Shown: in pieces, positions 1 through 62,978 of the stretch
How the letters are laid out: each line of letters begins with the position of its first letter
How positions within the stretch are numbered: the stretch's first letter is position 1
Source: Bacteroidia bacterium
Lineage (GTDB): Bacteria > Bacteroidota > Bacteroidia > M30B66
NCBI GenBank assembly: GCA_046302715.1
Contig: JBKCHQ010000076.1
Location: forward strand, 1-62,978
Direction of reading: 5' to 3'
Length of the DNA: 62,978 nt
Notes under the pieces: model-generated
Told to the model about the DNA's origin: nothing
Databases searched by the model: none
What the model saw: the letters and a program-made list of their open reading frames with translations, nothing else
Made by a program: the position numbers and the translations under genes

Positions 1-1
1 A

Positions 2-1362
<1,361 letters not shown>

Positions 1363-1371
1363 TTTACGCAT

Positions 1372-1608
1372 ATGATGCTCGAAATTATTACACCCGACAA
1401 GAAGCTTTTCGAAGGCGAAGTTAAGGCGGTTACCCTACCCGGTATTGACGGATCATTAGGCATATTAGACAAACATGCGCCTTTAATTTCCGCTCTCAGA
1501 AAGGGAGAAATTGAAATTACTGAAACAGGCAGTACTAAAACAACATTTCAGGTTAATGGAGGTGTAGTAGAGGTGCTAAAAAACAAAGTAATAGTACTCG
1601 CCGAATAA
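1372..1608 (+). CDS. atpC: F0F1 ATP synthase subunit epsilon (short Bacteroidota form, N-terminal beta-domain only)
   Basis: LEIITPDKKLFEGEV..VTLPG..G.LGILDKHAPLIS motif, directly after atpD. Confidence 0.95.
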   Translation: MMLEIITPDKKLFEGEVKAVTLPGIDGSLGILDKHAPLISALRKGEIEITETGSTKTTFQVNGGVVEVLKNKVIVLAE

Positions 1609-1629
1609 GTTTGTTTGAAACTATTTTTG

Positions 1630-1659
1630 AAAAGCTCCTTCTAAAAGGGGCTTTTTTTA
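1630..1659 (+). terminator. Intrinsic terminator after atpDC
   Basis: Hairpin aaaagctcctt-ctaa-aaggggctttt followed by a T run. Confidence 0.8.
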
Positions 1660-1841
1660 TTTACCTGAAGCGTGATGAAAATCGAAAAGAAAAAAGTAAC
1701 TACTTGTCAAATTATTTGATTATAGTCTGCGGGTTTGATAGCGATAGTTAAATTATTTACAAATAAACATTTTAGATGGTCTGATCACCATTTATTCAAT
1801 GAAGCAAGGATTAGAATAGTCAATTATTTTAAATTTGCCTT

Positions 1842-2723
1842 GTGGAAGTATTACTACTGAGTATTTCGTCGCCATTAATGGCCATTTTTATTTTAATCGA
1901 AATCCTTTACAGCGCTGTACATAAGCAAAATTTATATGAAAGCCGTGATACCGCTGTGAGCATGTTATGTACCGGTTTAAATTTCTTAAATGATCTCGCT
2001 TTTCGATTAGTTACATTGAGCATACTTACATGGTTTTTTGAAGCAGGGCTACAGATATTTTCTGAGCGGGATGCCACCTATTGGATTATGCTGTTCCTTG
2101 CCCAAGACTTGGCCTACTATGTTTTGCATTGTGCTGATCACTATTGCCGTATTTTTTGGGCCATGCATGTAACGCATCATTCGAGCGAAAAATTCAATTT
2201 GGCCGTAGCCATTCGCTCTTCAGTATTTCAGCCGTACTACCGTGTTTTATTTTTCATACCACTTGCCTTACTTGGCTTTAGGGCATTAGATATAGTTTTT
2301 ATGTACGCGGCAACTCAAGTATATGGTTTTTGGGTACATACAGAAACTATTGGGAAGTTGCCAAAATGGTTTGAATTTATATTTGTTACACCTTCGCATC
2401 ACAGGGTACATCATGCTTCAAATGTAGAATATCTAGATTCAAATATGGGCATGGTTCTCATCATATGGGATCGTATTTTTGGTACGTTTAAAGAAGAGAT
2501 GCCCGAAATTAAGCCTCGATTTGGCTTAACAAAAAATATCCATTCATACCACCCTTTTAAAGTCGTATTCCATGAATGGCAAGGTATCATTCAAGATTTA
2601 AAACAATCGCCGGACTGGAAAACTTCATTGAATTACCTATTGAAACCTCCGGGATGGAGTCATACTGGAAGGAGTTTAACCGCAAAACAAATGCGTGAAA
2701 AACAAAGCAAAACAAAGTTATGA
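1842..2723 (+). CDS. Sterol desaturase / fatty acid hydroxylase family membrane protein
   Basis: His boxes HCADH, HVTHH, HT and HHRVHH with hydrophobic helices; GTG start. Confidence 0.88.
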   Translation: MEVLLLSISSPLMAIFILIEILYSAVHKQNLYESRDTAVSMLCTGLNFLNDLAFRLVTLSILTWFFEAGLQIFSERDATYWIMLFLAQDLAYYVLHCADHYCRIFWAMHVTHHSSEKFNLAVAIRSSVFQPYYRVLFFIPLALLGFRALDIVFMYAATQVYGFWVHTETIGKLPKWFEFIFVTPSHHRVHHASNVEYLDSNMGMVLIIWDRIFGTFKEEMPEIKPRFGLTKNIHSYHPFKVVFHEWQGIIQDLKQSPDWKTSLNYLLKPPGWSHTGRSLTAKQMREKQSKTKL

Positions 2724-2843
2724 ACACAGCATTGTAAATTATTTTTTCAGTGAAATTTATTGTAAGTAATTTATAATTAAACAAATAAACAAATATGGAT
2801 TAATTAAAGTGTATCTTTAACACAAAATTTACTTTAGAAAAAC

Positions 2844-2873
2844 TTTGATTTTTTAAAGATTAATATATCTTTG
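2844..2873 (+). promoter_or_regulatory. Bacteroidota primary-sigma promoter (-33 TTTG, -7 TATCTTTG)
   Basis: TTTG at 2844-2847 and TAnnTTTG at 2866-2873, 18-nt spacer, 37 nt upstream of ATG 2911. Confidence 0.6.
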
Positions 2874-2910
2874 CATGTAGAAGTTTCATCCTATAACAAA
2901 CTTTGAGCAG

Positions 2911-3108
2911 ATGAATAAAAAATTACCATACATTCTTTCGCTAGTGTGCGTTTTTGTTGGCATTAACGGTCTATTTGCAACACCAGTGCCTCCCGGGCCT
3001 ACGATCATTCCAGTTGATGGAGGACTTTCTCTATTGATTGCAGCGTGTGTTGGCGTTGGTGCTAAAAAGCTTTATGATTACAAAAACACTAGGAAATCTG
3101 AGGAATAA
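2911..3108 (+). CDS. Small secreted protein with a PID-CTERM-like C-terminal sorting signal
   Basis: Signal peptide, Pro-rich TPVPPGPTII, then IPVDGG, a TM helix and a basic tail (KKLYDYKNTRK); adjacent to an exosortase. Confidence 0.75.
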   Translation: MNKKLPYILSLVCVFVGINGLFATPVPPGPTIIPVDGGLSLLIAACVGVGAKKLYDYKNTRKSEE

Positions 3109-3129
3109 AAATTCCTTTACTAACCATTT

Positions 3130-3660
3130 GTGTCAGAATCTAAATACAGGGGATTAAATATTTTTTTGATAAAAATATTTTGTTTCTACTTAATTTGGAT
3201 AGTATTTGATGGTTTATTGTCTCATGAATTCCATATTGTTTCTTCAATATGGTCTTTGGGCTATCATATATTTCTAAAAATTATATTATTCGGATCTCAA
3301 ATAGGATTAAATATCCTTGGATACGATTATGTTTCTGGCTATAATTCTTTGGCAATCATTGGGTCTTACGGGGTTGTAATAGGAAATCCCTGTGTAGGCT
3401 TTGGTTTAAGTTATGGTTTTACATCCTTAATTGCAAGTTATCCAGGACCAATCAAGAAAAAATTATGGTTTATTCCATTTGGTATTTTACTCATTAGTTC
3501 TATAAACGTGGCACGTGTTGTTGCTCTAACAACTTCGGTTTATAAAACAGGGGGCTTTGTGCAGATGGAGGAACACGATTTATTCAATAACATCATTTAC
3601 ATTTTTATTTTCCTGATGTGGATAGTGTGGGTTAAGTTTATTAATAAAAATCAACTTTAA
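3130..3660 (+). CDS. Exosortase/archaeosortase family protein
   Basis: Multi-TM protein with Cys (GNPCVG), Arg (INVARV) and His (EHDLFN) in exosortase order and spacing. Confidence 0.85.
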   Translation: MSESKYRGLNIFLIKIFCFYLIWIVFDGLLSHEFHIVSSIWSLGYHIFLKIILFGSQIGLNILGYDYVSGYNSLAIIGSYGVVIGNPCVGFGLSYGFTSLIASYPGPIKKKLWFIPFGILLISSINVARVVALTTSVYKTGGFVQMEEHDLFNNIIYIFIFLMWIVWVKFINKNQL

Positions 3661-3670
3661 TCTTCTTCAA

Positions 3671-4741
3671 TCACGCTTGAAATTGAGCTTTGCTAAATTT
3701 TCGAAGTCGCTCCCTAACTTCAGCCATGTCCGCAGGTATATCTGAATCAAAAAAATGACGTTCACCCGTTTTAGGATGCATAAATCCTAATGATTTAGCA
3801 TGCAGAGCGTGTCGAGGTAAAATACTAAAACAGTTTTCTATGAATTTGGCATAAGAGCCACTCTTAAGTCCTTTTAATACAGCATTCCCCCCATAGGTAT
3901 CATCATTAAAAAGGGTATGTCCTATGTGTTTTAAATGCACCCTAATCTGATGCGTTCTTCCCGTTTCTAGCCTACATTCAATCCAGGTTAAATAGCCGAA
4001 TCGCTCCAGCACTTTATAATGCGTTACCGCATGTTTACCCTGTGATCCATCAGCATATACAGCAAACAATTTACGATCACGCACATCGCGACCAATGTGA
4101 CCAATAATAGTTCCCTCATCCTGCGCTACATTACCCCAAACCAAGGCCTGATAGGTTCGTTCGGTAGTGCGCTCAAAAAACTGCCTGGCCAAATGCGCCA
4201 AGGCATATTCGCTCTTTGCCAGGACCATGATTCCAGAGGTGTTTTTATCAAGGCGGTGCACCAAACCGGGGCGAGGGTCGTTTTGACTGTAGATAGGCAC
4301 ATGTTGAAAGTGATACATTAATGCATTCACCAAGGTGCCGCTGTAATTCCCATAACCAGGGTGTACTACTAATCCGGCCTGCTTATTTATAACAATTACC
4401 GTATCATCCTCAAAGACGATTTCGAGCGGAATGGGTTCGGGCTTTAATTCAATTTCACGGGGTGGCCTTGCAAAAACGATGGCGATCACATCGCCAGGCT
4501 TAACCCGATAATTTGATTTTACCGGTTTACCATTTACATGAATATTGCCCGTATCGGCGGCTGCCTGGATGCGCGTGCGCGAAGTTTTTTCGAGTCTGTT
4601 TTGTAAAAACTTATCAATCCGTAACAGCTCCTGCCCTTTATCCACCACCGTACGATAGTGCTCGAACAGTTCGTCCCCTTCTGCAGTATGATCGGTATCC
4701 GCCCCCTGCAGCTCCTCGTCATTCCATTCAGGATCCATCAA
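3671..4741 (-). CDS. rluD: RluA/RluD family 23S rRNA pseudouridine synthase
   Basis: S4 domain, NKQAGLVVHPG, HRLDKNTSG, GRTHQIRVH. Confidence 0.93.
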   Translation of the reverse strand: MMDPEWNDEELQGADTDHTAEGDELFEHYRTVVDKGQELLRIDKFLQNRLEKTSRTRIQAAADTGNIHVNGKPVKSNYRVKPGDVIAIVFARPPREIELKPEPIPLEIVFEDDTVIVINKQAGLVVHPGYGNYSGTLVNALMYHFQHVPIYSQNDPRPGLVHRLDKNTSGIMVLAKSEYALAHLARQFFERTTERTYQALVWGNVAQDEGTIIGHIGRDVRDRKLFAVYADGSQGKHAVTHYKVLERFGYLTWIECRLETGRTHQIRVHLKHIGHTLFNDDTYGGNAVLKGLKSGSYAKFIENCFSILPRHALHAKSLGFMHPKTGERHFFDSDIPADMAEVRERLRKFSKAQFQA

Positions 4742-6564
4742 TTGCTTTTAATAAAACGTAAGGCTTTATGCGCCCCCTTTTTAGTCGACACACGCATTAA
4801 ATACATCCCATCGGATAAATCAGCCACTTGTATTGATGCGTGGTTTAATCCAACACCAGCCTTGATCATCTTACCCGAAATATCCCAAACGCTCCAATCG
4901 AAATAATCGATGGATGTTGATTTTATATGAACCACATCTGAGGCTGGATTGGGGTACAAAAGCACCCCGTTTTCAGAGGTGGTCAATGCTGCATTACCGG
5001 TTGGCAAAATATAGGGATAACGGAAAACAGGGCGCATCATAAGTGTTCCAGCTGCCGAAGTATAAGGATACCAATTACCATCTAAATTGTAATAAATGCG
5101 ATTGCTGTTATCGAAATTCAAATCAAAGCCCAGATTAAGTTCGGACGAATTTAACTGTGCCCAACCTATATAATACGTACCTGCTGGCAGCGGTAAGGGC
5201 GTATCTAAAGTATAGGTATGAAAAACGTTTAAGCCTTGATGATCGGGATAGGCAACTTCTTTTTCGAGCAATAACGTACCTGGTTGATTGCTGCCTGCTG
5301 CCCAAATCATTAAATAAAAACTCTGCCCATTATTGGCATTAAGTGTTCGGTTAAAATAAAATTGAACCGCTTTTAACGTGTCGGCCACCCAGCTCTCAAA
5401 ACGTTGTGCGGCAAAGCCTCCGGATGGATTATTGATATTTAGTCTGGCCTCCGCCGAACCATCATCCAATGCATAATAATTGCTAAAAACCTGTTCATAC
5501 TTTAAGGAGTCATTGGGGGCAAAATCATCGTCAAGTCCCTCTAAAAAGTAGTTAAGTTGGTAAACCGTGGTTTCGGTACCCGGATCTTCATAAAAGTACT
5601 TTACCGATTCGTTCAATACATATTCATTCCTGTATGCGATTGGCCCTTGCGGATCAGATGCCACTGAATCTACTTTTTCTCCTGCGGCATTGTAGTAGTC
5701 AAATCCATAAGCTATGTTATCGGAACCCAACTTTAAGGAAGTAAGGGATAGATTAAAAAACTCGAGCATGTTTTCCACCCTGTCTGGAATAAAATGCCAA
5801 AGGGGAACCGACTGATAAAAATCTATTAAACTACTTGCCGGATATAAAAAAGAATAATCGTTAAACAAGGTATCGGCTTTATTCCTGCCGGCAGCAAATT
5901 TTATATAGTCGAGATGCCAGTTATCCCAACTGCCATTCAATTGCGCAAAATTTCTGAACCGAAATTGAAATCCATTGAGTAAATAAGAAGAATCGATTAC
6001 AGGTACAATTGCCTGACTAAACGGTTTGAAGTTTTGCGGATAATCTTCGCCTTTAACGCCCCATACCCTGTTCCAAACTGAATCGGAAGGACTGTAAAAT
6101 TCAAGGATTAAGGAATCAACAAATTCAGGAAAGTTGCCTCTACCGCCGGGTTGGTAAAAAAAACTGAGGTAAAGAGAGTCGCCCGCTGTGTAAGGCATTA
6201 GAAAAGGCTTGGACGTTAGGGTATCGGCCGCACCGTTAACATTTATGTTTTGATAGGGTAACCCGTTGGCATCGGTACCATCCAGTGTAGCTGAACCAAT
6301 ACTAGGGGGAAGCAGTGGAAGTGTTCCATTAACCATGGCAGAATTATCCATCCATCTAACGGGATCAGGCACAGAATTCCCTCTAGAAAAGTCTTCAAAA
6401 AAAGGTAGTGAGAGTATCTCTTCAGAACCACGCGAATTATTGGAAAAAACCTTTGAATCGTCTTGCCTTGAAATGGTAAACGGCGGCTCCACCTTTAAAG
6501 CCTGAGCATTAATCCATGCATTGGCAAACATGGACAACAGTATGCACAAAATACTATTCTTCAT
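4738..6564 (-). CDS. Secreted protein with T9SS type A C-terminal sorting domain
   Basis: Signal peptide; C-terminal LYPNPASD...DISGK...LSDGMYLMRV. Confidence 0.85.
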   Translation of the reverse strand: MKNSILCILLSMFANAWINAQALKVEPPFTISRQDDSKVFSNNSRGSEEILSLPFFEDFSRGNSVPDPVRWMDNSAMVNGTLPLLPPSIGSATLDGTDANGLPYQNINVNGAADTLTSKPFLMPYTAGDSLYLSFFYQPGGRGNFPEFVDSLILEFYSPSDSVWNRVWGVKGEDYPQNFKPFSQAIVPVIDSSYLLNGFQFRFRNFAQLNGSWDNWHLDYIKFAAGRNKADTLFNDYSFLYPASSLIDFYQSVPLWHFIPDRVENMLEFFNLSLTSLKLGSDNIAYGFDYYNAAGEKVDSVASDPQGPIAYRNEYVLNESVKYFYEDPGTETTVYQLNYFLEGLDDDFAPNDSLKYEQVFSNYYALDDGSAEARLNINNPSGGFAAQRFESWVADTLKAVQFYFNRTLNANNGQSFYLMIWAAGSNQPGTLLLEKEVAYPDHQGLNVFHTYTLDTPLPLPAGTYYIGWAQLNSSELNLGFDLNFDNSNRIYYNLDGNWYPYTSAAGTLMMRPVFRYPYILPTGNAALTTSENGVLLYPNPASDVVHIKSTSIDYFDWSVWDISGKMIKAGVGLNHASIQVADLSDGMYLMRVSTKKGAHKALRFIKSN

Positions 6565-7363
6565 CTTCTTCGGGCGCTGTTATTTTGGCTTTTTTCCCTC
6601 TCCATTTCGAGGCATCCTGCGTAAGCCATATGTCCATAAAGGAACCTACTTCAATTTCTTCGAGTTCGTTAACTTCCGGTATTTGCTGATACACCCTTGC
6701 AGAAGAACTATCGCTAATGGTACCATCATATTGAACCACTCCGAGGGTTAGCCCCTCTTCATTTAAGAATTCCTTTACCTCATCCAATGTTTTACCCAAC
6801 AAATCGGGAATAAACACTTTGGGTGTTTCTCCTTTACCCAGCATAAGGTCAATTGAAGAACCTTTATCAATAAGTGTTTCCTTACGAATGGGCTTCCCTT
6901 TATACAATTGCTTCATAACTGGGGGCAAGCCCTCAACATAAATCAGATTGCCCACTTTTAAGCCTACAGTTTCGAGCATAGCAGTAGCCTGACGAAGCGA
7001 TAAATTAACCACATCGGGCATTTTAACTTGCTGCGTCTTTATGCAATTAACAATTAAATACACTTCGCGCCCTGTTTTAACCTTTGCTCCCGGAAGCGGA
7101 TTCTGCTCGATTACCGTCCCCCTCGGCTTTGAGGTATCGTAAATTGAGTCAGTAATCAAATATTCCACGTCATAAGAATCAATAAAGGTGTCTAAATCTT
7201 TAGTGTAAACACCAACAAAATTAGGCACTTTAGTTTCTGACCCGAAACGACTGTAATACTTTAGAAACCATAAAAAGGCAAGTATCGAAAGCACGGATAC
7301 AACAATCGCTGCCAAAACATGCAGCCAAAATTTACGGGTTTTTAAAAATTCCCAAAAGGTCAT
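6554..7363 (-). CDS. Membrane-anchored PASTA-repeat protein
   Basis: N-terminal TM helix; repeats starting VPNFVG, MPDVVNLS and IPDLLGKT, with VIEQNPLPG and VYQQIP; no kinase or PBP domain. Confidence 0.88.
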   Translation of the reverse strand: MTFWEFLKTRKFWLHVLAAIVVSVLSILAFLWFLKYYSRFGSETKVPNFVGVYTKDLDTFIDSYDVEYLITDSIYDTSKPRGTVIEQNPLPGAKVKTGREVYLIVNCIKTQQVKMPDVVNLSLRQATAMLETVGLKVGNLIYVEGLPPVMKQLYKGKPIRKETLIDKGSSIDLMLGKGETPKVFIPDLLGKTLDEVKEFLNEEGLTLGVVQYDGTISDSSSARVYQQIPEVNELEEIEVGSFMDIWLTQDASKWRGKKAKITAPEEDEE

Positions 7364-10053
7364 ATTACAGGATGTACCCGATTGCGTTTTAAGGTATCTT
7401 CTGCAAAAGTCATGATTTTTTCGATAAAGTCATACGGTTTATATCCGTTGATTGCACATTGATGGAAAATACATGTAGCGGGCGTCATACCGGGCAATGA
7501 ATTTACCTCGATAAAAATTACTTCGGTGCGCTCCTGTTCATATACGCGTACAAAAGCATCTATACGACAATAACCCTGCACATTGAGCGCACGCGCTGCA
7601 CGTTCGAGCTCTGTTTTTACTTTATCGGAAATGCGTTGTCGCGCTGCTGAATCACTTGCGTAGCGTGCAGGTGTGATGTTTTGTCCTTGTCCGGCAAGGA
7701 ACTTTTCTTCGAGCGATAACACCTCGCCTTCCGACAATGCTTCAGAAGCCTCGAATACCTCATAACGAATGCTGCCATCGGACTCGAGATGCGTTACCAT
7801 GCCTCCGGTAATTTCGAGAAATTTTGGGGCGCCATTCGCTTGAATAAGCGATTCTACTAAGAATTGTTGCTTGGCCGGAAATTCCTCCTTCGGTTTAATC
7901 TTCAATCGCTCCGAAGCTTCAGCATCTAATGCTTCATCCTGCCTGAAAATCAATTTCGTAAAGGCGATAAAGTCTTCGTCATTGTACAATTTCTTCACCG
8001 CCGAGGAGCAACCATCATCCACAGGCTTGGCAATGAGCGGATAACCAACTGAATTTGCGTGTTGTAGCACATCCATTGCATTGTTTTTCCACTCTTCCTC
8101 ACGCACCACAAAATGTTCGGCCACCAGCATGCCATTTTCTTTTAGAATCTCATTGGTGCGATATTTATCAATGGTAATCGACGACGAATCGGCGTTAGAG
8201 CCATTGTAGGGCAATCCTACTTTTACGAGCTCACGCTGTAATGCACCATCCTCACCCGGTCGGCCATGCAGCGCAATAAACACTTCCTGCACTTCTGCAG
8301 CAAGTGCTGCATAATCCAGCTTTCGGGGTGCATTTAAATTGCCTGTATCGCCGAAATAGCTCGTCAATTCGCCGCATTCGGCAATAATTTTTTTGATGAT
8401 GGGATGCACCGAAAAATGTATAATTTTCTCCCGAATGTCATCGGCATTGTCTTTCAGCATCAAGTTGATGGGCAACGTAAATAATTCATGTGCTGCATCG
8501 GAACCCGAAAGAAAAACTGGAACAGGCTCAAAAACTGATGATGAAGATAGTTTCTCGTAAACATTTCTCCCACTTTCTACCGAGATGTGGCGTTCGGATG
8601 AATAACCTCCAAATACTACGGCAATTCTTTTGCGGCTTTCCTTATTGCTGCGCAGTTCGTGCATAGCGGCATCGAGCTTCTCGAGCAATCGTTCGGCGGA
8701 GTTGTTGAACTTCATCTCCAATGCTCTACGGCGCAAGGATGTGTTTATGATGTAAGTAATAAATTGCGAAGGATTGAACCCAATTTCAGCGGCCTGATGA
8801 AAGAAAAAAGAACTGGGCATCATTCCCGAAGTAGTGTTCGGGTCATTCAGATAAATAGTGCCGTCGGATTTGATGAACCCGTCGATACGGGCATACACGC
8901 CAAACCCAAGTTTGCTGAATAAGTGCGTACAACTTTCGCGGATGCGCTCCAAAGCGGCATCGGGCAGTTCGATGGGCGTAATTTTACGCGACAAGCCGGG
9001 CAGATATTTCGAACGATAATCAAATACTTCCTTACCTTTTCGGATTTCTGTGGGAGGTAAACAAACCGGTTTTCCATTCATGTCTTCGATTACGATGGAC
9101 GAAAATTCTTTGCCTTCGATAAATCCTTCGAGAATAACTTCTGCCTCGGCATCGAGCGATTCGAGAACGATTTCAGATGACTGCTGATTTGTAAACGCTT
9201 GGGCGATGAAATGTTGTAAGGCGTCGGGATGCTGAATGATTTTCGAACCGGCACGAACCGGAATCCCAATACCCTCCCGAATATCGCAGCAGGTGCGAAT
9301 CCATTCATTCTGCGCTTTGGCATCCATGACCATCCAATGTTCTTTTGTGATGCGGCGAACAAAAAGACTTTTGTCGATCGCTTCTGCCAGTTTCGCTGCA
9401 TCGGGTTGATGAATTACCGAAACACCAATGGACGAGCCTTGGGTAGGCGACTTTACAACCAACGGGAAACCGATTTCGCGTTCTGCTTTGTTTAGAATAA
9501 AATTAACATCGCGCTTTTCGAACCACGATTTTCTATCTACTACAAACCATGCCGGCGTTGGAAAGCCAGCCTGCTCCATGAGTAGTTTCTGAATTACTTT
9601 GCTGATGCCAATGCTGCTCGAATAAATTCCGCTGCCGGTGTAAGGAATGTCATAATATTCAAACAAACCTTGAATGCGTCCATCTTCGCCGTAAGGGCCA
9701 TGTAAACATAAAAATGCCACATCGATTAACGTTTTTAATTCAGAGGGCTCAACGATGCGGCCAATTTTAGTGGCCTCGGCTTTTGTGTCAAATCCTGCCA
9801 AAGATTCGGCATATACCTGAAACTCGCCTTCGCTGTGGGGCACGGCTGCCGGATCGGGATAAAAATCACGGATGCTGCCCTTGTAAATGTATTGCCAGTC
9901 GAGTAGAATGAACTGGTTAAAACTATCGACAAACAGCGGTACGGCTTCGAATAAACTTTTGTTTAGGTTGTCATATACCGTACGACCGCCCGCGAACGAA
10001 ATTTCACGCTCTTTCGACCGGCCGCCGAAAACTATTCCCACTTTTAATTTCAT
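7360..10053 (-). CDS. ddl: D-alanine--D-alanine ligase, tandem two-module (897 aa)
   Basis: Two complete Ddl motif sets: FGGRSKEREIS / LHGPYGEDG / RIDG / DPNTTSGM, and FGGYSSERHIS / LHGRPGEDG / RIDA / EVNSLPGM. Confidence 0.92.
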   Translation of the reverse strand: MKLKVGIVFGGRSKEREISFAGGRTVYDNLNKSLFEAVPLFVDSFNQFILLDWQYIYKGSIRDFYPDPAAVPHSEGEFQVYAESLAGFDTKAEATKIGRIVEPSELKTLIDVAFLCLHGPYGEDGRIQGLFEYYDIPYTGSGIYSSSIGISKVIQKLLMEQAGFPTPAWFVVDRKSWFEKRDVNFILNKAEREIGFPLVVKSPTQGSSIGVSVIHQPDAAKLAEAIDKSLFVRRITKEHWMVMDAKAQNEWIRTCCDIREGIGIPVRAGSKIIQHPDALQHFIAQAFTNQQSSEIVLESLDAEAEVILEGFIEGKEFSSIVIEDMNGKPVCLPPTEIRKGKEVFDYRSKYLPGLSRKITPIELPDAALERIRESCTHLFSKLGFGVYARIDGFIKSDGTIYLNDPNTTSGMMPSSFFFHQAAEIGFNPSQFITYIINTSLRRRALEMKFNNSAERLLEKLDAAMHELRSNKESRKRIAVVFGGYSSERHISVESGRNVYEKLSSSSVFEPVPVFLSGSDAAHELFTLPINLMLKDNADDIREKIIHFSVHPIIKKIIAECGELTSYFGDTGNLNAPRKLDYAALAAEVQEVFIALHGRPGEDGALQRELVKVGLPYNGSNADSSSITIDKYRTNEILKENGMLVAEHFVVREEEWKNNAMDVLQHANSVGYPLIAKPVDDGCSSAVKKLYNDEDFIAFTKLIFRQDEALDAEASERLKIKPKEEFPAKQQFLVESLIQANGAPKFLEITGGMVTHLESDGSIRYEVFEASEALSEGEVLSLEEKFLAGQGQNITPARYASDSAARQRISDKVKTELERAARALNVQGYCRIDAFVRVYEQERTEVIFIEVNSLPGMTPATCIFHQCAINGYKPYDFIEKIMTFAEDTLKRNRVHPVI

Positions 10054-10063
10054 GAGCTCAATC

Positions 10064-10082
10064 TAGATTTAAGGTAAATCTA
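10064..10082. promoter_or_regulatory. Perfect 8-3-8 inverted repeat just upstream of the ddl start
   Basis: TAGATTTA-AGG-TAAATCTA, abutting a TACCTTTA -7-like box on the minus strand. Confidence 0.45.
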
Positions 10083-10295
10083 AAGGTAATTGAGGTAGTG
10101 AAATGTTCTGTACTGTCTAACTTTTCAAGAAATTCAGGTTAATAACAATGTACATCGGGGTTGTTTAATCTGAATAATTTATCTACATTTAAAAAGATGC
10201 TTAAAATAATATAAACATCTGTCATATAGACAAATAAAAAAGATAAAGCGCTAAGTTTATTGTGTAAGTATGAGCGTTTGTGCTGCTATTGAATT

Positions 10296-12521
10296 ATGGG
10301 AAAGAAATCAAAAAAAAATAAAAATGTCGGTCATAAGCTTCTTCTCGAAGATGTGATGGCTTATTTCAAGGCCGAGCCGCGTGCCTTACATAACTACAAG
10401 CAAGTTTGTGCTGGGCTCGGTATTCAAGATTCGGTGGATCGCCTGCAGGTGCTTGAATTGCTCGAAGCGCTAGTGCATCAAGGTCAGTTGGCAGAACCTG
10501 AAACCGGGCGCTTCCGCTACATTCATTTGGAAAGCAGCACCGTGGAGGGGAAAATTGACATGACCAACCGCGGTGCGGCCTATTTAGTGAGTACCGAATT
10601 GGATGAAGATGTTTATATCCGCGAACACGATATGGGCAATGCGCTACACGGCGACTTGGTGAAGGTCAAGCTTTATGCACGCCGCCGTGGACGTAAGCTT
10701 GAGGGCGAAGTAGTGGAAATTGTGCAGCGCGCTAAAACGGAGTTTGTGGGCATTGTGGAACTGAGTCCGAAATTTGCCTTTGTTATACCCGATTCGTCGA
10801 AAATGCCTGTAGATATTTTCGTGGCACTCTCTGATTTAGGGGGTGCTAAACAAGGAGATAAGGTAGTGATAAAAATGCTCGACTGGCCTGAGCATGCCAA
10901 AAATCCATCGGGCGAAATTGTGCGGGTGCTGGGCAGACCGGGAGAGAATAATGTGGAGATGCACGCGATACTCTTGGATTACAACCTACCCATCGATTTT
11001 CCGGAGGCTGTTGAACGCGAAGCCAATGCCATCCCCATGGAAATTTCGGAGGCCGAAATAAAGAAACGCCGTGATTTCAGAGATGTGGTTACGTTCACCA
11101 TCGACCCGATTGACGCCAAGGATTTTGATGATGCATTATCTATCCGCAAACTCGAAAACGGCAATTGGGAAGTGGGCGTGCACATTGCCGATGTTTCGCA
11201 TTACGTAAAACCGGGCAGCTTGCTCGAGGAGGAAGCCTACAAACGCGCCACATCTGTTTATCTCGTGGATCGCGTGGTGCCGATGCTGCCCGAACATTTA
11301 TCGAATGGTGTTTGCTCGCTGCGACCCAACGAAGAAAAACTCACCTATTCGGCGGTGTTCGAAATCGACGATGAAGCAACAGTGCATAACAAGTGGTTCG
11401 GACGCACGGTAATTTGCTCGCAACGCCGCTTTGCTTATGAAGAAGCCCAATCGGTAATCGAAACTGGCGAAGGTGATTTGAAGGATGAAATCCTCACCCT
11501 AAACAAACTCGCTAGAATTCTGCGTGCCAACCGTTTTCACCGCGGAGCTATTGCCTTCGATAAAGTAGAAGTGAAGTTCAGGCTCGACAAGCAAGGCAAA
11601 CCGCTGGGCGTATATTTTAAAATTCAGCAGGAAGCCAACGAGCTCATCGAAGAATTTATGTTACTGGCAAACCGCAGTGTGGCGGAGTTTATTGGTATGC
11701 ATGGTCAGGAAGGCGCAAAAGCAAAGAAAGCTGCTGCTTCTGTAAAGCCCTTTGTGTATCGCGTGCACGACAAGCCCGATCCAGAAAAGCTTAACGAATT
11801 TGCCCGATTTGCCAGTCAGTTTGGATATAAGTTAAAATTCCAGTCAGAAGCCCCAATCAGCAGCAGCCTCAATCAACTTATGGAGCAGGTAAAGGGAAAA
11901 GGCGAGCAAAACGTTATCGAAACGCTGGCCATACGTACCATGGCTAAAGCGATCTACACCACGAAGAATATTGGCCATTACGGCTTGGCATTCAAGCATT
12001 ACACACATTTTACCTCACCCATTCGGCGCTACCCCGATGTAATGGTGCACCGCCTATTGGAAGCCTACATGCACAATAGCCAGTGGGAAGGGCAAAGCGA
12101 GCTGGAGTTCCGCTGCAAGCATTCGTCCGACATGGAAAAGTTGGCTTCAGAAGCCGAGCGCGCCTCCATCAAATACAAGCAGGTGGAATTTCTGAAAGAT
12201 AAAATTGGAGAGACCTTCAAGGGCGTTATTTCGGGTGTTACGGAGTGGGGCATGTTTGTAGAAATTATCGATAACAAATGCGAGGGATTGGTGCGTCTGC
12301 GCGATATGCAGGACGATTATTACTCGTTCGACGAAGAGAGTTACAGCATTGTGGGCAAGCGGTATCGCAAACGCTACCGTTTAGGCGACGAGGTGATGAT
12401 TACTGTGAAGCGTGCGGATTTGGTGAAGAAGCAGCTCGATTTTGCCTTGTTTGAAGATGACTTGTTTTCTGCCCCCAAGCCTATGAAGCCAGGAGGTAAA
12501 AGGAATAAATTTAGACGATAG
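10296..12521 (+). CDS. rnr: Ribonuclease R
   Basis: Cold-shock domains, RNB motif TIDPIDAKDFDDALS, HFTSPIRRYPD, C-terminal S1 domain. Confidence 0.96.
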   Translation: MGKKSKKNKNVGHKLLLEDVMAYFKAEPRALHNYKQVCAGLGIQDSVDRLQVLELLEALVHQGQLAEPETGRFRYIHLESSTVEGKIDMTNRGAAYLVSTELDEDVYIREHDMGNALHGDLVKVKLYARRRGRKLEGEVVEIVQRAKTEFVGIVELSPKFAFVIPDSSKMPVDIFVALSDLGGAKQGDKVVIKMLDWPEHAKNPSGEIVRVLGRPGENNVEMHAILLDYNLPIDFPEAVEREANAIPMEISEAEIKKRRDFRDVVTFTIDPIDAKDFDDALSIRKLENGNWEVGVHIADVSHYVKPGSLLEEEAYKRATSVYLVDRVVPMLPEHLSNGVCSLRPNEEKLTYSAVFEIDDEATVHNKWFGRTVICSQRRFAYEEAQSVIETGEGDLKDEILTLNKLARILRANRFHRGAIAFDKVEVKFRLDKQGKPLGVYFKIQQEANELIEEFMLLANRSVAEFIGMHGQEGAKAKKAAASVKPFVYRVHDKPDPEKLNEFARFASQFGYKLKFQSEAPISSSLNQLMEQVKGKGEQNVIETLAIRTMAKAIYTTKNIGHYGLAFKHYTHFTSPIRRYPDVMVHRLLEAYMHNSQWEGQSELEFRCKHSSDMEKLASEAERASIKYKQVEFLKDKIGETFKGVISGVTEWGMFVEIIDNKCEGLVRLRDMQDDYYSFDEESYSIVGKRYRKRYRLGDEVMITVKRADLVKKQLDFALFEDDLFSAPKPMKPGGKRNKFRR

Positions 12522-12616
12522 GTAGAGTCTGAAAGTATTTTCTAATTTCAGTTACGCATTTAAATTTACTCAAATTAAAGACGCGTTATTTATTTAAAAA
12601 GCCTATTGCTTTTTGT

Positions 12617-13693
12617 TCATTCAACATACCGTTTTAGTATAAATTGCTGTCCTATGATATTTCTCAAAGGTGTTTCGAAATAAATATAGCTAAGTCCAGA
12701 AAGCAGGAGCAATACTAAAAGTGGGATGTAAAATTGGATATAAGCACTGTCAAAACCATATCGATACAAATACAATCTACAGAGATAGAAAACAGGTAAT
12801 TGTAAAATGTAAATGCCATAACTAATCTCTCCCAAAAAGATAAGGTTATTATTGATCAATATTTTCGTCAGGAAGCCTTTATTGATTGAAATAAGAATGA
12901 TCAACGGAACAAATAACAGGGCGAGTAATCCATTGTGAAAACTCAGTTTTACATAAGAAACAACTAAGAAAACAAGAAGCAAGTTAACAAGAATGGCAAT
13001 GTCAGCATTGATTTTTTTTGCATTCAAATGCCGAATGAAAAATAATCCTGCAATGTTTCCAATGATAAATTCATTCAAATGCATCACTGGGAAATAGAGC
13101 ATCAACTCGCCCGAAAAAGCTGGAGGTTCTTGATAATAGCCATAAAATATTCCTAGAAAAAACAACAACTGACTAAGAACCCATATCAAAAGTGCTGGAA
13201 CGAGGAGCTTTTTGAAAGTTAGTTTGGAATAAAAGAAATTGAATAAAAAAGGGAATAGAGCATAAAAGAAGAACTCAACACTAATAGACCAAGCAGGAAT
13301 ATTAAAGACAAGTGCTTTTGTCGGAATCCATGCCTGAAGTAATATGAGATTGAGAAAAATCTCTTTGAAAAAAACACCTTTATTTGATAATGTCAGATAA
13401 AGCAACATCAATAATGAAGCAAGAAAAAAAGCAGGGTAGATGCGAGCAAATCGTTTTTGAAAATAAGAAATTGGCGAAATATTGCCTTTGTTTCCATACG
13501 CTACCATCATAACAAAGCCTGATAGAATAAAAAAATAACTGACTGAAATATTCCCTCTATCGAAAAAAGACTTCAGTAAATCGTAATTAAAGGGTGCTAC
13601 ATTTCTTCCAAAGTGAAAATTAACCACAAGCAGTGAAGCAACAAATCGGGTGAAGGTTAATTGGTCAATTCGATTGTTATTAATGTCTTTCAT
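12617..13693 (-). CDS. Acyltransferase family 3 (OafA/AT3-like) membrane O-acyltransferase
   Basis: RFVASLLVVNFH, VSYFFILSGFV, KRFARIYP, WSISVEFFFY, GEISYGIYILQ. Confidence 0.9.
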   Translation of the reverse strand: MKDINNNRIDQLTFTRFVASLLVVNFHFGRNVAPFNYDLLKSFFDRGNISVSYFFILSGFVMMVAYGNKGNISPISYFQKRFARIYPAFFLASLLMLLYLTLSNKGVFFKEIFLNLILLQAWIPTKALVFNIPAWSISVEFFFYALFPFLFNFFYSKLTFKKLLVPALLIWVLSQLLFFLGIFYGYYQEPPAFSGELMLYFPVMHLNEFIIGNIAGLFFIRHLNAKKINADIAILVNLLLVFLVVSYVKLSFHNGLLALLFVPLIILISINKGFLTKILINNNLIFLGEISYGIYILQLPVFYLCRLYLYRYGFDSAYIQFYIPLLVLLLLSGLSYIYFETPLRNIIGQQFILKRYVE

Positions 13694-13818
13694 ACCTTAC
13701 TCTCTTTGGTTGCACTGCCGCAAGATATATTATTTTACCTAAACAGAATGGGGCTGGTATTAAACTACCACTTGAATCAACTATCATTTCAAAATCTTCA
13801 GTTATAAAAAAACCTATA

Positions 13819-13979
13819 AATAGTGTATTTTCAAAATAGAGCCCCTTGCAAATTCAAAATGATGTATCGTGTAGATTTAAACTTGATTATAGTGCATTTT
13901 CAAAGTTGAATGCCGTGTAATTTCAAAGTAGAGTATAGTGTAATTTCAAAGTTAGGTATAGCGTAAATTCAAAGTTGAT
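13819..13979. repeat. Seven tandem degenerate 23-bp direct repeats
   Basis: Units start at 13819, 13842, 13865, 13888, 13911, 13934 and 13957; consensus TATAGTGYAWWTTCAAAGTTGAN. Confidence 0.9.
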
Positions 13980-14008
13980 TATTGTATTTGATTGTAAAAC
14001 AATTAATT

Positions 14009-15172
14009 ATGGACTCAAATCGCTTAATCAAAAAACAGATGGATGTTTACCTGAAAAAGTACCCTGTTTTGGTATTAACCGGACCGAGGCAGTCGGGTAA
14101 AACCACGTTTCTTAGAGAACAGTTTCCAGACTATACGTATGTGAATTTGGAAAATCCCGACTCGCGAAATTATGCTATCAAAGATCCGAATGGATTTCTA
14201 ACTGAACATTCGCGTTATGTAATATTCGATGAGGTGCAGCGGGTTCCGCACTTATTTTCGTACCTGCAAACCAAGGTAGATGAAGATAACATTACCGGAC
14301 AGTACATTTTATCGGGCTCGCAGAATTTTCATCTCATGCGCAGCATCACCCAAAGCTTGGCAGGTAGGGTAGGATTGTTTAAACTTTTACCCTTCGACAT
14401 TCAGGAGATGGAGCAGGCCGGCTGGCTCGATGATGATTATGCGGTAAATCTGCAAAGAGGTTTTTATCCCGGACTTTACGACCGCGATATTCCTTCCAAG
14501 GTTTTTTACAGCAATTACATTCAAACTTATGTAGAGCGCGATTTGTCGGAACTCATACAGGTGAAGGATCTGAAACAATTCCGCAATTTTATTTCGCTCT
14601 GTGCAGCACGTGTAGGTCAGTTGCTTAACCTAAACTCGCTTGCCAACGAGTGCGGCATATCGCAACCTACTGCAAAATCGTGGATATCGGTGCTCGAAAC
14701 CAGCTATATCCTATATCCCTTGCAGCCGTATTTTTCCAATTTTAACAAACGGATCACCAAGAGCGCGAAAATTTATTTTTACGATACGGGCCTGTTGTGT
14801 TTCTTGCTGAAGATTAATGATGCGTCCAGCTTGAAAATTAGCAAACATAAAGGAAGTTTGTTCGAAAACTATGTAATTAACGAGTATTTCAAACAAAACT
14901 ACCACCGCAACCTCATTCTCGACTTTTGGTTTTGGCGCGATGCAGTAGGCCATGAAATAGACCTGATCTGGCAAAAATCCGAAAAACTCAACTTAGTTGA
15001 AATCAAAGCTACCGAAACGATTATGCCCGATATGTTCAGAGGCTTAAGTTATTTCGAAAAGTTTGTTCCCGAATTAATCGAGAGCAAAACGCTGGTGCAT
15101 ACAGGATTGTTCCATCAGAACCGAACGGCGGGTAAGGTGCAAAGCTGGAAAGAGATTTTGCAGGAGGAATGA
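14009..15172 (+). CDS. AAA_14 ATPase with DUF4143 C-terminal domain
   Basis: Walker A GPRQSGKT, FDEVQR, LSGSQ, KIYFYDTGL, EIDLI..VEIK nuclease-like tail. ATG 14009 is preferred over the track TTG start at 13982. Confidence 0.92.
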   Translation: MDSNRLIKKQMDVYLKKYPVLVLTGPRQSGKTTFLREQFPDYTYVNLENPDSRNYAIKDPNGFLTEHSRYVIFDEVQRVPHLFSYLQTKVDEDNITGQYILSGSQNFHLMRSITQSLAGRVGLFKLLPFDIQEMEQAGWLDDDYAVNLQRGFYPGLYDRDIPSKVFYSNYIQTYVERDLSELIQVKDLKQFRNFISLCAARVGQLLNLNSLANECGISQPTAKSWISVLETSYILYPLQPYFSNFNKRITKSAKIYFYDTGLLCFLLKINDASSLKISKHKGSLFENYVINEYFKQNYHRNLILDFWFWRDAVGHEIDLIWQKSEKLNLVEIKATETIMPDMFRGLSYFEKFVPELIESKTLVHTGLFHQNRTAGKVQSWKEILQEE

Positions 15173-15414
15173 CCGTTTGGTGCCATTGAGAATAGCAATG
15201 TGCAGGAGGCATCGGGGTAATCCCGAGCCCAGCGCAACTCTATCAAATCTTTAAGCCTCAAACTTCATATTTAGCGCAATTCGGCATTAACCGCCAAACC
15301 TCCAAGCACCATCAATAAAATTAAGGATTACAGAAGAGATTCGTATAAAGTTCGGAAGGCAAGAAAAATCGTCTTTGATGCCATCCTATTTGAACATAAC
15401 CATCCAATACCTCT

Positions 15415-15464
15415 AAAAAAGGCATCCTGCGTATATTCTGTTTAATACATTAACGCAGAATGCC
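15415..15464 (-). terminator. Probable intrinsic terminator for the tandem T9SS genes
   Basis: 12-bp stem ggcattctgcgt / acgcaggatgcc with a 20-nt loop, followed by T6 on the minus strand. Confidence 0.55.
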
Positions 15465-15524
15465 ATTGGAAGCAATACTTAAAACAGCTACGATTGTGGA
15501 TATCGAATGCCTTAATGATTTTCG

Positions 15525-16622
15525 TTAATGTATTACCACAATTTTCGATGTCGCAACATAATCCTGTCCTTCGGCTTTTACCAAATAGGTTCCGGAGGTT
15601 AAATCATCGATATCTAAAATCGGTAAATTCCCGTCTCCGACTGAAAAATTCACTTTTTTAATTACCCCTCCGCTAAGATCAAGGAGTGAAACCGTAGCAT
15701 CTTCCTTAAGAAAGACCATAACCTGATGCGCTGCAGGGTTAGGATACAGCCCCAATGATGAGGATGCGTTTAGATTACTATTCCCAACATTAACCTCTCC
15801 ATAGGTGTGATTGGTGCTCGAACTAAAGTTTTCCAGAGGTAGGCCAAAGCCTTGATCTGATGAGGATGTGTCATAGGAAATCGTCCACACCGTGAAACTA
15901 GCTCCATTTTGAATATGTACCCATTCGTAGGTCGTATTGCGGGACTCTGAATAACTGGGATTTGGAAATTTAGGATTTAGAGACAAAATCGTATCCAACA
16001 CAATTTCCCGTCGCTTAAAACGGAGAGTGTTGGGGTAAGTGCCTGAACTGGTTACCAATGTTCCATAGCCATCGACCAAATAGCTCGTATTGCCCGTTAC
16101 AGTATTTTCAGGATCTAAGAGGTTAGCGGGGAAGTTTCCGGGCGATACGTAAGTATCAGCATTTTCACTATTTAAGGTAGCTGGGAAAGCGAAAATTGTT
16201 TCCGGATTGCTAAACACTGAGGCGTAAACTCCCGATAGCGACTGGTCGTACAAAACGGTACCCAACAATTCCATTGCATTGTCGGTTGCGCGGGTATAGG
16301 TGTTGAAATAAAAGGTAAGATCATTTGCAATCGTTTCAATAATCGATACACTTGTAGCTGCGGGGAACTGACTGAAAAATGGTGTTTCTGAAGGATCTGC
16401 AATCTCCACGATGTTGGTTGTGCCCGTGTCAGGAAAAGCGGTGAAATTCCATGTTTGGTTGGCACCTCCCGGACCGGGAGTAATGCCGGTTCCATCAACC
16501 AATGTAGTGGTTTTTGTTGTTCCAAAAGGTGGAAGACCTGAAAGATTGAACACCGGCTGTGCAAGCAGCGGTGCGGCGCATAACAAGCATACTGAAAGCG
16601 CCGAGGCGAAAAAATACTTCAT
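15525..16622 (-). CDS. T9SS type A cargo protein (GANQTWNF family), paralog 1
   Basis: Signal peptide; GPGGANQTWNF; C-terminal LYPNPAAH...LTSGTYLV. Confidence 0.85.
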   Translation of the reverse strand: MKYFFASALSVCLLCAAPLLAQPVFNLSGLPPFGTTKTTTLVDGTGITPGPGGANQTWNFTAFPDTGTTNIVEIADPSETPFFSQFPAATSVSIIETIANDLTFYFNTYTRATDNAMELLGTVLYDQSLSGVYASVFSNPETIFAFPATLNSENADTYVSPGNFPANLLDPENTVTGNTSYLVDGYGTLVTSSGTYPNTLRFKRREIVLDTILSLNPKFPNPSYSESRNTTYEWVHIQNGASFTVWTISYDTSSSDQGFGLPLENFSSSTNHTYGEVNVGNSNLNASSSLGLYPNPAAHQVMVFLKEDATVSLLDLSGGVIKKVNFSVGDGNLPILDIDDLTSGTYLVKAEGQDYVATSKIVVIH

Positions 16623-16648
16623 ATTACAAGGATAGATTTAGGTTAATC

Positions 16649-17695
16649 TTAGCGCGTAATAACTAATTTGCCAAATGCCGAATAGCCCTTAGCTGTTGCC
16701 TGAACGATATAGGTTCCAGAAGGAATATCAGAAACATTCATTAGGGGCATTGAGCCATCTGCTATAGAATAATCCTGCACTCGAACAGTGCGGCCTCCAA
16801 TATCTAAAAGCGAGACACGGGCATCATTAGGAAGCATAAACAATACTTGATTGCTGGCCGGATTTGGAAAAATAGATAAAAGTGCAGGCGACATGGATTC
16901 AATGCCTACATTGGCAAAATTGCCTTGCGTGTGTATAACACTTTGAGTGTAGGTATCAGGTTGACCAAAAGTGCCAAGGGTAGTGTCGTTAGAAATCGAC
17001 CAAATGCCTAATGTTGCCCCAGGCCCCACAGTTACCCATTCGTAGGTGGTGTTTCTTGCTTCTGTTATAAAATCGCCAAAGTCGGTGATGGTTGAATCAA
17101 TGCTTATGTCACGCTTTTTAATGCGTAAGGTATTGGAATAGGTTCCTGCTGTTGTAACAAGGGTTCCATAGCCATCTATGACATAATTTTGCGTTCCTGT
17201 TGATACAAAAGTAGCCCCAAAATCGGCAATAAATGCCTCGCTTCGGTAAGTATCACTAAGGGTGCTATTGTAAGTGCCCGGAAATCCATAAATAGTTTGC
17301 GGATTAGTGTATACGTTGTTGAACTGGGTTGTGCCATCAGAAAAGGCCGCTCCTACCAATTCTAAAGCTGCCGAAGATTCTTTAATATAACCATAAATAG
17401 CGGATGTATCCGTAATATTGGCGTATGCAATTGTAGCCGATGGAAAGGTTGATGCAAAAGGAGTTGACTCGGGAGAAACAAATGTGAAAGAGTCCACTGC
17501 ACCGGTATCGGGATAGGCAGTAAAATTCCAGGTTTGATTGGCTCCCGCAGCACCCGGACTAATTCCTGCAGCATCAACAGAGCTTGAAAAAATAACGGTT
17601 CCCAAGTCGGGCATGCCACTCAAATTCATGGTGGGTTGCGCCATAATGCCTGCGGCTGTTAACAGAGATGAAAAAAGTAGTAAAGTTGATTTCAT
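16649..17695 (-). CDS. T9SS type A cargo protein (GANQTWNF family), paralog 2
   Basis: Signal peptide; GAAGANQTWNF; C-terminal IFPNPASN...IPSGTYIV; second in-frame ATG chosen as start. Confidence 0.85.
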   Translation of the reverse strand: MKSTLLLFSSLLTAAGIMAQPTMNLSGMPDLGTVIFSSSVDAAGISPGAAGANQTWNFTAYPDTGAVDSFTFVSPESTPFASTFPSATIAYANITDTSAIYGYIKESSAALELVGAAFSDGTTQFNNVYTNPQTIYGFPGTYNSTLSDTYRSEAFIADFGATFVSTGTQNYVIDGYGTLVTTAGTYSNTLRIKKRDISIDSTITDFGDFITEARNTTYEWVTVGPGATLGIWSISNDTTLGTFGQPDTYTQSVIHTQGNFANVGIESMSPALLSIFPNPASNQVLFMLPNDARVSLLDIGGRTVRVQDYSIADGSMPLMNVSDIPSGTYIVQATAKGYSAFGKLVITR

Positions 17696-17768
17696 GGATT
17701 TGTATTTAAATTTAAACATGTCAAAACTAAAGCAAATATATTCAGAGATATATGACTAAAAATTGCTT

Positions 17769-19133
17769 TTAAATTAAACTTTCAACAAAGTACATATCAA
17801 TAGCGCCTTTGCCTTTGGCCTCAATTTTTCCACGGTAGGTGCACTGATAGTAGTCTTTAACCAGGGAATAGGTAGAATCCGAAATATTTACCTTGCCGGG
17901 CTCGCCCGAACTTTCCATGCGGCTAGCCATGTTAACGGTATCGCCCCAAATATCGTATTGAAATTTATGAGTCCCAACTACGCCCGCAACAACGGGACCG
18001 CTATGCAAGCCGATGCGCACATCAAAAAAGGGATCACGATTAAGCAAAGCTCTGCTTTTATTGGCATCAATCCATAATTTTATTTCGAGGGCGGCTTTAA
18101 CGGTTTTATAAGCATGGTCGGGGTCATTTAGCGGAATACCGCCCACAGCCATATAGGCATCACCAATGGTTTTTATTTTCTCAACCCCGTTGCGTTCCAT
18201 TATGGCATCAAATTCTGAAAAATAGGTATTAATTAAATCCACCAGATCCGAAGTGTTTAAACGTTCCGAAATTGCAGTAAACCCTTTAAAGTCGGTAAAC
18301 AATACCGTTGTATTTTGATATAAGCGTGCCTTCGTGAAACCCGTCTCTTTTAATTCATCCGCTATGCGATGGGGCAAAATATTCAGCAACAGATTGTCGC
18401 TTTTTTCTTTTTCCTTCATTACCTGAACGTTTTGCTCACGAATGGTATCGGTTGCTTTAGCTACCTCCAGTTCCAGCTTTTCGGCGCGCTTAATAAGCCG
18501 ATAATTTCTCCAGCCGATAAAACTCCATACAGAGGCCACTGTTAAAACGATATAAACACCAATCATCCAAATAGTTTTCCACCAAGGCGGGCAAATTTCA
18601 AAGTCGAAGGGCTCAGCCTGGCTCCAGTTTTTTCCGTTACGCGTTGACTTCACTAAAAACCGATATTTGCCCGGCTCAAGATTGGCATATCTAACCGCCG
18701 TAGCATGTTGCTGGCTGCTCCAATAATCGTCGGCACCTTCGAGCATCCATGAATATTTAATATTTGAAGCTTGATACTGGCTTACTCCTGCAAACGAAAA
18801 CGAAATAAAATTATTGGTGTGCGGCAGAACAAGATTTTTTGGCAATTGATGCCATTTGTCAAAAGAGGCATATTCAACGGGGCCGAGCTTAATGCCTGCA
18901 GGGGTAGTCACCTCTTTTTGAAAAATACTGCGCCAATCATGATTTTCACCGAAGAGATTAACACCATTAACATGGGTTTCATGAATATTGCTTTTTAAGG
19001 ATACTTCATCATGTTCCATTAGGCTTATTTGTGAATTTGAAATAATCCACGTTTTGCCATCTGTTGTATTTATAGCACCATCACGTACAATGCCCACTCC
19101 CGTAAAGCCATCTTCAAAGGCAATTTGTTGCAT
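17769..19133 (-). CDS. Y_Y_Y-TM-class III adenylate cyclase; C-terminal part of a split sensor cyclase
   Basis: YSWMLEG..YRFLVKS (YYY), TM helix, TVLFTDFKGFT, KIKTIGDAYM, FQYDIWGDTVNMASRMES. Confidence 0.9.
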   Translation of the reverse strand: MQQIAFEDGFTGVGIVRDGAINTTDGKTWIISNSQISLMEHDEVSLKSNIHETHVNGVNLFGENHDWRSIFQKEVTTPAGIKLGPVEYASFDKWHQLPKNLVLPHTNNFISFSFAGVSQYQASNIKYSWMLEGADDYWSSQQHATAVRYANLEPGKYRFLVKSTRNGKNWSQAEPFDFEICPPWWKTIWMIGVYIVLTVASVWSFIGWRNYRLIKRAEKLELEVAKATDTIREQNVQVMKEKEKSDNLLLNILPHRIADELKETGFTKARLYQNTTVLFTDFKGFTAISERLNTSDLVDLINTYFSEFDAIMERNGVEKIKTIGDAYMAVGGIPLNDPDHAYKTVKAALEIKLWIDANKSRALLNRDPFFDVRIGLHSGPVVAGVVGTHKFQYDIWGDTVNMASRMESSGEPGKVNISDSTYSLVKDYYQCTYRGKIEAKGKGAIDMYFVESLI

Positions 19134-21158
19134 TTATGGAGGTTCGTTAAAGTATTTTGGCTTTTTCATTTTACTTAACCCTAAAGCATGGCCGAAAATG
19201 AGATTGCCCAAATAATCCTGTTGAATAAAAAACACCGAGTTATCCAACAAGCCTTCGTTAGTTGTATAATGCACCAAATTGTTTTGACGCATCCTTATAG
19301 CTCCATCCTTCTCGGTTCCAATCCAAACATCGCCCTCGACATCTTCCTTTAAACACAAAAGTTTTATTGGAACATTCGAGCGCTTTACACTAAAATATCG
19401 AATTTCGTTTTTAGAGATTTGTGCAACTGCATTGTCGTAGAGCACCCACAGTGTTCCGGATATGTCCATGTGCAGCTTACGAATCAATCCTTTTGCATCG
19501 TCCTGTTTAATATTGGTGGCCACCAGTCTTTTTCCGACCCATTTAAAAATTTCGTTCTCGGTAGCCACCCAAATAGTACCCAAGCGATCGCAATGTATAT
19601 CAGTAATATAACTGGATTGGACATTCGCTTTATCAAACCAAGTTACCGTAGATTTAGTGTTATCTATTACCCCCAAACCTACATCTACTGTTCCTACCCA
19701 AATATTGCCAGTTGTATCTCGTGTGAGACAGGAAATCTTCAAATTTTCATCCTTACGCCCGAGATCAATTTGAGTAACATTGTTTTTCTTTAATTCAATA
19801 ATACCCGCCCCCGAGCTTCCCATCCACATGGTTTCTTGGTCAAGCTCGAGCAGCGTTTTTATTTTTTGCGAGAAAATTGCTTGCGAAATATGATAAAAAC
19901 CGGTATTCCCCAAACGCGAAAGTCCGCTGCCATAAGAACTAACCCAAAGACTACCTTCTTTGTCATGAAGCAAGTCTATGGTCATAAGCCCAGATATGCC
20001 TGTCCCATTTCCGTATCGTGTGATAGTTCCATCTTTTAAGCGGGCTATTCCTTGACCATAAATGGCCAACCAAAGCGAACTATCGCTGCGCCACTCTAAA
20101 TCTGAAATGCTTGCATTTTTAAGAACCTTTGTATCATAAGTATAAAAACTATTATGATTCCAGAACAATAACCCAACATTTGGTGTCCCAATAATGAGGT
20201 TGTTATCGCTATCTTTATTCAAAGACCACATTGTACTATCGGGCAAGCCCTGTTTATCGGTGTATCGCTTTACCTTTTTATTTCCGATAAAGCTGATGCC
20301 TTTTGTACCTACTGCTGCCATTATGCCTCCATTAAGCTCCAAAAAACGCCAAATTATATTTCCGGGAGCACCCTGTGAGGCATTAAAGTTTGCAATACGG
20401 CCCTTTTCAATTATAGAGATGCCTGCCTCGTTCGAGCCTGCCCAAATACGACCTTTCGAATCGGTGTAGAGGGTATTAATGGAATTGGAGCAAAGGCCTT
20501 GTTCCACAGTATATTGTTTGAGCATATATCCGTCGAAGCAAAACAAGCCTTTATCGTTACTGCCGATCCAAATATTGCCGATGCTATCTGTACAGAGGCT
20601 AAAAATATCGTTGCTTGGAAGCCCTTGGTCTGCCGAAAAATTGAAGAAATGTGTTCCGTCGAAACGCGTTATGCCGCTACGTTGATGGGCAAGCCAGATA
20701 AACCCTGAGTGGTCCTGAATAATTGCACGCAACGATTGATCGGGAAGGCCTTGCCGAATACCCAACAGCGAAAAACCATGGGGATTAATTTCTCGGGAAT
20801 CATATGGCGAAGCATCCACTTTTTTGGGCGCCCCCATTATAATTTGAATTGGATTTTTTTGCGGGGCGATAAAGTTAAAATTCCAAGCAGGAAAAGAATC
20901 AGGGGCAGTAGTTGGAATAAGCCGCAGCGAATATTGGCCGCTTGAATCTCGGGTTTCGAGTTTAGAAATGGGGTTGCGTTTTACAGCTTTTTTAAGCAGA
21001 ATTTGAAGAGATGCGGAGGTATCGATTTGGAGTCGATCTTTCCATATTTCTTTACAGATTATTGCATTATTACTGTGAATGGGATCGATCGCAGAATCGC
21101 GGCAAGCAGTAAATAACAAGATCAGCAAGAAAAAAAGATATGCGATCCTGTATGTCAT
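19134..21158 (-). CDS. Lipoprotein with two-component regulator propeller (Reg_prop) repeats; N-terminal part of a split sensor cyclase
   Basis: Lipobox LFTAC; many D..GNIWIG repeats; ends in TAA immediately followed by the in-frame ATG of the cyclase ORF. Confidence 0.85.
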   Translation of the reverse strand: MTYRIAYLFFLLILLFTACRDSAIDPIHSNNAIICKEIWKDRLQIDTSASLQILLKKAVKRNPISKLETRDSSGQYSLRLIPTTAPDSFPAWNFNFIAPQKNPIQIIMGAPKKVDASPYDSREINPHGFSLLGIRQGLPDQSLRAIIQDHSGFIWLAHQRSGITRFDGTHFFNFSADQGLPSNDIFSLCTDSIGNIWIGSNDKGLFCFDGYMLKQYTVEQGLCSNSINTLYTDSKGRIWAGSNEAGISIIEKGRIANFNASQGAPGNIIWRFLELNGGIMAAVGTKGISFIGNKKVKRYTDKQGLPDSTMWSLNKDSDNNLIIGTPNVGLLFWNHNSFYTYDTKVLKNASISDLEWRSDSSLWLAIYGQGIARLKDGTITRYGNGTGISGLMTIDLLHDKEGSLWVSSYGSGLSRLGNTGFYHISQAIFSQKIKTLLELDQETMWMGSSGAGIIELKKNNVTQIDLGRKDENLKISCLTRDTTGNIWVGTVDVGLGVIDNTKSTVTWFDKANVQSSYITDIHCDRLGTIWVATENEIFKWVGKRLVATNIKQDDAKGLIRKLHMDISGTLWVLYDNAVAQISKNEIRYFSVKRSNVPIKLLCLKEDVEGDVWIGTEKDGAIRMRQNNLVHYTTNEGLLDNSVFFIQQDYLGNLIFGHALGLSKMKKPKYFNEPP

Positions 21159-21164
21159 TTTCCA

Positions 21165-22118
21165 TTATTCCTTAAAGAGCGAATCTACAAACTCATTTCG
21201 ATTAAAGCGCTGCAGGTCGGTCATTTTTTCACCTAAGCCAATATATTTAACAGGCACCTTAAATTGGTCTGAAATACCTATAACTACTCCTCCTTTTGCA
21301 GTACCATCGAGCTTGGTGAGCGCCAGTGCATTTACTTCGGTGGCCTGCATAAACTGCCGGCATTGCTCTACGGCATTTTGACCGGTTGAGGCATCTAAAA
21401 CAAGTAAAATTTCATGCGGCGCGTCGGGTATCACCTTCTGCATTACACGCTTAATTTTAGAAAGCTCATTCATGAGGTTTACCTTATTATGCAACCGACC
21501 AGCAGTATCAATCAACACAACCTGAGCACCATCGGATTTTGCCTTTTGAACGGCATCAAAGGCCACGGCAGCCGGATCGGCATTCATGCCATGTTCAACC
21601 AGAGGAACACCTACACGGTCGGCCCAAATGCGAATTTGATCAACCGCAGCCGCACGAAAGGTGTCGGCCGCTCCCAATACTACTTTTTTACCAGCCAATT
21701 TATACTGATGAGCGAGTTTGGCTATAGTGGTCGTTTTACCCACCCCATTAACGCCCACCACCATTACAACATACGGCCGGTCGTTGAAGGGAGTATCAAA
21801 TTCCATCTGGTCATTTTCCTCCTGCTCTGCCATCAAGGACGAAATTTCCTGCCGAAGGATAGAATTTAACTCAGAAGTAGACATGTATTTATCGCGTGCC
21901 ACACGTTCCTGAATTCGCGATACAATCTTGAGTGTAGTTTCAACACCTACATCGGCTCCAATGAGTATTTCCTCCAAGTTGTCGAGCACCTCATCATCAA
22001 CGCTCGATTTGCCAATAATAGCCTTTGCCAGCCTCGAGAAGAAGCTTTCTTTGGTTTTGGCCAAACCCTGATCTAAGGTTTCTTTTTTCTCCTTTGTAAA
22101 AAAACTAAAAAAGCCCAT
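21165..22118 (-). CDS. ftsY: Signal recognition particle receptor FtsY
   Basis: GVNGVGKTTT, DTFRAAA, DTAGR, TKLDGTAKGG. Confidence 0.97.
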   Translation of the reverse strand: MGFFSFFTKEKKETLDQGLAKTKESFFSRLAKAIIGKSSVDDEVLDNLEEILIGADVGVETTLKIVSRIQERVARDKYMSTSELNSILRQEISSLMAEQEENDQMEFDTPFNDRPYVVMVVGVNGVGKTTTIAKLAHQYKLAGKKVVLGAADTFRAAAVDQIRIWADRVGVPLVEHGMNADPAAVAFDAVQKAKSDGAQVVLIDTAGRLHNKVNLMNELSKIKRVMQKVIPDAPHEILLVLDASTGQNAVEQCRQFMQATEVNALALTKLDGTAKGGVVIGISDQFKVPVKYIGLGEKMTDLQRFNRNEFVDSLFKE

Positions 22119-22141
22119 TTAATTTCGTGTGTAAATAAACT

Positions 22142-22172
22142 AAAAAAGCTTCCTCCGCAAAGGAAGAAGCTT
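22142..22172 (-). terminator. Intrinsic terminator between the DUF4295 gene and ftsY
   Basis: 11-bp stem aagcttcttcc / ggaggaagctt, loop tttgc, followed by a T run on the minus strand. Confidence 0.75.
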
Positions 22173-22195
22173 CAATACGAACGCTATAGAGGGAA

Positions 22196-22351
22196 TTATT
22201 TCCCGTTGAGGATATCCTTTACGTGATCGTTATGAACTACTTCTTCTTTAAAGGCATAAGAACCGGTTTTAGGGCTCTTAACCATTTTAATCACTTTAGT
22301 AAAAGACTTTCCGGCTCCTGTTTTGAGGGTTGCCACTACTTTCTTTGCCAT
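22196..22351 (-). CDS. DUF4295 family small protein (51 aa, absent from the ORF track)
   Basis: MAKKVVATLKTGAGKSFTKVIKMVKSPKTGSYAFKEEVV..., in the usual position between rpmG and ftsY. Confidence 0.9.
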   Translation of the reverse strand: MAKKVVATLKTGAGKSFTKVIKMVKSPKTGSYAFKEEVVHNDHVKDILNGK

Positions 22352-22372
22352 GACTTATGCTGTATTAAAAGA

Positions 22373-22555
22373 TTATTTAATTTCCTTGTGGAGCGTAACA
22401 CGCTTCAATACTGGATTGTATTTTTTAAGCTCCAGACGTTCTGAAGTATTTTTCTTGTTTTTGGTAGTAATATACCTCGATGTTCCAGGAACACCGCTTG
22501 TCTTATGTTCGGTGCACTCCATAATTACTTGCACTCGGTTGCCTTTCTTTGCCAT
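22373..22555 (-). CDS. rpmG: 50S ribosomal protein L33
   Basis: [17 protein letters not shown]...[21 protein letters not shown]. Confidence 0.97.
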
Positions 22556-22586
22556 AATCTGTTGAGGCTTTAATTTTTTAGGGATG

Positions 22587-22594
22587 CAAATATA
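22587..22594 (-). promoter_or_regulatory. -7 promoter element for rpmG
   Basis: TATATTTG on the minus strand, 31 nt upstream of the start. Confidence 0.55.
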
Positions 22595-22745
22595 GGTATA
22601 TTTTCCAGCAGAACTACAAAATGGGGCAAATAATTTTTTGTCATTTCTCCTTTTTTAAAAATGAACATTTCAAATGAAATGACTTTAGTTTATGGCTTTC
22701 AGCTAATTTTTCTGGTGTGTATGCCTTTTAATCACCAAATCCATT

Positions 22746-24005
22746 TCAATCGGCTTTGCCGCTATTTTCTTCCAATTTTCGCGAAAGCGCTTCGTAATCT
22801 GCAAATTGCTGCATGTAGCCCGGCATGTAGTTCGGATACCGTATGAGATGAATTTTTCGCACTTCGGCCGTAAGCAATTTTCTAAACACTTCTATATTTT
22901 CCTTTGCGGTGGCCGATATAAATAATGCGGGCTCACTGTGGCGAGCCATCCAGCTTCGCTTCCAATCGTCGAGACTTAAATGCTGCCTCAACACCGGGCT
23001 CAGGTCGCCCTCTTCACGCTGCACATACGTAAAGGCATCAATTTTATTAAATACCATTATCGTAGGTTTGTCGAGGCAACCAATGTCGCGAAGTGTTTCA
23101 TTCACCGAGCGAATGTGGTCTTCAAAGGAAGGATGCGAAATATCCACCACATGAATTAAAATATCGGCTTCGCGCACCTCATCTAAGGTTGACTTAAACG
23201 ATTCGATAAGTTGCGTGGGTAGCTTTCGAATAAAGCCCACCGTATCTGAAAGTAAAAAGGGAATCTGATCGAGCACCACTTTACGCACCGTAGTATCCAG
23301 GGTAGCAAAAAGTTTGTTCTCGGCAAACACTTCCGATTTGCTGATCAGATTCATGATTGTACTTTTCCCCACATTAGTGTAGCCCACCAAAGCTACACGT
23401 ACCAGCTCACCTCTGTTTTTACGCTGGGTGGCCATCTGTTTATCTATATGGCGCAGCTTTTCCTTAAGTAGCGCAATTTTATCCTGAATAATACGCCGAT
23501 CGGTTTCAATTTGTGTCTCGCCCGGGCCACGCATTCCAATGCCCCCTTTCTGCCGTTCGAGGTGGGTCCACATGCGGGTTAATCGGGGCAGCAAATATTG
23601 GTATTGCGCTAATTCTACCTGTGTTTTAGCGTGTGAGGTACGCGCTCGTCCGGCAAAAATATCCAGAATGAGGCTGTTTCGGTCAAGTACTTTAATCTGC
23701 GTGAGCTTCTCCAGGTTGCGCAACTGCGACGGACTCAATTCATCGTCGAAAATAAGCAGGTCGATATTGTTGTCTTTAATGTAAGCAATAATGTCGTTTA
23801 CCTTGCCCGATCCCATAAAGGTGCGCGAATCGGGATGATCGAGTTTCTGTGTAAATCGTTTTACCGGCAAGGCACCCGCTGTTTCGGCCAAAAAGGCCAA
23901 CTCATCTAAATATTCATCGAGCTGACTCTCGCTCTGATGGCGTGTTACTATACCTGCCAGAATGGCTCTTTCCTGCTTTTTGCGTTGTAGAAGAATGTCT
24001 TTCAC
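22746..24005 (-). CDS. hflX: GTPase HflX
   Basis: LVGYTNVGKST, LFATLD, DTVGF, NKID; GIGMRGPGETQIETDRR. Confidence 0.97.
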   Translation of the reverse strand: MKDILLQRKKQERAILAGIVTRHQSESQLDEYLDELAFLAETAGALPVKRFTQKLDHPDSRTFMGSGKVNDIIAYIKDNNIDLLIFDDELSPSQLRNLEKLTQIKVLDRNSLILDIFAGRARTSHAKTQVELAQYQYLLPRLTRMWTHLERQKGGIGMRGPGETQIETDRRIIQDKIALLKEKLRHIDKQMATQRKNRGELVRVALVGYTNVGKSTIMNLISKSEVFAENKLFATLDTTVRKVVLDQIPFLLSDTVGFIRKLPTQLIESFKSTLDEVREADILIHVVDISHPSFEDHIRSVNETLRDIGCLDKPTIMVFNKIDAFTYVQREEGDLSPVLRQHLSLDDWKRSWMARHSEPALFISATAKENIEVFRKLLTAEVRKIHLIRYPNYMPGYMQQFADYEALSRKLEENSGKAD

Positions 24006-24023
24006 TCAAAGTGCTTAATCGCA

Positions 24024-24031
24024 CAAATATA
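24024..24031 (-). promoter_or_regulatory. -7 promoter element for hflX
   Basis: TATATTTG on the minus strand upstream of the start. Confidence 0.5.
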
Positions 24032-24088
24032 GGTTATGAGGCCTCATCAAATTATGATGCAAATAATAAAACGACGCAGCCATTAAGT

Positions 24089-24589
24089 CTATACCAATAC
24101 ATGATAGTTAACGGTCTCTGAACTTGGTGTTTCGTAAGAAAAACCAGTTACGAGTGTTTCAATTTTTTGCTCTGTTATCCATTGCGCCTCAAGTAAATCG
24201 GCCCAAGCTCTGAGATACACCACTACATCGGCTTTGTGGTTATGCCTAAGATGGCTAACTCCCGCTCTACGGAGCACATTTTGATCTTCTAATCGTTCGA
24301 GATTGATTAAATCCTGGATAGAAAAGCCCGCTTCTTCCATGTGCACAATAATTTGATCCATTGGCAAGCCCGATACAGGGCAATATTCACGCAATTGTTC
24401 GCGCCAATCGCCCGAATGGGTCATGGCAGCATTGTGAATAACCGAAGGGTGCAGCTTGTTAATTTCCTGCGCCAAATAGCCGCAGTTGCAAAAACCCATG
24501 TGTCCCCACTGGTAGTGGTTTTCGCATTCAAGTCGCTGCGCGGTAGCACGTAGATATTCAAAATGTAAAGGCCTTGGAGGAGTGTTCAT
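24089..24589 (-). CDS. Hypothetical protein with a YQWGHMGxCNCG motif
   Basis: 166-aa ORF filling the intergenic gap; no family recognised. Confidence 0.7.
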   Translation of the reverse strand: MNTPPRPLHFEYLRATAQRLECENHYQWGHMGFCNCGYLAQEINKLHPSVIHNAAMTHSGDWREQLREYCPVSGLPMDQIIVHMEEAGFSIQDLINLERLEDQNVLRRAGVSHLRHNHKADVVVYLRAWADLLEAQWITEQKIETLVTGFSYETPSSETVNYHVLV

Positions 24590-24671
24590 AATATGTATAT
24601 TAAGGAACGTTAAATATCAAACAAATAGCCGATAAACTTGTTTAATTTGCGAGAACGATTTACCAAGAACG

Positions 24672-25271
24672 ATGACAACCGAGAAAACATTGCCCATTTT
24701 TCCGCTGTCGGCAGTGGTATTGCCTGGCGAAGAATTGTATTTGCACATTTTTGAGCCCCGCTATAAGCAGCTTATGCAGTATGCCGAAGAACACGGAGCT
24801 TCGTTCGGTATTCCCTTTGTTTCAAACAAAACACTGCGGGAATATGGCTCAGAAGTAAAGCTTAAGTCGGTATTTTCTCGTAACTCAAATGGCGAACTCG
24901 ATATTTCAGTAATTGGTGTAGGAATTTTCAAACTTACTGAGGTACTTGATACCGAAAGCACCTTGTATTCGCAAGCCTTAGTGGACTCCTGCGACATTAA
25001 CACTTCAATGCCATTGCAACCTACGCTTCATCAGTGGGTGCGCCAATATTTGGAACTTAAAAACGGGAAACCCAGTGCTATACCCGAACATGTTGAAATG
25101 AGCAGCTTTGATGCAGCGGTTCTTCTAAGCCTGCATCCCGAAAAAAAATACCATCTACTCGAACTACAAGAAGAGATTGCTCGACAAACCTGGTTGATAA
25201 ACGAGTTAAAAGTAATGATCCAAGCCCGTAAACACGAGATTTTACTGCAGGATAATTTTATCATGAATTAA
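24672..25271 (+). CDS. Stand-alone LON peptidase substrate-binding domain protein
   Basis: LPIFPL..VVLPGE.L.LHIFEPRYKQL motif. Confidence 0.88.
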   Translation: MTTEKTLPIFPLSAVVLPGEELYLHIFEPRYKQLMQYAEEHGASFGIPFVSNKTLREYGSEVKLKSVFSRNSNGELDISVIGVGIFKLTEVLDTESTLYSQALVDSCDINTSMPLQPTLHQWVRQYLELKNGKPSAIPEHVEMSSFDAAVLLSLHPEKKYHLLELQEEIARQTWLINELKVMIQARKHEILLQDNFIMN

Positions 25272-25340
25272 TTTTTAGCAGCATCTTGATTCTTTGAATT
25301 AGATTTACGTACTTTGCAGCCCTTAAAAAATATTCGGGTT

Positions 25341-25574
25341 ATGTCTAAAATTTGTCAACTCACCGGTAAGAAAGCCCTTAAAGGCAATCACGTTTCGTTT
25401 TCAAACCGCAAAACCAAGCGTCGTTTTAATCCGAATTTAGTGACTAAGAAATTCTTTATCCCTGAAGAACAAGCATGGATTACCATCCGTTTGTCAACTT
25501 CTGCTTTGCGCACTGTAAACAAAATCGGCATCACCGAAGCTCTGCGTCGCATCGATAAGCAAGGTATTTTATAA
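25341..25574 (+). CDS. rpmB: 50S ribosomal protein L28
   Basis: MSKICQLTGK...GNHVSFSNRKTKRRF.PNL. Confidence 0.96.
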   Translation: MSKICQLTGKKALKGNHVSFSNRKTKRRFNPNLVTKKFFIPEEQAWITIRLSTSALRTVNKIGITEALRRIDKQGIL

Positions 25575-25634
25575 TACATGTATTAATTTGTTCTCTACGC
25601 CGGCCTTGTGTCGGCGTTTTTTTTATCCCAGCAT

Positions 25635-27179
25635 ATGCGTAATCTTATCCCATTAACATTATGTCTAAGCTCATTGCTTGTGCATGCAGTTCCCGATTTG
25701 CGCCGCCTTGAGTTTCTGTTTTACCCACAGTTTAAATCACAAACCATTAAAGGAAAAGTGGTTCAAACTTGGCAATGTTCAGCAGGTGATACCTTTAGTT
25801 TATTTCTTAAGGAACCGCTTAAATATACTTCAATACAGTATCCCAAAAGCACCGTAAAAATGGAGATATTGGGCAACCGAAGGTTTTTTAAAGTGTTAAT
25901 TAATGCTCGATTTGACATTACAATAAAATATGGAGGCAAGCCACAGGATGCCAAAAATCCACCTTGGGATGGGGGTATGGTTTGGCGCACCGATGCCACG
26001 GGCAAGCCTTGGTTGGGAGTAAGTTGCCAGGGCCAGGGCTCATCGTTATGGTGGCCAGCTCCTAATGATTATCTCGACGAAGCCGATTCGGTTACTTTCA
26101 CTTCTGTGTATCCTTCTTCATTATTCTTTAAAGGCAACGGAAAGCAAATGGCCGATAAAATTAAAGGCAAAACCCGCACCACCACCTGGCAAACCACGCT
26201 GCCTATTAATCTCTACAACATAACTGTAAACATTGCCGATTATGCGCATTATTCGGAAGTTTTAGAACGGCCCGACGGATCTAAGCTGGCGATTGATTAT
26301 TACCCATTAACTTATAATCTCGAAAACGCCCAACGACAGTTTAAATACACCAAACCGATGTTAACCTGCTTTGAAAAGGCTTTTGGCATATATCCCTGCT
26401 CTAATGATGGCTTCTCGGTGGTCGAAACCGCTTATGCTGGCATGGAGCATCAGGGTGCTATTGCCTATGGCAACGGTTATAAAGACGGCTATTCGGGGGA
26501 GGATTATTCTATGATTGGCCTTCCTATGGATTTTATTTTGGTGCATGAAAGTGCGCACGAATGGTGGGGGAATTCGGTTTCGGCGCGCAATGCCCGCGAT
26601 TTTTGGTTGCAGGAGGCTTTGTGCACCTATGCCGAAATGTTTTATGTGTCTTGCATTTTCGGGGAAGAGAAAGCACTTGACTACATAGCCGCAAAGCAGA
26701 AAATGGTACTTAACCAATCTTCCATTTTAAGTGGCGGAGAGGGCAGCGAATCCGATATGTATACCAAAGGAGCCCTCATGTTTCATACGTTAAGCCGCTT
26801 TTATTCGAACACTAAGGTTTGGGATGATTTAATGTACCAACTGGCCGATGAATTTAGATTTAAAGAACTCAGCACCGAGGAGTTGGCCGCATGGTTTGTA
26901 AAGCAAACCGAAGGCTTGTCCACCGCTTTTTTTTACCAGTATCTGGATGTGGCCTCCCCTCCTATTTTGGAATACTCCCGCGAGCAAACCGATGAAGGCT
27001 ACTGGCTTAAATTTAGAGTTAAAAATGCGCTTGATCAATTCGTTTTACCCGTTCGCTGGACTTCCGGCAACGAAACCTGGACCACCAAATGCACAGGCCA
27101 ATGGCAGCGCATCAAAATTGGCCCGGGCGATTTTCCCGAACCCGACGCTAAATATTCTTATTTTAAACTTAACCGATAA
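25635..27179 (+). CDS. M1 family metallopeptidase
   Basis: YAGMEHQ, HESAHEWWG, WLQEA; signal peptide. Confidence 0.9.
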   Translation: MRNLIPLTLCLSSLLVHAVPDLRRLEFLFYPQFKSQTIKGKVVQTWQCSAGDTFSLFLKEPLKYTSIQYPKSTVKMEILGNRRFFKVLINARFDITIKYGGKPQDAKNPPWDGGMVWRTDATGKPWLGVSCQGQGSSLWWPAPNDYLDEADSVTFTSVYPSSLFFKGNGKQMADKIKGKTRTTTWQTTLPINLYNITVNIADYAHYSEVLERPDGSKLAIDYYPLTYNLENAQRQFKYTKPMLTCFEKAFGIYPCSNDGFSVVETAYAGMEHQGAIAYGNGYKDGYSGEDYSMIGLPMDFILVHESAHEWWGNSVSARNARDFWLQEALCTYAEMFYVSCIFGEEKALDYIAAKQKMVLNQSSILSGGEGSESDMYTKGALMFHTLSRFYSNTKVWDDLMYQLADEFRFKELSTEELAAWFVKQTEGLSTAFFYQYLDVASPPILEYSREQTDEGYWLKFRVKNALDQFVLPVRWTSGNETWTTKCTGQWQRIKIGPGDFPEPDAKYSYFKLNR

Positions 27180-27255
27180 GATTTGGCCTTAATCGGGTCA
27201 AAAGGTTATAATTCAAAATGAAATGCTATTTTTACACCTCAATTAATTACAGAAC

Positions 27256-29445
27256 ATGACATTAAATCAATTACGCGTATTTTTAACTTTTTGTGTTTTA
27301 GGTAGTGTAAATTCGCTCCATGCGCAATTAACCATTACACAATCTCCGGCCAATAACCTCGTTGAGAATGTTTTAGTTGGCGCGGGAATTCAGGTGACTA
27401 ACGTAACCTCTGGCGGCAATGCCGATCAGATTGGAACGTTTACAAACGGCAACACGGTTAACCTCGGAGTAGCAAATGGTGTAATGATGACTACCGGTAG
27501 TTTTACTACGCAGTCGGATCAGGCATCTGGGCCCGGATACATTGGTTCTGCTGCAAATGCAGGCACAAGCTCAACTTCTGGTGCCAATACTTTAGCCGAC
27601 GACCCTGATTTAAATACCATAATCTCAAGCTTTGGGGCTCCCGCCACCACTAACAATATTGCCTTAATTGAATTTGATTTCGTTCCGGCTGGCGATTCGG
27701 TTGCTTTTAACTATGTATTTGCCTCTGAAGAGTACAACGGTTTTGTGTGCTCTCAGTTTTTTGATGTGTTCGGTTTCTTTATATCCGGCCCGGGTATAAA
27801 TGGCCCATATGCCAACAATTCAGAAAATATTGCCGTAGTGCCCAATACCAATCCTGCCTTGCCGGTAAGTATGAATACCATCAACAGTGGTTTTAGTGAT
27901 GGAGGAATCTATTGCCCGCCCGGCGGTTTAAACAATCAGGCCTATTTTGTGGACAACAGCGGAAGCAGCAACTTTTCGCCTTATGGATACACCTCCGTTC
28001 TTACGGCTCAAGCCAACGTGCAGTGCGGCGAAACGTATCACATTAAACTAATCCTTGCCAACGGATCCGATCAATCCTACGATTCATGGGTGTTTCTTGA
28101 AGCCGAATCGTTTAGTTCATCCATACCGGATATTACCATTGCTAATTTACTTCCCGACTCTGCCTTTATTGAAGGATGCACCACGGGCGAAATTGTATTT
28201 CGTCGTAATTTAGCAGAAGATTCACTTATCATTCCTTTAGTATTTTCGGGCTCTGCGCAAAACGGAACCGATTATACCGGCCTTCCCGATTCGCTCATCT
28301 TCTTGCCCGGGCAAGATTCTATTTACTATGAATTACAACCTGCAGATGACGGCATCAGCGAAGGTGTTGATGGTTACGAAGAAATTGTAATCTCATTCGT
28401 TGTGGTAAACGAGTGCGGACAGGATTTCCCGGTAGAGAAAAAATTAAAAATTCGCGATCCGTATGAGATTAATCCCGGGCTCAACGATACGTTGCTTTTA
28501 TGTCCAAAGGACAATTTCTTAATTGCATCAAATCCAACAGGCGGATATGAGCCCTATTCCTTTATTTGGAACGATTCTGCCGGCACCACGAGTTCGTCGT
28601 TTACCTTCGATATTAATACTACTCAAACCTTTATAGTGCAGGTTAAAGATTCGCTGAATTGCCCCAATCAACCCTTTGCCGACACCATTACCGTAACCAT
28701 GGAGTACCAGGATTTAACTCCTGAATTTTCGATTCAAACGTTGTGCGAAGGCGATACTACAGTGCTGGTAGCTCAGGTCGAAAACGGACTTGAACCCTTT
28801 ATTTATTCCTGGTCAACCGGCGAACTCAACGATTCCATTACTGTGGTGGCCAGCGATTCTACCTTTTACACCTTCACGGTGGAGGATGCTTGCGGCTTTG
28901 AGGTTACCGATACCGCATTTGTGAATGTACCCATTTACGATTCTTTGATTGTTACCACTTTTGACACTACTGTTTGTTCTAATAATCCCATTGCCGGGCT
29001 TTTAGGATTTGCCTCAGGAGGAAACGGAATTTACACCTATGATTTTGACGGACCGGGAGATATTACATTTTTAAGCGATACTACGGCAACCGTTACAGTT
29101 TCAGGCCCATCGCAATACATCGTTACAGTTACCGACGGATGCGGAACCATTGCAGTAGATACGATAACCGTAAATGTTGAGGCCTGCGAATTGATTGCCT
29201 ACAATGCTTTTTCACCAAACGGCGATGGTAAAAATGATTTTTTCACCATACCAAGCATCCAGTATTATCCAGGCTCGACGGTGTATATTTTTAACCGCTG
29301 GGGCAAGAAAATTTTCGAAAAAACCGATTATCAGAACGACTGGAGCGGCAGCGATGTGCTTACCTCCGGAACCTATTATTATGTAATTGATCCGGGCGAT
29401 GGCAGCCAGCAGCTGAAGGGCTACGTTACCGTATTTAAGGACTAA
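27256..29445 (+). CDS. Choice-of-anchor L-like domain protein with gliding-motility-associated (CHU_C, T9SS type B) C-terminus
   Basis: IEFDFVP..FNYVFASEEY..F.CS.FFD.FGFFISGPG; C-terminal NAFSPNGDGKNDFF..IFNRWG..GTYYY. Confidence 0.85.
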   Translation: MTLNQLRVFLTFCVLGSVNSLHAQLTITQSPANNLVENVLVGAGIQVTNVTSGGNADQIGTFTNGNTVNLGVANGVMMTTGSFTTQSDQASGPGYIGSAANAGTSSTSGANTLADDPDLNTIISSFGAPATTNNIALIEFDFVPAGDSVAFNYVFASEEYNGFVCSQFFDVFGFFISGPGINGPYANNSENIAVVPNTNPALPVSMNTINSGFSDGGIYCPPGGLNNQAYFVDNSGSSNFSPYGYTSVLTAQANVQCGETYHIKLILANGSDQSYDSWVFLEAESFSSSIPDITIANLLPDSAFIEGCTTGEIVFRRNLAEDSLIIPLVFSGSAQNGTDYTGLPDSLIFLPGQDSIYYELQPADDGISEGVDGYEEIVISFVVVNECGQDFPVEKKLKIRDPYEINPGLNDTLLLCPKDNFLIASNPTGGYEPYSFIWNDSAGTTSSSFTFDINTTQTFIVQVKDSLNCPNQPFADTITVTMEYQDLTPEFSIQTLCEGDTTVLVAQVENGLEPFIYSWSTGELNDSITVVASDSTFYTFTVEDACGFEVTDTAFVNVPIYDSLIVTTFDTTVCSNNPIAGLLGFASGGNGIYTYDFDGPGDITFLSDTTATVTVSGPSQYIVTVTDGCGTIAVDTITVNVEACELIAYNAFSPNGDGKNDFFTIPSIQYYPGSTVYIFNRWGKKIFEKTDYQNDWSGSDVLTSGTYYYVIDPGDGSQQLKGYVTVFKD

Positions 29446-29456
29446 TTGTAAGGTTT

Positions 29457-31310
29457 ATGCATAAGGGGTTGGTCTGGCAATGTTTCAGACTCTTAGTTAC
29501 TTGTTTGCTATCAATAATTCCATTCATGTCTTTTGCCATTAATACCGATGCACACAGTGCGGCAAAACCAGATGAGGCAGTTATTAAGCACCTTTCGCTC
29601 GATCTGAATATTGATTTTTCTAAGCACATTATAACAGCGACGGCAAAATACCGTGCAGAGTTTTTTACCTCTGCCCGCGAGATTATCCTCGATACCCGAG
29701 ATCTCGAGATTATATCGGTGCAATCGCCATCAGGCACAGCTTTAAAATTCTCACTGGGTGCGGATGTGCCTTTTTTAGGAAAGGCTTTACGTATTGAGGT
29801 TGATAGTTCATCAAACGAATTTTTGATTAACTACCGCACCACCCAAGCATCAGCTGCGCTGCAGTGGCTCGAGCCGTCACAAACCGGCGACGGTAAATCG
29901 CCTTTCGTTTTCACACAAGGGCAGGCTATTTTAAGCCGCACCTGGATTCCTGTACAGGACAGTCCGGGCATACGATTCACTTGGGAGGCAACCGTGCATG
30001 TGCCGGCAGAATTCATGGCCGTAATGAGTGGTAAAAATGTGCAGGAGCGCAACGAAACCGGCACATACTCTTGCCGAATGGAATTGCCCGTTCCGGCTTA
30101 TTTAATTGCACTGGCAGCAGGCGATATTCAGTTTAGCCCCATCGGTTCACGTTGCGGGGTTTATGCCGAACCGGGAATGCTGCCAAAGGCCGCAAAGGAA
30201 TTTGCCGATATGGAAAAGATGCTTCTTGCGGCCGAACAGCTTTACGGGCCTTATGCCTGGGGCAGATACGATGTTATTGTGCTGCCAGCATCGTTTCCGT
30301 TTGGTGGCATGGAAAATCCACGCCTCACTTTTGCTACACCTACCATCATTGCAGGCGATGGATCGCTTACTGCTCTAATTGCCCACGAATTGGCTCACAG
30401 CTGGTCGGGCAATCTGGTAACAAATTCAAACTGGGACGACTTCTGGCTCAATGAAGGTTTTACCGTGTACTTCGAACGCCGTATAATGGAAGCACTTTAT
30501 GGCGCATCGTATGCCGATATGCTAGAAGTGCTCGGGTACAAAGATCTGCAGGAAACCCTCGCCGACTTGGGCGCCAACAATGCTGACACTCAGCTAAAGC
30601 TCAAACTCGTTGGCCGTGATCCTGATGATGGCATGACCGACATTGCTTACGAAAAAGGGTGCTTTCTGTTGGTGTACCTCGAAAATCAAGAAGTTCGCGA
30701 AACATTTGATTCATTCCTGAACCGCTATTTCAAGGAATTTGCCTTTAAAGGCATCACCACCGAACGTTTTTTGCAGTATCTTAAATCACGAAATGGCTTG
30801 AAATTGTCGCCTGAAGCATTGGAAGTAGTCGAAAAATGGATATATGCTCCCGGTTTGCCCATCGAATGCAAGCAGCCAGTTTCTGAACGCTTTAATAAGG
30901 TAGAAGCTTTGGTGCCACGCCTGTTGGCCGGCGAAAAAGCGGCGCGCAACGAAACCAAAACATGGGTAACGCACGAATGGCTGCATTTTATACGTTCGCT
31001 GCCCGAAACGCTTGATCAATCCAAGGCCACATCGCTCGATAAGCAATACGGATTTTCGCAATCGGGCAATTCCGAAATTCGTTTTGCATGGCTTCACTAC
31101 CGCTTAAATCGTGGCGATGCTAGCGTAATGACTTCTGCGGATGCATTTTTGGGTGCAGTGGGCCGCCGAAAATTTGTGTTGCCGCTCTACAAAGCCATGA
31201 TGAAGCAGGCATCCATGAAAGATTTAGCTAAAAGCATCTATGCCAAACATCGAAACGGCTATCACGCCGTTACGCGTCAGAGTATCGACGAGCTAATGGA
31301 GAAGCCTTAA
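29457..31310 (+). CDS. M1 aminopeptidase, leukotriene A4 hydrolase-like
   Basis: FGGMENP, AHELAHSWSG, WLNEGFT, GRRKFVLPLY; the true start may be a downstream ATG. Confidence 0.92.
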   Translation: MHKGLVWQCFRLLVTCLLSIIPFMSFAINTDAHSAAKPDEAVIKHLSLDLNIDFSKHIITATAKYRAEFFTSAREIILDTRDLEIISVQSPSGTALKFSLGADVPFLGKALRIEVDSSSNEFLINYRTTQASAALQWLEPSQTGDGKSPFVFTQGQAILSRTWIPVQDSPGIRFTWEATVHVPAEFMAVMSGKNVQERNETGTYSCRMELPVPAYLIALAAGDIQFSPIGSRCGVYAEPGMLPKAAKEFADMEKMLLAAEQLYGPYAWGRYDVIVLPASFPFGGMENPRLTFATPTIIAGDGSLTALIAHELAHSWSGNLVTNSNWDDFWLNEGFTVYFERRIMEALYGASYADMLEVLGYKDLQETLADLGANNADTQLKLKLVGRDPDDGMTDIAYEKGCFLLVYLENQEVRETFDSFLNRYFKEFAFKGITTERFLQYLKSRNGLKLSPEALEVVEKWIYAPGLPIECKQPVSERFNKVEALVPRLLAGEKAARNETKTWVTHEWLHFIRSLPETLDQSKATSLDKQYGFSQSGNSEIRFAWLHYRLNRGDASVMTSADAFLGAVGRRKFVLPLYKAMMKQASMKDLAKSIYAKHRNGYHAVTRQSIDELMEKP

Positions 31311-31371
31311 GGTTTTATAAGAACATTATTTTAGTGCGGGGCTTTGCAAACTCATACACTTTGAATTCAAT

Positions 31372-31467
31372 TATCCGTTTTAAACGCTTATAAACGTTTG
31401 TTAATGGTTATTTACTTCGGAGGAGCTAGCTTCGCGTTGGGCAGGGGGGGATAGGATTCCTACAAAA
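31372..31467 (+). repeat. Dispersed ~95-nt non-coding element, copy A
   Basis: About 80% identical by hand alignment to the reverse complement of 50376-50470. Confidence 0.85.
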
Positions 31468-31583
31468 ATCAAGGGTAAATCCAAAATTGAATTTTCAACA
31501 AGTCATGTGAATGACGCTATAATCATCCTTTTATCAATTTTACACGATGGAATCTCATAAAAGCTGCGGAAGGAAGTCCCAGG

Positions 31584-32471
31584 CTAAGAATTCACCATTA
31601 CCGAAGTCATAGTTAAAGCGCCGGCAACTGCTTTATCGTTAAATAAGCTTATTTGTTCTGATTTGGATTGCATGGCCAAGACATAAAGCAAGGGCAAATA
31701 ATGTTCAGCTGTTGGGATGGCCAAATCGAAGGCACTGCCTTGTTTGGGAAAATCGATGAGTGGAACATGGTTTTGTTCTACAATCCAGCGCTTCATTTTT
31801 TCGGAGGCTTCCAATGCCCAGTCGAAGGCAAAGCCTACATCGTTTAGGCGGTCCCAGGCTACACGGCCTAAATTATGCACCATGTTGCCACTACCCACAA
31901 TGAGGACACCTTTTCGTCGTAAATAGGCCAACTCGCGGGCAAGGTCATAATGCTGTTGGGGCGTCATGCGTACATCAAGGCTAAGCTGCACCACCGGCAC
32001 ATCGGCTTTGGGGTATAAATGTTTTATAACACTCCATGCGCCATGGTCGAGGCCCCAGGTATGATCAAGGGAAATGTGCTGCGTAAGTTGGGCTTTACTA
32101 AGGTCTTCAGCCAATTCGGGACTTCCCTGGGCAGGATACTGCACATCAAACAAAGCTTGGGGAAAGCCGCCAAAGTCGTGTATGGTCTTTGGTTGCGGCA
32201 TGGCGGTTACGAAGGTACCGTTGGTTTCCCAATGGGCCGAAATGCATAAAATAGCTCGGGGCCGCTCTATCTGCTGGGCCACATTTCGAAAGCCGGCCAC
32301 AAATTCGTTTTCTTCAATGGCATTCATTGGGCTGCCATGCCCGAGGAACAGCACCGGCATTGGAGCTGTCGAAGTGCCTTCGTCCAGAAAATTTGTAAAT
32401 GTGCGTAAGTTCATAGCCATGGCAGCAAAAGGCAACATGCCAAGGGAAAAAAGAAACTCCTTACGCTGCAT
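31584..32471 (-). CDS. ygiD: 4,5-DOPA extradiol dioxygenase (YgiD/LigB-like)
   Basis: FLGHGSPMN, ISAHW, TIHDFGGFP, GLDHG, GSGNMVHNL, PTAEHYLP. Confidence 0.92.
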   Translation of the reverse strand: MQRKEFLFSLGMLPFAAMAMNLRTFTNFLDEGTSTAPMPVLFLGHGSPMNAIEENEFVAGFRNVAQQIERPRAILCISAHWETNGTFVTAMPQPKTIHDFGGFPQALFDVQYPAQGSPELAEDLSKAQLTQHISLDHTWGLDHGAWSVIKHLYPKADVPVVQLSLDVRMTPQQHYDLARELAYLRRKGVLIVGSGNMVHNLGRVAWDRLNDVGFAFDWALEASEKMKRWIVEQNHVPLIDFPKQGSAFDLAIPTAEHYLPLLYVLAMQSKSEQISLFNDKAVAGALTMTSVMVNS

Positions 32472-32694
32472 ATTCAAAAGTATATTTTTTAAACATAAAG
32501 CCAAAGCCCATAACAGCCATGCCATGAATACTAAGTTAGGCCAAGCATAATTTTGACCTTAAAAAGACGTCGAAAAAATGTGTTTTTAAATGCAAATGTG
32601 TATACTTGTAGATGATAATGAAGACCAGAAATCATTTAAAAAACGGGGCGTAACCGAAAAGCCAAAAGAGTAGGAACCACCAATTATAATTAAA

Positions 32695-32991
32695 ATGACA
32701 TCAAAACAAGTTTTGCCCAATTCAACTGCAGTCCTAGTATTAGGAATATTATCAATTGTATTTGGTTGCTTTTTTGTTGGTCTAATTTTGGGCATTATAG
32801 GTCTCAGTCTAGGAGGAAAATCCAGAAAATTATATCATGCTAATCCTGATTTATACACGGGCTATGGAGCTCTCAATGCAGGTTGGATTATGTCAATTAT
32901 TGGAACCGTTTTGGCAGGTTTATATGTTTTGTATTTTCTTTTCGTGGTAGCCATTTTAGGAGGTACGGCCGTAGGACTAATGAACTTATGA
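32695..32991 (+). CDS. DUF4190/CCC-motif-like small membrane protein
   Basis: LPNSTAVLVLGILSI..C...GLILGIIGL; two TM helices. Confidence 0.75.
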   Translation: MTSKQVLPNSTAVLVLGILSIVFGCFFVGLILGIIGLSLGGKSRKLYHANPDLYTGYGALNAGWIMSIIGTVLAGLYVLYFLFVVAILGGTAVGLMNL

Positions 32992-33028
32992 TATTATCCA
33001 TTGATTTTAAGGCATTTAAATAACAAAG

Positions 33029-33304
33029 ATGATCGTTCAACTTCTGCCTTGTGCATACAAACAGTTGTTTGGTATTGATTGTCCTATTTGCGGCTTTCAA
33101 CGCTCATTAATACTGATGTTGAATGGCGACTTGGCTGGCAGTTTTTTTCAGTATATGCCACTGTTGCCAATTCTAATTTTGATGGGCTTGAGCATCATAA
33201 GATTGATTAAACCCAATATTATTAGCAGAAGATTTCATATTTATTACAGCATAATAGTTCTAACTGTAATTTTCATTAACTATTCAATTAAGCTAATTAT
33301 TTAA
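33029..33304 (+). CDS. DUF2752 membrane protein
   Basis: PCAYKQLFGIDCPICGFQRS motif. Confidence 0.85.
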   Translation: MIVQLLPCAYKQLFGIDCPICGFQRSLILMLNGDLAGSFFQYMPLLPILILMGLSIIRLIKPNIISRRFHIYYSIIVLTVIFINYSIKLII

Positions 33305-33348
33305 GGTAGTGTTTACTAGATAAATATCTAAGTTAAGTTCAATCTAAT

Positions 33349-35688
33349 CTAATTCCCCAGCAAAGTTACCGTTCCGCGTTCCTCAAAGGGTTGGTCTTTT
33401 ACATCGGTGCCGTTTATGATGTAAAAATACGTGCCGTCGGCTTGTTTTTCGCCGTTAGATGTACCGTCCCAACCCCCGTTCTTATCCTCCCAGGTGAAGA
33501 GCAATTTACCCCATCGGTTATATACCCGGGCACTAAAGGTTTTAACGGCATTATGCTTTACCTGAAAGAGATTATTAAAGCCGTCGCCATTACCTGGCGT
33601 AAATACATTGGGAACAATCAATCCCAGCTGGTCGCTCAAAACTTTGATAACACGGCTGGCTGTATCGGCACATCCGCTCGAATTGGTGCAAATTACCTGT
33701 AGGTTGTAACTTCCCGAATCGGCAAAAGTTAGTATGCCACTGCTCAACAGGTTAATTACCGAATCGTTCAGCGTCCACACGCAGGTTTCGGCATTAATGC
33801 TGATGTCGGTAACCTGCACTTCAAATACTGTGTATCCCGAGTCGGCACTCGTAGTAAAATCGGCAAACACCGGTAAGCCCGTAATTACAATCTGGTCGGT
33901 GGCCGTGTTGCATTCGCCTTCACGTGTTAAAATGTAGGTTCCAGCCACATCAATACTAATGCTCTGGGTTGTTTCGCCGTTGTTCCATGAATTAAGGCTG
34001 GCATCGGCCGACTCGAGCGTTATGGGTTCGCCACTGCATAAAGAAGTGCCGTTTAGCGAAGCAATATCTGCTGTTACAAGTTCGTTCAATACCAAATCAA
34101 CGTTTAATGCCTCACTCACACAAGAACCCTCGGTGGCAGTAACCCAGAAACTACCCTCTGGTGTAGGCGAATTGAAGGTTGTTCCACTCCCCACTAAGTT
34201 AATGAGTCCCTCAGAATCATACCATTGAATGTTACTTCCCGAAACGGTAAGTATAGGAACTGCCTCACCCTCACAATAACTCACTAAGGTATCGCCCACA
34301 GGCAGCTGCACCACAGAAAATTCAATATCCACTGGAATGCTATCCGACGTACAGCCCTCAGCTGTTTGATTTACCCAATAGGTTTGGTTCTGATTTGCTG
34401 TTGGAGTGTAGGTATCACCGCTGGCCAATAATAAACTTAGGCCGGCATTGGGATACCAGTTTACCGTTGCCCCGGCATCAGGTACTACGGTTAAAGCCGT
34501 TGGGGTTTCGCCGTTACAAAACACGGTTTGACCGGTTACAACAGGATCGGAAAGATTGACCACAGTAAATGTCTGTGTCTCGGTGTCGGTACACAATCCG
34601 CTTCCCACGGTATAGGTTATGTCAACCGTACCGTTAATTACCGTAAGATTAAGTGAGGGGCCATTAACACCCGCTCCGACCCATTGTCCGCCTGGCGTAC
34701 CGGTTAAGAGCGTGGTTAAGTCTAAAACACCTTGCCCACCGCACAATACGCCCGGATTGGTAAATGCGGCATCAACAGCCCCACTTACATTAATAGTTTG
34801 TGTTACGCTGGCTGTTTGGGTGTTGCAGTCGTTAGTTGGGACTACAGTATACGTAATTTCTACAGATCCACTCACTTGCGATGGATCAAATGTTGAACCG
34901 CTTACCCCCTGACCTGACCATGTGCCACCCGAAGTGCCTGTTATTAAGGTGTTAAGATCAAGAGGCGCGTTGGTTTGACATTGAGGACCGGGATTGGTCC
35001 AATCGGCTGAAAAGGGTTGAAATGGCGCCTGGCAACTCGTATTTCCATAGCTTGGCTGACCATCAGGTGTAAAGTCAACAAAGGCCCCATTTTGATCGGT
35101 ATTGTTTCCATTGCCATCAACCAGATTGCCCCTTATGTATGTTACTTCTTCGTAACATGGGAATGCGCCATTTACTTGAATACGCAAGGTTTGTTCCTGT
35201 GGGGTTCCTGTATTGTAGTTTAAGAAGTGTCCCCCACCCTGACCGGTATGTTGATGGTAGATAACGTAGAGCGTATCGGTAAGGTTTGCAAAAGAATTGA
35301 GGGCTACCGAAACCTCGTAGCTTGTAATGGCCAGTACAGATCGGCCGGCAGGTATTAGACCCAGTGGGGGCTCGATAAGATAACCGCATTCATTGGTAAT
35401 GGTATTATTTAGCTCTAAGGTTTTTGCTTCGGTAGAAACATTCTGGACAAAACCATTGAAGGGCAAGGTATTAACGCCTTGCGAAGGCCAGCCATTAACG
35501 ATTTGAATGTCGGCAATGTTAATGGGATTGGCACCTACTTTAAAGCGAAACATTTCGTTTAACCCTTCAGGACTCGAAAATGCATCATCGCAGGCATTTA
35601 CCAAAATAGTTTCAACTTCTATACAGTTTTGGGCGGTTAATGTTCCCAAGCTTAGAATCGAGAAGAGAAATAAGTACAGGTTACGCAT
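33349..35688 (-). CDS. Ig/PKD-repeat surface protein with CHU_C (T9SS type B) C-terminus
   Basis: Signal peptide; G.WSG.GV and Ig-like repeats; VPNVFTPGNGDGFN..YNRWG..DGTYFY. Confidence 0.85.
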   Translation of the reverse strand: MRNLYLFLFSILSLGTLTAQNCIEVETILVNACDDAFSSPEGLNEMFRFKVGANPINIADIQIVNGWPSQGVNTLPFNGFVQNVSTEAKTLELNNTITNECGYLIEPPLGLIPAGRSVLAITSYEVSVALNSFANLTDTLYVIYHQHTGQGGGHFLNYNTGTPQEQTLRIQVNGAFPCYEEVTYIRGNLVDGNGNNTDQNGAFVDFTPDGQPSYGNTSCQAPFQPFSADWTNPGPQCQTNAPLDLNTLITGTSGGTWSGQGVSGSTFDPSQVSGSVEITYTVVPTNDCNTQTASVTQTINVSGAVDAAFTNPGVLCGGQGVLDLTTLLTGTPGGQWVGAGVNGPSLNLTVINGTVDITYTVGSGLCTDTETQTFTVVNLSDPVVTGQTVFCNGETPTALTVVPDAGATVNWYPNAGLSLLLASGDTYTPTANQNQTYWVNQTAEGCTSDSIPVDIEFSVVQLPVGDTLVSYCEGEAVPILTVSGSNIQWYDSEGLINLVGSGTTFNSPTPEGSFWVTATEGSCVSEALNVDLVLNELVTADIASLNGTSLCSGEPITLESADASLNSWNNGETTQSISIDVAGTYILTREGECNTATDQIVITGLPVFADFTTSADSGYTVFEVQVTDISINAETCVWTLNDSVINLLSSGILTFADSGSYNLQVICTNSSGCADTASRVIKVLSDQLGLIVPNVFTPGNGDGFNNLFQVKHNAVKTFSARVYNRWGKLLFTWEDKNGGWDGTSNGEKQADGTYFYIINGTDVKDQPFEERGTVTLLGN

Positions 35689-35711
35689 AAGCTATAATTC
35701 TGAGGGTGAAT

Positions 35712-37322
35712 TTAGGATAAATCGTCATTCCATCTGCACATAATCAATAAATTTCCATTGGGGCTCATTGCTGCTAGAAGTGTCTTAAACAATCTAGAAT
35801 GCGCTGAACTCATAAACGTAAACAGGCTCTCGCTGCGTTCGCTAAGTGCACCGGTAGGAAATACGGTGGCATATACCGAACGGATTTGCCCTAAGCGCTC
35901 CGCTTCTTTTTTACGGGCCTCTCGAAGCATTTTTTTCTGAAAATTCTCAAGTTGTTTCTTGAGCCTCACCTGCATGGCTCTTGCCGAACGTTTGGTGGGG
36001 AGATTCACTGCGGTTGCCTTCTCTTCTATGCTTTTAAACATGGTATCAAAGGCCTCAAGTTCATTGGATAGATCGAGCATACCTTGTGAATCAGATAAAA
36101 GTTTGCGGCGTTCAATTTCAATGAGCGGCAATAATAAGTCGGCCCAAATAAAGCCCGAATTTTCGAGGCGATGAAAAGACGCTCCATCCATCAAAACTGC
36201 AGAGTTACGAAGTAAAAGAGCCGGAAACACTACCGAATAATGCTCCATTACCGACTTTAACTCGAGCCAGTAGGCTATTTCGGCAGCACCGCCAAAGGTG
36301 GCAATATTTGGGAGTATGAATTCCTGATACACCGGCCTCATTAAGGCATTGGGAGAAAAACGCTCGGGATATAAGCGAATTTCGGTCTTTAATGAATTAG
36401 CCTCCCAAGTATAACTTTGATCCGTAGTTTTAAAACCCTCAGTATCCTTTTCAATACGCTCGCGGTAATTATCTTTTAAATAGAAAAAATTAATGTCTCG
36501 CCCCTGCAATTGCACCGGGTAGCGATGCGAAATAGTATCAATGGCGTTGCGACTAAGTGTATAACTGCGGCTGTTTAAAATATCATCCTCTATAATTGAT
36601 GCAAACGATGACTTTAATTGAACATCATCGGCATCTATACAAAGAAGCCCCAATTGACCAAATATATGATGCACCAGATAGCGTGTGGCCATAGCCAGTG
36701 TGGGCAAGGAATATGCGTCCGTAAGCAGTTGGCGCCAATTGGGGATAATCGAAAAAACGTCTGATTGCTGCAGCCACTCCAAGACGGCAGCACAAGGCAT
36801 GCGCCCGGCGGGGCCGTTGTATTGAAGTGGACACGTGTACTTTTTACCGTGAATGGTAAATGAGCGAATTTCGTCGATATCGTGGTCTTCGGTGGCCATC
36901 CAGAAAACGGGAATAAAATCCTTATCGGCGTATTTATTTTTTAAATCAACACACAAAGCCACTGCCGAAAGTATTTTTAGTGGTGTGTAGAGCGGACCCA
37001 GCAAAATACCCACCTGTTGGCCTGTAGTAACCGTAAAGGTAGTGGGTTTAAGCAACTTATTAATTATTGACTCGCTTGCAGCATTTAAAATGCCTGTAGC
37101 AGCGTATTGATTTTTGAGCACATCCACTAAGACGTTACGCTTTTGTGCATCAAACGATTGACGTTGTGCTATTAGTGCCTCAAAATTGGGATTAAGAGGC
37201 GATGTACTTCGTAAAGCATGAAAAAACGAATCGTCGTTGCAATAATCGCTGGCTATTCGGGTTAAAAGACCTGATTGGGAGTGGGGGACAGAAAATAATG
37301 CATCCAATGCCATGCGATCCAA
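35712..37322 (-). CDS. bshC: Bacillithiol biosynthesis cysteine-adding enzyme BshC
   Basis: VTTGQQ..LLGPLY, PVFWMATEDHD, FSPNALMRP.YQE.ILP, GGAAEIAYW, ER. Confidence 0.92.
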   Translation of the reverse strand: MDRMALDALFSVPHSQSGLLTRIASDYCNDDSFFHALRSTSPLNPNFEALIAQRQSFDAQKRNVLVDVLKNQYAATGILNAASESIINKLLKPTTFTVTTGQQVGILLGPLYTPLKILSAVALCVDLKNKYADKDFIPVFWMATEDHDIDEIRSFTIHGKKYTCPLQYNGPAGRMPCAAVLEWLQQSDVFSIIPNWRQLLTDAYSLPTLAMATRYLVHHIFGQLGLLCIDADDVQLKSSFASIIEDDILNSRSYTLSRNAIDTISHRYPVQLQGRDINFFYLKDNYRERIEKDTEGFKTTDQSYTWEANSLKTEIRLYPERFSPNALMRPVYQEFILPNIATFGGAAEIAYWLELKSVMEHYSVVFPALLLRNSAVLMDGASFHRLENSGFIWADLLLPLIEIERRKLLSDSQGMLDLSNELEAFDTMFKSIEEKATAVNLPTKRSARAMQVRLKKQLENFQKKMLREARKKEAERLGQIRSVYATVFPTGALSERSESLFTFMSSAHSRLFKTLLAAMSPNGNLLIMCRWNDDLS

Positions 37323-37348
37323 TTAGCGAATTCGTGCTGAATAACAGA

Positions 37349-38662
37349 TTAAATCGGTGTACCGAATAGGTCAAAAGCTTCAGCCCTTTCGATACGCACC
37401 TGAACAAAGGAGCCAGGCGATAAATACTGAGCCTCATTGGCCTCAATGAGTACTTCATTATCTACCTCGGGCGAGTCGAACTCGGTTCGTCCAATAAAAT
37501 AGCCCCCTTCTTTTCGATCAATCAGCGTTTTAAAAACCTTACCTACTTTTTCGGCATTTAGGGCAGCCGAAATGCTCTCCTGCATCTCCATAATTTCGGC
37601 GGCACGTTGTTGCTTTACCTCATTGGACACATCGTCGTTTAGCGAGTATGCGTGCGTTTGTTCTTCGTGGCTGTATGTAAAAACGCCAAGCCGTTCGAAT
37701 CGCATTTGTTGTATCCATTCGAGCACTTCCTGATGGTCGGACTCGGTTTCGCCCGGGAAACCCGTAATAAGCGTGGTGCGCAATGCAATACCGGGCACAC
37801 GACTGCGAATGGTATTCACCAGTTCGGTCGTTTTCTCACGGGTAGTACCACGCCGCATCATTTTAAGCATGGTGTTGCTCACGTGTTGCAGCGGCATATC
37901 GAGGTAATTGCAGATGTTGCTACGTTCGTTCATTACCTCTAAAACATCGAGCGGAAATCCGCTGGGAAAGGCGTAATGCAACCTAATCCACTCTATGCCT
38001 TCAACATCAGATAAGCGACGCATGAGCTCGGCAAGTTTACGATCTTTATAAATATCGAGCCCGTAATAGGTAGAATCTTGCGCAATCAACAACAACTCAC
38101 GCGTTCCGTTCCGTGCCAGATTTTTTGCCTGCTCCACCAATTGCTCCATTGGAATACTCACATGGCCGCCACGCATGAGCGGAATGGCGCAAAACGAACA
38201 TGGGCGATCGCATCCCTCCGAAATTTTAAAGTACGCAAAATGAGCGGGAGTGGTAAGCAAACGCTCGCCTACAAGTTCGTGTTTATAATCAGCCTTTAGG
38301 GTTTTTAGCAATCGAGGCAGATCGCGCGTGCCAAACCATGCATCAACCTCGGGAATTTCTTTTTCGAGCTCAGGCTTGTAACGCTCACTTAAACAACCTG
38401 TAACATACACCTTATCGAGTTGACCTCTTTCTTTAGCCTCGGCAAAACGCAATATAGTATCTATACTTTCCTGCTTGGCATTGTCAATAAATCCACAGGT
38501 ATTTATTATTACAATACCAGCATCGTCATCGCTTGATTCATGCACCACATCAAAGCGGTTGGCTTTAAGCTGCCCCATGAGCACCTCAGAGTCGTACAGG
38601 TTTTTAGAACATCCCAAGGTTACCACATTGACCTTATTCTTTTTCAGCGTTTTGGTTTTCAT
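37349..38662 (-). CDS. rimO: Ribosomal protein S12 methylthiotransferase RimO
   Basis: LGCSKN..DSE, NTCGFI, radical SAM CDRPCSFC, TRAM domain; TACCTTTG -7 box just upstream. Confidence 0.96.
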   Translation of the reverse strand: MKTKTLKKNKVNVVTLGCSKNLYDSEVLMGQLKANRFDVVHESSDDDAGIVIINTCGFIDNAKQESIDTILRFAEAKERGQLDKVYVTGCLSERYKPELEKEIPEVDAWFGTRDLPRLLKTLKADYKHELVGERLLTTPAHFAYFKISEGCDRPCSFCAIPLMRGGHVSIPMEQLVEQAKNLARNGTRELLLIAQDSTYYGLDIYKDRKLAELMRRLSDVEGIEWIRLHYAFPSGFPLDVLEVMNERSNICNYLDMPLQHVSNTMLKMMRRGTTREKTTELVNTIRSRVPGIALRTTLITGFPGETESDHQEVLEWIQQMRFERLGVFTYSHEEQTHAYSLNDDVSNEVKQQRAAEIMEMQESISAALNAEKVGKVFKTLIDRKEGGYFIGRTEFDSPEVDNEVLIEANEAQYLSPGSFVQVRIERAEAFDLFGTPI

Positions 38663-38749
38663 GCGGCGCAAAGGTACGTATTAAAGAAATTACCCGTATT
38701 GGCTTAATTAACAACCAAAAACACTGATTATCAATACTGTTTATAATTT

Positions 38750-38768
38750 ATTTAGAATTGTTCTAAAT
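38750..38768. promoter_or_regulatory. Palindromic operator 1 (Bacteroidota Fur-box-like)
   Basis: ATTTAGAA-TTG-TTCTAAAT, perfect 8-3-8 inverted repeat. Confidence 0.7.
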
Positions 38769-38772
38769 AAAA

Positions 38773-38804
38773 TTTGCATCGTTATGAATCATACTTTAGG
38801 TTTG
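38773..38804 (+). promoter_or_regulatory. Promoter of the TonB-dependent receptor
   Basis: -33 TTTG (38773-76), 20-nt spacer, -7 TAGGTTTG (38797-804). Confidence 0.65.
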
Positions 38805-38809
38805 CATCT

Positions 38810-38828
38810 GTTTAGAATTAATCTAAAT
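38810..38828. promoter_or_regulatory. Palindromic operator 2 (Bacteroidota Fur-box-like)
   Basis: GTTTAGAATTAATCTAAAT, a near copy of operator 1, between the promoter and the ATG. Confidence 0.65.
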
Positions 38829-38835
38829 AAGAATT

Positions 38836-41058
38836 ATGCAAAACCAAATTTTAGCATTATTTGCCTGCCTTTTCGCATTAAATGCGTGGGCACAAACCAA
38901 CGGCGGTATGCTAACCGATACCAGCCATTTAAGCGCGATTGAAGTAAGCAGTGTTGTAGCAAAACCTATACGTTTTCCGGCCGATACTAATGGTATGATG
39001 CTCCTCGGTGGAAAAAAGGTAGAAATTGTAGATGTAGCTAATCAGAATATTTCCTTAGTCAATAATAATTCGCGGCAAGTATTTGCACGTGTCGCAGGTA
39101 TACAGGTATGGGAGAGCGATGGTTCTGGAGCTCAGGTAAATGTGGGGAGCAGAGGCCTAAGTCCTAACCGCAGTTGGGAATTTAACGTACGTCAGAACCA
39201 CTATGACATTTCGGCCGATCCCTTTGGATACCCTGAGGCCTATTACAATCCGCCAATGGAGGCAGTTAAACGAATCGAAATCATTCGCGGTGCGGCCTCA
39301 TTGCAATACGGCCCACAGTTTGGCGGCCTCCTAAATTATGTGACAGATGCACCAGAAGGAGATGATGCTGTTCATGGAAAAACAACTCAAACCCTTGGAA
39401 GTTTTGGGATGATGAGCAGTTACAACGCTCTAAAATTTAACGGCAAACGATTTAGCGTACATGGTTATTATCATTTCAGAAAAGCTGATGGATGGCGCCA
39501 AAATAGTGAGTATACCATCAATAATGCCTTTATTAAGGCACGATACGATTTCAGTAAAAAATTAATGTTAAATGCAGAATTTACGAGGCTTAACTATGTA
39601 AACCAACAGGCAGGAGGTTTAACAGACAGCCTATTTTCGATTGACCCCTCCGCGAGCCTTCGCAATCGAAACTGGTTTAACGTACCCTGGCTGATTCCTC
39701 AAGTGGAGCTTAGTTTCAAACCCGATTCAAACACCTCCTTAACCCTGAGTGTTTTTGGCCTCATCGGCGAGCGTAATTCGGTAGGCTTTACCGCCGACCT
39801 GCTACACCCCGACACACTGAATACTGCAACAGGCAAGTACACCAACCGACGTGTAGATAGGGATGCATACCAGAATTATGGTTCTGAATTACGTTTTCGT
39901 AAAAACTGGAGCACGACTAAAAACACGCATTTTCTGGCTGCAGGCATTCGCTATTTTAAAGGAAACACACGCAGACAGCAAGACGGAAAAGGCAGTACCG
40001 GCAAAGATTTTAATCTTACCCTCGAACCCGACAGCGACTTTAAGCGTGACCTTAATTTCATTACAACCAATGCCGCTTTTTTCGCTGAAAACCAATTTAA
40101 CATAGGGAAACGCTTCTCGGTGAGTCCCGGTTTTCGTGTCGAAATACTGGCACAACAAGCCAGTGGTCGTTTTGGGGTGATAAACAATGAGTCCGTTCCC
40201 TTTGAGGGAGCTCCTCAAACACGATTTGTATTGTTGGGAGGTTTTTCGGCAGAATATAAAATAAAAGAGGAAGCAGAAATTTACGGCGGCCTAAATAAAA
40301 ATTTCAGACCTGTTTTATATTCCGATTTAACTCCTCCAGCCACCACCGATACGGTTGACATTGCGTTGAAGGATGCCTCGGGCTACACGGCCGAATTGGG
40401 TTACCGAAAACGTACAAACTGGCTATACACTGATGTAAGCTTGTATTATTTGTTATACAACAATCGTATAGGAACCCTAGCTATTGCCGGGCCTGCAGGA
40501 GGCACACGTCAATTTAGAACCAATATTGGAACCTCGGTTTCGATGGGTGTTGAATATTTTTTGGAAGTGTCCATTCCCAAAATGATACAGCCCGGTTGCT
40601 GCAAAGAGTGGGACGTTAAAATTTTTGCTTCGGGCACCTATCAAAATGCCGAATACACTCGTTTGCCTAAAACCAAATTAAACAACTCCATAATCGAAAC
40701 CACCGAACTTAGCGGAAATAAAGTAGAATACGCTCCCGAATGGATTCTGCGAAGTGGCTTAAATTTCAAGTGGCACTCCTTTGAATTGGGCGGACAAATT
40801 TCGCATACCTCCGAGGTTTTTGCCAGTGCCGATAACAATTCCGAAAGTTCAGCAAACGGCAACGATGGTAAAGTTCCTGCTTATACCGTAGCCGATGTAA
40901 ATTTGTCTTATACTGTAAAGCAATTTGTAATTAAGGCGGGCATCAACAACCTGTTTAACGAACGCTACTTTACGCGCAGGGCTGGCGGATATCCCGGCCC
41001 GGGGATACTGCCGGCTGAAGCAAGAAATGCGTGGATTTCGCTTGGATTTAGCTTTTGA
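38836..41058 (+). CDS. TonB-dependent receptor, FecA-like (probable iron uptake)
   Basis: Plug motifs (RGLSPNRS, YYNPP, IEIIRG.ASL.YGPQ); barrel ending NNLFNERYF...ISLGFSF. Confidence 0.92.
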   Translation: MQNQILALFACLFALNAWAQTNGGMLTDTSHLSAIEVSSVVAKPIRFPADTNGMMLLGGKKVEIVDVANQNISLVNNNSRQVFARVAGIQVWESDGSGAQVNVGSRGLSPNRSWEFNVRQNHYDISADPFGYPEAYYNPPMEAVKRIEIIRGAASLQYGPQFGGLLNYVTDAPEGDDAVHGKTTQTLGSFGMMSSYNALKFNGKRFSVHGYYHFRKADGWRQNSEYTINNAFIKARYDFSKKLMLNAEFTRLNYVNQQAGGLTDSLFSIDPSASLRNRNWFNVPWLIPQVELSFKPDSNTSLTLSVFGLIGERNSVGFTADLLHPDTLNTATGKYTNRRVDRDAYQNYGSELRFRKNWSTTKNTHFLAAGIRYFKGNTRRQQDGKGSTGKDFNLTLEPDSDFKRDLNFITTNAAFFAENQFNIGKRFSVSPGFRVEILAQQASGRFGVINNESVPFEGAPQTRFVLLGGFSAEYKIKEEAEIYGGLNKNFRPVLYSDLTPPATTDTVDIALKDASGYTAELGYRKRTNWLYTDVSLYYLLYNNRIGTLAIAGPAGGTRQFRTNIGTSVSMGVEYFLEVSIPKMIQPGCCKEWDVKIFASGTYQNAEYTRLPKTKLNNSIIETTELSGNKVEYAPEWILRSGLNFKWHSFELGGQISHTSEVFASADNNSESSANGNDGKVPAYTVADVNLSYTVKQFVIKAGINNLFNERYFTRRAGGYPGPGILPAEARNAWISLGFSF

Positions 41059-41137
41059 TCCTTAATGAAAATAGCATCAATAATAGCATCACAAATTCAA
41101 GGTATTTAATACCTTTGAGGCAGTTTTTAAATCAATT

Positions 41138-41611
41138 ATGAAACGAAGCGTTTTTTACACTCTAGTGCTGTTTGGAGGATTATATCTTAACTCCTGCGAC
41201 ACCAAAAGAGACGGCATTACTACCGATATAGTGAACAACTCGGCAAGTGCCGATGGCAAGCAAGATGTTCCGGTGGCTGCCATCAAGTTTGACAAAGACA
41301 CCTTTAACTTTGGCGAGGTGATGGAAGGCGAAAAAGTAGCGCACACCTTTACGTTTACCAATACCGGAAAAAACGATCTCATTATATCTAATGCGCAGGC
41401 AAGCTGTGGGTGCACCGTGCCTGAATGGCCTAAAGAGCCCATTGCTCCCGGAAAACAAGGGCAAATTGATGTCGTATTCAATACTGCACACAAACCGGGC
41501 AATGCCATTAAATCGGTAACGGTTTCGTCGAATACCGAACCGGCCATGACCAAATTATTCATCACCGGTTTTGTGAAAGCCGATCCTAAAGCTAAAAAAG
41601 AAGAAGAATAA
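41138..41611 (+). CDS. DUF1573 lipoprotein
   Basis: Lipobox LNSC; F.FTNTG..L.I..A.ASCGCT.P. Confidence 0.88.
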   Translation: MKRSVFYTLVLFGGLYLNSCDTKRDGITTDIVNNSASADGKQDVPVAAIKFDKDTFNFGEVMEGEKVAHTFTFTNTGKNDLIISNAQASCGCTVPEWPKEPIAPGKQGQIDVVFNTAHKPGNAIKSVTVSSNTEPAMTKLFITGFVKADPKAKKEEE

Positions 41612-41613
41612 CC

Positions 41614-41937
41614 ATGCATAGCCTTACAACCTTTACTTTACTTATGAATCCCAACGGACAAAGTGGGCTTTCATCGTTAATTCCCATGCTACTTATCGTA
41701 GTTGTGTTTTACTTTTTCATGATACGTCCGCAACAGAAAAAAGTCAAAGAAGCCAAAAAATACCGCGATTCTCTTGAAAAAGGAAGTAAAATCGTTACCA
41801 TTGGAGGTATTCATGGAAAAATTGTGGAAATAGCGGAAACTACATTCTTAATTGAAGCCGAAGGCGGTGCCAAATTGCGCATCGAAAAAACGGCCGTAGC
41901 CACCGGTGCTCCTACTGAAGCGTTAACCCCTCAATAG
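41614..41937 (+). CDS. yajC: Preprotein translocase subunit YajC
   Basis: FYFFMIRPQQKK, GSKIVTIGGIHGKI. Confidence 0.95.
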   Translation: MHSLTTFTLLMNPNGQSGLSSLIPMLLIVVVFYFFMIRPQQKKVKEAKKYRDSLEKGSKIVTIGGIHGKIVEIAETTFLIEAEGGAKLRIEKTAVATGAPTEALTPQ

Positions 41938-41946
41938 CTTTGTTAA

Positions 41947-42891
41947 ATGGCCCTAACGAAATTAGTATCGCATCGTTGGGCTTTCTTCAGAAGAAGGAAT
42001 TATCTGGCATTTTTTGTATGCTTGATAATTGCAGCTCTTCTATGGCTGTTGCTTGCGTTCAATAATTTATCGAGCACCCATTTAAGCGTTCCTATTCGGT
42101 ATATAAATTTACCGGAGCATAATATATTAAAGGAGAAACTGCCCCATAAAGCCGAAATTGAGATTAGCGGTACCGGTTACCATCTGATAAGGTATTTGAT
42201 GCGCCCGAGTTTAGGCGAAATCATAGTAGATGGGCGCAATACCGGCATAAAAAAAGACAGGGCATTTATTAGCACCTATCATGCTATCGAGTTTTTCAAT
42301 CGCCAGCATGGTGATATCAAAATGGTGAACATAGCACCCGATACCATCTTTTTTAAATTCCTGAATAAAGGACTTGTACGACTGCCTGTAAAAGTGGCTT
42401 CCTATCTAGATTTTGCGCCAGAATTCGACCTAAAAGACAGCCTAAAAATTACCCCCGATTCAATTTCGGTTTCGGGCCCATTCGAATTACTCAAAAATCT
42501 GGGCGCTGTAGAAACTACACCCTTAATTTTAAGTGGAATAAACACCTCGGGAAGTCATAAGGTACGCATTAAAAACCCGCAGGCTGAACTGTCGTACGAC
42601 CCATCAGAAATTACCATAAACCTAAATGTTGACCGCACTACCGAAGCACGCATAACAGTGCCCATTCAGTCGGAAGAACAAGCCTCACTAAAATTCGAAC
42701 CTCAAACCGTTACACTCGTATTTCAGGTAGCACTTAGCAATTATTCCAAGATAAAGGCAGCCGATTTTTGGGTATCTGCTGAAGCGGCTAACGATGGCGA
42801 ACCGTCTGGTAAAATGCGCCTCGTATTAAAACGCAGCCCATACTATGCAAAAAAAATAAGTCTGCTGCCCGAATTCGTAAACCTGCGCTAA
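41947..42891 (+). CDS. YbbR/CdaR-like domain membrane protein
   Basis: N-terminal TM helix, P.RYINLP, conserved position between yajC and coaE. Confidence 0.75.
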   Translation: MALTKLVSHRWAFFRRRNYLAFFVCLIIAALLWLLLAFNNLSSTHLSVPIRYINLPEHNILKEKLPHKAEIEISGTGYHLIRYLMRPSLGEIIVDGRNTGIKKDRAFISTYHAIEFFNRQHGDIKMVNIAPDTIFFKFLNKGLVRLPVKVASYLDFAPEFDLKDSLKITPDSISVSGPFELLKNLGAVETTPLILSGINTSGSHKVRIKNPQAELSYDPSEITINLNVDRTTEARITVPIQSEEQASLKFEPQTVTLVFQVALSNYSKIKAADFWVSAEAANDGEPSGKMRLVLKRSPYYAKKISLLPEFVNLR

Positions 42892-42893
42892 TC

Positions 42894-43496
42894 ATGCTAC
42901 ATGTTGGAATTACAGGAGGTATAGGATCGGGAAAAACAACCGCGGCTCGAATTTTCAACATTTTGGGCATTCCGGTTTACGATGCCGATAAGCGAGCAAA
43001 AGCCTTGTATAACGAATCGGAAGTGGTAAAAAAAGCAGTGATGGCATTGTTGGGCAATAATGTGTACTCCGAAAATGGAACCGCAGATTATACGCTTATT
43101 GCAGAACGTGTTTTTTCTAATGATGAACTGCTAAAACAATTAAATGCCATAATTCATCCACACGTTGCATTAGACTATGAAAATTGGCGCCAAAATCAAA
43201 AAGCTGTACCCTACACGCTTAAAGAGGCCGCACTAATTATAGAAGCCCATACCGATAAGCAGCTTGACTATTTAATTGCTGTTGACGCCCCCGAGAGCTT
43301 GCGCATAGAACGGGTAATGAAACGTTCGGGCCTTACTAAGGATAAAGTGCTTCAACGGATAAACAATCAGCCATTGGTAGCAGCGGCACTGGAAAAGGCA
43401 GATGTCGTAATTAAAAACGACGATCGGATGGCCATCATTCCTCAAGTTCTTTCCATTCATAGTCAACTTATTGAACGTAGCCATTCGCACCAATGA
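42894..43496 (+). CDS. coaE: Dephospho-CoA kinase
   Basis: GITGGIGSGKT, YDADKRAK, IIHP.V. Confidence 0.95.
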   Translation: MLHVGITGGIGSGKTTAARIFNILGIPVYDADKRAKALYNESEVVKKAVMALLGNNVYSENGTADYTLIAERVFSNDELLKQLNAIIHPHVALDYENWRQNQKAVPYTLKEAALIIEAHTDKQLDYLIAVDAPESLRIERVMKRSGLTKDKVLQRINNQPLVAAALEKADVVIKNDDRMAIIPQVLSIHSQLIERSHSHQ

Positions 43497-44989
43497 AACT
43501 CCTCAACACCCAGCAAATACGTCAAGCAGATGCATATACAATAGAACAAGAAGGCATAAGTTCGTATGCCTTAATGGAACGCGCTGCCCAATGTTGCACA
43601 GATTGGATGCTGAACCATTTGGGCTATATGCGAAAATTTGTAGTGGTGTGTGGCCCGGGAAACAATGGCGGCGATGGACTTGCCATAGCACGACAACTGC
43701 AAAGTAGAGGACTTGAAGTAGACGTATTTTTACTTAAAGCAGAAAAATACAGTGCCGATAATCTCGCCAACCAAAGGGCGCTTGAAGCAAAAGAAATACC
43801 CCTGCATACCCTTAATGAAGATGCCGTACAAAACAGAACTGATGTCGATGTGGTTTGGATAGATGCGCTTTTGGGCAACGGAGGGCGAGCCATAACCGAC
43901 AAGCATCTTTGCGAAATTATTGATGCATTGAACTCCGCCAAAGGCATGCGAATAAGCATTGATTTACCCAGCGGATTGCAAGGCGATTCAATACCAGAGT
44001 CTAAAAGCAGTATTGTTAAAGCAAAGATTACACTGTGTTTCCATAAACCCCGATTGAGCTTTTTCTTTGAAGAAAGTGCGCCATTTCTGGGCCACTGGGA
44101 GGTGCTCGATATTGGATTGAGGGAGCCCGAAAGCATTAGCACAAATTGTTATTATACCACACACGACGATGCCAAATTGCTCATGCGTAAACGCCCGATT
44201 TTTTCGCACAAAGGCACATTTGGACATACTTTAATTGCAGGGGGAAGTTTGGGCATGGCGGGCGCAGCTATTCTGGCGTCGAAAGCCGCCTTGAGGAGTG
44301 GAGCGGGTAAAGTAACCGCATTCATTCCTAAATGTGCTGTTACACCTTTACAGAGTGCACTGCCCGAAGCCATGTGCCTGCCCGCTGACAATGAGATTCA
44401 TCTAAGCGGAATGCTAAACCCCGAACATTTTGATGCCATTGCCTTTGGGATGGGTATCGGTACGCATGAGGATACGGCCCGATTGTTCAAAGTGCTGATT
44501 CAAAACTCGCCCGTGCCCATGGTGTTGGATGCCGATGCACTTAACACATTGGCCGAGGAGAAAACCTGGCTGGCCTTTTTACCGGCACGCACGATACTTA
44601 CTCCCCACCCCGGCGAATTGGACCGACTTTGCGGCAAGGTCTCCAACAGCTTTGAACGCTGGCAGAACGCACAAAATCTGGCCCTAAAAACCGGATGTAT
44701 TGTAGTGCTAAAAGGAGCCTATACGCGCATATGCCTACCCAACGGACAAACGTTTTTTAATAGCTCGGGAAATGCAGGAATGGCGACAGCCGGCGCGGGC
44801 GATGTATTGAGTGGAATTATTGCTGCATTGCTCGCTTCGGGTTATTCTGAATTGCAAGCTGCCGTTTTCGGCGTGTTTGCTCATGGTATGGCCGGCGATT
44901 ATGCAGCATCACAAAAAGGACAAACCGCATTAATAGCCGGCGATATTATTGAAGCGCTGCCGCAGGTTTGGAAGGAGTTGGAACGGTAA
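43493..44989 (+). CDS. nnr: Bifunctional NAD(P)H-hydrate epimerase/dehydratase
   Basis: GPGNNGGDG, DLPSG, HKGTFG, DADALN, TPHPGE, AGAGDVL. Confidence 0.95.
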   Translation: MKLLNTQQIRQADAYTIEQEGISSYALMERAAQCCTDWMLNHLGYMRKFVVVCGPGNNGGDGLAIARQLQSRGLEVDVFLLKAEKYSADNLANQRALEAKEIPLHTLNEDAVQNRTDVDVVWIDALLGNGGRAITDKHLCEIIDALNSAKGMRISIDLPSGLQGDSIPESKSSIVKAKITLCFHKPRLSFFFEESAPFLGHWEVLDIGLREPESISTNCYYTTHDDAKLLMRKRPIFSHKGTFGHTLIAGGSLGMAGAAILASKAALRSGAGKVTAFIPKCAVTPLQSALPEAMCLPADNEIHLSGMLNPEHFDAIAFGMGIGTHEDTARLFKVLIQNSPVPMVLDADALNTLAEEKTWLAFLPARTILTPHPGELDRLCGKVSNSFERWQNAQNLALKTGCIVVLKGAYTRICLPNGQTFFNSSGNAGMATAGAGDVLSGIIAALLASGYSELQAAVFGVFAHGMAGDYAASQKGQTALIAGDIIEALPQVWKELER

Positions 44990-45015
44990 AGATTTATAAA
45001 AAAATCTATTTACCC

Positions 45016-45903
45016 TCAATCCACCCTCCCCCGAAACGACTTAAGAAACTTAATAAACTCTTTTGAGCCGGTTACCTTTATTTCATTATCCCATCCGTTA
45101 ACAAAACGCCCCGGAGCCTCGAAGCTGTGCACTTCGGTCATAAACTTATACGTTCCGGTTTTTTCGAGTGGTGTAATGCCGCCTACTGACAAGGGATATT
45201 CCTCTCGCAACAGCAAATAGGCACGCATGCTCATTTCCCACATTACCTCTCCTTTAAAATTATGATGCTGATAGCCAAAAATATCAGGCTTGTTGAATTG
45301 GTGTTCGGAGGCAAACATAAAGGGTGTGTCGAGCACCTCAACCGCCCCCATACGCTCCACGTTGAAATACTTATTCATTTTGGAAATTGGCTCAAATGCT
45401 GCGAGCGATCGGTAATTATCGGTAAAACAAACGGGCTCTACCAAACGGTCGGTTATTAACTGGCTGTTGGCCGAAGCGTACGATTTAAGCATCACCTGCT
45501 TGCCTTCGGCTATTGCCTGCGAAAGCTGCTCTACCATGCGTGCCAAATGCACCCGATAAAGCGCATCGGCCGAGTGTTCGATATCGGTACCTGATTTAAC
45601 CTTCTCCAGAACGGATGCTGCAAGCACATTTCTTGAGCCTGCAGCTGCCAATATTGATTCTAAAAATTCGCGCTCCTGATCGGTAAAATCTAAAGGAATA
45701 GGCAATCTGTTTTCGATTCTATACCTTCCAAGATCATCACGCTCGATACGAAAACCCAAGTCTTTCAATAAATCCAAATAACGATATACCGTGCGTTCCG
45801 AGGTATTTAAAAAGCGAACTATACTCTGAATAGGCTTTGGCGAGCGACCCTGTAAAAACTGGATGAGCTGAAATACCCGATAAATACGGTTTTGATTAAA
45901 CAT
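45016..45903 (-). CDS. HTH-WYL domain transcriptional regulator
   Basis: N-terminal wHTH (SERTVYRYLDLL), WYL region (RLVEP...F.VERM); ATG 45903 chosen as start. Confidence 0.88.
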   Translation of the reverse strand: MFNQNRIYRVFQLIQFLQGRSPKPIQSIVRFLNTSERTVYRYLDLLKDLGFRIERDDLGRYRIENRLPIPLDFTDQEREFLESILAAAGSRNVLAASVLEKVKSGTDIEHSADALYRVHLARMVEQLSQAIAEGKQVMLKSYASANSQLITDRLVEPVCFTDNYRSLAAFEPISKMNKYFNVERMGAVEVLDTPFMFASEHQFNKPDIFGYQHHNFKGEVMWEMSMRAYLLLREEYPLSVGGITPLEKTGTYKFMTEVHSFEAPGRFVNGWDNEIKVTGSKEFIKFLKSFRGRVD

Positions 45904-46014
45904 ATTCGATGTGTTAGGCAATGTCCCTAAAAGTAAAAAAGCACTATTATGTCTATAATTTAACGGAGAATAGCACACAAAAATGATAAAAATATCGTTT
46001 GAAGTTGCATGCAC

Positions 46015-46029
46015 TGACCTTATATGTCA
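46015..46029. promoter_or_regulatory. Candidate WYL-regulator operator TGAC-N7-GTCA
   Basis: TGACcttatatGTCA, ~110 nt upstream of the WYL gene. Confidence 0.5.
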
Positions 46030-46126
46030 AAAACTAATACGTGCTTTGTAAATCAAATTTCGGCTTGACCGTATTTGTTTGCTTTATTTATTTAGGAATA
46101 CCCATTAACCATCCTTATTAACCCTA

Positions 46127-46152
46127 AAAGTCCGGTTTACGCCGGATTTTTT
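46127..46152. terminator. Bidirectional intrinsic terminator
   Basis: aaaagtccgg-tttacg-ccggattttt, with A and T tracts on both sides. Confidence 0.75.
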
Positions 46153-46516
46153 ATTTGGCGTCCGCGTTAATAATGCTTTCACGAAACTGAACCATATTGC
46201 GAATGAGCTCTAGCGGGAGTTCTTGGCTGTGCGGAAACTGCACCGAACCTTTACCTCTTTTATAATCTGTGAGTTTTTCGGCAAATGCTGCATGTGTATG
46301 GGGCAAGGCATACATACCCACGTGTTTTTTATAGGCTCCAAAATAGACAAGCGGCTTTCGGTGGAGTTTGTAGCCTATCATGGCGTATGAAAATTCTTCC
46401 ACCACATCGGGGGCCAATTCGATTATCAGATTTCGCAAAAGAAGGAGTCTTGCAGCTATATCCTCCGAAAAACTGTTAATGTAGTGAGTAACCTCTGCGT
46501 TTAGTTGCATTGGCAA
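46151..46516 (-). CDS. DUF1801 (YdhG-like) protein
   Basis: V..YI.SF, FSYAMIGY, F.AYKKHVG.Y, GKGSVQFP. Confidence 0.88.
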   Translation of the reverse strand: MPMQLNAEVTHYINSFSEDIAARLLLLRNLIIELAPDVVEEFSYAMIGYKLHRKPLVYFGAYKKHVGMYALPHTHAAFAEKLTDYKRGKGSVQFPHSQELPLELIRNMVQFRESIINADAK

Positions 46517-46556
46517 GGCACTTTAATCTTTAGGCATGATGTAAAATTAAATTAGC

Positions 46557-47069
46557 CTAAAGATTAATTTCATTAATCAACAGGCGCTTAACCTTTACCA
46601 CTCCGGCGGCCTCAACCACCAAAAGAAACATGCCGTTACCAAAGCCACGTACCTCCGGAAATAGCGTTACATCCTGAAATTGCCGAGACACCTGATAATA
46701 CTTTTGTCTGAAAAACATATCGAAAATCCAGACATTAATATCCGTAACACCCTTACAGATTACCCGAACCTGCAGCGGACCATTCACCGGATCACGACCC
46801 CAGGGATTGGGGGTAAAGTCAAAATCCATAAACTCGCAAGGGCCTTGCGAATAGGCTCCGTTGATTATTCCGGCGGCTACAGCATTACACTCATTGCGAT
46901 AGGTTACATTATCGCAGCCGCAAACAGGATCATACATGGTGCCGTAACAGGTATTGTTGGTAATGGCAAGAGAATCGATGCATGTGGGTTGTGTAAACTG
47001 CGAGAAAGCCGTACCGCAGGGCACAAAAGTTATCGCAATAATGAAAATCGATGTAAATAACCTCATCAT
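46557..47069 (-). CDS. Secreted Kazal-type domain protein with a degenerate T9SS-like C-terminus
   Basis: C...C.TMYDPVCGCDNVTYRNEC.A...GPC; then F.PNP...IFD...GNGMFLLVVE. Confidence 0.75.
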   Translation of the reverse strand: MMRLFTSIFIIAITFVPCGTAFSQFTQPTCIDSLAITNNTCYGTMYDPVCGCDNVTYRNECNAVAAGIINGAYSQGPCEFMDFDFTPNPWGRDPVNGPLQVRVICKGVTDINVWIFDMFFRQKYYQVSRQFQDVTLFPEVRGFGNGMFLLVVEAAGVVKVKRLLINEINL

Positions 47070-48109
47070 GATGAAACAAAAATACGTTTATCCTGCTGTT
47101 TCACCAAACGTCCAATGCAAGAAACCTTACTGCCATCTGCAACAAGCAATTTCTCAACTTCTGTTCGCGCTTCAGCGGCAACTGAAATTAGTAATCCTCC
47201 ACTGGTTTGCGGATCACACAAAATCAACAGATTACGGCCGTCCAATTCAGTGCAATGCGTACTTATTGCATTAAAATTACGCATGGTCATATCGGGATAG
47301 ATGAACGAGCTCAAACAGGTTTCAACACCCTGCATCAAGGGAATTTTATCGGCCCATAGCTCGGCACTGCAATTTGAGGATTCAAGCATTTCGAGCAGAT
47401 GCCCGGCTAAACCAAATCCGGTGACATCGGTAAGAGCGTTTACACCTTCAACCATACTCAACGAGGTGCCTACACGGTTGAGTTTTTTCATCCATGCAAC
47501 CAGTTGCGGATAATGTTCTGCCTCGACTATCAATCTGCGCTTAAGCGCCGTAGTAAGTATGCCGGTCCCCAGCGGTTTGGTGAGGTAGAGATAATCGCCC
47601 TCTGTCACAGTGTTGTTGCGTTTAACCCGATTTTTCATCACCCGACCATTCACCGAAAGTCCAAAAAACGGCTCGGCCGAGTCGATACTGTGGCCACCTG
47701 CGAGTACCACACCTGCCTCGCGGCAAACATCTGCAGCTCCTTCGAGCACTCGGGCGGCCAATGCTGCAGGCAATTTTTCGACCGGCCACCCCAATACCGA
47801 GAGCGCCATAAACGGACTGCCGCCCATGGCATACACATCGCTCAGAGCGTTGGCGGCGGAGATAGCACCAAAATCGTAAGCATCGTCGACCACAGGCATA
47901 AAAAAGTCGGTTGTAGAAATGAGACAGTCGCCCCCTCCTAAGTCCCAAACGGCGGCATCTTCATGATGACTATTGCCGCTAATTAGATTGCCCGTGGGCG
48001 CCACCTTGACCTTCGCGATTATCTCCTGCAATACTGCAGGTGCTATTTTACAGCCACAGCCGCCACCGCGGGCATAAGAACTGAGGAGGATATTTTCATT
48101 TTGTTCCAT
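47066..48109 (-). CDS. selD: Selenide, water dikinase (Cys type)
   Basis: GGGCGCKI, EDAAV, TTDFF.P, NALSDVYAMGG, GGHS, TDVTGFGL, DPQTSGGLL. Confidence 0.96.
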   Translation of the reverse strand: MEQNENILLSSYARGGGCGCKIAPAVLQEIIAKVKVAPTGNLISGNSHHEDAAVWDLGGGDCLISTTDFFMPVVDDAYDFGAISAANALSDVYAMGGSPFMALSVLGWPVEKLPAALAARVLEGAADVCREAGVVLAGGHSIDSAEPFFGLSVNGRVMKNRVKRNNTVTEGDYLYLTKPLGTGILTTALKRRLIVEAEHYPQLVAWMKKLNRVGTSLSMVEGVNALTDVTGFGLAGHLLEMLESSNCSAELWADKIPLMQGVETCLSSFIYPDMTMRNFNAISTHCTELDGRNLLILCDPQTSGGLLISVAAEARTEVEKLLVADGSKVSCIGRLVKQQDKRIFVSS

Positions 48110-49091
48110 ATAAAATTTTAAGTCTGCACGCCATATTTGCTACTTCGGCTGCAGACATACCTTTGGTTTCTATCGTTTCTGCCACGGTGCGATTGCGCTT
48201 TTCACGGCTAAAATGATAGGCTTTATCATAGTATTTAAGCGATATTTCAGCCACGAGGGCTAAATTGCCCTCATCTAATGCGGCTTGGGCATCACGCAAT
48301 GACAGTCCGCCTAAACGCTTACCAATTTTCTGAAGCGATTCGTGCAAGGCATCTGTTCCATATACACCATATTCCTCGACCAATCGTCGCACACGATCTT
48401 CCAGCGTTGAATCGAGCAATACCAGAGGTGCCCGGTTTAAATTATCCCAAATTCCGGCATGCAGCACTACTTTCCCAATTTTACGGCTTTCGTCTTCGAC
48501 CCAGATTCTCCGGCTATAATCGTACGATTTTAAAACACGATGGACTTCATTTTCAAACTGTTCGATATTGGGCTGTTCGTACATACCCAGCGCACCGAAC
48601 GCTGATCCTCTGTGGCATGCCAGCTGCTCCAGGTCGAGCACCTGTTCGCCCAGGTTTCGGAGTTCGCATAGTATTTCTGTTTTTCCACTGCCGGTTGGTG
48701 CACTCAAAACAACAAAAGGAATATCTTCACAAAACGCCTGCTGCACTTTCTGACGATATGCTTTATAACCACCATTCAACACATCTACTGAAAAACCAGC
48801 AGTTCGGAGCAGCCATGCCATAGAACCGCTGCGCATACCACCCCGCCAGCAATACATCGCCACCCTTCGATCAGGAGCTATTTCATGAGCCTGTTCGACA
48901 AAGCCAACCAGCTTTGGACCTACCATGCGCAGCCCCTCGAGGACGGCATTTTCTTTTCCCTTGTGCTTGTACAAAGTACCTATTCGAACACGTTCTTCAT
49001 CAGAAAACAGTGGAAATGATAAGGCTCCAGGCACATGCCCCTGCTTATACTCTAAAGGTGAGCGAACATCGAGCAATGGGACTACTGACAT
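48096..49091 (-). CDS. selU: tRNA 2-selenouridine synthase
   Basis: Rhodanese domain DVRSP.EY, YCWRGGMRS; P-loop PTGSGKT; HRGSAFG; VEDES. Confidence 0.95.
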   Translation of the reverse strand: MSVVPLLDVRSPLEYKQGHVPGALSFPLFSDEERVRIGTLYKHKGKENAVLEGLRMVGPKLVGFVEQAHEIAPDRRVAMYCWRGGMRSGSMAWLLRTAGFSVDVLNGGYKAYRQKVQQAFCEDIPFVVLSAPTGSGKTEILCELRNLGEQVLDLEQLACHRGSAFGALGMYEQPNIEQFENEVHRVLKSYDYSRRIWVEDESRKIGKVVLHAGIWDNLNRAPLVLLDSTLEDRVRRLVEEYGVYGTDALHESLQKIGKRLGGLSLRDAQAALDEGNLALVAEISLKYYDKAYHFSREKRNRTVAETIETKGMSAAEVANMACRLKILYGTK

Positions 49092-49157
49092 GTGAGCGGG
49101 TAAAAGTTTTATTTGCGAAAGGTATAAAACCTAATTTTAATCAGACCTTAGCAAGGC

Positions 49158-50270
49158 ATGAAAGCATCACTTTACAGTATTATTTTAACTGGAATCATCA
49201 CCGGCAATACATTATTTGCACAGGTGCTAAATACAGGCATGGTAGATCAGATGAACAGCTCAGCAACCGGAAAATTAACGTTTTCTGGGTTTGTGGATGT
49301 GTATCATCGCTACGATTTCTCAAAACCTAAAGATGGAAATATTCCTTACTTCGTGTCCTCAGCTCGGCATAACGAGATTAATATTAATCTAGCCTATCTG
49401 GGCATTCACTACAAAAATGATCGTGTTAGAGCACGCTTTTACCCGGGATTTGGCACCTACATGAATTCGAACTATTCAGGTGAATCGGGCAGTTTAAAAT
49501 ACCTTCTCGAAGCCAATGCGGGAATATGCCTTAGCAAAAAAAATGGATTATGGTTAGATGCCGGTGTTTTAGGTTCGCCTTATACTAACGAATCAGCCAT
49601 TTCTAAAGATCATTTCATGTACACCCGTTCGCTGGCTCCGGAGTATGTACCTTATTACCTGAGCGGAGTTAAGCTAAGCGTTCCAATGGGTAAAAAAATT
49701 AATCTGTACGGGTATTTATTGAATGGATGGCAAAACATTACTGAAACCAATAACAGCCCGGCATTGGGCACACAAATCGAATACCGCCCCAATAGAAAGT
49801 GGCTCATAAACTTCAACACCTACATTGGCGAGGAATCGTCGGATGCCCAGCCCAGCTTTTCGAACCGATATTTTGCCGATGCCTACTGTATATATAATCC
49901 CGACGGCAAATTCAGTATGACTGCATGCGGTTATGTTGGGCGGCAAACGTATATAGCTGGTAAAGCAACAGCAGCGAATTGGTGGCAAGCCAATTGGATA
50001 GGACGTTTGCGGTTGGGCACATCAAACTTTATAGCCCTTAGAGCCGAATACTTTAATGATACAGCTGGTATTGTAGTGCGCAGCATAACGAAAAACACAT
50101 CGTTTCAAACCGGATCATTGGGTATTGGTTATTCGTATCAAGTAAATCAAAACGGCATGTTTAGGGTGGAGTACCGTCATTTTTATGGCTTTAATGAAAC
50201 GTTTATTATAAACGAGGAAAATACGCATCAATCCTACGGTATAACGGCTAATCTGAGTGTGTGGTTTTGA
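49158..50270 (+). CDS. Outer-membrane beta-barrel porin (OmpL-like / bbp2)
   Basis: Signal peptide, FSGFVDVY, YY.SG.K, NGW, terminal VWF. Confidence 0.75.
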   Translation: MKASLYSIILTGIITGNTLFAQVLNTGMVDQMNSSATGKLTFSGFVDVYHRYDFSKPKDGNIPYFVSSARHNEININLAYLGIHYKNDRVRARFYPGFGTYMNSNYSGESGSLKYLLEANAGICLSKKNGLWLDAGVLGSPYTNESAISKDHFMYTRSLAPEYVPYYLSGVKLSVPMGKKINLYGYLLNGWQNITETNNSPALGTQIEYRPNRKWLINFNTYIGEESSDAQPSFSNRYFADAYCIYNPDGKFSMTACGYVGRQTYIAGKATAANWWQANWIGRLRLGTSNFIALRAEYFNDTAGIVVRSITKNTSFQTGSLGIGYSYQVNQNGMFRVEYRHFYGFNETFIINEENTHQSYGITANLSVWF

Positions 50271-50375
50271 TTATTAAGCCCATTCAAGTGGGCTAGAAAT
50301 TAGTGTCCTTTTTTTAACCAGCACATATTTATCAACAAGTCCTTTGAAAAGTTATGTTGGGATGTAGCTATCCAA

Positions 50376-50470
50376 TTTTGTAGGAAGCCTATCCCCCCTA
50401 ACCAAGGCGAAGCTAGCTCCTAAATTTCAAATTGCCGTTAACAAACGTTTATAAACGTTTAAAACGAATA
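50376..50470 (-). repeat. Dispersed ~95-nt non-coding element, copy B
   Basis: Inverted copy of 31372-31467; contains the perfect palindrome AAACGTTTATAAACGTTT at 50443-50460. Confidence 0.85.
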
Positions 50471-50764
50471 GACGAAATTTTCAGGTTAACTGGTTGATAT
50501 ACGAGCAGACGACATACAACAGAAATATGCCTTTATGACGTAAGCTATAGGATAATATTTTAGCAAAACTCCTGCTTGGCAAGTAAACAAACAAGTGAAC
50601 CAAGCTCACTTCTTCGTCCAAAACACCATTTGCAAAAAATAGAATTCGATATCATAGAATCGAATAATTGCGTTTCAACGAAATCGCTATTAGCAACATG
50701 TGTAATAAGGTGCATGAGCCGTAGCAACATTTCTTTGTTTTATACTTTACCCTACCTTTACTGC

Positions 50765-51823
50765 ATGCGGGTATACTTGGTATTGGCCATAGCATTTATT
50801 GCAAAGAGCATGATTGCGCAAACGTCGGTTTATCCCGGTGGTTTTGGACTGCGCAGCACCATGGGATTTACAGTTCCCCCTGGAAATTCGCAAAAGCATT
50901 TGATTGGAGCGCATGCCTATGGGTTCGAATTTAATTACCGATATAATTTTTCGGGGGTAAAAGAGTGGGAAAAACATTATCGTTATCCTTATTCGGGATT
51001 TGCCGTTCAGTTTCTCTCGCTGGGCGGCAAACTTATAGGAAACAGCTACAACATAATGCCCTACATTGGCATACCAATAAAAAAGAATAAGATTTTCGAC
51101 TCGCACATTAGGCTTTCAAGCGGACTTTCATACATATCACGAAAGTTTGATCTCGAAACCAATCGAAACAATACCCTTACAGGCAACAATTTGAATCTTG
51201 TAGCCGATTTGATGCTTCAAATTAACTGGAAGATCGATCGCAAAGTGCATTTGTTAACCGGTTTATCTCTCACTCATTTTTCGAACGGAGCCTTTAAACA
51301 ACCTCAAACATCCTTTATAGTATTGGGTATGAATGCTGGACTAACCATTAATACGGGAAGGCCTGTTGCCGTAAATAATTACTCCTTTCCCATTCTCGAT
51401 AAAGGGCTTAAATTAGTGATATGGTCGGGCATATGGCGCAAAGAAGCCACATCGTTTATTAGTCAGAAATACACCGCCGCAGTTGTAGGCATTAACGCAT
51501 TAAGACGATATTCCATAAAAGGCGCTTATGGACTGGGTATTGATGCTCTTATTGATCAAAGCCTACCCGCGCGTAACAGCAAGGCCGGTCCATTTAGATT
51601 GGGGGCAGTAATCGCTTACGAATTGTTGCTGGGGCGCATGAGTATTCCCATTCAGCAGGGTTTTTACTTGGTTAATCCCATAAAAAGCGATGGATTTCTT
51701 TACCAACGTATAGGCTGGCGTTACCACATTAACAGTGCCCTTGCAGCACAATTGAGTCTTAAATTCCACAATCTTAAAAACGATCATGCCGAAATTGGCT
51801 TGGTGTACACGATAAAACCATGA
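50765..51823 (+). CDS. Acyloxyacyl hydrolase / PagL-like outer-membrane protein
   Basis: Signal peptide from ATG 50765; THFSNG motif; beta-strand pattern; paired with a GIN-domain gene. Confidence 0.75.
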   Translation: MRVYLVLAIAFIAKSMIAQTSVYPGGFGLRSTMGFTVPPGNSQKHLIGAHAYGFEFNYRYNFSGVKEWEKHYRYPYSGFAVQFLSLGGKLIGNSYNIMPYIGIPIKKNKIFDSHIRLSSGLSYISRKFDLETNRNNTLTGNNLNLVADLMLQINWKIDRKVHLLTGLSLTHFSNGAFKQPQTSFIVLGMNAGLTINTGRPVAVNNYSFPILDKGLKLVIWSGIWRKEATSFISQKYTAAVVGINALRRYSIKGAYGLGIDALIDQSLPARNSKAGPFRLGAVIAYELLLGRMSIPIQQGFYLVNPIKSDGFLYQRIGWRYHINSALAAQLSLKFHNLKNDHAEIGLVYTIKP

Positions 51824-52554
51824 GAAGTACGATTTTATTCCTATTAATAGCGTGTATTCTGTTGGCCTGCAGCAAAGAGCAGATGGACGATTGCTTTACC
51901 TCAACCGGTAGAGTGGCTTATGAGAAACGTACTCTCGAACCCTTTACATCGGCCGAAATTATTGGTAATTATCAACTGATTTGGATAGAAGACACCAGCA
52001 ATTACATCGAAATTGAGGCAGGCACCGGGCTTTTAGAGCAGATTAAAACAAAGGTTGAATTTCAGAAGCTTACTATCGAAAACACTAATACCTGTAATTG
52101 GGTGCGCTCTTATAAAATTCCTGTAATTCTAAAGCTGCATTGCAGCAATCTGGGACGCCTGAGGATTTTGGGCAGTACAGAGCTGAGCAACCGCGATAGT
52201 CTGCGGCACGATTCTATTTATATTGATTTAAATCAAAATGCCGGCGCAATAGATCTTAACGTTTCGAATACTTTGCTGATGATTGAGCAGCCTACCGGTG
52301 GGGCCGAAATAACAGCTTCGGGCCGCACCGAAGCGTTTGTTTTTAAATCGGGCGAACGTGTAGGTGGCAATTTCCTAAAACTGAATGCCCGCTGGGTTGA
52401 GGCCATAAGCAAAAGCGAAATCGACACCTATGTTAATGCCTCCGAATCGCTCAAACTCACCACCTTGGCTGGAGGCAGTATTTTTTACACAGGTGATGCC
52501 CCCCAAATTGAACGGTCAAGTTTTGGAGAGGGAAGTATTTCGAGGATTTATTAA
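51820..52554 (+). CDS. Head GIN domain (DUF2807) lipoprotein
   Basis: Lipobox LLAC; DCF.STG; repetitive beta-helix. Confidence 0.8.
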   Translation: MRSTILFLLIACILLACSKEQMDDCFTSTGRVAYEKRTLEPFTSAEIIGNYQLIWIEDTSNYIEIEAGTGLLEQIKTKVEFQKLTIENTNTCNWVRSYKIPVILKLHCSNLGRLRILGSTELSNRDSLRHDSIYIDLNQNAGAIDLNVSNTLLMIEQPTGGAEITASGRTEAFVFKSGERVGGNFLKLNARWVEAISKSEIDTYVNASESLKLTTLAGGSIFYTGDAPQIERSSFGEGSISRIY

Positions 52555-52574
52555 TAGTAGAAACGACTAATATG

Positions 52575-53396
52575 TCAAAGCTGCTGAACAAATAAAAGCC
52601 AATGTTCGGGCACATTCTTAAACTCGGGCGGCTGAGTAAAAAAACCAAACACTGTGGAGCCGCTGCCACTCATGGCAGAATAAATGGCCCCTTTCTCTTT
52701 TAATTCCTCCAAGGCCGCTGCCACTTCGGAATATTTCTGCGAAACCGGTCGCTCAAAATCATTTACGACCCTTCCCTGCCATTCGCTAATGGGTAATTTT
52801 ATTAACTCAAACAAATCTTCCTCGGGCTTATGCGGCTGAATCATCCCAAAGGCTGTAGACGTAGAAACATGAACGCCCGGATTAATTAATACCAAATATA
52901 TTCCCCTTAAATTCAATTCAAAAGGCTCTAGCAATTCGCCCCTGCCTTGCACCTTGCAGGCACTGTCATACATAAAAAAAGGGCAATCGCTGCCCAAAGC
53001 AGCGGCCATTTCGAGTAAACGCTCAAATGACAGGGGCTTATTCATAAGTTGATTGAGCAGCCTGAGGGTCCATGCGGCATCCGATGAGCCGCCGCCCAAG
53101 CCCGCACCCATAGGAATTACTTTATGAAGATACACCTCCAAAGGCGGCAGATTGCAATATGAATCAAACAATCGAATGGCTTTTAGCACCAGATTATTGT
53201 GTGGATTACCATCAACCTCAAGCCCACTTGGTATAAAGCGAACAGGCACTTTTTGATTGGATTCTGCAACAATAATCTCCAACACATCGCATAAACCGAT
53301 GGGATAAAAAATACTTTCGAGCGCATGGTATCCGTCGGCACGCTTATGGGTAATGCGTAAGCCCAGATTAATTTTTGCCGGAGGAAAGGCTACCAT
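52575..53396 (-). CDS. ispE: 4-(cytidine 5'-diphospho)-2-C-methyl-D-erythritol kinase
   Basis: PAKINLGL, K.IP.GAGLGGGSSDAA, GSDCPFF, MSGSGS. Confidence 0.96.
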   Translation of the reverse strand: MVAFPPAKINLGLRITHKRADGYHALESIFYPIGLCDVLEIIVAESNQKVPVRFIPSGLEVDGNPHNNLVLKAIRLFDSYCNLPPLEVYLHKVIPMGAGLGGGSSDAAWTLRLLNQLMNKPLSFERLLEMAAALGSDCPFFMYDSACKVQGRGELLEPFELNLRGIYLVLINPGVHVSTSTAFGMIQPHKPEEDLFELIKLPISEWQGRVVNDFERPVSQKYSEVAAALEELKEKGAIYSAMSGSGSTVFGFFTQPPEFKNVPEHWLLFVQQL

Positions 53397-53497
53397 CGAT
53401 GGAATTACTTTGATTCATGTATGTGCGGGTAAAAATACACAAACAAACACAGGGGTTTGCTTCGAATGTGTAAATTGCAGCCCCAAAACATCGGAAT

Positions 53498-54454
53498 ATG
53501 AATTTTCTTGAGTTTGAAAAACCGATAGCCGATTTGTTCACGCAACTTACTGAGGCGCAAGATCTCGCCGCCAAAAGCGGTGTAGACATGAAGAAAGCTA
53601 TTGCCGAACTGGAACAAAAAATTGAAGACACCCGCAAATCTATATATCAGAATCTTAGTCCTTGGCAGCGCGTGCAGGTAAGCCGCCATCCCGACAGACC
53701 TTATGCGTTATCGTATATAAACTACATGACCGACGGTAACTTTCAGGAGTTACATGGCGACCGCACGGTTAAGGACGATAAAGCCATGATAGGCGGGATT
53801 GGTTGTGTGGATGGGAAATCGGTGATGTTTATTGGTCAACAAAAAGGCGCCAACACCAAGCAACGTCAATACCGTAATTTTGGAATGGCCAACCCCGAAG
53901 GGTACAGAAAAGCACTACGCTTGATGAAAATGGCCGAAAAATTTGACATTCCTATTGTAACCCTCATCGATACTCCGGGCGCTTATCCAGGCCTTGAGGC
54001 CGAAGAACGTGGCCAGGGCGAAGCCATCGCCCGAAACCTTTTCGAGATGACCAAATTAAAAGTTCCGGTGGTATGCATCATCATTGGTGAAGGAGCATCG
54101 GGTGGTGCTTTAGGAATCGGAATCGGCGATAAGGTATTGATGCTGGAAAACACCTGGTATTCGGTAATATCTCCCGAATCATGTTCTTCAATTCTTTGGC
54201 GTAGCTGGGATTTCAAAGAAAAAGCATCGGTTGAGCTTAAGCTAACTGCCGACGATATGATGCAAAATAAACTTATCGACGGTGTTATTAAGGAACCCAT
54301 TGGTGGAGCGCACACCCATTACGACCAAATGTTCCGTACGGTAAAAACCGAAGTAATGAAAGAGTTGGCAACTCTGTCAAAAATTAAACCCGAGAAACGC
54401 ATCGAAATGCGTATAGCCAAATTCTCTGCAATGGGTGCATTTTCTGAAAAATAA
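53498..54454 (+). CDS. accA: Acetyl-CoA carboxylase carboxyltransferase subunit alpha
   Basis: [38 protein letters not shown]. Confidence 0.97.
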
Positions 54455-54459
54455 AGGCT

Positions 54460-55167
54460 TTGGCCAATTCGTGGTTCAGATTTAAGCAATTTACCATCCA
54501 GCAAAACCGCTGCGCTATGAAGGTAGGTACGGATGGTGTGTTGCTAGGCGCCTGGGCAAACATTGAAAAGGCCTCACACATTCTGGATATGGGCTGCGGC
54601 ACCGGATTGCTTTCTTTGATGGCTGCACAGAGAAATTCTTTAGCCTTTATTACCGCTGTTGAACTGGAGGAAGACGCTGCACAACAAGCCCATGAAAACG
54701 TTGCGGCATCGGCTTGGGACAATCGAATTAAAGTTATAAATAACGATGTGTTAAGTACCGTTTTTGATAGGTCATTCGACTGCATCGTGTGCAACCCACC
54801 GTATTTTTCCGCACAAGTTTTACCCCCGGCTAAAGCCCGAAGTTTAGCCCGCCACAACACCAAAGGCTTTGAAACTTGGATTGAAACAGCCTTTAACCAA
54901 TGTAGCAATACCGGAAATGCTCATTTCATATTGCCCATTGACCAAAAACAAGCGGTACTGGATTTTCTAAAAACCACGTTTTGGCACATACAGCGCATCT
55001 GCGACGTTGTGCCCAATGACGCTAAACCTGCAGTGCGTTTTTTATTGGAACTGCAAAAAGAACCCTGCGAAACGACATACAGCCGCCTTCAAATAGAAAC
55101 AGGCGCACGAGGCAACTATCATCCTGAATACAAAAATCTAACAGCTGATTTTTACCTATGGGCCTGA
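54460..55167 (+). CDS. tRNA1(Val) (adenine-37-N6)-methyltransferase family
   Basis: F.FKQF.I.Q.RCAMKVGTDGVLLGAW, LDMGCGTG, CNPPYF. Confidence 0.92.
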   Translation: MANSWFRFKQFTIQQNRCAMKVGTDGVLLGAWANIEKASHILDMGCGTGLLSLMAAQRNSLAFITAVELEEDAAQQAHENVAASAWDNRIKVINNDVLSTVFDRSFDCIVCNPPYFSAQVLPPAKARSLARHNTKGFETWIETAFNQCSNTGNAHFILPIDQKQAVLDFLKTTFWHIQRICDVVPNDAKPAVRFLLELQKEPCETTYSRLQIETGARGNYHPEYKNLTADFYLWA

Positions 55168-56264
55168 TGGAGGCTGCCAATTAAGGTATTGGGATTACGA
55201 ATAAACGCAATGCTTAAATGGTGAAGGAGCTGACCTGAAGGTCCAAATAGAGGATATTCGAAATTATGGTTAGAATAAGGCATCTCCACATACGCATGTG
55301 GACCTTGATAAACGTTGTTGAGCATTCTGGATTGCGCAACGGGCACTATTTGATCTTTAGCGCCGTGCAGCAATAGGAGCGGAGGTAAAGGCGACTTCAT
55401 ACGATGGGCAAGCGAAAGACTGGCCGCATTCACATTTCCTGCATATGCCGCTTTAATATCCTCCAAACGCAATAGCGGATTTGAATTATTGCTAAAATCG
55501 GAGAGTGGGTATGCGGCAATGATGCCCGATAGGTTTAGCTGAGGATGCTGCACCGCCATGGAAAGCGCCAATGTAGCACCCGCCGATGAGCCCCCCACAA
55601 AAACCTTGTTGGTATCGCCGCCTCTTTCATGTAAAAAGGTCATCATGGATTTAATGAGTGCTGCCGCTGAATTCTCGGGATTGGGAAACTGTGCCTCCTT
55701 ACCCAAAGGATACGCTGCAGCCACTACTAAACAACCCGCCCTACTGAAAGCAGCACTCCAAGCATGCATTTGCGCAGGCGAACCTTGAATGAAACCTCCT
55801 CCATGAAAGAGAAAAACAATAGGAGGCGCTTCAATCTTTTTATCAGGCAAATACACCAAAGAGATACGCTGAGGAGCATCGAGATGGTGATACGGCAAAA
55901 AGCCTGATTCGTGTTGGCGGGCAAAAAACCAGTCCCCAAAACTAAATCGATGCTCAAGGTTAAATTTGTGATGTGCGGCACCGCTCCATATAATTGGAAG
56001 ACTCAATAACACCGATGATGAAAGCGGCAGAAAAAACCAAAATCCGCCCCCCTTAAAATTCCGCCATAAAGGCAGGAGCATTAATACTAATGAAGCTACC
56101 CAGGCAAATCGCCCTGTTTCTGAAAGATAAAGATGGAGATAAAATCCTTGTAACGTATTTATCGGAAATTGGATAAATAAACCACATAGAAATAAAACAA
56201 AAGAGGCCAGACACCAAAAGATGCCTGGCCACTTCCAACCGGTATAGCCGGCGGTAAAAATCAT
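55152..56264 (-). CDS. Membrane-anchored alpha/beta hydrolase (HSL-like esterase)
   Basis: HGGGF, GSSAG, HG..D, terminal His; N-terminal TM helices. Confidence 0.85.
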   Translation of the reverse strand: MIFTAGYTGWKWPGIFWCLASFVLFLCGLFIQFPINTLQGFYLHLYLSETGRFAWVASLVLMLLPLWRNFKGGGFWFFLPLSSSVLLSLPIIWSGAAHHKFNLEHRFSFGDWFFARQHESGFLPYHHLDAPQRISLVYLPDKKIEAPPIVFLFHGGGFIQGSPAQMHAWSAAFSRAGCLVVAAAYPLGKEAQFPNPENSAAALIKSMMTFLHERGGDTNKVFVGGSSAGATLALSMAVQHPQLNLSGIIAAYPLSDFSNNSNPLLRLEDIKAAYAGNVNAASLSLAHRMKSPLPPLLLLHGAKDQIVPVAQSRMLNNVYQGPHAYVEMPYSNHNFEYPLFGPSGQLLHHLSIAFIRNPNTLIGSLHQAHR

Positions 56265-56605
56265 TTCACTTCAATAGTCTGACGTGCACCGTTAGCCCCT
56301 GCATCGGGCGGACAATGACTCTCAATAGCAGGATTGGTACCGTGTAAACTAATTACGTAAGACCCCGGAAAGTCGTAAACATGATATACTGTTGAAGAAC
56401 GGGTAATCGTATCCTTACCGTCGCCGAAATTCCAATGGTATAAATCGATACCCTCGCTGCAATCGGCATTAAACGAAACTCTGTTTCCCGCCATTGGTGT
56501 GCGCTCTGAAACCGTAAAACAATAACGCTGAACGTCAGGTTCGCATGAAGCTAAAGCTAATATAGAAGCCAAAGCAGTAAATGAATAAAATAGGCGTTTT
56601 TTCAT
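56261..56605 (-). CDS. PKD domain lipoprotein
   Basis: Lipobox LASC; Y.WNFGDG...H.Y..PG.Y. Confidence 0.85.
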   Translation of the reverse strand: MKKRLFYSFTALASILALASCEPDVQRYCFTVSERTPMAGNRVSFNADCSEGIDLYHWNFGDGKDTITRSSTVYHVYDFPGSYVISLHGTNPAIESHCPPDAGANGARQTIEVK

Positions 56606-56670
56606 AACATGTAATTATTTCAAATGTAGTTTTTTTTCTGCAAAAACCAAACCTAAAATTTCCTATCAGG

Positions 56671-58182
56671 CTAAATAGGTGCAGTAAATGCTCTGCATGC
56701 CGAAACTGCCCTTTTCCATTGGGCATACCAGCGTTCGTTCTCTTGGTTACTCACGAGTTCGGGCTTAAATTCAGCATCAATCTGGTGCAAGCGTATTAAA
56801 GCCTCCTTGCCCGACCAAAATGAACTTCCTAAGCCCGACATCATGGCAACACCCCAAACGGTAGATTCTGTTTGTTTAGGTCTGGAAATTAAGCATGAAA
56901 GCTGATTGGCCTGAAACTGCATTAAAAAATTATTGGATGAAGCGCCACCATCCACACGCAGTTCAGTAATCTTTATTTTTGAAACCTCTTCCATCAACTC
57001 AAGCACATCCCGGGTTTGATAGGCTAAGGATTCAAGAGTAGCACGTACCAAATGTGCCCTGCTTGTTCCTCGTGTCATGCCCAAAAATGCGCCTCTGGCA
57101 TCAGCATCCCAATAGGGCGCCCCCAATCCTGTAAATGCAGGCACCAGATATACGCCGCCGTTATCTTCCAAAGAAACAGCCAGAGCCTCAGTTTCTGAAG
57201 CATTAGTTACTAAGGCCAATTCATCACGGATCCACTGAACGGCCGAACCCGCCACGAAAACACTTCCCTCAAGCGCAAATTCGGGCACCCCGTTGATTTT
57301 CCAGGCCATGGTACTCAGCAAGCCCGAATGAGCCTCCACCCTTTTTGTTCCGGTATGCATAAGCATAAAACAACCCGTACCGTAAGTATTTTTTACCATC
57401 CCCTCAGAAAAACAAGCTTGTCCAAACAAGGCCGCATGCTGATCGCCTGCAACAGCAGTAATGGGAATTTCAACTCCTGCAACGGATGCCGGTATAGCTC
57501 CGAAATCAGCAATGTTCTCTTTAACCTCGGGCAAAATTTCAGGTTTAATTCCACAAACACGGCATAAATCGGTATCCCATTGCTGAGCGTCTAAATTAAA
57601 CAACATGGTTCTCGAAGCATTGGTAACATCGGTGCTGTAAACGCTTCCTTTACTCAAATTCCACAACAACCACGTATCTACCGTTCCAACTTTTAACAAT
57701 CCTTGCTCGAGAGCTTCAGCTGCCTCGGGCACGTTCTTAAGGATCCAAGCAATTTTACTCGCACTAAAATAGGCATCGGGATGCAAGCCGCTGCGTTTCG
57801 AAAAGTACTCCAAACCAAATTTGCGCTGCCAATCGACAATGATGGACGCCGACTGTCGGCTTTGCCAAACGATAGCAGGATAAAACGCCTTACCTGTTTT
57901 GGCATGCCAAGCAATGAGTGTCTCGCGCTGGTTGGTAATGCCTGCAGAGATAATCTGCTGAGGATTTATCCCACTTGACTTAATAACATTTGAAACACAA
58001 TCTATTACACTTTGATAGAGTTGATCGGGATTTTGCAAAACATAGCCCGACTGAGGGTATATACATTGCAGTGGGATTTGATGACTGCCCTCACACCTTC
58101 CATCCTGATCAAAAAGTAAGGCCCGCGAACTTGTGGTTCCTTGATCAACCGCTAAAACGTAATTTTTGTGACTTGATTTCAT
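56671..58182 (-). CDS. glpK: Glycerol kinase
   Basis: DQGTTSSR, GITNQRET, YFSASK, TD.TNASRT, GDQ.AALFG, KNTYGTG, DGG. Confidence 0.96.
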   Translation of the reverse strand: MKSSHKNYVLAVDQGTTSSRALLFDQDGRCEGSHQIPLQCIYPQSGYVLQNPDQLYQSVIDCVSNVIKSSGINPQQIISAGITNQRETLIAWHAKTGKAFYPAIVWQSRQSASIIVDWQRKFGLEYFSKRSGLHPDAYFSASKIAWILKNVPEAAEALEQGLLKVGTVDTWLLWNLSKGSVYSTDVTNASRTMLFNLDAQQWDTDLCRVCGIKPEILPEVKENIADFGAIPASVAGVEIPITAVAGDQHAALFGQACFSEGMVKNTYGTGCFMLMHTGTKRVEAHSGLLSTMAWKINGVPEFALEGSVFVAGSAVQWIRDELALVTNASETEALAVSLEDNGGVYLVPAFTGLGAPYWDADARGAFLGMTRGTSRAHLVRATLESLAYQTRDVLELMEEVSKIKITELRVDGGASSNNFLMQFQANQLSCLISRPKQTESTVWGVAMMSGLGSSFWSGKEALIRLHQIDAEFKPELVSNQENERWYAQWKRAVSACRAFTAPI

Positions 58183-58254
58183 GAACAAACTATAATACAA
58201 CTATCAAAAGTACCTAAAGCAACATTAATTTTTCGGCTACTTTTACAGTTAGAA

Positions 58255-58533
58255 ATGTCTTCAGAATTTAAATGCAAGAATTGCGGATCGTGGAACCCGC
58301 TCCAAGATGAGGCTGCTGTTTGCCTGGCCTGTAACACGCCATACAAAGTATTTACTGAAGCAGATAGGGCAAGTATTGAACGTCGCAACACCACCGGCGA
58401 TATTAAAATACCGATACACCCTAATGATGCACCTCCAATAAAAGTGCTGAAACATATTTTTAACGCCATACAAATTGCCTTTCTTGCCGTATTAAGTTTT
58501 ATTTTATGGCTTATTGCCGCCGGACCTGGATAA
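58255..58533 (+). CDS. Small zinc-ribbon membrane protein (hypothetical)
   Basis: CKNC-x12-CLAC followed by a C-terminal TM helix. Confidence 0.7.
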   Translation: MSSEFKCKNCGSWNPLQDEAAVCLACNTPYKVFTEADRASIERRNTTGDIKIPIHPNDAPPIKVLKHIFNAIQIAFLAVLSFILWLIAAGPG

Positions 58534-58914
58534 ATGAAAACGCATAAACTTCCACCCCTTTGGTTCCTTCTATTATTAGGAATTGTGGTTTGTAAAAGAA
58601 TATTTTTTCACACTTCGGGTAATGCATTTGCCGACAGCTATCTGCTCGATTTGCTTTGCATTCCATTAGTTATGGAAGGCTGCAAGTGGATTCTTGAAAA
58701 ATTACTTAATAGACACTACCGATTTACGGAATACCATTGTATAGTGGCGGTGCTGTATTTTAGCCTTGTTTTTGAATGGTTTCTTCCGCAGTTGAGTAAC
58801 CGCTACCACGCCGATATTTATGATGTTTTGTGTTATGGGGTATCTACCATTATATGGTATGTTGGGCAAACTAATTTTAACGCTAAACGAATGAATGTGG
58901 TCGAAAATGCCTGA
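58534..58914 (+). CDS. Conserved small membrane protein
   Basis: SYLLDLLCIP, FEWFLP..S.RY.AD..D..CY; hydrophobic. Confidence 0.7.
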   Translation: MKTHKLPPLWFLLLLGIVVCKRIFFHTSGNAFADSYLLDLLCIPLVMEGCKWILEKLLNRHYRFTEYHCIVAVLYFSLVFEWFLPQLSNRYHADIYDVLCYGVSTIIWYVGQTNFNAKRMNVVENA

Positions 58915-59131
58915 AGTTTCGAAATGGCTTATTGCCGCAGGAGTGTTTTTAATTATTGCGGGAGTTACCTATGGGTTGTTGGGAAACCGCATCCAGTTTT
59001 TAGGCAAGTTACCGGGCGATATACGAATTGAACGCGATAATTTCAAAATATATATTCCCATTACCACAATGCTGCTAATCAGTGCAGCAATTCAATTCAT
59101 TATTTGGATTTTCCGTTTATGGAAAAAATAA
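58895..59131 (+). CDS. DUF2905 membrane protein
   Basis: LGKLPGDIRIER.NF..Y.PITT motif. Confidence 0.9.
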   Translation: MWSKMPEVSKWLIAAGVFLIIAGVTYGLLGNRIQFLGKLPGDIRIERDNFKIYIPITTMLLISAAIQFIIWIFRLWKK

Positions 59132-59158
59132 AGACTGTATCATGAACGGCACTACCCA

Positions 59159-59407
59159 TTAAGCATTTACCGTTGACTTGTAGGCCTGATCAATTTTTTC
59201 AGCCAAATGACGGTCTTTTTCGGTAATGGTATTTTCTTCGTCATGGGTGCAAAGAAAAAGATCCACTTTATTGTATGTGTTGCGAATTTCGGGATGATGA
59301 TTTACACGTTCTGCTATTAAGGCTACCTTAGTAATAAAGGCAAAGGCCTCAACAAAATTTCGAAATTCAAACGCGCGGTGTAGTTTACCTTCAATAGTGT
59401 TCCACAT
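59159..59407 (-). CDS. Pterin-4-alpha-carbinolamine dehydratase
   Basis: F.F.NF.EAFAF..KVA..AE..NHHP...N.YNKV, THD. Confidence 0.93.
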   Translation of the reverse strand: MWNTIEGKLHRAFEFRNFVEAFAFITKVALIAERVNHHPEIRNTYNKVDLFLCTHDEENTITEKDRHLAEKIDQAYKSTVNA

Positions 59408-59486
59408 AAGAAGAAATATTTTTGAAAAGAGGGCAAAAGTAATTTTAATCGAATAACTATTGCGTTAAAAATTACTAAATTTACGC

Positions 59487-61382
59487 ATGTGCCGTTGTAT
59501 TTGGGTTTTTATCGTTTTGCTCCTCTCCCAGTTTGAAGTAAAAGCTCAGGTTTGCTGCAGTAGCCAAGAAAAATTCGGTTTCATAGAAGGCCAAAAATCC
59601 AAATCGTCTGGTGCAGGAACAGCTGAAGATATTCTTTATCTCAGAGCACATTGGAAGATCAACCCTGAACGTGATTCCATAGATGGCCTTATGCGTTACT
59701 TAATTCGCACCACAACACCCAATTATACCCGCTTCACGCTAGATTTAAGCAGCCAACTTGTTGTTGATTCGGTGCGCAACGCAAGTGGAATTATAAGCTT
59801 TTCGCATTCTGCAGATATCCTTAGTACCGAACTTCCCGAAATGGCTCTTGGCGATACCTGCACCATTAGTATTTACTACCGTGGAACTCCTCCTACAACC
59901 GGTTTTGGCTCCTTTGTTCAAACCAACACACCATATGGTAAACCAATCATATGGACACTCTCGCAACCTTTCGGCGCATCAGACTGGTGGCCATGCAAGG
60001 AAGGATTTGAGGACAAGATTGATTCGTCGGACTATTACATCAACATCCCCTTTGGCAATCGGGCGGCCGGAATGGGAATACTTGCGGGCATCGACACCAT
60101 TGAAAACCGGCAAATTTATCACTGGAAACATCGGTATCCCATAGCAACCTATTTGGTAGCACTTGCGGTAACCGATTATTCGGAAATTAAACGTTCCGTT
60201 CCACTAAGGGAAGGAAATCTCGAATTATTGAATTATTGCTATCCCGAGCATTTGGGCGAATGGGACTGGCAGCAAACCGAAGTAATGAACATGCTGCAAT
60301 ACTTCGATAGTTTGTTTGTGCCCTACCCCTTCATGCGTGAGAAATACGGACATGCGCAATTCAGCTGGGGCGGTGGCATGGAACATCAAACCATGAGTTT
60401 TATGGCCGATTTGGGGCCTTGGCTTACCTCGCACGAACTGGCGCATATGTGGTTTGGCGACATGATAACCTGCTCATCTTGGAAAGACATTTGGCTCAAC
60501 GAAGGGTTTGCAACTTACCTCACCGGCTTGTTTTTCGAGCGCTTCAGCCATCCATCGTTCTATTATTGGAAACGCAATAACCGCGATGAAATCTGCTCGC
60601 AACCCGGTGGTTCGGTTCGGGTTAATGATACAACTTCGGTTGAACGTATTTTCGATGGGCGACTCACCTATTATAAAGGTGCGATGATGCTCCATATGCT
60701 TCGAAAAAAGCTGGGGGATGCAGTGTTTTATGAAGGAATACGAAACTATCTAAATCGTTCGGATTTGCGTTATAGTTATGCGAACACCCAACAGTTTCGT
60801 GAAACAATGGAACAGGCTTCGGATCTTGATTTGAAGCGCTTTTTTGACGATTGGTATGCCGGCGAGGGCTATCCAAATATCCGAATAGATTACACCACGG
60901 AGGCTAATCGAATCACTTTAGATATCAACCAGCAAGGAAGCAGTGCATTTACACCACTGTTTGAAACGCAAGTTCCAATTCGAATTATTGGAGCATCCGA
61001 CAGCCTTGATGTGAATATCGAGATTAGCGATGCACAAATGCGAATTGAAGTGCCGCTCAATTTTGTTCCACTTTCAATAAAGGCCGATCCCGAAGCCGAT
61101 TTTTTAGCACGCTACACCCTGCAAAAAATTGAAACCATAAAAGATTGGATGCCGGCACCCAACCCAATTCGAAAAGGAACATCGCTCAAATTACCTGCAT
61201 TTGGAAAGAGTACACTAGTTGAACTCGTATCTCTCGACGGCAAACACATGCATGAGCTGCATTTAACCAGATATCAGACAGGACAATTCCCCACCGATAA
61301 CCTGGCTGCCGGCGTTTATTGGTTAAGGTTAAGTCCAGAGGGAGAGTCCAGCCTTAACAGAAAGTTAATTTTGGTCGATTAA
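59487..61382 (+). CDS. M1 aminopeptidase with T9SS C-terminal domain
   Basis: GGGMEHQT, SHELAHMWFG, WLNEGFATY; C-terminal APNPIRKG...LAAGVYWL. Confidence 0.92.
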   Translation: MCRCIWVFIVLLLSQFEVKAQVCCSSQEKFGFIEGQKSKSSGAGTAEDILYLRAHWKINPERDSIDGLMRYLIRTTTPNYTRFTLDLSSQLVVDSVRNASGIISFSHSADILSTELPEMALGDTCTISIYYRGTPPTTGFGSFVQTNTPYGKPIIWTLSQPFGASDWWPCKEGFEDKIDSSDYYINIPFGNRAAGMGILAGIDTIENRQIYHWKHRYPIATYLVALAVTDYSEIKRSVPLREGNLELLNYCYPEHLGEWDWQQTEVMNMLQYFDSLFVPYPFMREKYGHAQFSWGGGMEHQTMSFMADLGPWLTSHELAHMWFGDMITCSSWKDIWLNEGFATYLTGLFFERFSHPSFYYWKRNNRDEICSQPGGSVRVNDTTSVERIFDGRLTYYKGAMMLHMLRKKLGDAVFYEGIRNYLNRSDLRYSYANTQQFRETMEQASDLDLKRFFDDWYAGEGYPNIRIDYTTEANRITLDINQQGSSAFTPLFETQVPIRIIGASDSLDVNIEISDAQMRIEVPLNFVPLSIKADPEADFLARYTLQKIETIKDWMPAPNPIRKGTSLKLPAFGKSTLVELVSLDGKHMHELHLTRYQTGQFPTDNLAAGVYWLRLSPEGESSLNRKLILVD

Positions 61383-61775
61383 GACCAATTTGCGAAATCC
61401 CCAAAGAAAAATTAACCATGTAAGAAACATGGGATTAAAATAACGTAATTTACTCAAACAAAAACACTATTCTATTTATTATATGGCATTTAAAGTTATT
61501 TTTCAGATAAATTTAAATTGTTTCACCTACAATTTAATGTGTAATAAATAAGCTTAATTAAATTTTTCACTTAATTTTGCAAAACTTTCTTACAAATTAA
61601 TTGTCCTATCAGATAACCTTATCGATTTACACTTCGTAAGCGCTTTGGATATAAAAAACCGAGAAGCATGAAATGCACCCCTTACGAAACCTTCAATCGC
61701 GATACGATTAGCGAAGTCATGAAATATTTTTTACGAAATACCTATTTAACCAATCACATCACAAACAGATGTACT

Positions 61776-62978
61776 ATGAAAACAGCCCTACACTCTATTA
61801 ACATAAAGCGGAATGTGCGGCCCTTGTTGCTGCTATTTTCATTTCTGATGGTTTCTGCACTAGGTTTTGCACAGGTAACCAAAACCTCAACAGGCACGGC
61901 CTGGGCCACCGCAGCAAACTGGTCGCCCGCTGGTGTTCCTGCTGCAGGCGATAATATCATTATCAACTCAGGAATGACGGCCCCGGCAACTGCAATAACC
62001 ATAGGAAACCTAACGGTGAACGGTGGTTTTACATTTACCATGGCGGCCGGCAATATAACTGTAAATGGCAATACCCAAATCAATGGTACACTTGCCGACA
62101 ATAGTTCAACGGGAACCAATTCATTCCTCGGAACATTTTCTGTAGCTGCCGGCGGTAATTACACCACAACATCTACTTCTCCGTTGATTTTTGGTGGCAA
62201 TATCTCCAATGCCGGAACCTTCAATCGATCAGGAGCAGGAGCAGTTAATTTCGCTGATTCGCTTTCGATTAACGGCCCTAATGCTATAATACTTGGTGGT
62301 GGAAACATTACCATTGATGCCGATATGGTGGTAACCAATAATGCGGTCTTAACTTTAAGCGGAACTTTGAATGGGGCTAATGCCAATTCAAGTTTTTTCA
62401 ACAGCACGGGCGCTACAATTAATTATTCAGGTGCCACACTCATGGCTTCGGGTTTTTTCGATGCTTCGGCTACAAATAATACCGTAAACTACGCCTCGAC
62501 TCCAAACCAAACGGTTCGCTCCACAACGTATCATCATATTACATTTAGCGGTGGTGGAACCAAAACCATCCCTGATTTAGTGGTTAACGGAAACTTTACT
62601 CGTTCGGCAGGAACACTCACATTTAGTGCTTCAACATTGACGTTCGAAGGCAGTACCTCCAACAATTTAACATTGACTGGAGGAACTGTAACCTTCCCAA
62701 ACACCATCATAAATAAACCGGGAGGGGTATTAACCATTGTTCCGGGTGGCGCCATAACTTCAACCTTCGCATCCGTGTCTATTCCGGCCGGTGATTTGGC
62801 ATTTGGAACAACCGCTACCACCATACGTATTAACGGCGACCTGGCCGGCGCAGGAAGCATTAGCATGACCGGTGCCGCACATACGCTTCGTTTGTTTGGA
62901 GTAAACAACGCCATTGGAACTTTAAACAGTGGAACTTCTACGGTAGAATATGGCGCCGCTGGCGATCAAAATGTTTTT
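61776..62978 (+). CDS. Large secreted beta-helical/adhesin-like protein, 3'-truncated by the window edge (absent from the ORF track)
   Basis: Open frame to the window end: signal peptide MKTALH..SALGFAQ, WATAANWSPAGVP, then G/T/N/S-rich repeats (TLTFSASTLTFEG, NLTLTGG). Confidence 0.85.
   Translation, partial: MKTALHSINIKRNVRPLLLLFSFLMVSALGFAQVTKTSTGTAWATAANWSPAGVPAAGDNIIINSGMTAPATAITIGNLTVNGGFTFTMAAGNITVNGNTQINGTLADNSSTGTNSFLGTFSVAAGGNYTTTSTSPLIFGGNISNAGTFNRSGAGAVNFADSLSINGPNAIILGGGNITIDADMVVTNNAVLTLSGTLNGANANSSFFNSTGATINYSGATLMASGFFDASATNNTVNYASTPNQTVRSTTYHHITFSGGGTKTIPDLVVNGNFTRSAGTLTFSASTLTFEGSTSNNLTLTGGTVTFPNTIINKPGGVLTIVPGGAITSTFASVSIPAGDLAFGTTATTIRINGDLAGAGSISMTGAAHTLRLFGVNNAIGTLNSGTSTVEYGAAGDQNVF

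Follow-up and report, generated by a model that had tools for sequence, protein, structure and literature searches.

A two-gene exosortase/PID-CTERM unit with a predicted product of about ten residues in a member of the Bacteroidia

The window, i.e. the whole stretch of 62,978 nucleotides analysed here, comes from a freshwater member of the Bacteroidota and carries a real, expressed and strongly constrained pair of genes for an exosortase-family enzyme and a mini-protein that is its putative substrate, with a sorting function predicted by homology. The pair belongs to a kind that has already been catalogued (NF046080-NF046083 in NCBIfam, PF28310 in Pfam) and is a stripped-down, two-gene, divergent branch within it; a literature search for PID-CTERM returned no paper, and one for XrtX/XrtY no relevant paper. 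New here are an enzyme clade of its own, the family-wide absence of NF046082, and a mini-gene that has no T9SS-cargo gene upstream of it. The features of the locus are as follows:

2844-3660, + strand: AT-rich two-gene unit, mini-gene followed by exosortase-family gene
2844..2873, + strand: Bacteroidetes-type promoter (motif scan), -33 element TTTG at 2844-2847 and -7 element TATCTTTG at 2866-2873
2911-3108, + strand: mini-ORF of 65 aa, MNKKLPYILSLVCVFVGINGLFA/TPVPPGPTII/PVDGGLSLLIAACVGVGAKKLYD/YKNTRKSEE
2911..2979, + strand: predicted signal peptide, aa 1-23 (MNKKLPYILSLVCVFVGINGLFA; MNKK, hydrophobic core and NGLFA), read from the sequence
2980..3009, + strand: core peptide TPVPPGPTII, aa 24-33, which would remain after both predicted cleavages
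3010..3078, + strand: PID-CTERM sorting domain, aa 34-56, consisting of PVDGG, TM helix LSLLIAACVGVGA and KKLYD (NF046080)
3079..3108, + strand: predicted cytoplasmic basic/acidic tail YKNTRKSEE and stop codon, read from the sequence
3130..3660, + strand: exosortase-family protein of 176 aa with GTG start, a polytopic membrane protein (TIGR04178)
Within 3130..3660, + strand: conserved residues Cys88 (3391-3393), Lys111, Asn126, Arg129 (3514-3516) and His149 (3574-3576)

A preliminary description of this DNA had presented the 65-aa protein as a signal peptide, TPVPPGPTII and a PVDGG-TM-basic tail, and the ORF turned out to be built in this way. It passed the PID_CTERM model NF046080 (NCBIfam HMM) with 30.4 bits against a cut-off of 26 over residues 34-56, and a six-frame search of the genome with the same model matched 3010-3078 (31.1 bits, E=1.1e-6), the cut-off being exceeded in none of 14 control genomes searched in six frames. 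PVDGG directly abuts the TM helix LSLLIAACVGVGA, which is followed by basic KKLYDYKNTRK, and the sorting domain stops 9 residues short of the C-terminus. The cognate exosortase gene begins 21 nt downstream of the mini-gene. A local Pfam scan of the mini-protein gave noise matches only; the precomputed Pfam tags PF28310 and PF09721 are present on homologues. Signal peptidase I is predicted to cut after Ala23, 10 residues ahead of the PVDGG motif. The ~11-residue mature peptide proposed earlier agrees with this spacing between the two predicted sites and stays a prediction from sequence; the mature product is most likely a Pro-rich peptide of 10-13 residues.

The second protein had been called exosortase-like with conserved Cys, Arg and His, and this assignment was upheld. 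The enzyme scored 41.5 bits against the exo_archaeo signature TIGR04178 (cut-off 23; 43 bits for the same gene in the genome search), and 29 homologues show little or no variation at Cys88 and Arg129, and at least 90% of them have His149. Cys, Arg and His form the catalytic triad proposed for exosortases (Haft preprint, 10.1101/2023.06.07.544157). The GTG start is kept in relatives, and a local Pfam scan of the enzyme found no match. Its assignment to the exosortase family is thus supported by homology, and cleavage of a sorting tail is predicted. An AlphaFold2 model (pLDDT 88.8, pTM 0.82) is helical throughout, with a single short hairpin. PDB sequences searched with a profile yielded 0 matches at E<=1, and Foldseek with the confident model gave none at E<=0.001 (best TM 0.2-0.3); structural inference ends at the positions of the helices because no solved relative was found.

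Scoring against the subfamily models ranked XrtX first (NF046081, 99.2 bits) and XrtY second (NF046083, 60.3 bits), both below their cut-offs of 170 and 160, and XrtF (TIGR04128) reached 41 bits against a cut-off of 90. An ML tree of 33 enzymes, whose deep branches are only moderately supported, placed the enzymes of the window's family in a clade of their own (97/95), left them outside a group of true XrtX and XrtF (93/86), and split off the XrtY clade with 100/99 support. Given this placement and the sub-threshold scores, the enzyme should not be filed as XrtX and is assigned to its own divergent clade. An exosortase paralog in another genus of the same family (L026, genome G012, 1498-2019) falls with the family clade (98/92) at the end of a long branch; it has no mini-ORF upstream, its catalytic Cys is replaced (GNPCVGFG to NNAAIGVG), and it may be an inactive pseudo-enzyme.

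The enzyme had also been proposed to be dedicated to its neighbour. The 3.06-Mb assembly is 100% complete and holds exactly one exosortase-family gene and exactly one PID-CTERM tail by HMM, the general cut-offs for exosortase and PID-CTERM both being passed at this locus. The scan for other P[IV]DGG-TM-basic tails called for in the preliminary description returned only the locus's own: a regular expression for P-x-D-G-G/TM/basic tails found no further instance among 31,931 open frames of >=40 aa. Since the genome holds one exosortase and one PID-CTERM tail, a one-to-one pairing of a single enzyme with a single adjacent, dedicated substrate is supported by gene content. Such a "dedicated system" layout has been described for exosortases by Haft (10.1101/2023.06.07.544157).

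The AT-richness and the separate promoter noted beforehand were both borne out. The GC content of 2844-3660 is 32.4% compared with 43.2% for the whole window, which places the unit in the lowest 1.4% of 817-bp windows, and the spacer upstream of the mini-gene has 20.9% GC. Horizontal transfer was considered as the source of the low GC and rejected because core-gene synteny is conserved across six genera, and because the low GC is concentrated in the promoter spacer and in a membrane protein gene rich in Phe, Ile and Asn. The Bacteroidetes sigma-A promoter has the consensus TTG/TAnnTTTG, and -33 and -7 motifs of this type precede the mini-gene. RNA contigs covered the unit in two independent freshwater metatranscriptomes; one from run X9 starts at 2879, 6 nt past the -7 box, and the upstream hydroxylase gene has an RNA contig depth of 0 in both assemblies. 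A 384-nt RNA contig (2951-3334, 2 mismatches) bridges the mini-gene and the enzyme gene. The unit is co-transcribed, and the promoter motif together with the contig spanning both genes points to a single promoter.

Within the first 20 kb of the window, RNA contigs came nearly all from atpD/atpC and the mini-gene/exosortase unit, the rest being a few short rluD pieces of depth 2-3 and two faint pieces further downstream. Contig depth, a rough and poor measure of expression in metatranscriptomes that can contain DNA, was ~12 for the mini-gene, 3-5 for the 3' part of the enzyme gene and 4-9 for atpD. In an RNA contig from a related, more distant strain, all three variants inside the mini-ORF fall at third codon positions. 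As a separate observation, atpD (window 2-1362) reads as two frames, 2-334 and 331-1362; in a metatranscriptome contig, an extra T after window position 293 (depth 28/28) restores the Walker A motif GGAGVGKT, and the split is likely an assembly error or a strain variant.

The pair is flanked by genes for a fatty-acid hydroxylase family protein, an RluD-type pseudouridine synthase and a T9SS cargo protein. The first is a membrane protein of the fatty-acid hydroxylase/sterol desaturase family at window 1842-2723 (PF04116, 88 bits), which immediately precedes the unit in nearly every family locus reaching that far. The enzyme is present in 42 of 61 related genomes, and the window's family (six genera) has the gene order hydroxylase, mini-gene and exosortase, followed by rluD and the T9SS-cargo gene on the opposite strand; this order recurs in almost all family loci long enough to show it. 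Conservation of the gene pair in relatives, a point on which the earlier reading had been made to depend, was found in all six genera, with the mini-ORF immediately preceding the enzyme gene in 16 of 18 family loci whose DNA includes the upstream part. Locus L025 is truncated by the end of its contig. In another (L014 of genome G011, ~1150-1560) several indels disrupt the mini-ORF, whose tail continues in-frame into the exosortase ORF, through either decay or poor assembly. One genus carries a PIDQG variant of the motif.

An alignment of 15 family orthologues enabled a comparison of the parts of the mini-protein. Ala at -1 is invariant and the hydrophobic core of the signal peptide varies freely. 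The core peptide has a fixed length of 10 residues (11 in one genus) and follows the pattern T-P-x-P-P-[GDT]-P-x-[IVL]-[IV], its four Pro positions being kept in nearly all orthologues. The TM helix, with a near-invariant Cys, and the KK[IL]YD tail are as conserved as the core. Against the closest orthologue, dN/dS was ~0.05 for the whole mini-ORF, and core plus motif (15 codons) had dN=0.000 at dS=1.58. Across pairs, dN ranged from 0.00 to 0.33 for core plus motif and from 0.17 to 0.92 for the signal peptide; among the more distant pairs, most had core values (0.10-0.33) well under the signal-peptide ones (0.44-0.92). The short mature peptide is therefore the most constrained part of the mini-ORF by dN, and it is no throw-away linker.

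A survey of 301 Bacteroidota genomes sampled across the phylum found PID-CTERM tails in 70, with 1-23 copies each, and among the matches listed all open frames with such a tail were <=168 aa. Translated examples nearly all consist of a signal peptide, A|Q, ~10-12 Pro-rich residues and a PIDGG tail. Searching 1.84 billion representative proteins with a profile built from the window's relatives gave 1143 clusters at E<=0.001; 149 of the best 150 are 49-125 aa long, and the single long one matches only via repeated Pro-rich stretches. The true XrtX enzymes (180-202 bits) are each directly preceded by a mini-gene encoding a Cys pair ahead of PIDGG, and the XrtY-like enzymes by one encoding the acidic core QGPGFDDDVxDT. 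Core sequences thus go by clade, with TPxPPGP here and QPGLPSAPSQA, QGPGFDDDVxDT or Cys-pair forms elsewhere, and other lineages have up to 23 mini-proteins with one to three enzymes. The micro-protein proposed earlier as a substrate is real at this locus and not peculiar to it: small frames are the rule across the PID-CTERM family, and missing cargo is the defining oddity of the family.

Two further observations concern other members of the phylum. In another class, PID-CTERM open frames of 131-137 aa (L054, L055, L056, L072; called from the first ATG in frame) have an N-terminal CxxC...CxxC zinc-ribbon-like part before the hydrophobic segment, so not all members may be simple secreted mini-proteins; the extra part is possibly an upstream extension. 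Genomes G306 and G227 have many PID-CTERM copies (19 in G306), several of them within ~1 kb of contig ends, which suggests that these copies lie in repeated, assembly-breaking DNA.

The reading I favour, and to which I would give an even chance of being right, is that of a self-contained two-gene PID-CTERM/exosortase sorting unit whose freed peptide is passed to an acceptor in the envelope. Here, a single promoter would drive the substrate gene and then the enzyme gene; the 65-aa precursor would be exported by Sec and cut by signal peptidase I after Ala23. Related PID-CTERM proteins show A|Q at the equivalent position, and the Q-rule of Bacteroidetes expects Gln directly after the signal-peptidase cut (PMC5837995). 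The PVDGG-TM-KK tail would then hold the remainder in the inner membrane with its basic end in the cytoplasm, and by homology Cys88, aided by Arg129 and His149, would cut at or near PVDGG on the outer face of the membrane. The freed peptide of 10-13 residues (TPVPPGPTII plus part of PVD) would pass from a thioester intermediate to the acceptor. This acceptor would most likely be the amine of an envelope lipid head group, a lipid being favoured by analogy with the archaeal enzyme ArtA. With no cargo domain present, the product would be the peptide as such, made in quantity; in the window's family the system would be reduced to the enzyme and one substrate, without the third membrane protein of the XrtX type.

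More tentatively, and rather less probably than the sorting unit as such, the Pro-rich decapeptide would be a bulk-made end product whose new C-terminus is joined to an envelope lipid by the exosortase, and which, in lineages with a T9SS cargo gene ahead of the mini-gene, possibly also serves to attach secreted surface proteins. Two additions to this scheme were tried and dropped. The upstream fatty-acid hydroxylase was considered as a source of acceptor-lipid chemistry, and is treated as vertical synteny and not as evidence because the XrtX-like loci checked in other families do not have it and it showed an RNA depth of 0. The N-terminal Thr also prompted the idea that the peptide is polymerised head-to-tail or cyclised, which was rejected as a general mechanism because most relatives expose a Gln that is predicted by the Q-rule to be a blocked pyroglutamate (PMC5837995).

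Alternatively, the enzyme may only hydrolyse the tail, and a free peptide of 10-13 residues may act as a signalling or otherwise bioactive molecule. The anatomy expected for such release is identical to that expected for lipid transfer, the mini-gene is highly expressed, and the core differs between clades as in signalling peptides. However, it is nearly invariant over six genera within the family, unlike strain-specific pheromones, and the pair has no gene for a receptor, transporter or modifying enzyme beside it. A released peptide would also need to cross the outer membrane, and precedents from exosortases and archaeosortases favour retention at the cell (10.1101/2023.06.07.544157; PMC7157517). 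Release is thus unlikely.

Equally improbable is that the mini-protein is not consumed at all, being a permanent subunit or pseudo-substrate of an exosortase whose true substrates carry an unrecognised signal. The strong conservation of the TM helix, with its near-invariant Cys, and of the tail would also fit a stable partner protein; the mini-protein has no cargo, and in a family without the partner NF046082 it could take the place of that protein. Nevertheless, its signal peptide looks cleavable, with Ala invariant at -1, the protein scores above the cut-off of the sorting-domain model NF046080, and the genome has no other tail of the PID-CTERM type. The mRNA depth of the mini-gene is 2-4x that of the 3' part of the enzyme gene, and the numbers elsewhere, up to 23 mini-proteins for one to three enzymes, fit a substrate and not a subunit.

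A role of the anchored peptide as an envelope attachment point or adaptor for type IX secretion cargo appeared less probable still. In 5 of 6 XrtX/XrtY-like loci examined, the mini-gene directly follows a same-strand gene whose product has a C-terminal T9SS sorting domain (XrtX loci L029 and L031; XrtY-like loci L090, L096 and L098), with Por_Secre_tail scores of 37-45 bits in four loci and 25.2 in L031, just below the cut-off of 27. The genes in these five loci encode large proteins, one with SprB and PKD repeats. In the window a cargo gene (4738-6564, 44.4 bits) lies two genes away, as in nearly all family loci reaching that far, T9SS tails number at least 150 in the genome, and expression of the mini-gene is strong. 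However, the window's cargo gene is on the opposite strand behind rluD, and at about one tail per 20 kb a cargo gene this near would be expected by chance with a probability of ~0.13 (150 tails/3.06 Mb), for which reason adjacency in this genome was rejected as evidence on its own. The whole neighbourhood is syntenic, hence its conservation says little. In addition, the N-terminal Gln of most relatives is predicted to be cyclised (PMC5837995, PMC10653852), which would block the N-terminal amine as an acceptor. Finally, the mini-ORF is short (65 aa) and is called hypothetical by the sources that name its product, but a spurious reading frame beside a real exosortase is barely conceivable given that it passes the curated HMM NF046080, has a dN/dS of ~0.05 against the closest orthologue, is covered by RNA contigs, and recurs ahead of the enzyme in six genera as well as in further families.

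For the favoured sorting unit, one enzyme and one substrate without accessory and with a predicted product of ~10-13 residues make a very simple object for mass spectrometry, and the pair would help to answer where bacterial exosortases cut and what the cut protein is attached to. Cargo is absent across the PID-CTERM family, so the tag delivers no protein, which calls for another idea of what "sorting" is for. The product is probably a real envelope component of abundant freshwater Bacteroidota, because the locus is transcribed at an ATP-synthase-like level in natural lake communities. If true, a lipid-joined decapeptide would represent a so far undescribed class of lipopeptide envelope component in Bacteroidota.

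Among known systems, archaeosortase A/PGF-CTERM of Haloferax volcanii likewise uses a homologous intramembrane Cys enzyme that cuts off a motif-TM-basic tail, with lipid attachment coupled to this ArtA-dependent processing at the C-terminus (PMC7157517). In contrast to the window's pair, ArtA serves many substrates per enzyme, which are large glycoproteins of the S-layer and others, and it works in an archaeal membrane that no outer membrane surrounds; the ArtA model stays below 40 bits even for true XrtX and is absent among the matches of the window's enzyme. PEP-CTERM/exosortase A (XrtA, EpsH) shares the enzyme superfamily and the tripartite signal logic, and some of its systems are dedicated one-to-one, as here (10.1101/2023.06.07.544157). 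PEP-CTERM proteins, however, have real passenger domains and exopolysaccharide loci, and no such genes lie beside the window's pair. A RiPP-like molecule had also been suggested earlier; the genes adjacent to the pair include no peptide-modifying enzyme (radical SAM, YcaO, lanthionine synthetase).

Within the phylum, XrtY (NF046083) and the XrtY-like enzymes of Bacteroidia likewise have PID-CTERM mini-proteins encoded ahead of them, but they form a separate clade (100/99) whose model cut-off of 160 is not reached by the window's enzyme, and the cores on the XrtY side are acidic. XrtF was found in no genome of the window's family. The XrtX/PID-CTERM system (NF046080, NF046081, NF046082; PF28310) differs in its enzyme, since that of the window reaches 99 bits against the cut-off of 170 and falls outside the XrtX and XrtF group. 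It also differs in its membrane protein NF046082, which lies immediately downstream of XrtX in 15 other genomes and gave no match at E<=0.01 in 25 of 25 family genomes, the window's own included. The window's core lacks the Cys pair, its mature N-terminus is predicted to be Thr whereas most PID-CTERM relatives expose Gln, and the T9SS-cargo gene found upstream of the mini-gene in most of the checked XrtX/XrtY loci is not upstream here. Nevertheless, both systems occur in the same phylum, both have a mini-gene followed by an exosortase gene after a gap of ~20-35 nt, and in both a signal peptide and a short Pro-rich stretch lead into the same sorting tail, which here too passes its model.

Follow-up and report, generated by a model that had tools for sequence, protein, structure and literature searches.

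Architecture of the locus

[quoted passage not shown] The gene was defined from the list of open reading frames, Pfam, NCBIfam, an AlphaFold (AF2) model, Foldseek and independent assemblies. The source organism is a freshwater Bacteroidota. A Pfam scan of the 897-aa protein yields two matches to Dala_Dala_lig_N and four stretches of Dala_Dala_lig_C, and the segment KRIAVVFGG marks the start of module 2 at aa 475 (nt 8631), which bears out a sequence-only reading of two full Ddl modules with a boundary near 8635. Module 1 (aa 1-445, 8719..10053) was delimited by alignments to E. coli DdlB and by residues invariant across the family, and module 2 (aa 475-897, 7363..8631) by HMMER alignment against PDB entry 1IOW, hhalign and family invariance; each is a full Ddl. 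The intervening linker (aa 446-474, 8632..8718) is helical, with AF2 helices at 428-446 and 452-469. The two modules share just 24-25% identity. Against NCBIfam TIGR01205 (cut-off 245.65) the full-length protein reaches 373.6 bits, and the separate modules score 225 bits (module 1) and 155 bits (module 2), both below that cut-off.

The suggested check by AlphaFold yielded a confident model (pLDDT 82.9, pTM 0.83), whose top PDB neighbours in Foldseek are Ddl, DdlA, LmDdl2, VanA and VanG; Ddl structures match it with target-normalised TM-scores of 0.71-0.84. The fold and domain order are those of E. coli DdlB (PDB 2DLN/1IOV) and the DdlA type (PDB 3I12), and the Leuconostoc enzyme LmDdl2 (PDB 1EHI) is also a good structural neighbour. 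The omega-loop lids lie at aa 339-357 of module 1 (8983..9039, including FDYRSKY), where the model has one of its only two long low-confidence segments, and at aa 773-792 of module 2 (7678..7737, including LSLEEKF, low pLDDT).

The tandem protein carries insertions that are extra to canonical Ddl. The large insertion per module noted previously is in fact two in each, relative to E. coli DdlB. In module 1, insertion 1 (aa 43-100, 9754..9927) was identified by alignments with E. coli DdlB and class comparison, and insertion 2 (aa 215-303, 9145..9411) by class comparison, AF2 secondary structure and dN. The latter is folded in the model into strands and helices, and is confined to the Bacteroidota class; the Dependentiae and alpha classes lack it. 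Of the regions tested, it and the linker are among those with the highest dN. In module 2, insertion 1 (aa 517-576, 8326..8505; alignments, AF2 model, class comparison) is helical, and insertion 2 (aa 690-728, 7870..7986; class comparison, hhalign) is also present in the alpha class.

A single contig from independent metagenome assemblies covers positions 6500-8821 without gaps or indels and thereby takes in the module boundary and module 2 as well as the junction and the downstream PASTA gene; overlapping unitigs extend to 10100. Uninterrupted open reading frames with the family motif occur in 74 species-level genomes and exceed 800 aa in 73 of these. Together, these observations show that the single tandem reading frame is no assembly artefact.

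The downstream partner gene (6554..7363) encodes a single-pass membrane PASTA protein of 269 aa, assigned from Pfam PASTA matches, an NF033483 match, the junction and hydropathy. Its start overlaps the ddl stop in the sequence ATGA. Hydropathy shows one transmembrane (TM) helix at about aa 12-36; the PASTA repeats, which Pfam detects in two stretches, come after it. The protein aligns to positions 331-549 of NF033483 with 89.6 bits (cut-off 450), matching the TM helix and PASTA-repeat part of PknB/Stk1-type kinases; a Ser/Thr kinase domain is absent from the 269-aa partner. In three relatives (P0123, P0124 and P0127), which are homologous end to end, the tandem Ddl, TM helix and PASTA repeats are fused in one chain. 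Among 67 Bacteroidota loci, a PASTA gene lies directly 3' of the tandem ddl in 32, and about half lack it.

Active-site residues of the two modules

All six motifs quoted in the sequence-only reading were located within a few bases of where it had placed them. Those of module 1 are QGSSIG (aa 205-210, nt 9424-9441), FDYRSKY (aa 344-350, nt 9004-9024) and NDPNTTSGM (aa 403-411, nt 8821-8847), and those of module 2 are DGCSSA (aa 680-685, nt 7999-8016), LSLEEKF (aa 779-785, nt 7699-7719) and EVNSLPGM (aa 849-856, nt 7486-7509). Residues were mapped onto DdlB by MAFFT, by HMMER against 1IOW, the deposited Y216F DdlB, and by profile-profile alignment with hhalign. The three methods agree that Cys682 corresponds to S150, Phe785 to Y216 and Asp404 to E270, so the proposed assignment of Glu-Ser-Tyr with an E270D-like change to module 1, and of Glu-Cys-Phe to module 2, holds.

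In module 1 the canonical triad is Glu15/Ser207/Tyr350. Ser207 (codon 9433..9435) was placed at S150 by motif search, MAFFT, hhalign and the family survey, and Tyr350 (9004..9006) was aligned with Y216, where Tyr is found in 360 of 360 family proteins. Asp404 (8842..8844) occupies the position of the Mg-bridging Glu270 and is likewise Asp in 360/360, while Phe416 lies at L282. The DdlB residues E15, S150, Y216, R255, S281 and L282 thus become E, S, Y, R, S and F in module 1. In module 2 they become E, C, F, R, T and C, with Cys682 (8008..8010; Cys in 356/360, Ser in 4/360) at S150, Phe785 (7699..7701; Phe in 359/360) at Y216, Thr860 at S281 and Cys861 at L282. Relative to canonical Ddl, the substitutions are Glu270Asp and Leu282Phe in module 1, and Ser150Cys, Tyr216Phe, Ser281Thr and Leu282Cys in module 2.

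Apart from these module-specific exceptions, the ATP, Mg and substrate ligands match those of canonical Ddl. The metal/ATP site of module 2 is canonical (Lys630, Lys676, Glu734, Glu747, Lys784, Asp832, Glu849 and Asn851), retaining 8/8 of the DdlB ATP/Mg2+ ligands K97, K144, E180, E187, K215, D257, E270 and N272; module 1 retains 7/8, with Asp replacing Glu270. An Asp in place of Glu270 is uncommon among ATP-grasp enzymes and might impair module 1.

Family distribution and genomic context

The tandem Ddl is a member of a large and deeply conserved family of two-module ligases, an ancient format, rather than the peculiar single protein that it had first appeared to be. Relatives were counted in at least 574 species genomes of Bacteroidota. 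The proposed conservation survey covered 360 proteins of three phylum-level classes, labelled Bacteroidota, Dependentiae and Alphaproteobacteria, and found near-fixed signature residues: Ser/Tyr and Asp270 in module 1, Cys/Phe and Glu270 in module 2. Of the ATP, Mg and substrate positions 16 were tracked, and in both modules of these proteins all of them vary little or not at all; at the L282 position only module 2 has a smaller residue (Cys, Val or Ala). The dN/dS ratio is about 0.02 for each module core. The invariant Asp, followed by Pro, Ile or Phe and then Asn, has the appearance of a metal site that is maintained rather than dead. The Dependentiae carriers have small genomes of 1.0-1.6 Mb. 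PGAP often labels relatives as 'hypothetical protein' or 'ATP-grasp domain-containing protein'.

In degenerate PASTA fusions the catalytic residues decay in both modules together, and no lineage shows a clean loss of one module. This joint decay suggests that the two sites are functionally linked; catalysis is evidently dispensable in these forms.

As with canonical Ddl, some relatives of the tandem gene occupy housekeeping positions. One alphaproteobacterial MAG has it at the place of ddl, in the order murE-murF-mraY-murD-ftsW..murB-[tandem ddl]-ftsQ-ftsA..ftsZ-lpxC, and in another the order is dapB-dapA-dapD..[tandem ddl]-class A PBP (PBP1A). Non-peptidoglycan contexts also occur, namely a copy in Methanosarcina, an archaeon without murein, and an HTH-fused relative that adjoins ankyrin genes. 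In the 63-kb window the context consists of the PASTA protein, T9SS cargo and RluD.

The two-module architecture is not unique to these bacteria, as plant chloroplast DDL has already been described in print as one polypeptide in which two putative DDL enzymes are fused (PMC9954125). The plant proteins (Physcomitrella PpDDL BAE45860, Arabidopsis At3g08840 and rice BAF22630), compared here by their published description, resemble the tandem Ddl in the two-module chain; they differ in being eukaryotic and nuclear-encoded with a transit peptide, and have no known PASTA partner. The plant literature reports that knockout of the moss DDL blocks D-Ala dimerisation and plastid division, and that plant DDL is nearest to FCB or 'Chlamydiae/CFB' bacteria, with CFB/FCB-type donors proposed. 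Such closeness would fit a bacterial tandem ancestor like the present family. Homolog searches with the tandem Ddl returned bacterial matches only, with no plant DDL among them.

Functional interpretation

The gene probably encodes the lineage's housekeeping D-Ala-D-Ala ligase, a two-site covalent pseudo-heterodimer coupled to a PASTA protein. The architecture, residue mapping, conservation, genomic contexts and fusions on which this reading draws are observed. Canonical Ddl is a homodimer of identical chains, whereas the tandem Ddl joins two modules in one chain. The two complete, non-equivalent ATP-grasp ligase modules, connected by the helical linker, most likely replace the usual homodimer by an intramolecular pseudo-heterodimer, a geometry that we infer. 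Both modules retain their ligands for ATP, Mg2+ and substrate in full and are probably catalytic. The main product would be D-Ala-D-Ala, destined for MurF; towards the second substrate, module 2 with its Phe-type site is probably less selective kinetically, or has another preference. Counterpoints to this reading are that the separate modules, at 225 and 155 bits, stay under the curated NCBI threshold for Ddl (245.65), that the Asp of module 1 might impair it, that Phe at 216 is the hallmark of the depsipeptide ligases of lactic acid bacteria (PMC5996685), that the Methanosarcina and HTH-fused copies have non-peptidoglycan surroundings, and that a PASTA gene is missing from about half of the Bacteroidota loci.

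An enzyme with two products is a reading that we regard as unlikely; in it, module 1 would make D-Ala-D-Ala, and module 2 would form D-Ala-D-lactate or some other D-Ala-D-X. Stem peptides with two kinds of terminus, as the sequence-only reading had envisaged, would then be made constitutively, or else a second dipeptide would serve another purpose. The Tyr/Phe specificity rule invoked there is documented, in that a single Tyr/Phe switch at the Y216 position decides between dipeptide and depsipeptide in lactic-acid-bacterial Ddl (PMC5996685). Module 2, and it alone, shares Phe at this position (F261 of LmDdl2) with LmDdl2 and Lactobacillus Ddl. In addition to Phe785 it has Cys682 at S150 and the smaller residue at L282, and the module differences are fixed across phyla, which implies that a property peculiar to site 2 is under selection. 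That the Phe-type site forms a second product is chemically plausible, but unsupported by context. The known Phe-type D-Ala-D-lactate ligases are single-module enzymes, and compared with them module 2 lacks the FYDY lid aromatics, has Cys at S150 and is without D-lactate supply genes nearby. A Pfam search of the 30 neighbouring proteins in the 63-kb window found no D-lactate dehydrogenase (VanH/LdhD), VanX-type dipeptidase or racemase, and relatives occupy ordinary housekeeping slots. The Y216F variant of DdlB still makes D-Ala-D-Ala, so that Phe alone is compatible with dipeptide synthesis. Against the D-Ala-D-Lac model NF000206 module 2 scores 88 bits and module 1 109 bits (cut-off 550), against the D-Ala-D-Ser model module 2 scores 78 bits (cut-off 520), and both modules are far under the cut-offs of all Van ligase models, although such low scores say little about LmDdl2-type chemistry because the models are built on VanA-type enzymes. 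The similarity of module 2 to the D-Ala-D-Lac model is not above generic Ddl similarity. Furthermore, moss, with its two-module DDL, is reported to accumulate only the ordinary UDP-MurNAc-DAP-pentapeptide (PMC9434261), the plant enzyme being compared by its published description.

A catalytic and regulatory pair, also raised by the sequence-only reading, is disfavoured and appears quite improbable. Here one module would turn over and the other would serve as a scaffold or as an allosteric D-Ala/ATP sensor, with either module 1 crippled by Glu270Asp or module 2 lacking the hydrogen-bond triad. Each module is indeed changed at a mechanistically important position, and the degenerate PASTA-fused relatives keep the tandem scaffold without catalysis, which points to some non-catalytic value of the scaffold. 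However, neither module shows a relaxed catalytic ligand in the 360 sequences, the two cores have equally low dN/dS, the degenerate forms lose both modules together, and the context of the invariant Asp resembles a maintained metal site. It is very improbable that the protein is instead an accessory tandem ATP-grasp ligase for another dipeptide or depsipeptide and that the genome carries a canonical ddl at a different place. The scores of the single modules under the Ddl family cut-offs, the noncommittal PGAP names, the copies in murein-free Methanosarcina and the HTH fusions beside ankyrin genes would fit such a role. In contrast, the exact ddl slot of the dcw cluster in one alphaproteobacterial MAG and the neighbouring dap genes and PBP1A in another, the spread of the family over at least 574 species genomes of Bacteroidota and over reduced genomes of Dependentiae, the coupling to a PASTA protein of the peptidoglycan-binding type, and the requirement for the two-module DDL in D-Ala-D-Ala formation in a plant (moss) argue against it.

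A parallel for divided labour after duplication is provided by the large subunit of carbamoyl-phosphate synthetase (PDB 1BXR/1JDB), which also holds two homologous ATP-grasp units in one polypeptide; both units stayed catalytic while their roles diverged. Foldseek aligns it with the tandem model over the whole chain (TMq 0.40-0.45, identity 10-11%). Its chemistry differs, and it serves as an analogy rather than as a relative within Ddl.

The tandem Ddl appears to be translationally coupled to the membrane-anchored PASTA protein and is fused to PASTA repeats in relatives. The predicted topology of the fused forms, with the enzyme in the cytoplasm, one TM helix and PASTA repeats outside, recalls that of PknB/Stk1-type kinases; unlike these, the present system lacks a kinase domain and has a ligase as its cytoplasmic partner. 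Such coupling or fusion would anchor the enzyme at the inner membrane or connect it with the sensing of peptidoglycan in the periplasm.

Two-module architecture and active sites

The tandem Ddl gene (7360-10053, minus strand) encodes a protein of 897 amino acids according to the ORF list. The six motifs quoted in the sequence-only reading were all found, each displaced by at most a few bases from where that reading had placed it. Module 2 begins at residue 475 (nt 8631). Pfam detects two copies of the Ddl N-domain, and its matches to the Ddl C-domain fall into four stretches of the protein. The whole protein scores 373.6 bits against NCBIfam TIGR01205, and 37 solved Ddl/Van ligase sequences match it. 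Scored separately, module 1 reaches 225 bits and module 2 155 bits, relative to the Ddl cut-off of 245.65; because single modules fall below this value, in some cases PGAP annotates a relative as "hypothetical protein" or "ATP-grasp domain-containing protein". Neither module scores near the D-Ala-D-Lac and D-Ala-D-Ser models.

The single ORF is real, because independent metagenome assemblies span it gap-free: one contig without gaps covers 6500-8821 and overlapping unitigs reach 10100. The fraction read of the raw-read run X22 gave zero coverage of the locus. An assembly or frameshift artefact is ruled out by these gap-free assemblies over both junctions and by the same ORF in hundreds of genomes. 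A recent duplication or lineage-specific oddity is also ruled out, by the recurrence of the active-site signature across phyla and by the identity between modules 1 and 2 of only 24-25%.

The AlphaFold2 model, computed with an alignment of 58 family members as input, is confident (pLDDT 82.9, pTM 0.83). Its only long low-confidence segments, residues 339-357 and 773-792, both align to the ω-loop lid of Ddl. Foldseek ranks DdlA, Ddl, LmDdl2, VanG and VanA as the best neighbours; it also aligns the whole chain with carbamoyl-phosphate synthetase, the textbook case of two ATP-grasp units in tandem.

Residue mapping rests on three sequence/profile methods, with numbering after the DdlB and DdlA encoded by the E. 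coli K-12 genome. MAFFT, HMMER against 1IOW (the deposited Y216F DdlB) and profile-profile hhalign gave the same mapping; for the E180/E187 region of module 2 the placement was taken from the profile alignment, which overrides the first MAFFT alignment. The module 1 residues are E15, H118, K152, K201, S207 (equivalent to S150), E309 (E180), E316 (E187), K349, Y350 (Y216), R389, D391, D404 (E270), N406, S415 and F416 (L282). Those of module 2 are E487, H596, K630, K676, C682 (S150), E734, E747, K784, F785 (Y216), R830, D832, E849 (E270), N851, T860 (S281) and C861 (L282). Since the three methods concur, the earlier assignment of module 1 as Glu-Ser-Tyr with an E270D-like change, and of module 2 as Glu-Cys-Phe, is correct.

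Distribution and conservation of the family

The tandem Ddl gene is far from unique and belongs to a very large bacterial family. The protein search returned 120 full-length homologues at 60-93% identity among the matches listed, and when each species was represented by a single genome, a relative was present in at least 574 genomes, the best 80 of which are all Bacteroidota MAGs with full-length tandem proteins, the complete Ca. Pollutiaquabacter aromativorans genome CP185379.1 included. GCA_037200005.1 is another complete genome with a tandem gene. Size classes were defined by an exhaustive profile-free search of 50% representatives. Forms of ~900 residues descend to about 41% identity, and forms of ~1200 residues are also present. 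A class of ~800 residues (32-35% identity) derives from MAGs labelled Alphaproteobacteria and Bdellovibrionales, and a compact class of ~740 residues (39-42% identity) from Dependentiae/Babeliales, on contigs of 1.0-1.6 Mb, among them a 1.6-Mb contig of ERZ25039592. Homolog searches aimed at the ~800- and ~740-residue classes gave bacterial matches only. The Bacteroidota-type gene was also seen on contigs labelled "Synechococcus sp. UW140", "Candidatus Saccharibacteria bacterium", "Chitinophaga pinensis" and others (loci L009, L044, L024, L040, L045 and L079), which are probably mislabelled or contaminated bins.

The active-site signature is essentially invariant across 360 proteins of three classes (Bacteroidota, Dependentiae and Alphaproteobacteria-labelled). 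Module 1 has Ser150/Tyr216, and Asp at position 270, in 360/360 proteins. In module 2, Cys150 is found in 356 of the 360, with Ser in the other 4; Phe216 and Glu270 are each present in 359, Thr281 in nearly all, and position 282 is Cys or Val. The remaining ATP, Mg and substrate ligands are conserved in both modules. Comparison with the closest relative gives a dN/dS of about 0.02 for each of the two cores, an approximate value as dS is near saturation; the ratio is usable for the comparisons with the relatives' loci L002 and L003 only, dS being saturated for more distant relatives. The linker and insertion 2 of module 1 evolve fastest. Only the Bacteroidota class and, in part, the Alphaproteobacteria-labelled class have the large insertions, and the ancestral tandem Ddl was compact, of about 2×370 amino acids.

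Genomic context and PASTA coupling

In an alphaproteobacterial MAG the gene order is murE-murF-mraY-murD-ftsW..murB-[tandem ddl]-ftsQ-ftsA..ftsZ-lpxC; here, between murB and ftsQ, the tandem gene takes the place that housekeeping ddl has in the dcw cluster. A different MAG has the tandem ddl flanked by dapB-dapA-dapD on one side and a class A PBP gene on the other. The window has the order tandem ddl, PASTA protein, T9SS cargo and RluD-type pseudouridine synthase, an order shared by some of the Bacteroidota loci. No D-lactate dehydrogenase, VanX-type dipeptidase or racemase was found in the window, and no second ddl in the flanks (up to 10 kb) of any of the 80 best loci.

The PASTA gene (6554-7363, minus strand) overlaps the ddl stop codon in an ATGA motif; its product, a single TM helix with PASTA repeats behind it, matches the TM and PASTA portion of PknB-type kinases. 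Of the 67 Bacteroidota loci whose flanks were long enough, 32 have a PASTA gene immediately after the tandem ddl, as a rule overlapping it or at a distance of 1-7 nt; thus, the coupling is clade-specific and defines a sub-clade. In about half of the Bacteroidota loci (L014, L018, L019 and ~30 others) the fetched flanks contain no PASTA gene, which rules out universal coupling.

The ~1200-residue relatives unite the two Ddl modules, a TM helix and PASTA repeats in a single polypeptide, with end-to-end homology to the PASTA protein of the window. Three of these fused forms (P0123, P0124 and P0127) keep the catalytic signature. In about eleven other fusions of ~1100-1240 residues (P0167, P0171, P0172, P0181, P0182, P0184, P0197, P0206, P0218, P0225 and P0273) the catalytic residues have decayed in both modules, and these proteins are apparent pseudoenzymes. 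No canonical ddl was seen adjoining the degenerate fusions; the locus of P0273 (L085:10001-13720) has a Bacteroidota context, with a T9SS-tail gene still downstream. The double-Ddl scaffold tied to PASTA seems, from these sequences, to have a non-catalytic role.

T9SS sorting domains (Por_Secre_tail or CHU_C) occur on large proteins at 4738-6564, 15525-17719, 27256-29445 and 33349-35688 of the window. One T9SS-tail gene is inserted between the PASTA gene and rluD, a placement kept in many related loci.

Function and significance

The best-supported reading is that of a D-Ala-D-Ala ligase with a housekeeping role and a conserved two-module format, in which both sites would be maintained for catalysis, each with its own fixed differences; in the window organism, the ligase may be tethered or linked to the PASTA membrane protein. 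A division of labour, with module 2 as a dedicated second-specificity ligase forming D-Ala-D-lactate or another D-Ala-D-X, could be reflected in the fixed asymmetry of the two sites, but we regard it as unlikely. The DdlB Y216F mutant retains D-Ala-D-Ala synthesis, and no genomic context points to a second physiological product. Of the proposal that one polypeptide makes two stem-peptide termini, what stands is its chemical plausibility, as the Phe/Tyr rule for the second substrate of Ddl (PMC5996685) would allow altered second-substrate behaviour of module 2.

Both sites are completely conserved, and in the degenerate fusions the two modules decay jointly; this speaks against the alternative proposal of a catalytic/regulatory heterodimer, in which one module would be a pseudoenzyme. 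The dcw-slot and dap/PBP contexts of relatives likewise speak against an accessory role outside peptidoglycan, but such a role may hold for outliers such as a Methanosarcina copy and HTH-fused copies. The former, catalytically intact, lies at L090:8001-10409 on CP195120.1, a 5.08-Mb chromosome labelled Methanosarcina sp. T3, an archaeon without murein. Its variable surroundings, with a Y1 transposase gene and AAA-ATPase genes close by, suggest horizontal acquisition or a non-peptidoglycan use. Among the ~800-residue class, some members carry an N-terminal HTH_3/HigA-like DNA-binding domain and one a GNAT acetyltransferase domain, with the full catalytic signature kept (P0364, P0371 and P0374-P0381, about 900 residues; P0294, 949 residues). 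The one HTH-fused copy examined for context (L092:7001-9724) adjoins an ankyrin-repeat gene, not peptidoglycan genes.

D-cycloserine targets Ddl, an essential enzyme whose second-substrate site acts as the molecular switch in vancomycin resistance. Across Bacteroidota, Dependentiae and Alphaproteobacteria-labelled lineages, the housekeeping enzyme of this family consistently pairs two dissimilar active sites, a Tyr-type site in which a metal ligand is altered and a Phe/Cys-type site. Were the division of labour true, large Gram-negative groups, and possibly plastids, would routinely make two precursor termini from one polypeptide, and the PASTA-coupled or -fused forms might tune the output by periplasmic muropeptide sensing, which would make them the first example of direct wiring between a PASTA sensor and a cytoplasmic enzyme of peptidoglycan-precursor synthesis. 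Judging from the fusions to the PASTA membrane protein, precursor synthesis may be physically connected to the envelope, a link not noticed before.

The two-module architecture is already published for plant DDL (PMC9954125); in bacterial genomes it is annotated but unnamed. The searchable literature yielded no relevant study of a bacterial tandem Ddl, the "tandem" of one match referring to tandem alanines, and neither the bacterial family with its phylum-wide asymmetric signature and Asp270 change nor the coupling and fusion to PASTA appeared in it. Knockout of moss DDL abolishes D-Ala dimerisation and produces macrochloroplasts, and Arabidopsis T-DNA lines still express the C-terminal half of DDL (PMC9954125); UDP-MurNAc-DAP-pentapeptide of the ordinary form accumulates in moss (PMC9434261). 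Plant DDL was reported nearest to homologues of Fibrobacteres-Chlorobi-Bacteroidetes or of "Chlamydiae/CFB bacteria" (the latter in PMC3493653), an affinity that would fit a bacterial tandem ancestor like the present family. The bacterial proteins may serve as a model for the plant enzyme and its two halves.

Elsewhere in the window, an adenylate/guanylate cyclase with a Y_Y_Y domain (17769-19133, minus strand) lies directly downstream of a 674-residue protein of two-component-regulator propeller repeats (19134-21158, minus strand); together they resemble a periplasmic sensor-cyclase that has been split or, possibly, frameshifted. A homologue of the bacillithiol biosynthesis protein BshC (PF10079, E 5e-89; 35712-37322, minus strand) adjoins a MiaB/RimO-type radical-SAM methylthiotransferase in this Bacteroidota genome. 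Two overlapping genes at 47066-49091 (minus strand) encode an AIR-synthase-related (SelD-like) protein and a rhodanese-domain protein, an arrangement that would fit a selenophosphate synthetase/tRNA 2-selenouridine synthase pair.

Follow-up and report, generated by a model that had tools for sequence, protein, structure and literature searches.

Two stretches of intergenic DNA in the window (the whole 62,978-nt stretch of Bacteroidia DNA analysed here) resemble one another closely, one on each strand, and raise the question of what kind of element they represent. The original prediction, made from the sequence alone, described a conserved element of ~95 nt, present twice, and offered an sRNA or a non-autonomous mobile unit as its identity. 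The two copies, A and B, are homologous at the places indicated (BLAST E 2.1e-21; ~84% identity across 96 nt), and the parts then listed can be read directly in the sequence: a palindrome, AAACG[C/T]TTATAAACGTTT, followed by TGTTAAYGG; a 13-nt segment that is variable in sequence and fixed in length; a conserved AGCTTCGC..GGGGGGATAGG.TTCCTACAAAA block; and a distal TTTTCAA box. As had also been claimed, copy A lies between convergent genes, encoding an M1 peptidase (+ strand, ending at 31310) and a LigB-type dioxygenase (− strand, ending at 31584), and no ORF was found downstream of either copy. Copy B is flanked by a PagL-like gene and an OmpL-type porin gene.

The place given for the element was correct; its length was underestimated. 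Conservation continues beyond it to a second box, TGTKNAT, 51 nt past CCTA, giving a unit of ~143 bp (Table 1). Similarly, ‘present twice’ holds for the window, in which our sequence-only covariance model R1 detected no third copy, and fails for the genome, which carries 29 cores and ~27 full-length units.

Table 1. Features of the two copies of the unit in the window
Feature	Position	Strand	Evidence or remark
Copy A, whole unit	31372..31514	+	R1 match 31369-31512, 100 bits; conservation profile
Copy A, P array TAtCCGTTTTAAACGCTTATAAACGTTTGTTAATGGTTA	31372..31410	.	four CG/TG-centred units spaced 9, 10 and 10 bp
Copy A, forward Bacteroidota −7 box TAGCTTCGC	31427..31435	+	TAnnTTCGC enrichment; best −7-like column
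Copy A, invariant G-rich core GGGCAGGGGGGGATAGGATTCCTACAAAAA	31439..31468	+	predicted 5′ end of the putative forward transcript
Copy A, reverse-facing −7-like box, CAATTTTG on the − strand	31482..31489	-	−7-likeness scan
Copy A, D: inverted 9-mers TTTTCAACA and TGTGAATGA (= TCATTCACA on the other strand), 5 nt apart	31492..31514	.	
Copy B, whole unit, reverse complement	50329..50470	-	R1 match 50329-50472, 93 bits
Copy B, P array	50432..50470	.	
Copy B, forward −7 box, TAGCTTCGC on the − strand	50407..50415	-	
Copy B, G-rich core GGTTAGGGGGGATAGGCTTCCTACAAAA	50376..50403	-	one A>C change in the otherwise invariant 18-mer
Copy B, D	50329..50359	.	reverse-facing box TTATGTTG on the + strand, 50352-50359; 9-mers TTTTCAAAG / TGTTGATAA

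Anatomy and distribution of the unit

Conservation profiles and alignments define an intergenic module of ~143–145 bp that comprises, in order, an array of CG-centred repeats (P), a first spacer, a −7 promoter box, a G-rich core, a second spacer and a distal block (D). P consists of four or five CG-centred units at 9–10-bp spacing, which in the lineage of the window's own genome read TAnCCGTTTTAAACGTTTATAAACGTTTATTAACGGnTA. Across lineages the 10-bp phase is constant, while the symmetry and the sequence of the units drift (AATCGATTAT, AACCGTTTAT and others). Conservation of phase without conservation of symmetry argues for an array that a protein would bind on one face of the DNA, and against an RNA hairpin. 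The earlier idea that the palindrome is a protein-binding site is thus probably right, with the palindrome best read as part of an array whose CG units are phased by 10 bp in every lineage.

The first spacer (13–25 nt) is unconserved, as is the second (~15 nt). The core begins 3–6 nt after the −7 box with a G-rich block followed by TTCC(C)TA(C)AAAA, ends in TTCCTAC in the own lineage, and is nearly invariant among the 29 own copies and 45 copies from five other species; one variant, with the core ...GCCCTTAGGGTAGGGGGG... (subtype T2), is the commonest in three sister genomes. D, which is found in the own bacterial family only, consists of CAAnnnnA and two inverted 9-mers, TTWTNAACA and TGTKNAT. 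Position 5 of these 9-mers is free, and a tally on the alignments found the halves complementary in just seven of 17 cases. With this low complementarity, and with no downstream terminators, a role for D as a hairpin or terminator was rejected.

The own genome (3.06 Mb in 291 contigs, 42.9% G+C) is that of a freshwater Bacteroidota. Its cores were counted as matches to GGGGGGATAGGATTCCTA with at most three differences; four of its units form tandem pairs, 206–255 bp apart, and a read depth over the core of ~25 times that of the flanks agrees with the copy number. The exact core 18-mer occurs in five other genomes among 185,579 species-level genomes, all of them metagenome-assembled from freshwater, with 4–17 copies in each. 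A family-wide search model built from 53 copies recovered full-length, divergent units in 21 of the 25 genomes of the family. Counting copies in the genome and its relatives, a check that the original prediction had proposed, thus gave 27–29 units in the former and 9–41 per genome in the latter, where they often form arrays of two or three; a congener, for example, has three 235-bp units upstream of glgA. When 201 genomes sampled from the class were searched with a broader model, the upstream half of the unit was found in four further families, and in two genomes outside the own family it is multicopy (14 and 8 copies). The related modules of other families comprise P, the forward box and a hairpin only. 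Sequence subfamilies differ by lineage.

P arrays also occur without a core at nine places elsewhere in the own genome, among them C270:2466-2483 (upstream of recF), C287:822-839 (upstream of pgi), C81:5189-5206 and C106:64174-64191. One of the nine is at a contig end and one is accompanied by a truncated core, indicating that some are remnants of full units, and the array before pgi is directly followed by GGGTAGTATTCCTAAC and resembles a unit with an internal deletion. Core-less arrays could therefore be decay products, or they could be operators of the same predicted protein in ordinary promoters.

Other repeats were encountered in the course of these searches. A second, unrelated repeat of ~150 nt (86–88% identity, in both orientations) adjoins several copies of the unit (C215, C259, C280 and C14); at C215 it lies ~58–210 nt upstream. 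C215 and C259 are themselves ~92–94% identical copies of one locus, element included, and probably represent strain heterogeneity collapsed into one bin. In a genome from another family of the class (G094; loci L138, L141, L143 and L144), the module is followed by the repeats TCGAAGGG...CCCTGAG and GGGTAGCCCCCGTTTGC, which suggest a second hairpin-repeat family in that genome.

Promoter boxes, predicted RNA and transcription

The original prediction noted that the element is not a simple promoter of a neighbouring gene. This remains true of the neighbours, as shown below; what it missed is that the conserved block opens with a Bacteroidota −7 box. We calibrated this box on the own genome, in which enrichment at −40 to −12 of start codons is 8.5-fold for TAnnTTTG, 10.9-fold for TAnnTTTGC and 8.4-fold for TAnnTTCGC, while the reverse complement of the box shows no enrichment upstream of start codons. 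The element's TAGCTTCGC is the TAnnTTCGC variant. At this position, the units of other lineages and families have TAATTTTGC, TAACTTTGC, TAGGTTTGC, TAAATTTG or TACTTTTG, so that TA and TT.G(C) are constant and the two middle bases are free, which is the pattern expected of a −7 box. In the upstream regions of 1996 long ORFs of this genome, the −7 box lies mostly 15–35 nt before the start codon, implying very short 5′ leaders; these regions revealed no clear −33 element, and enrichment of TAnnTTCGC was as high as that of the consensus.

Likeness to the −7 box was also scanned blindly along two independent alignments, one of own-lineage and one of divergent copies. The forward box ranked first in the own-lineage alignment; in the divergent alignment it came second overall and was the best of the forward-strand columns. 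It matches at least five of six positions in 52 of 53 own-lineage and 10 of 32 divergent copies. A reverse-facing box at the start of D ranked third and first in the two alignments, respectively, with at least five of six positions matched in 22 of 53 and 11 of 30 copies. A canonical TAnnTTTG was found at no other fixed position of the unit. The commonest variant in two genomes from the other subclade of the same genus (G001 and G005) has a poor forward box, TTCCTTGC. Starts are predicted at the first G of the G-rich block for the forward box and at about +15 after CCTA for the reverse box; these two positions would lie 39 nt apart, and the predicted overlap is exactly the invariant core. A scan for promoters of the sigma-70 type gave one match in the region, TCAACA-17-TATAAT at 31495-31523 (+), which overlaps D of copy A and is probably irrelevant in Bacteroidota. 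A reading of the units as C-rich, RsaE/LhrC-like sRNAs with sigma-70 hexamers, as in Firmicutes, was likewise dropped, because the genome belongs to Bacteroidota and its own −7 box could be calibrated.

We then considered the structure that a transcript might have. The original prediction had proposed a long hairpin with an AGGAG/TTCCT closing stem. This stem is present in copies A and B and is not kept across the family of units; the proposed hairpin is not the conserved one, and for the unit as a whole no consensus fold was found on either strand, RNAalifold finding almost nothing. A different hairpin is suggested by the other families, in which the ~30 nt past the box contain stems (GGGAAUC/GAUUCCC, GGGAAC/GUUCCC, GGGGGC/GCCCCC, GGGCG/CGCCC, GGGAG/CUCCC) whose sequence changes and whose complementarity stays. 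Some of these stems are followed by a U tract, which in one other family follows the hairpin. In the own family the G-run can pair with UUCC(UAC), and the G.U pairs in GGGAA/UUCCU and GGGGA/UUCCC are compatible with the forward strand alone. The own-lineage hairpin is weak (−4 to −8 kcal/mol, with mostly unimpressive shuffle z-scores), its 3′ arm shows no variation within the family, and no intrinsic terminator was found after own-lineage units.

Taking these observations together, we propose that the unit is a promoter cassette that stands alone, is gated by a regulator and drives a short RNA with a G-rich 5′ hairpin, and that it has been multiplied by copy-and-paste and maintained by selection. 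We assign this reading a probability of about 40%. A DNA-binding protein would occupy the 10-bp-phased CG repeats of P, the last of which is placed where a −33 element would lie, and would gate the promoter whose −7 box is TAGCTTCGC. Transcription would start 4–6 nt downstream of the box, at the first G of the invariant segment, and would yield a non-coding RNA with the 5′ end GGG.AGGGG(GG)AUAGGAUUCCUAC, its G-run paired with UUCC(UAC), and an A-rich tail. In the own family, D would add a reverse-facing −7-like box and the inverted 9-mers, which may control or oppose the forward transcript. The sRNA candidacy put forward by the original prediction is, in our judgement, plausible.

Public metatranscriptomes provided five candidate runs and one usable contig. 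No transcript from the predicted forward start was seen in these runs, no RNA was found on copy A, copy B or the C239 pair, and no RNA run matched the tandem array upstream of glgA in G001. The usable contig comes from a paired lake cDNA run (X26) that had been selected for containing the element's words. It is 156 nt long and consists of 147 nt of paralogue C132 with 4–5 adapter letters at each end, and it is the only RNA over 3 kb around this paralogue. It extends from +16, through the core and P, to 39 nt past P. Since it covers P and 39 nt beyond, it cannot derive from the forward promoter.

This contig suits RNA from the reverse strand better, and it bears on an unlikely but serious alternative, namely that the functional RNA lies on the opposite strand. 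Its promoter would be inside D, with the reverse complement of CAAnnnnA as the −7-like box and the inverted 9-mers as an operator at about −14 to −37; a C-rich RNA of ~150 nt (UAGGAAUCCUAUCCCCCCCUGCCC...) would run through the core and P, and the forward promoter might be active as well. If both were active, the 5′ ends would overlap by ~39 nt, the invariant core, and could form an antisense or transcriptional-interference switch. The rank of the reverse box in the blind scan, first in the divergent and third in the own-lineage alignment, is consistent with this, and one end of the contig is situated 5 nt downstream of this box, TCGATTTG (L124 1365-1372; RNA 1377-1523), a start at +10 to +15 having been predicted before the contig was seen. 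Both genes flanking C132 point the other way, so that reverse-strand RNA at this locus would need a promoter of its own. Nevertheless, the case depends on a single contig that is unstranded, has a depth of 5.7 and may represent PCR copies of a single fragment, in a run chosen for the element's words. Most copies have a weak reverse box (A is the second base in 13 of 29, and other lineages have TTnnCTTG), the related modules of other families lack D, the G.U pairs of the hairpin favour the forward strand, and the 147-nt RNA is unstructured on both strands (z +0.4 and +0.7).

Combining forward and reverse promoters into a circuit that is global in Bacteroidia is a speculative step that we regard as distinctly improbable. 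One conserved protein would read P and switch tens of loci; in the own family each locus would be a pair of face-to-face promoters whose RNAs overlap over the invariant 39 nt, forming a sense–antisense toggle of a G-rich and a C-rich RNA, with ~30 such toggles per genome.

Searches for known RNAs agree with the statement in the original prediction that no named RNA family was recognized. The families of Rfam 15, FopS, Flavo-1 and the Bacteroid* motifs included, gave no match on the element in the window at the gathering threshold; around copy A there were chance matches only (E 1-10), and 18 loci from seven lineages gave nothing at E <= 0.1. No tRNA or tmRNA lies at the element. The window does contain a full-length DUF805 RNA motif (RF03081) at 32613-32680 (+), with 78 bits against a gathering score of 51, just upstream of an ORF for a 98-aa membrane protein (32695-32991) that matches PF07666/DUF4190 and not DUF805; in lake metatranscriptomes, RNA contigs of many organisms accumulate on this motif. 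A small protein gene was rejected as the content of the unit, as there is no conserved start codon and the peptides range in length from 1 to >30 aa. The GDRIPTK and DSYK frames and the MFIS-type peptides were rejected in the same way (no start codon, variable lengths), and in the T2 subtype the frame of the core is closed by a TAG just upstream.

Selection, dispersal and neighbouring genes

The original prediction inferred block-wise selection from conserved blocks at fixed spacing, and orthologous loci in a sister species support this. At the deoC-proximal locus shared by the own genome (C195) and the sister species (L039), the sequences of P, the core and D have been retained; those of both spacers and of the intergenic DNA around the unit have diverged. 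As the modules are kept at a fixed locus while the spacers are scrambled, they are under purifying selection. A different pattern is seen at own copies C182 and C132 and sister-species locus L055, which have common spacers between unrelated flanks; the similarity starts at P and stops at D, with no target duplication. Identical spacers between unrelated flanks indicate that the unit was copied and pasted as a whole, and this, together with the tandem arrays, fits the non-autonomous mobile unit that had originally been suggested.

These findings could also be accommodated if the unit were a DNA repeat akin to MITEs or REPs and had no RNA role. A transposase or recombinase acting in trans would then bind P and D, cleavage or synapsis would take place at the core, and the resemblance to a promoter box would be fortuitous or left over from a parental IS end (cf. 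IS10 pIN/pOUT). We consider this, too, to be unlikely while deserving to be taken seriously. Whole units have been copied into unrelated loci and tandem arrays, sequence subfamilies are lineage-specific, and truncated units and core-less P arrays resemble decay products. Presence also differs between species: the own genome lacks a unit at C100, C280:10.7k and C31, where the orthologous intergenic regions of relatives have one, with flanks too diverged for clean empty sites. Against this, the ends of the unit (TAnCCGTTTT... and ...TGTTNAT) are not inverted copies of one another and there are no terminal inverted repeats, no target-site duplication was found in copies with readable boundaries, and no transposase-like neighbour recurs. 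A partner transposase of the RAYT/IS200 (Y1) type was rejected. A search with PF01797 finds none in the own genome, which is 100% complete, nor in the element-bearing genomes G002, G007, G008 and G009, and the distribution of Y1 does not follow that of the element: PF01797 is present in G012 and G014, both without a match to the own-lineage model at E<=0.001, and in G013, in which the broader model had two partial matches, both weak. Copies A and B were always present in four strain populations for each copy, without empty-site joints. That the modules are still under selection at orthologous loci, long after the units were inserted, likewise argues against a DNA repeat and for the promoter cassette that we favour. 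No viral contig with the core was found, and a phage origin was therefore rejected.

If each unit carries a promoter, it might drive or regulate the adjacent gene as a portable promoter or leader (a ‘mobile promoter’). The tandem arrays of relatives do aim at the next gene; in G001 and G005, glgA is preceded by three units and its start codon by no further −7 box, and a unit upstream of tyrS has been retained in several species. The general pattern is against this, and we judge it very unlikely. Orientation relative to the neighbours is random in 79 copies (upstream genes, 34 − and 25 +; downstream genes, 41 − and 26 +), 13 of 48 copies (27%), including copy A, lie between convergent genes, and in the own genome five of nine co-directional downstream genes have a canonical box of their own, 12–35 nt before the start codon. 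The flanking genes are unrelated housekeeping genes, and association with a gene family was accordingly rejected. The MerR-like neighbour of copy C238 was considered as the protein that binds D; it is uninformative, because it is present in 24 of the 25 family genomes, including those without detectable units.

The most improbable of the readings considered is that of a purely DNA-level nucleoprotein site, ~30 loci of which would titrate or remodel DnaA or another global protein beside an AT-rich phased array and a G-rich block; it arises because the D 9-mers resemble DnaA boxes (TTWTNCACA), and it can point to perfect relaxed boxes (an inverted pair in own copy C51, TTATTCACA-N5-TGTGAAAAA, and TTATTCACA in L031), to the free position 5, as in TTATNCACA, and to D halves that are conserved individually and not as a hairpin, but position 6 is A instead of C in most copies, inverted pairs of so short and common a motif arise by chance (37 strict matches, four of them in elements), no box cluster marks an oriC in the own assembly, and D is missing in other families. 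Orientation is unlinked to GC skew (15 against 14), and with this replication polarity was rejected as well.

Significance and comparison with known systems

In our view, the module is most likely the mark of a hitherto undescribed family of small transcription units that are controlled by a regulator and spread by copy-and-paste. Outside gut Bacteroides, little of the post-transcriptional and global regulation of Bacteroidota has been charted, and the module offers a handle on it: a fixed anatomy with a putative operator array, a calibrated box and an invariant segment of 30–40 nt, 10–40 repeats per genome, purifying selection, and a distribution over at least five families of the class. A transcribed module would define a large family of sibling RNAs and a regulon whose regulator could be obtained by means of the P array. 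If the module is not transcribed, it would represent a persistent class of Bacteroidota repeats that, unlike the persistent REPIN repeats, has no RAYT partner. In both cases, assemblies of these abundant lake bacteria are interrupted by the repeat at predictable positions.

The face-to-face promoters pIN and pOUT of IS10 have a 5′ overlap of ~36 nt. If both boxes of the unit fire, their convergent starts, ~39 nt apart, with the overlap as the most conserved part, would be similar in layout; the unit differs in having neither a transposase gene nor IS ends, and both of its promoters are putative. Correia elements are promoter-carrying MITEs. Putative mobile promoters, and the reuse of promoters, have also been described (PMC3575422). 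The unit shares with both the presence of promoter-containing sequence at many non-homologous loci. Unlike mobile promoters, the units are not consistently upstream of genes, and the neighbours keep promoters of their own.

REP and REPIN sequences are GTAG-tagged palindromic repeats associated with a RAYT transposase (PMC3733652, PMC3116915). The units resemble them in being short, lineage-specific, vertically inherited intergenic repeats, with a core that starts with GTAG and ends with CTAC. They differ in that the unit is modular and ~145 bp long rather than a palindrome of 20–40 nt, is present in tens rather than hundreds of copies, forms direct tandem rather than inverted pairs, and resides in a genome without RAYT.

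Sets of sibling sRNAs, such as Qrr1-5, LhrC1-5, the streptococcal csRNAs and the NsiR1 tandem array of Nostoc, have 4–12 copies, proven transcripts and terminators, and known regulators. Like them, the units are small and near-identical, share a common putative design for regulator binding, are in part arranged in tandem and have an invariant core, ahead of which a promoter of their own, the calibrated −7 variant, is placed as in sibling sRNAs. In contrast to these sets, the units are present in several-fold more copies and have clearly spread by copy-and-paste.

The closest described system in Bacteroidota is FopS, a paralogous family of 14 sRNAs in Bacteroides thetaiotaomicron, whose members are 65–70 nt long, with a single-stranded 5′ seed and a Rho-independent terminator (PMC11697453). 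The units are unrelated to FopS in sequence or in Rfam, have a predicted G-rich 5′ hairpin and, in the own lineage, no terminator, carry a putative phased operator array upstream, number 27–41 copies per genome and are known from DNA sequence. What they share with FopS is the general plan: multiple copies dispersed between genes, each with a promoter of Bacteroidota type, a conserved 5′ part and a variable downstream part.
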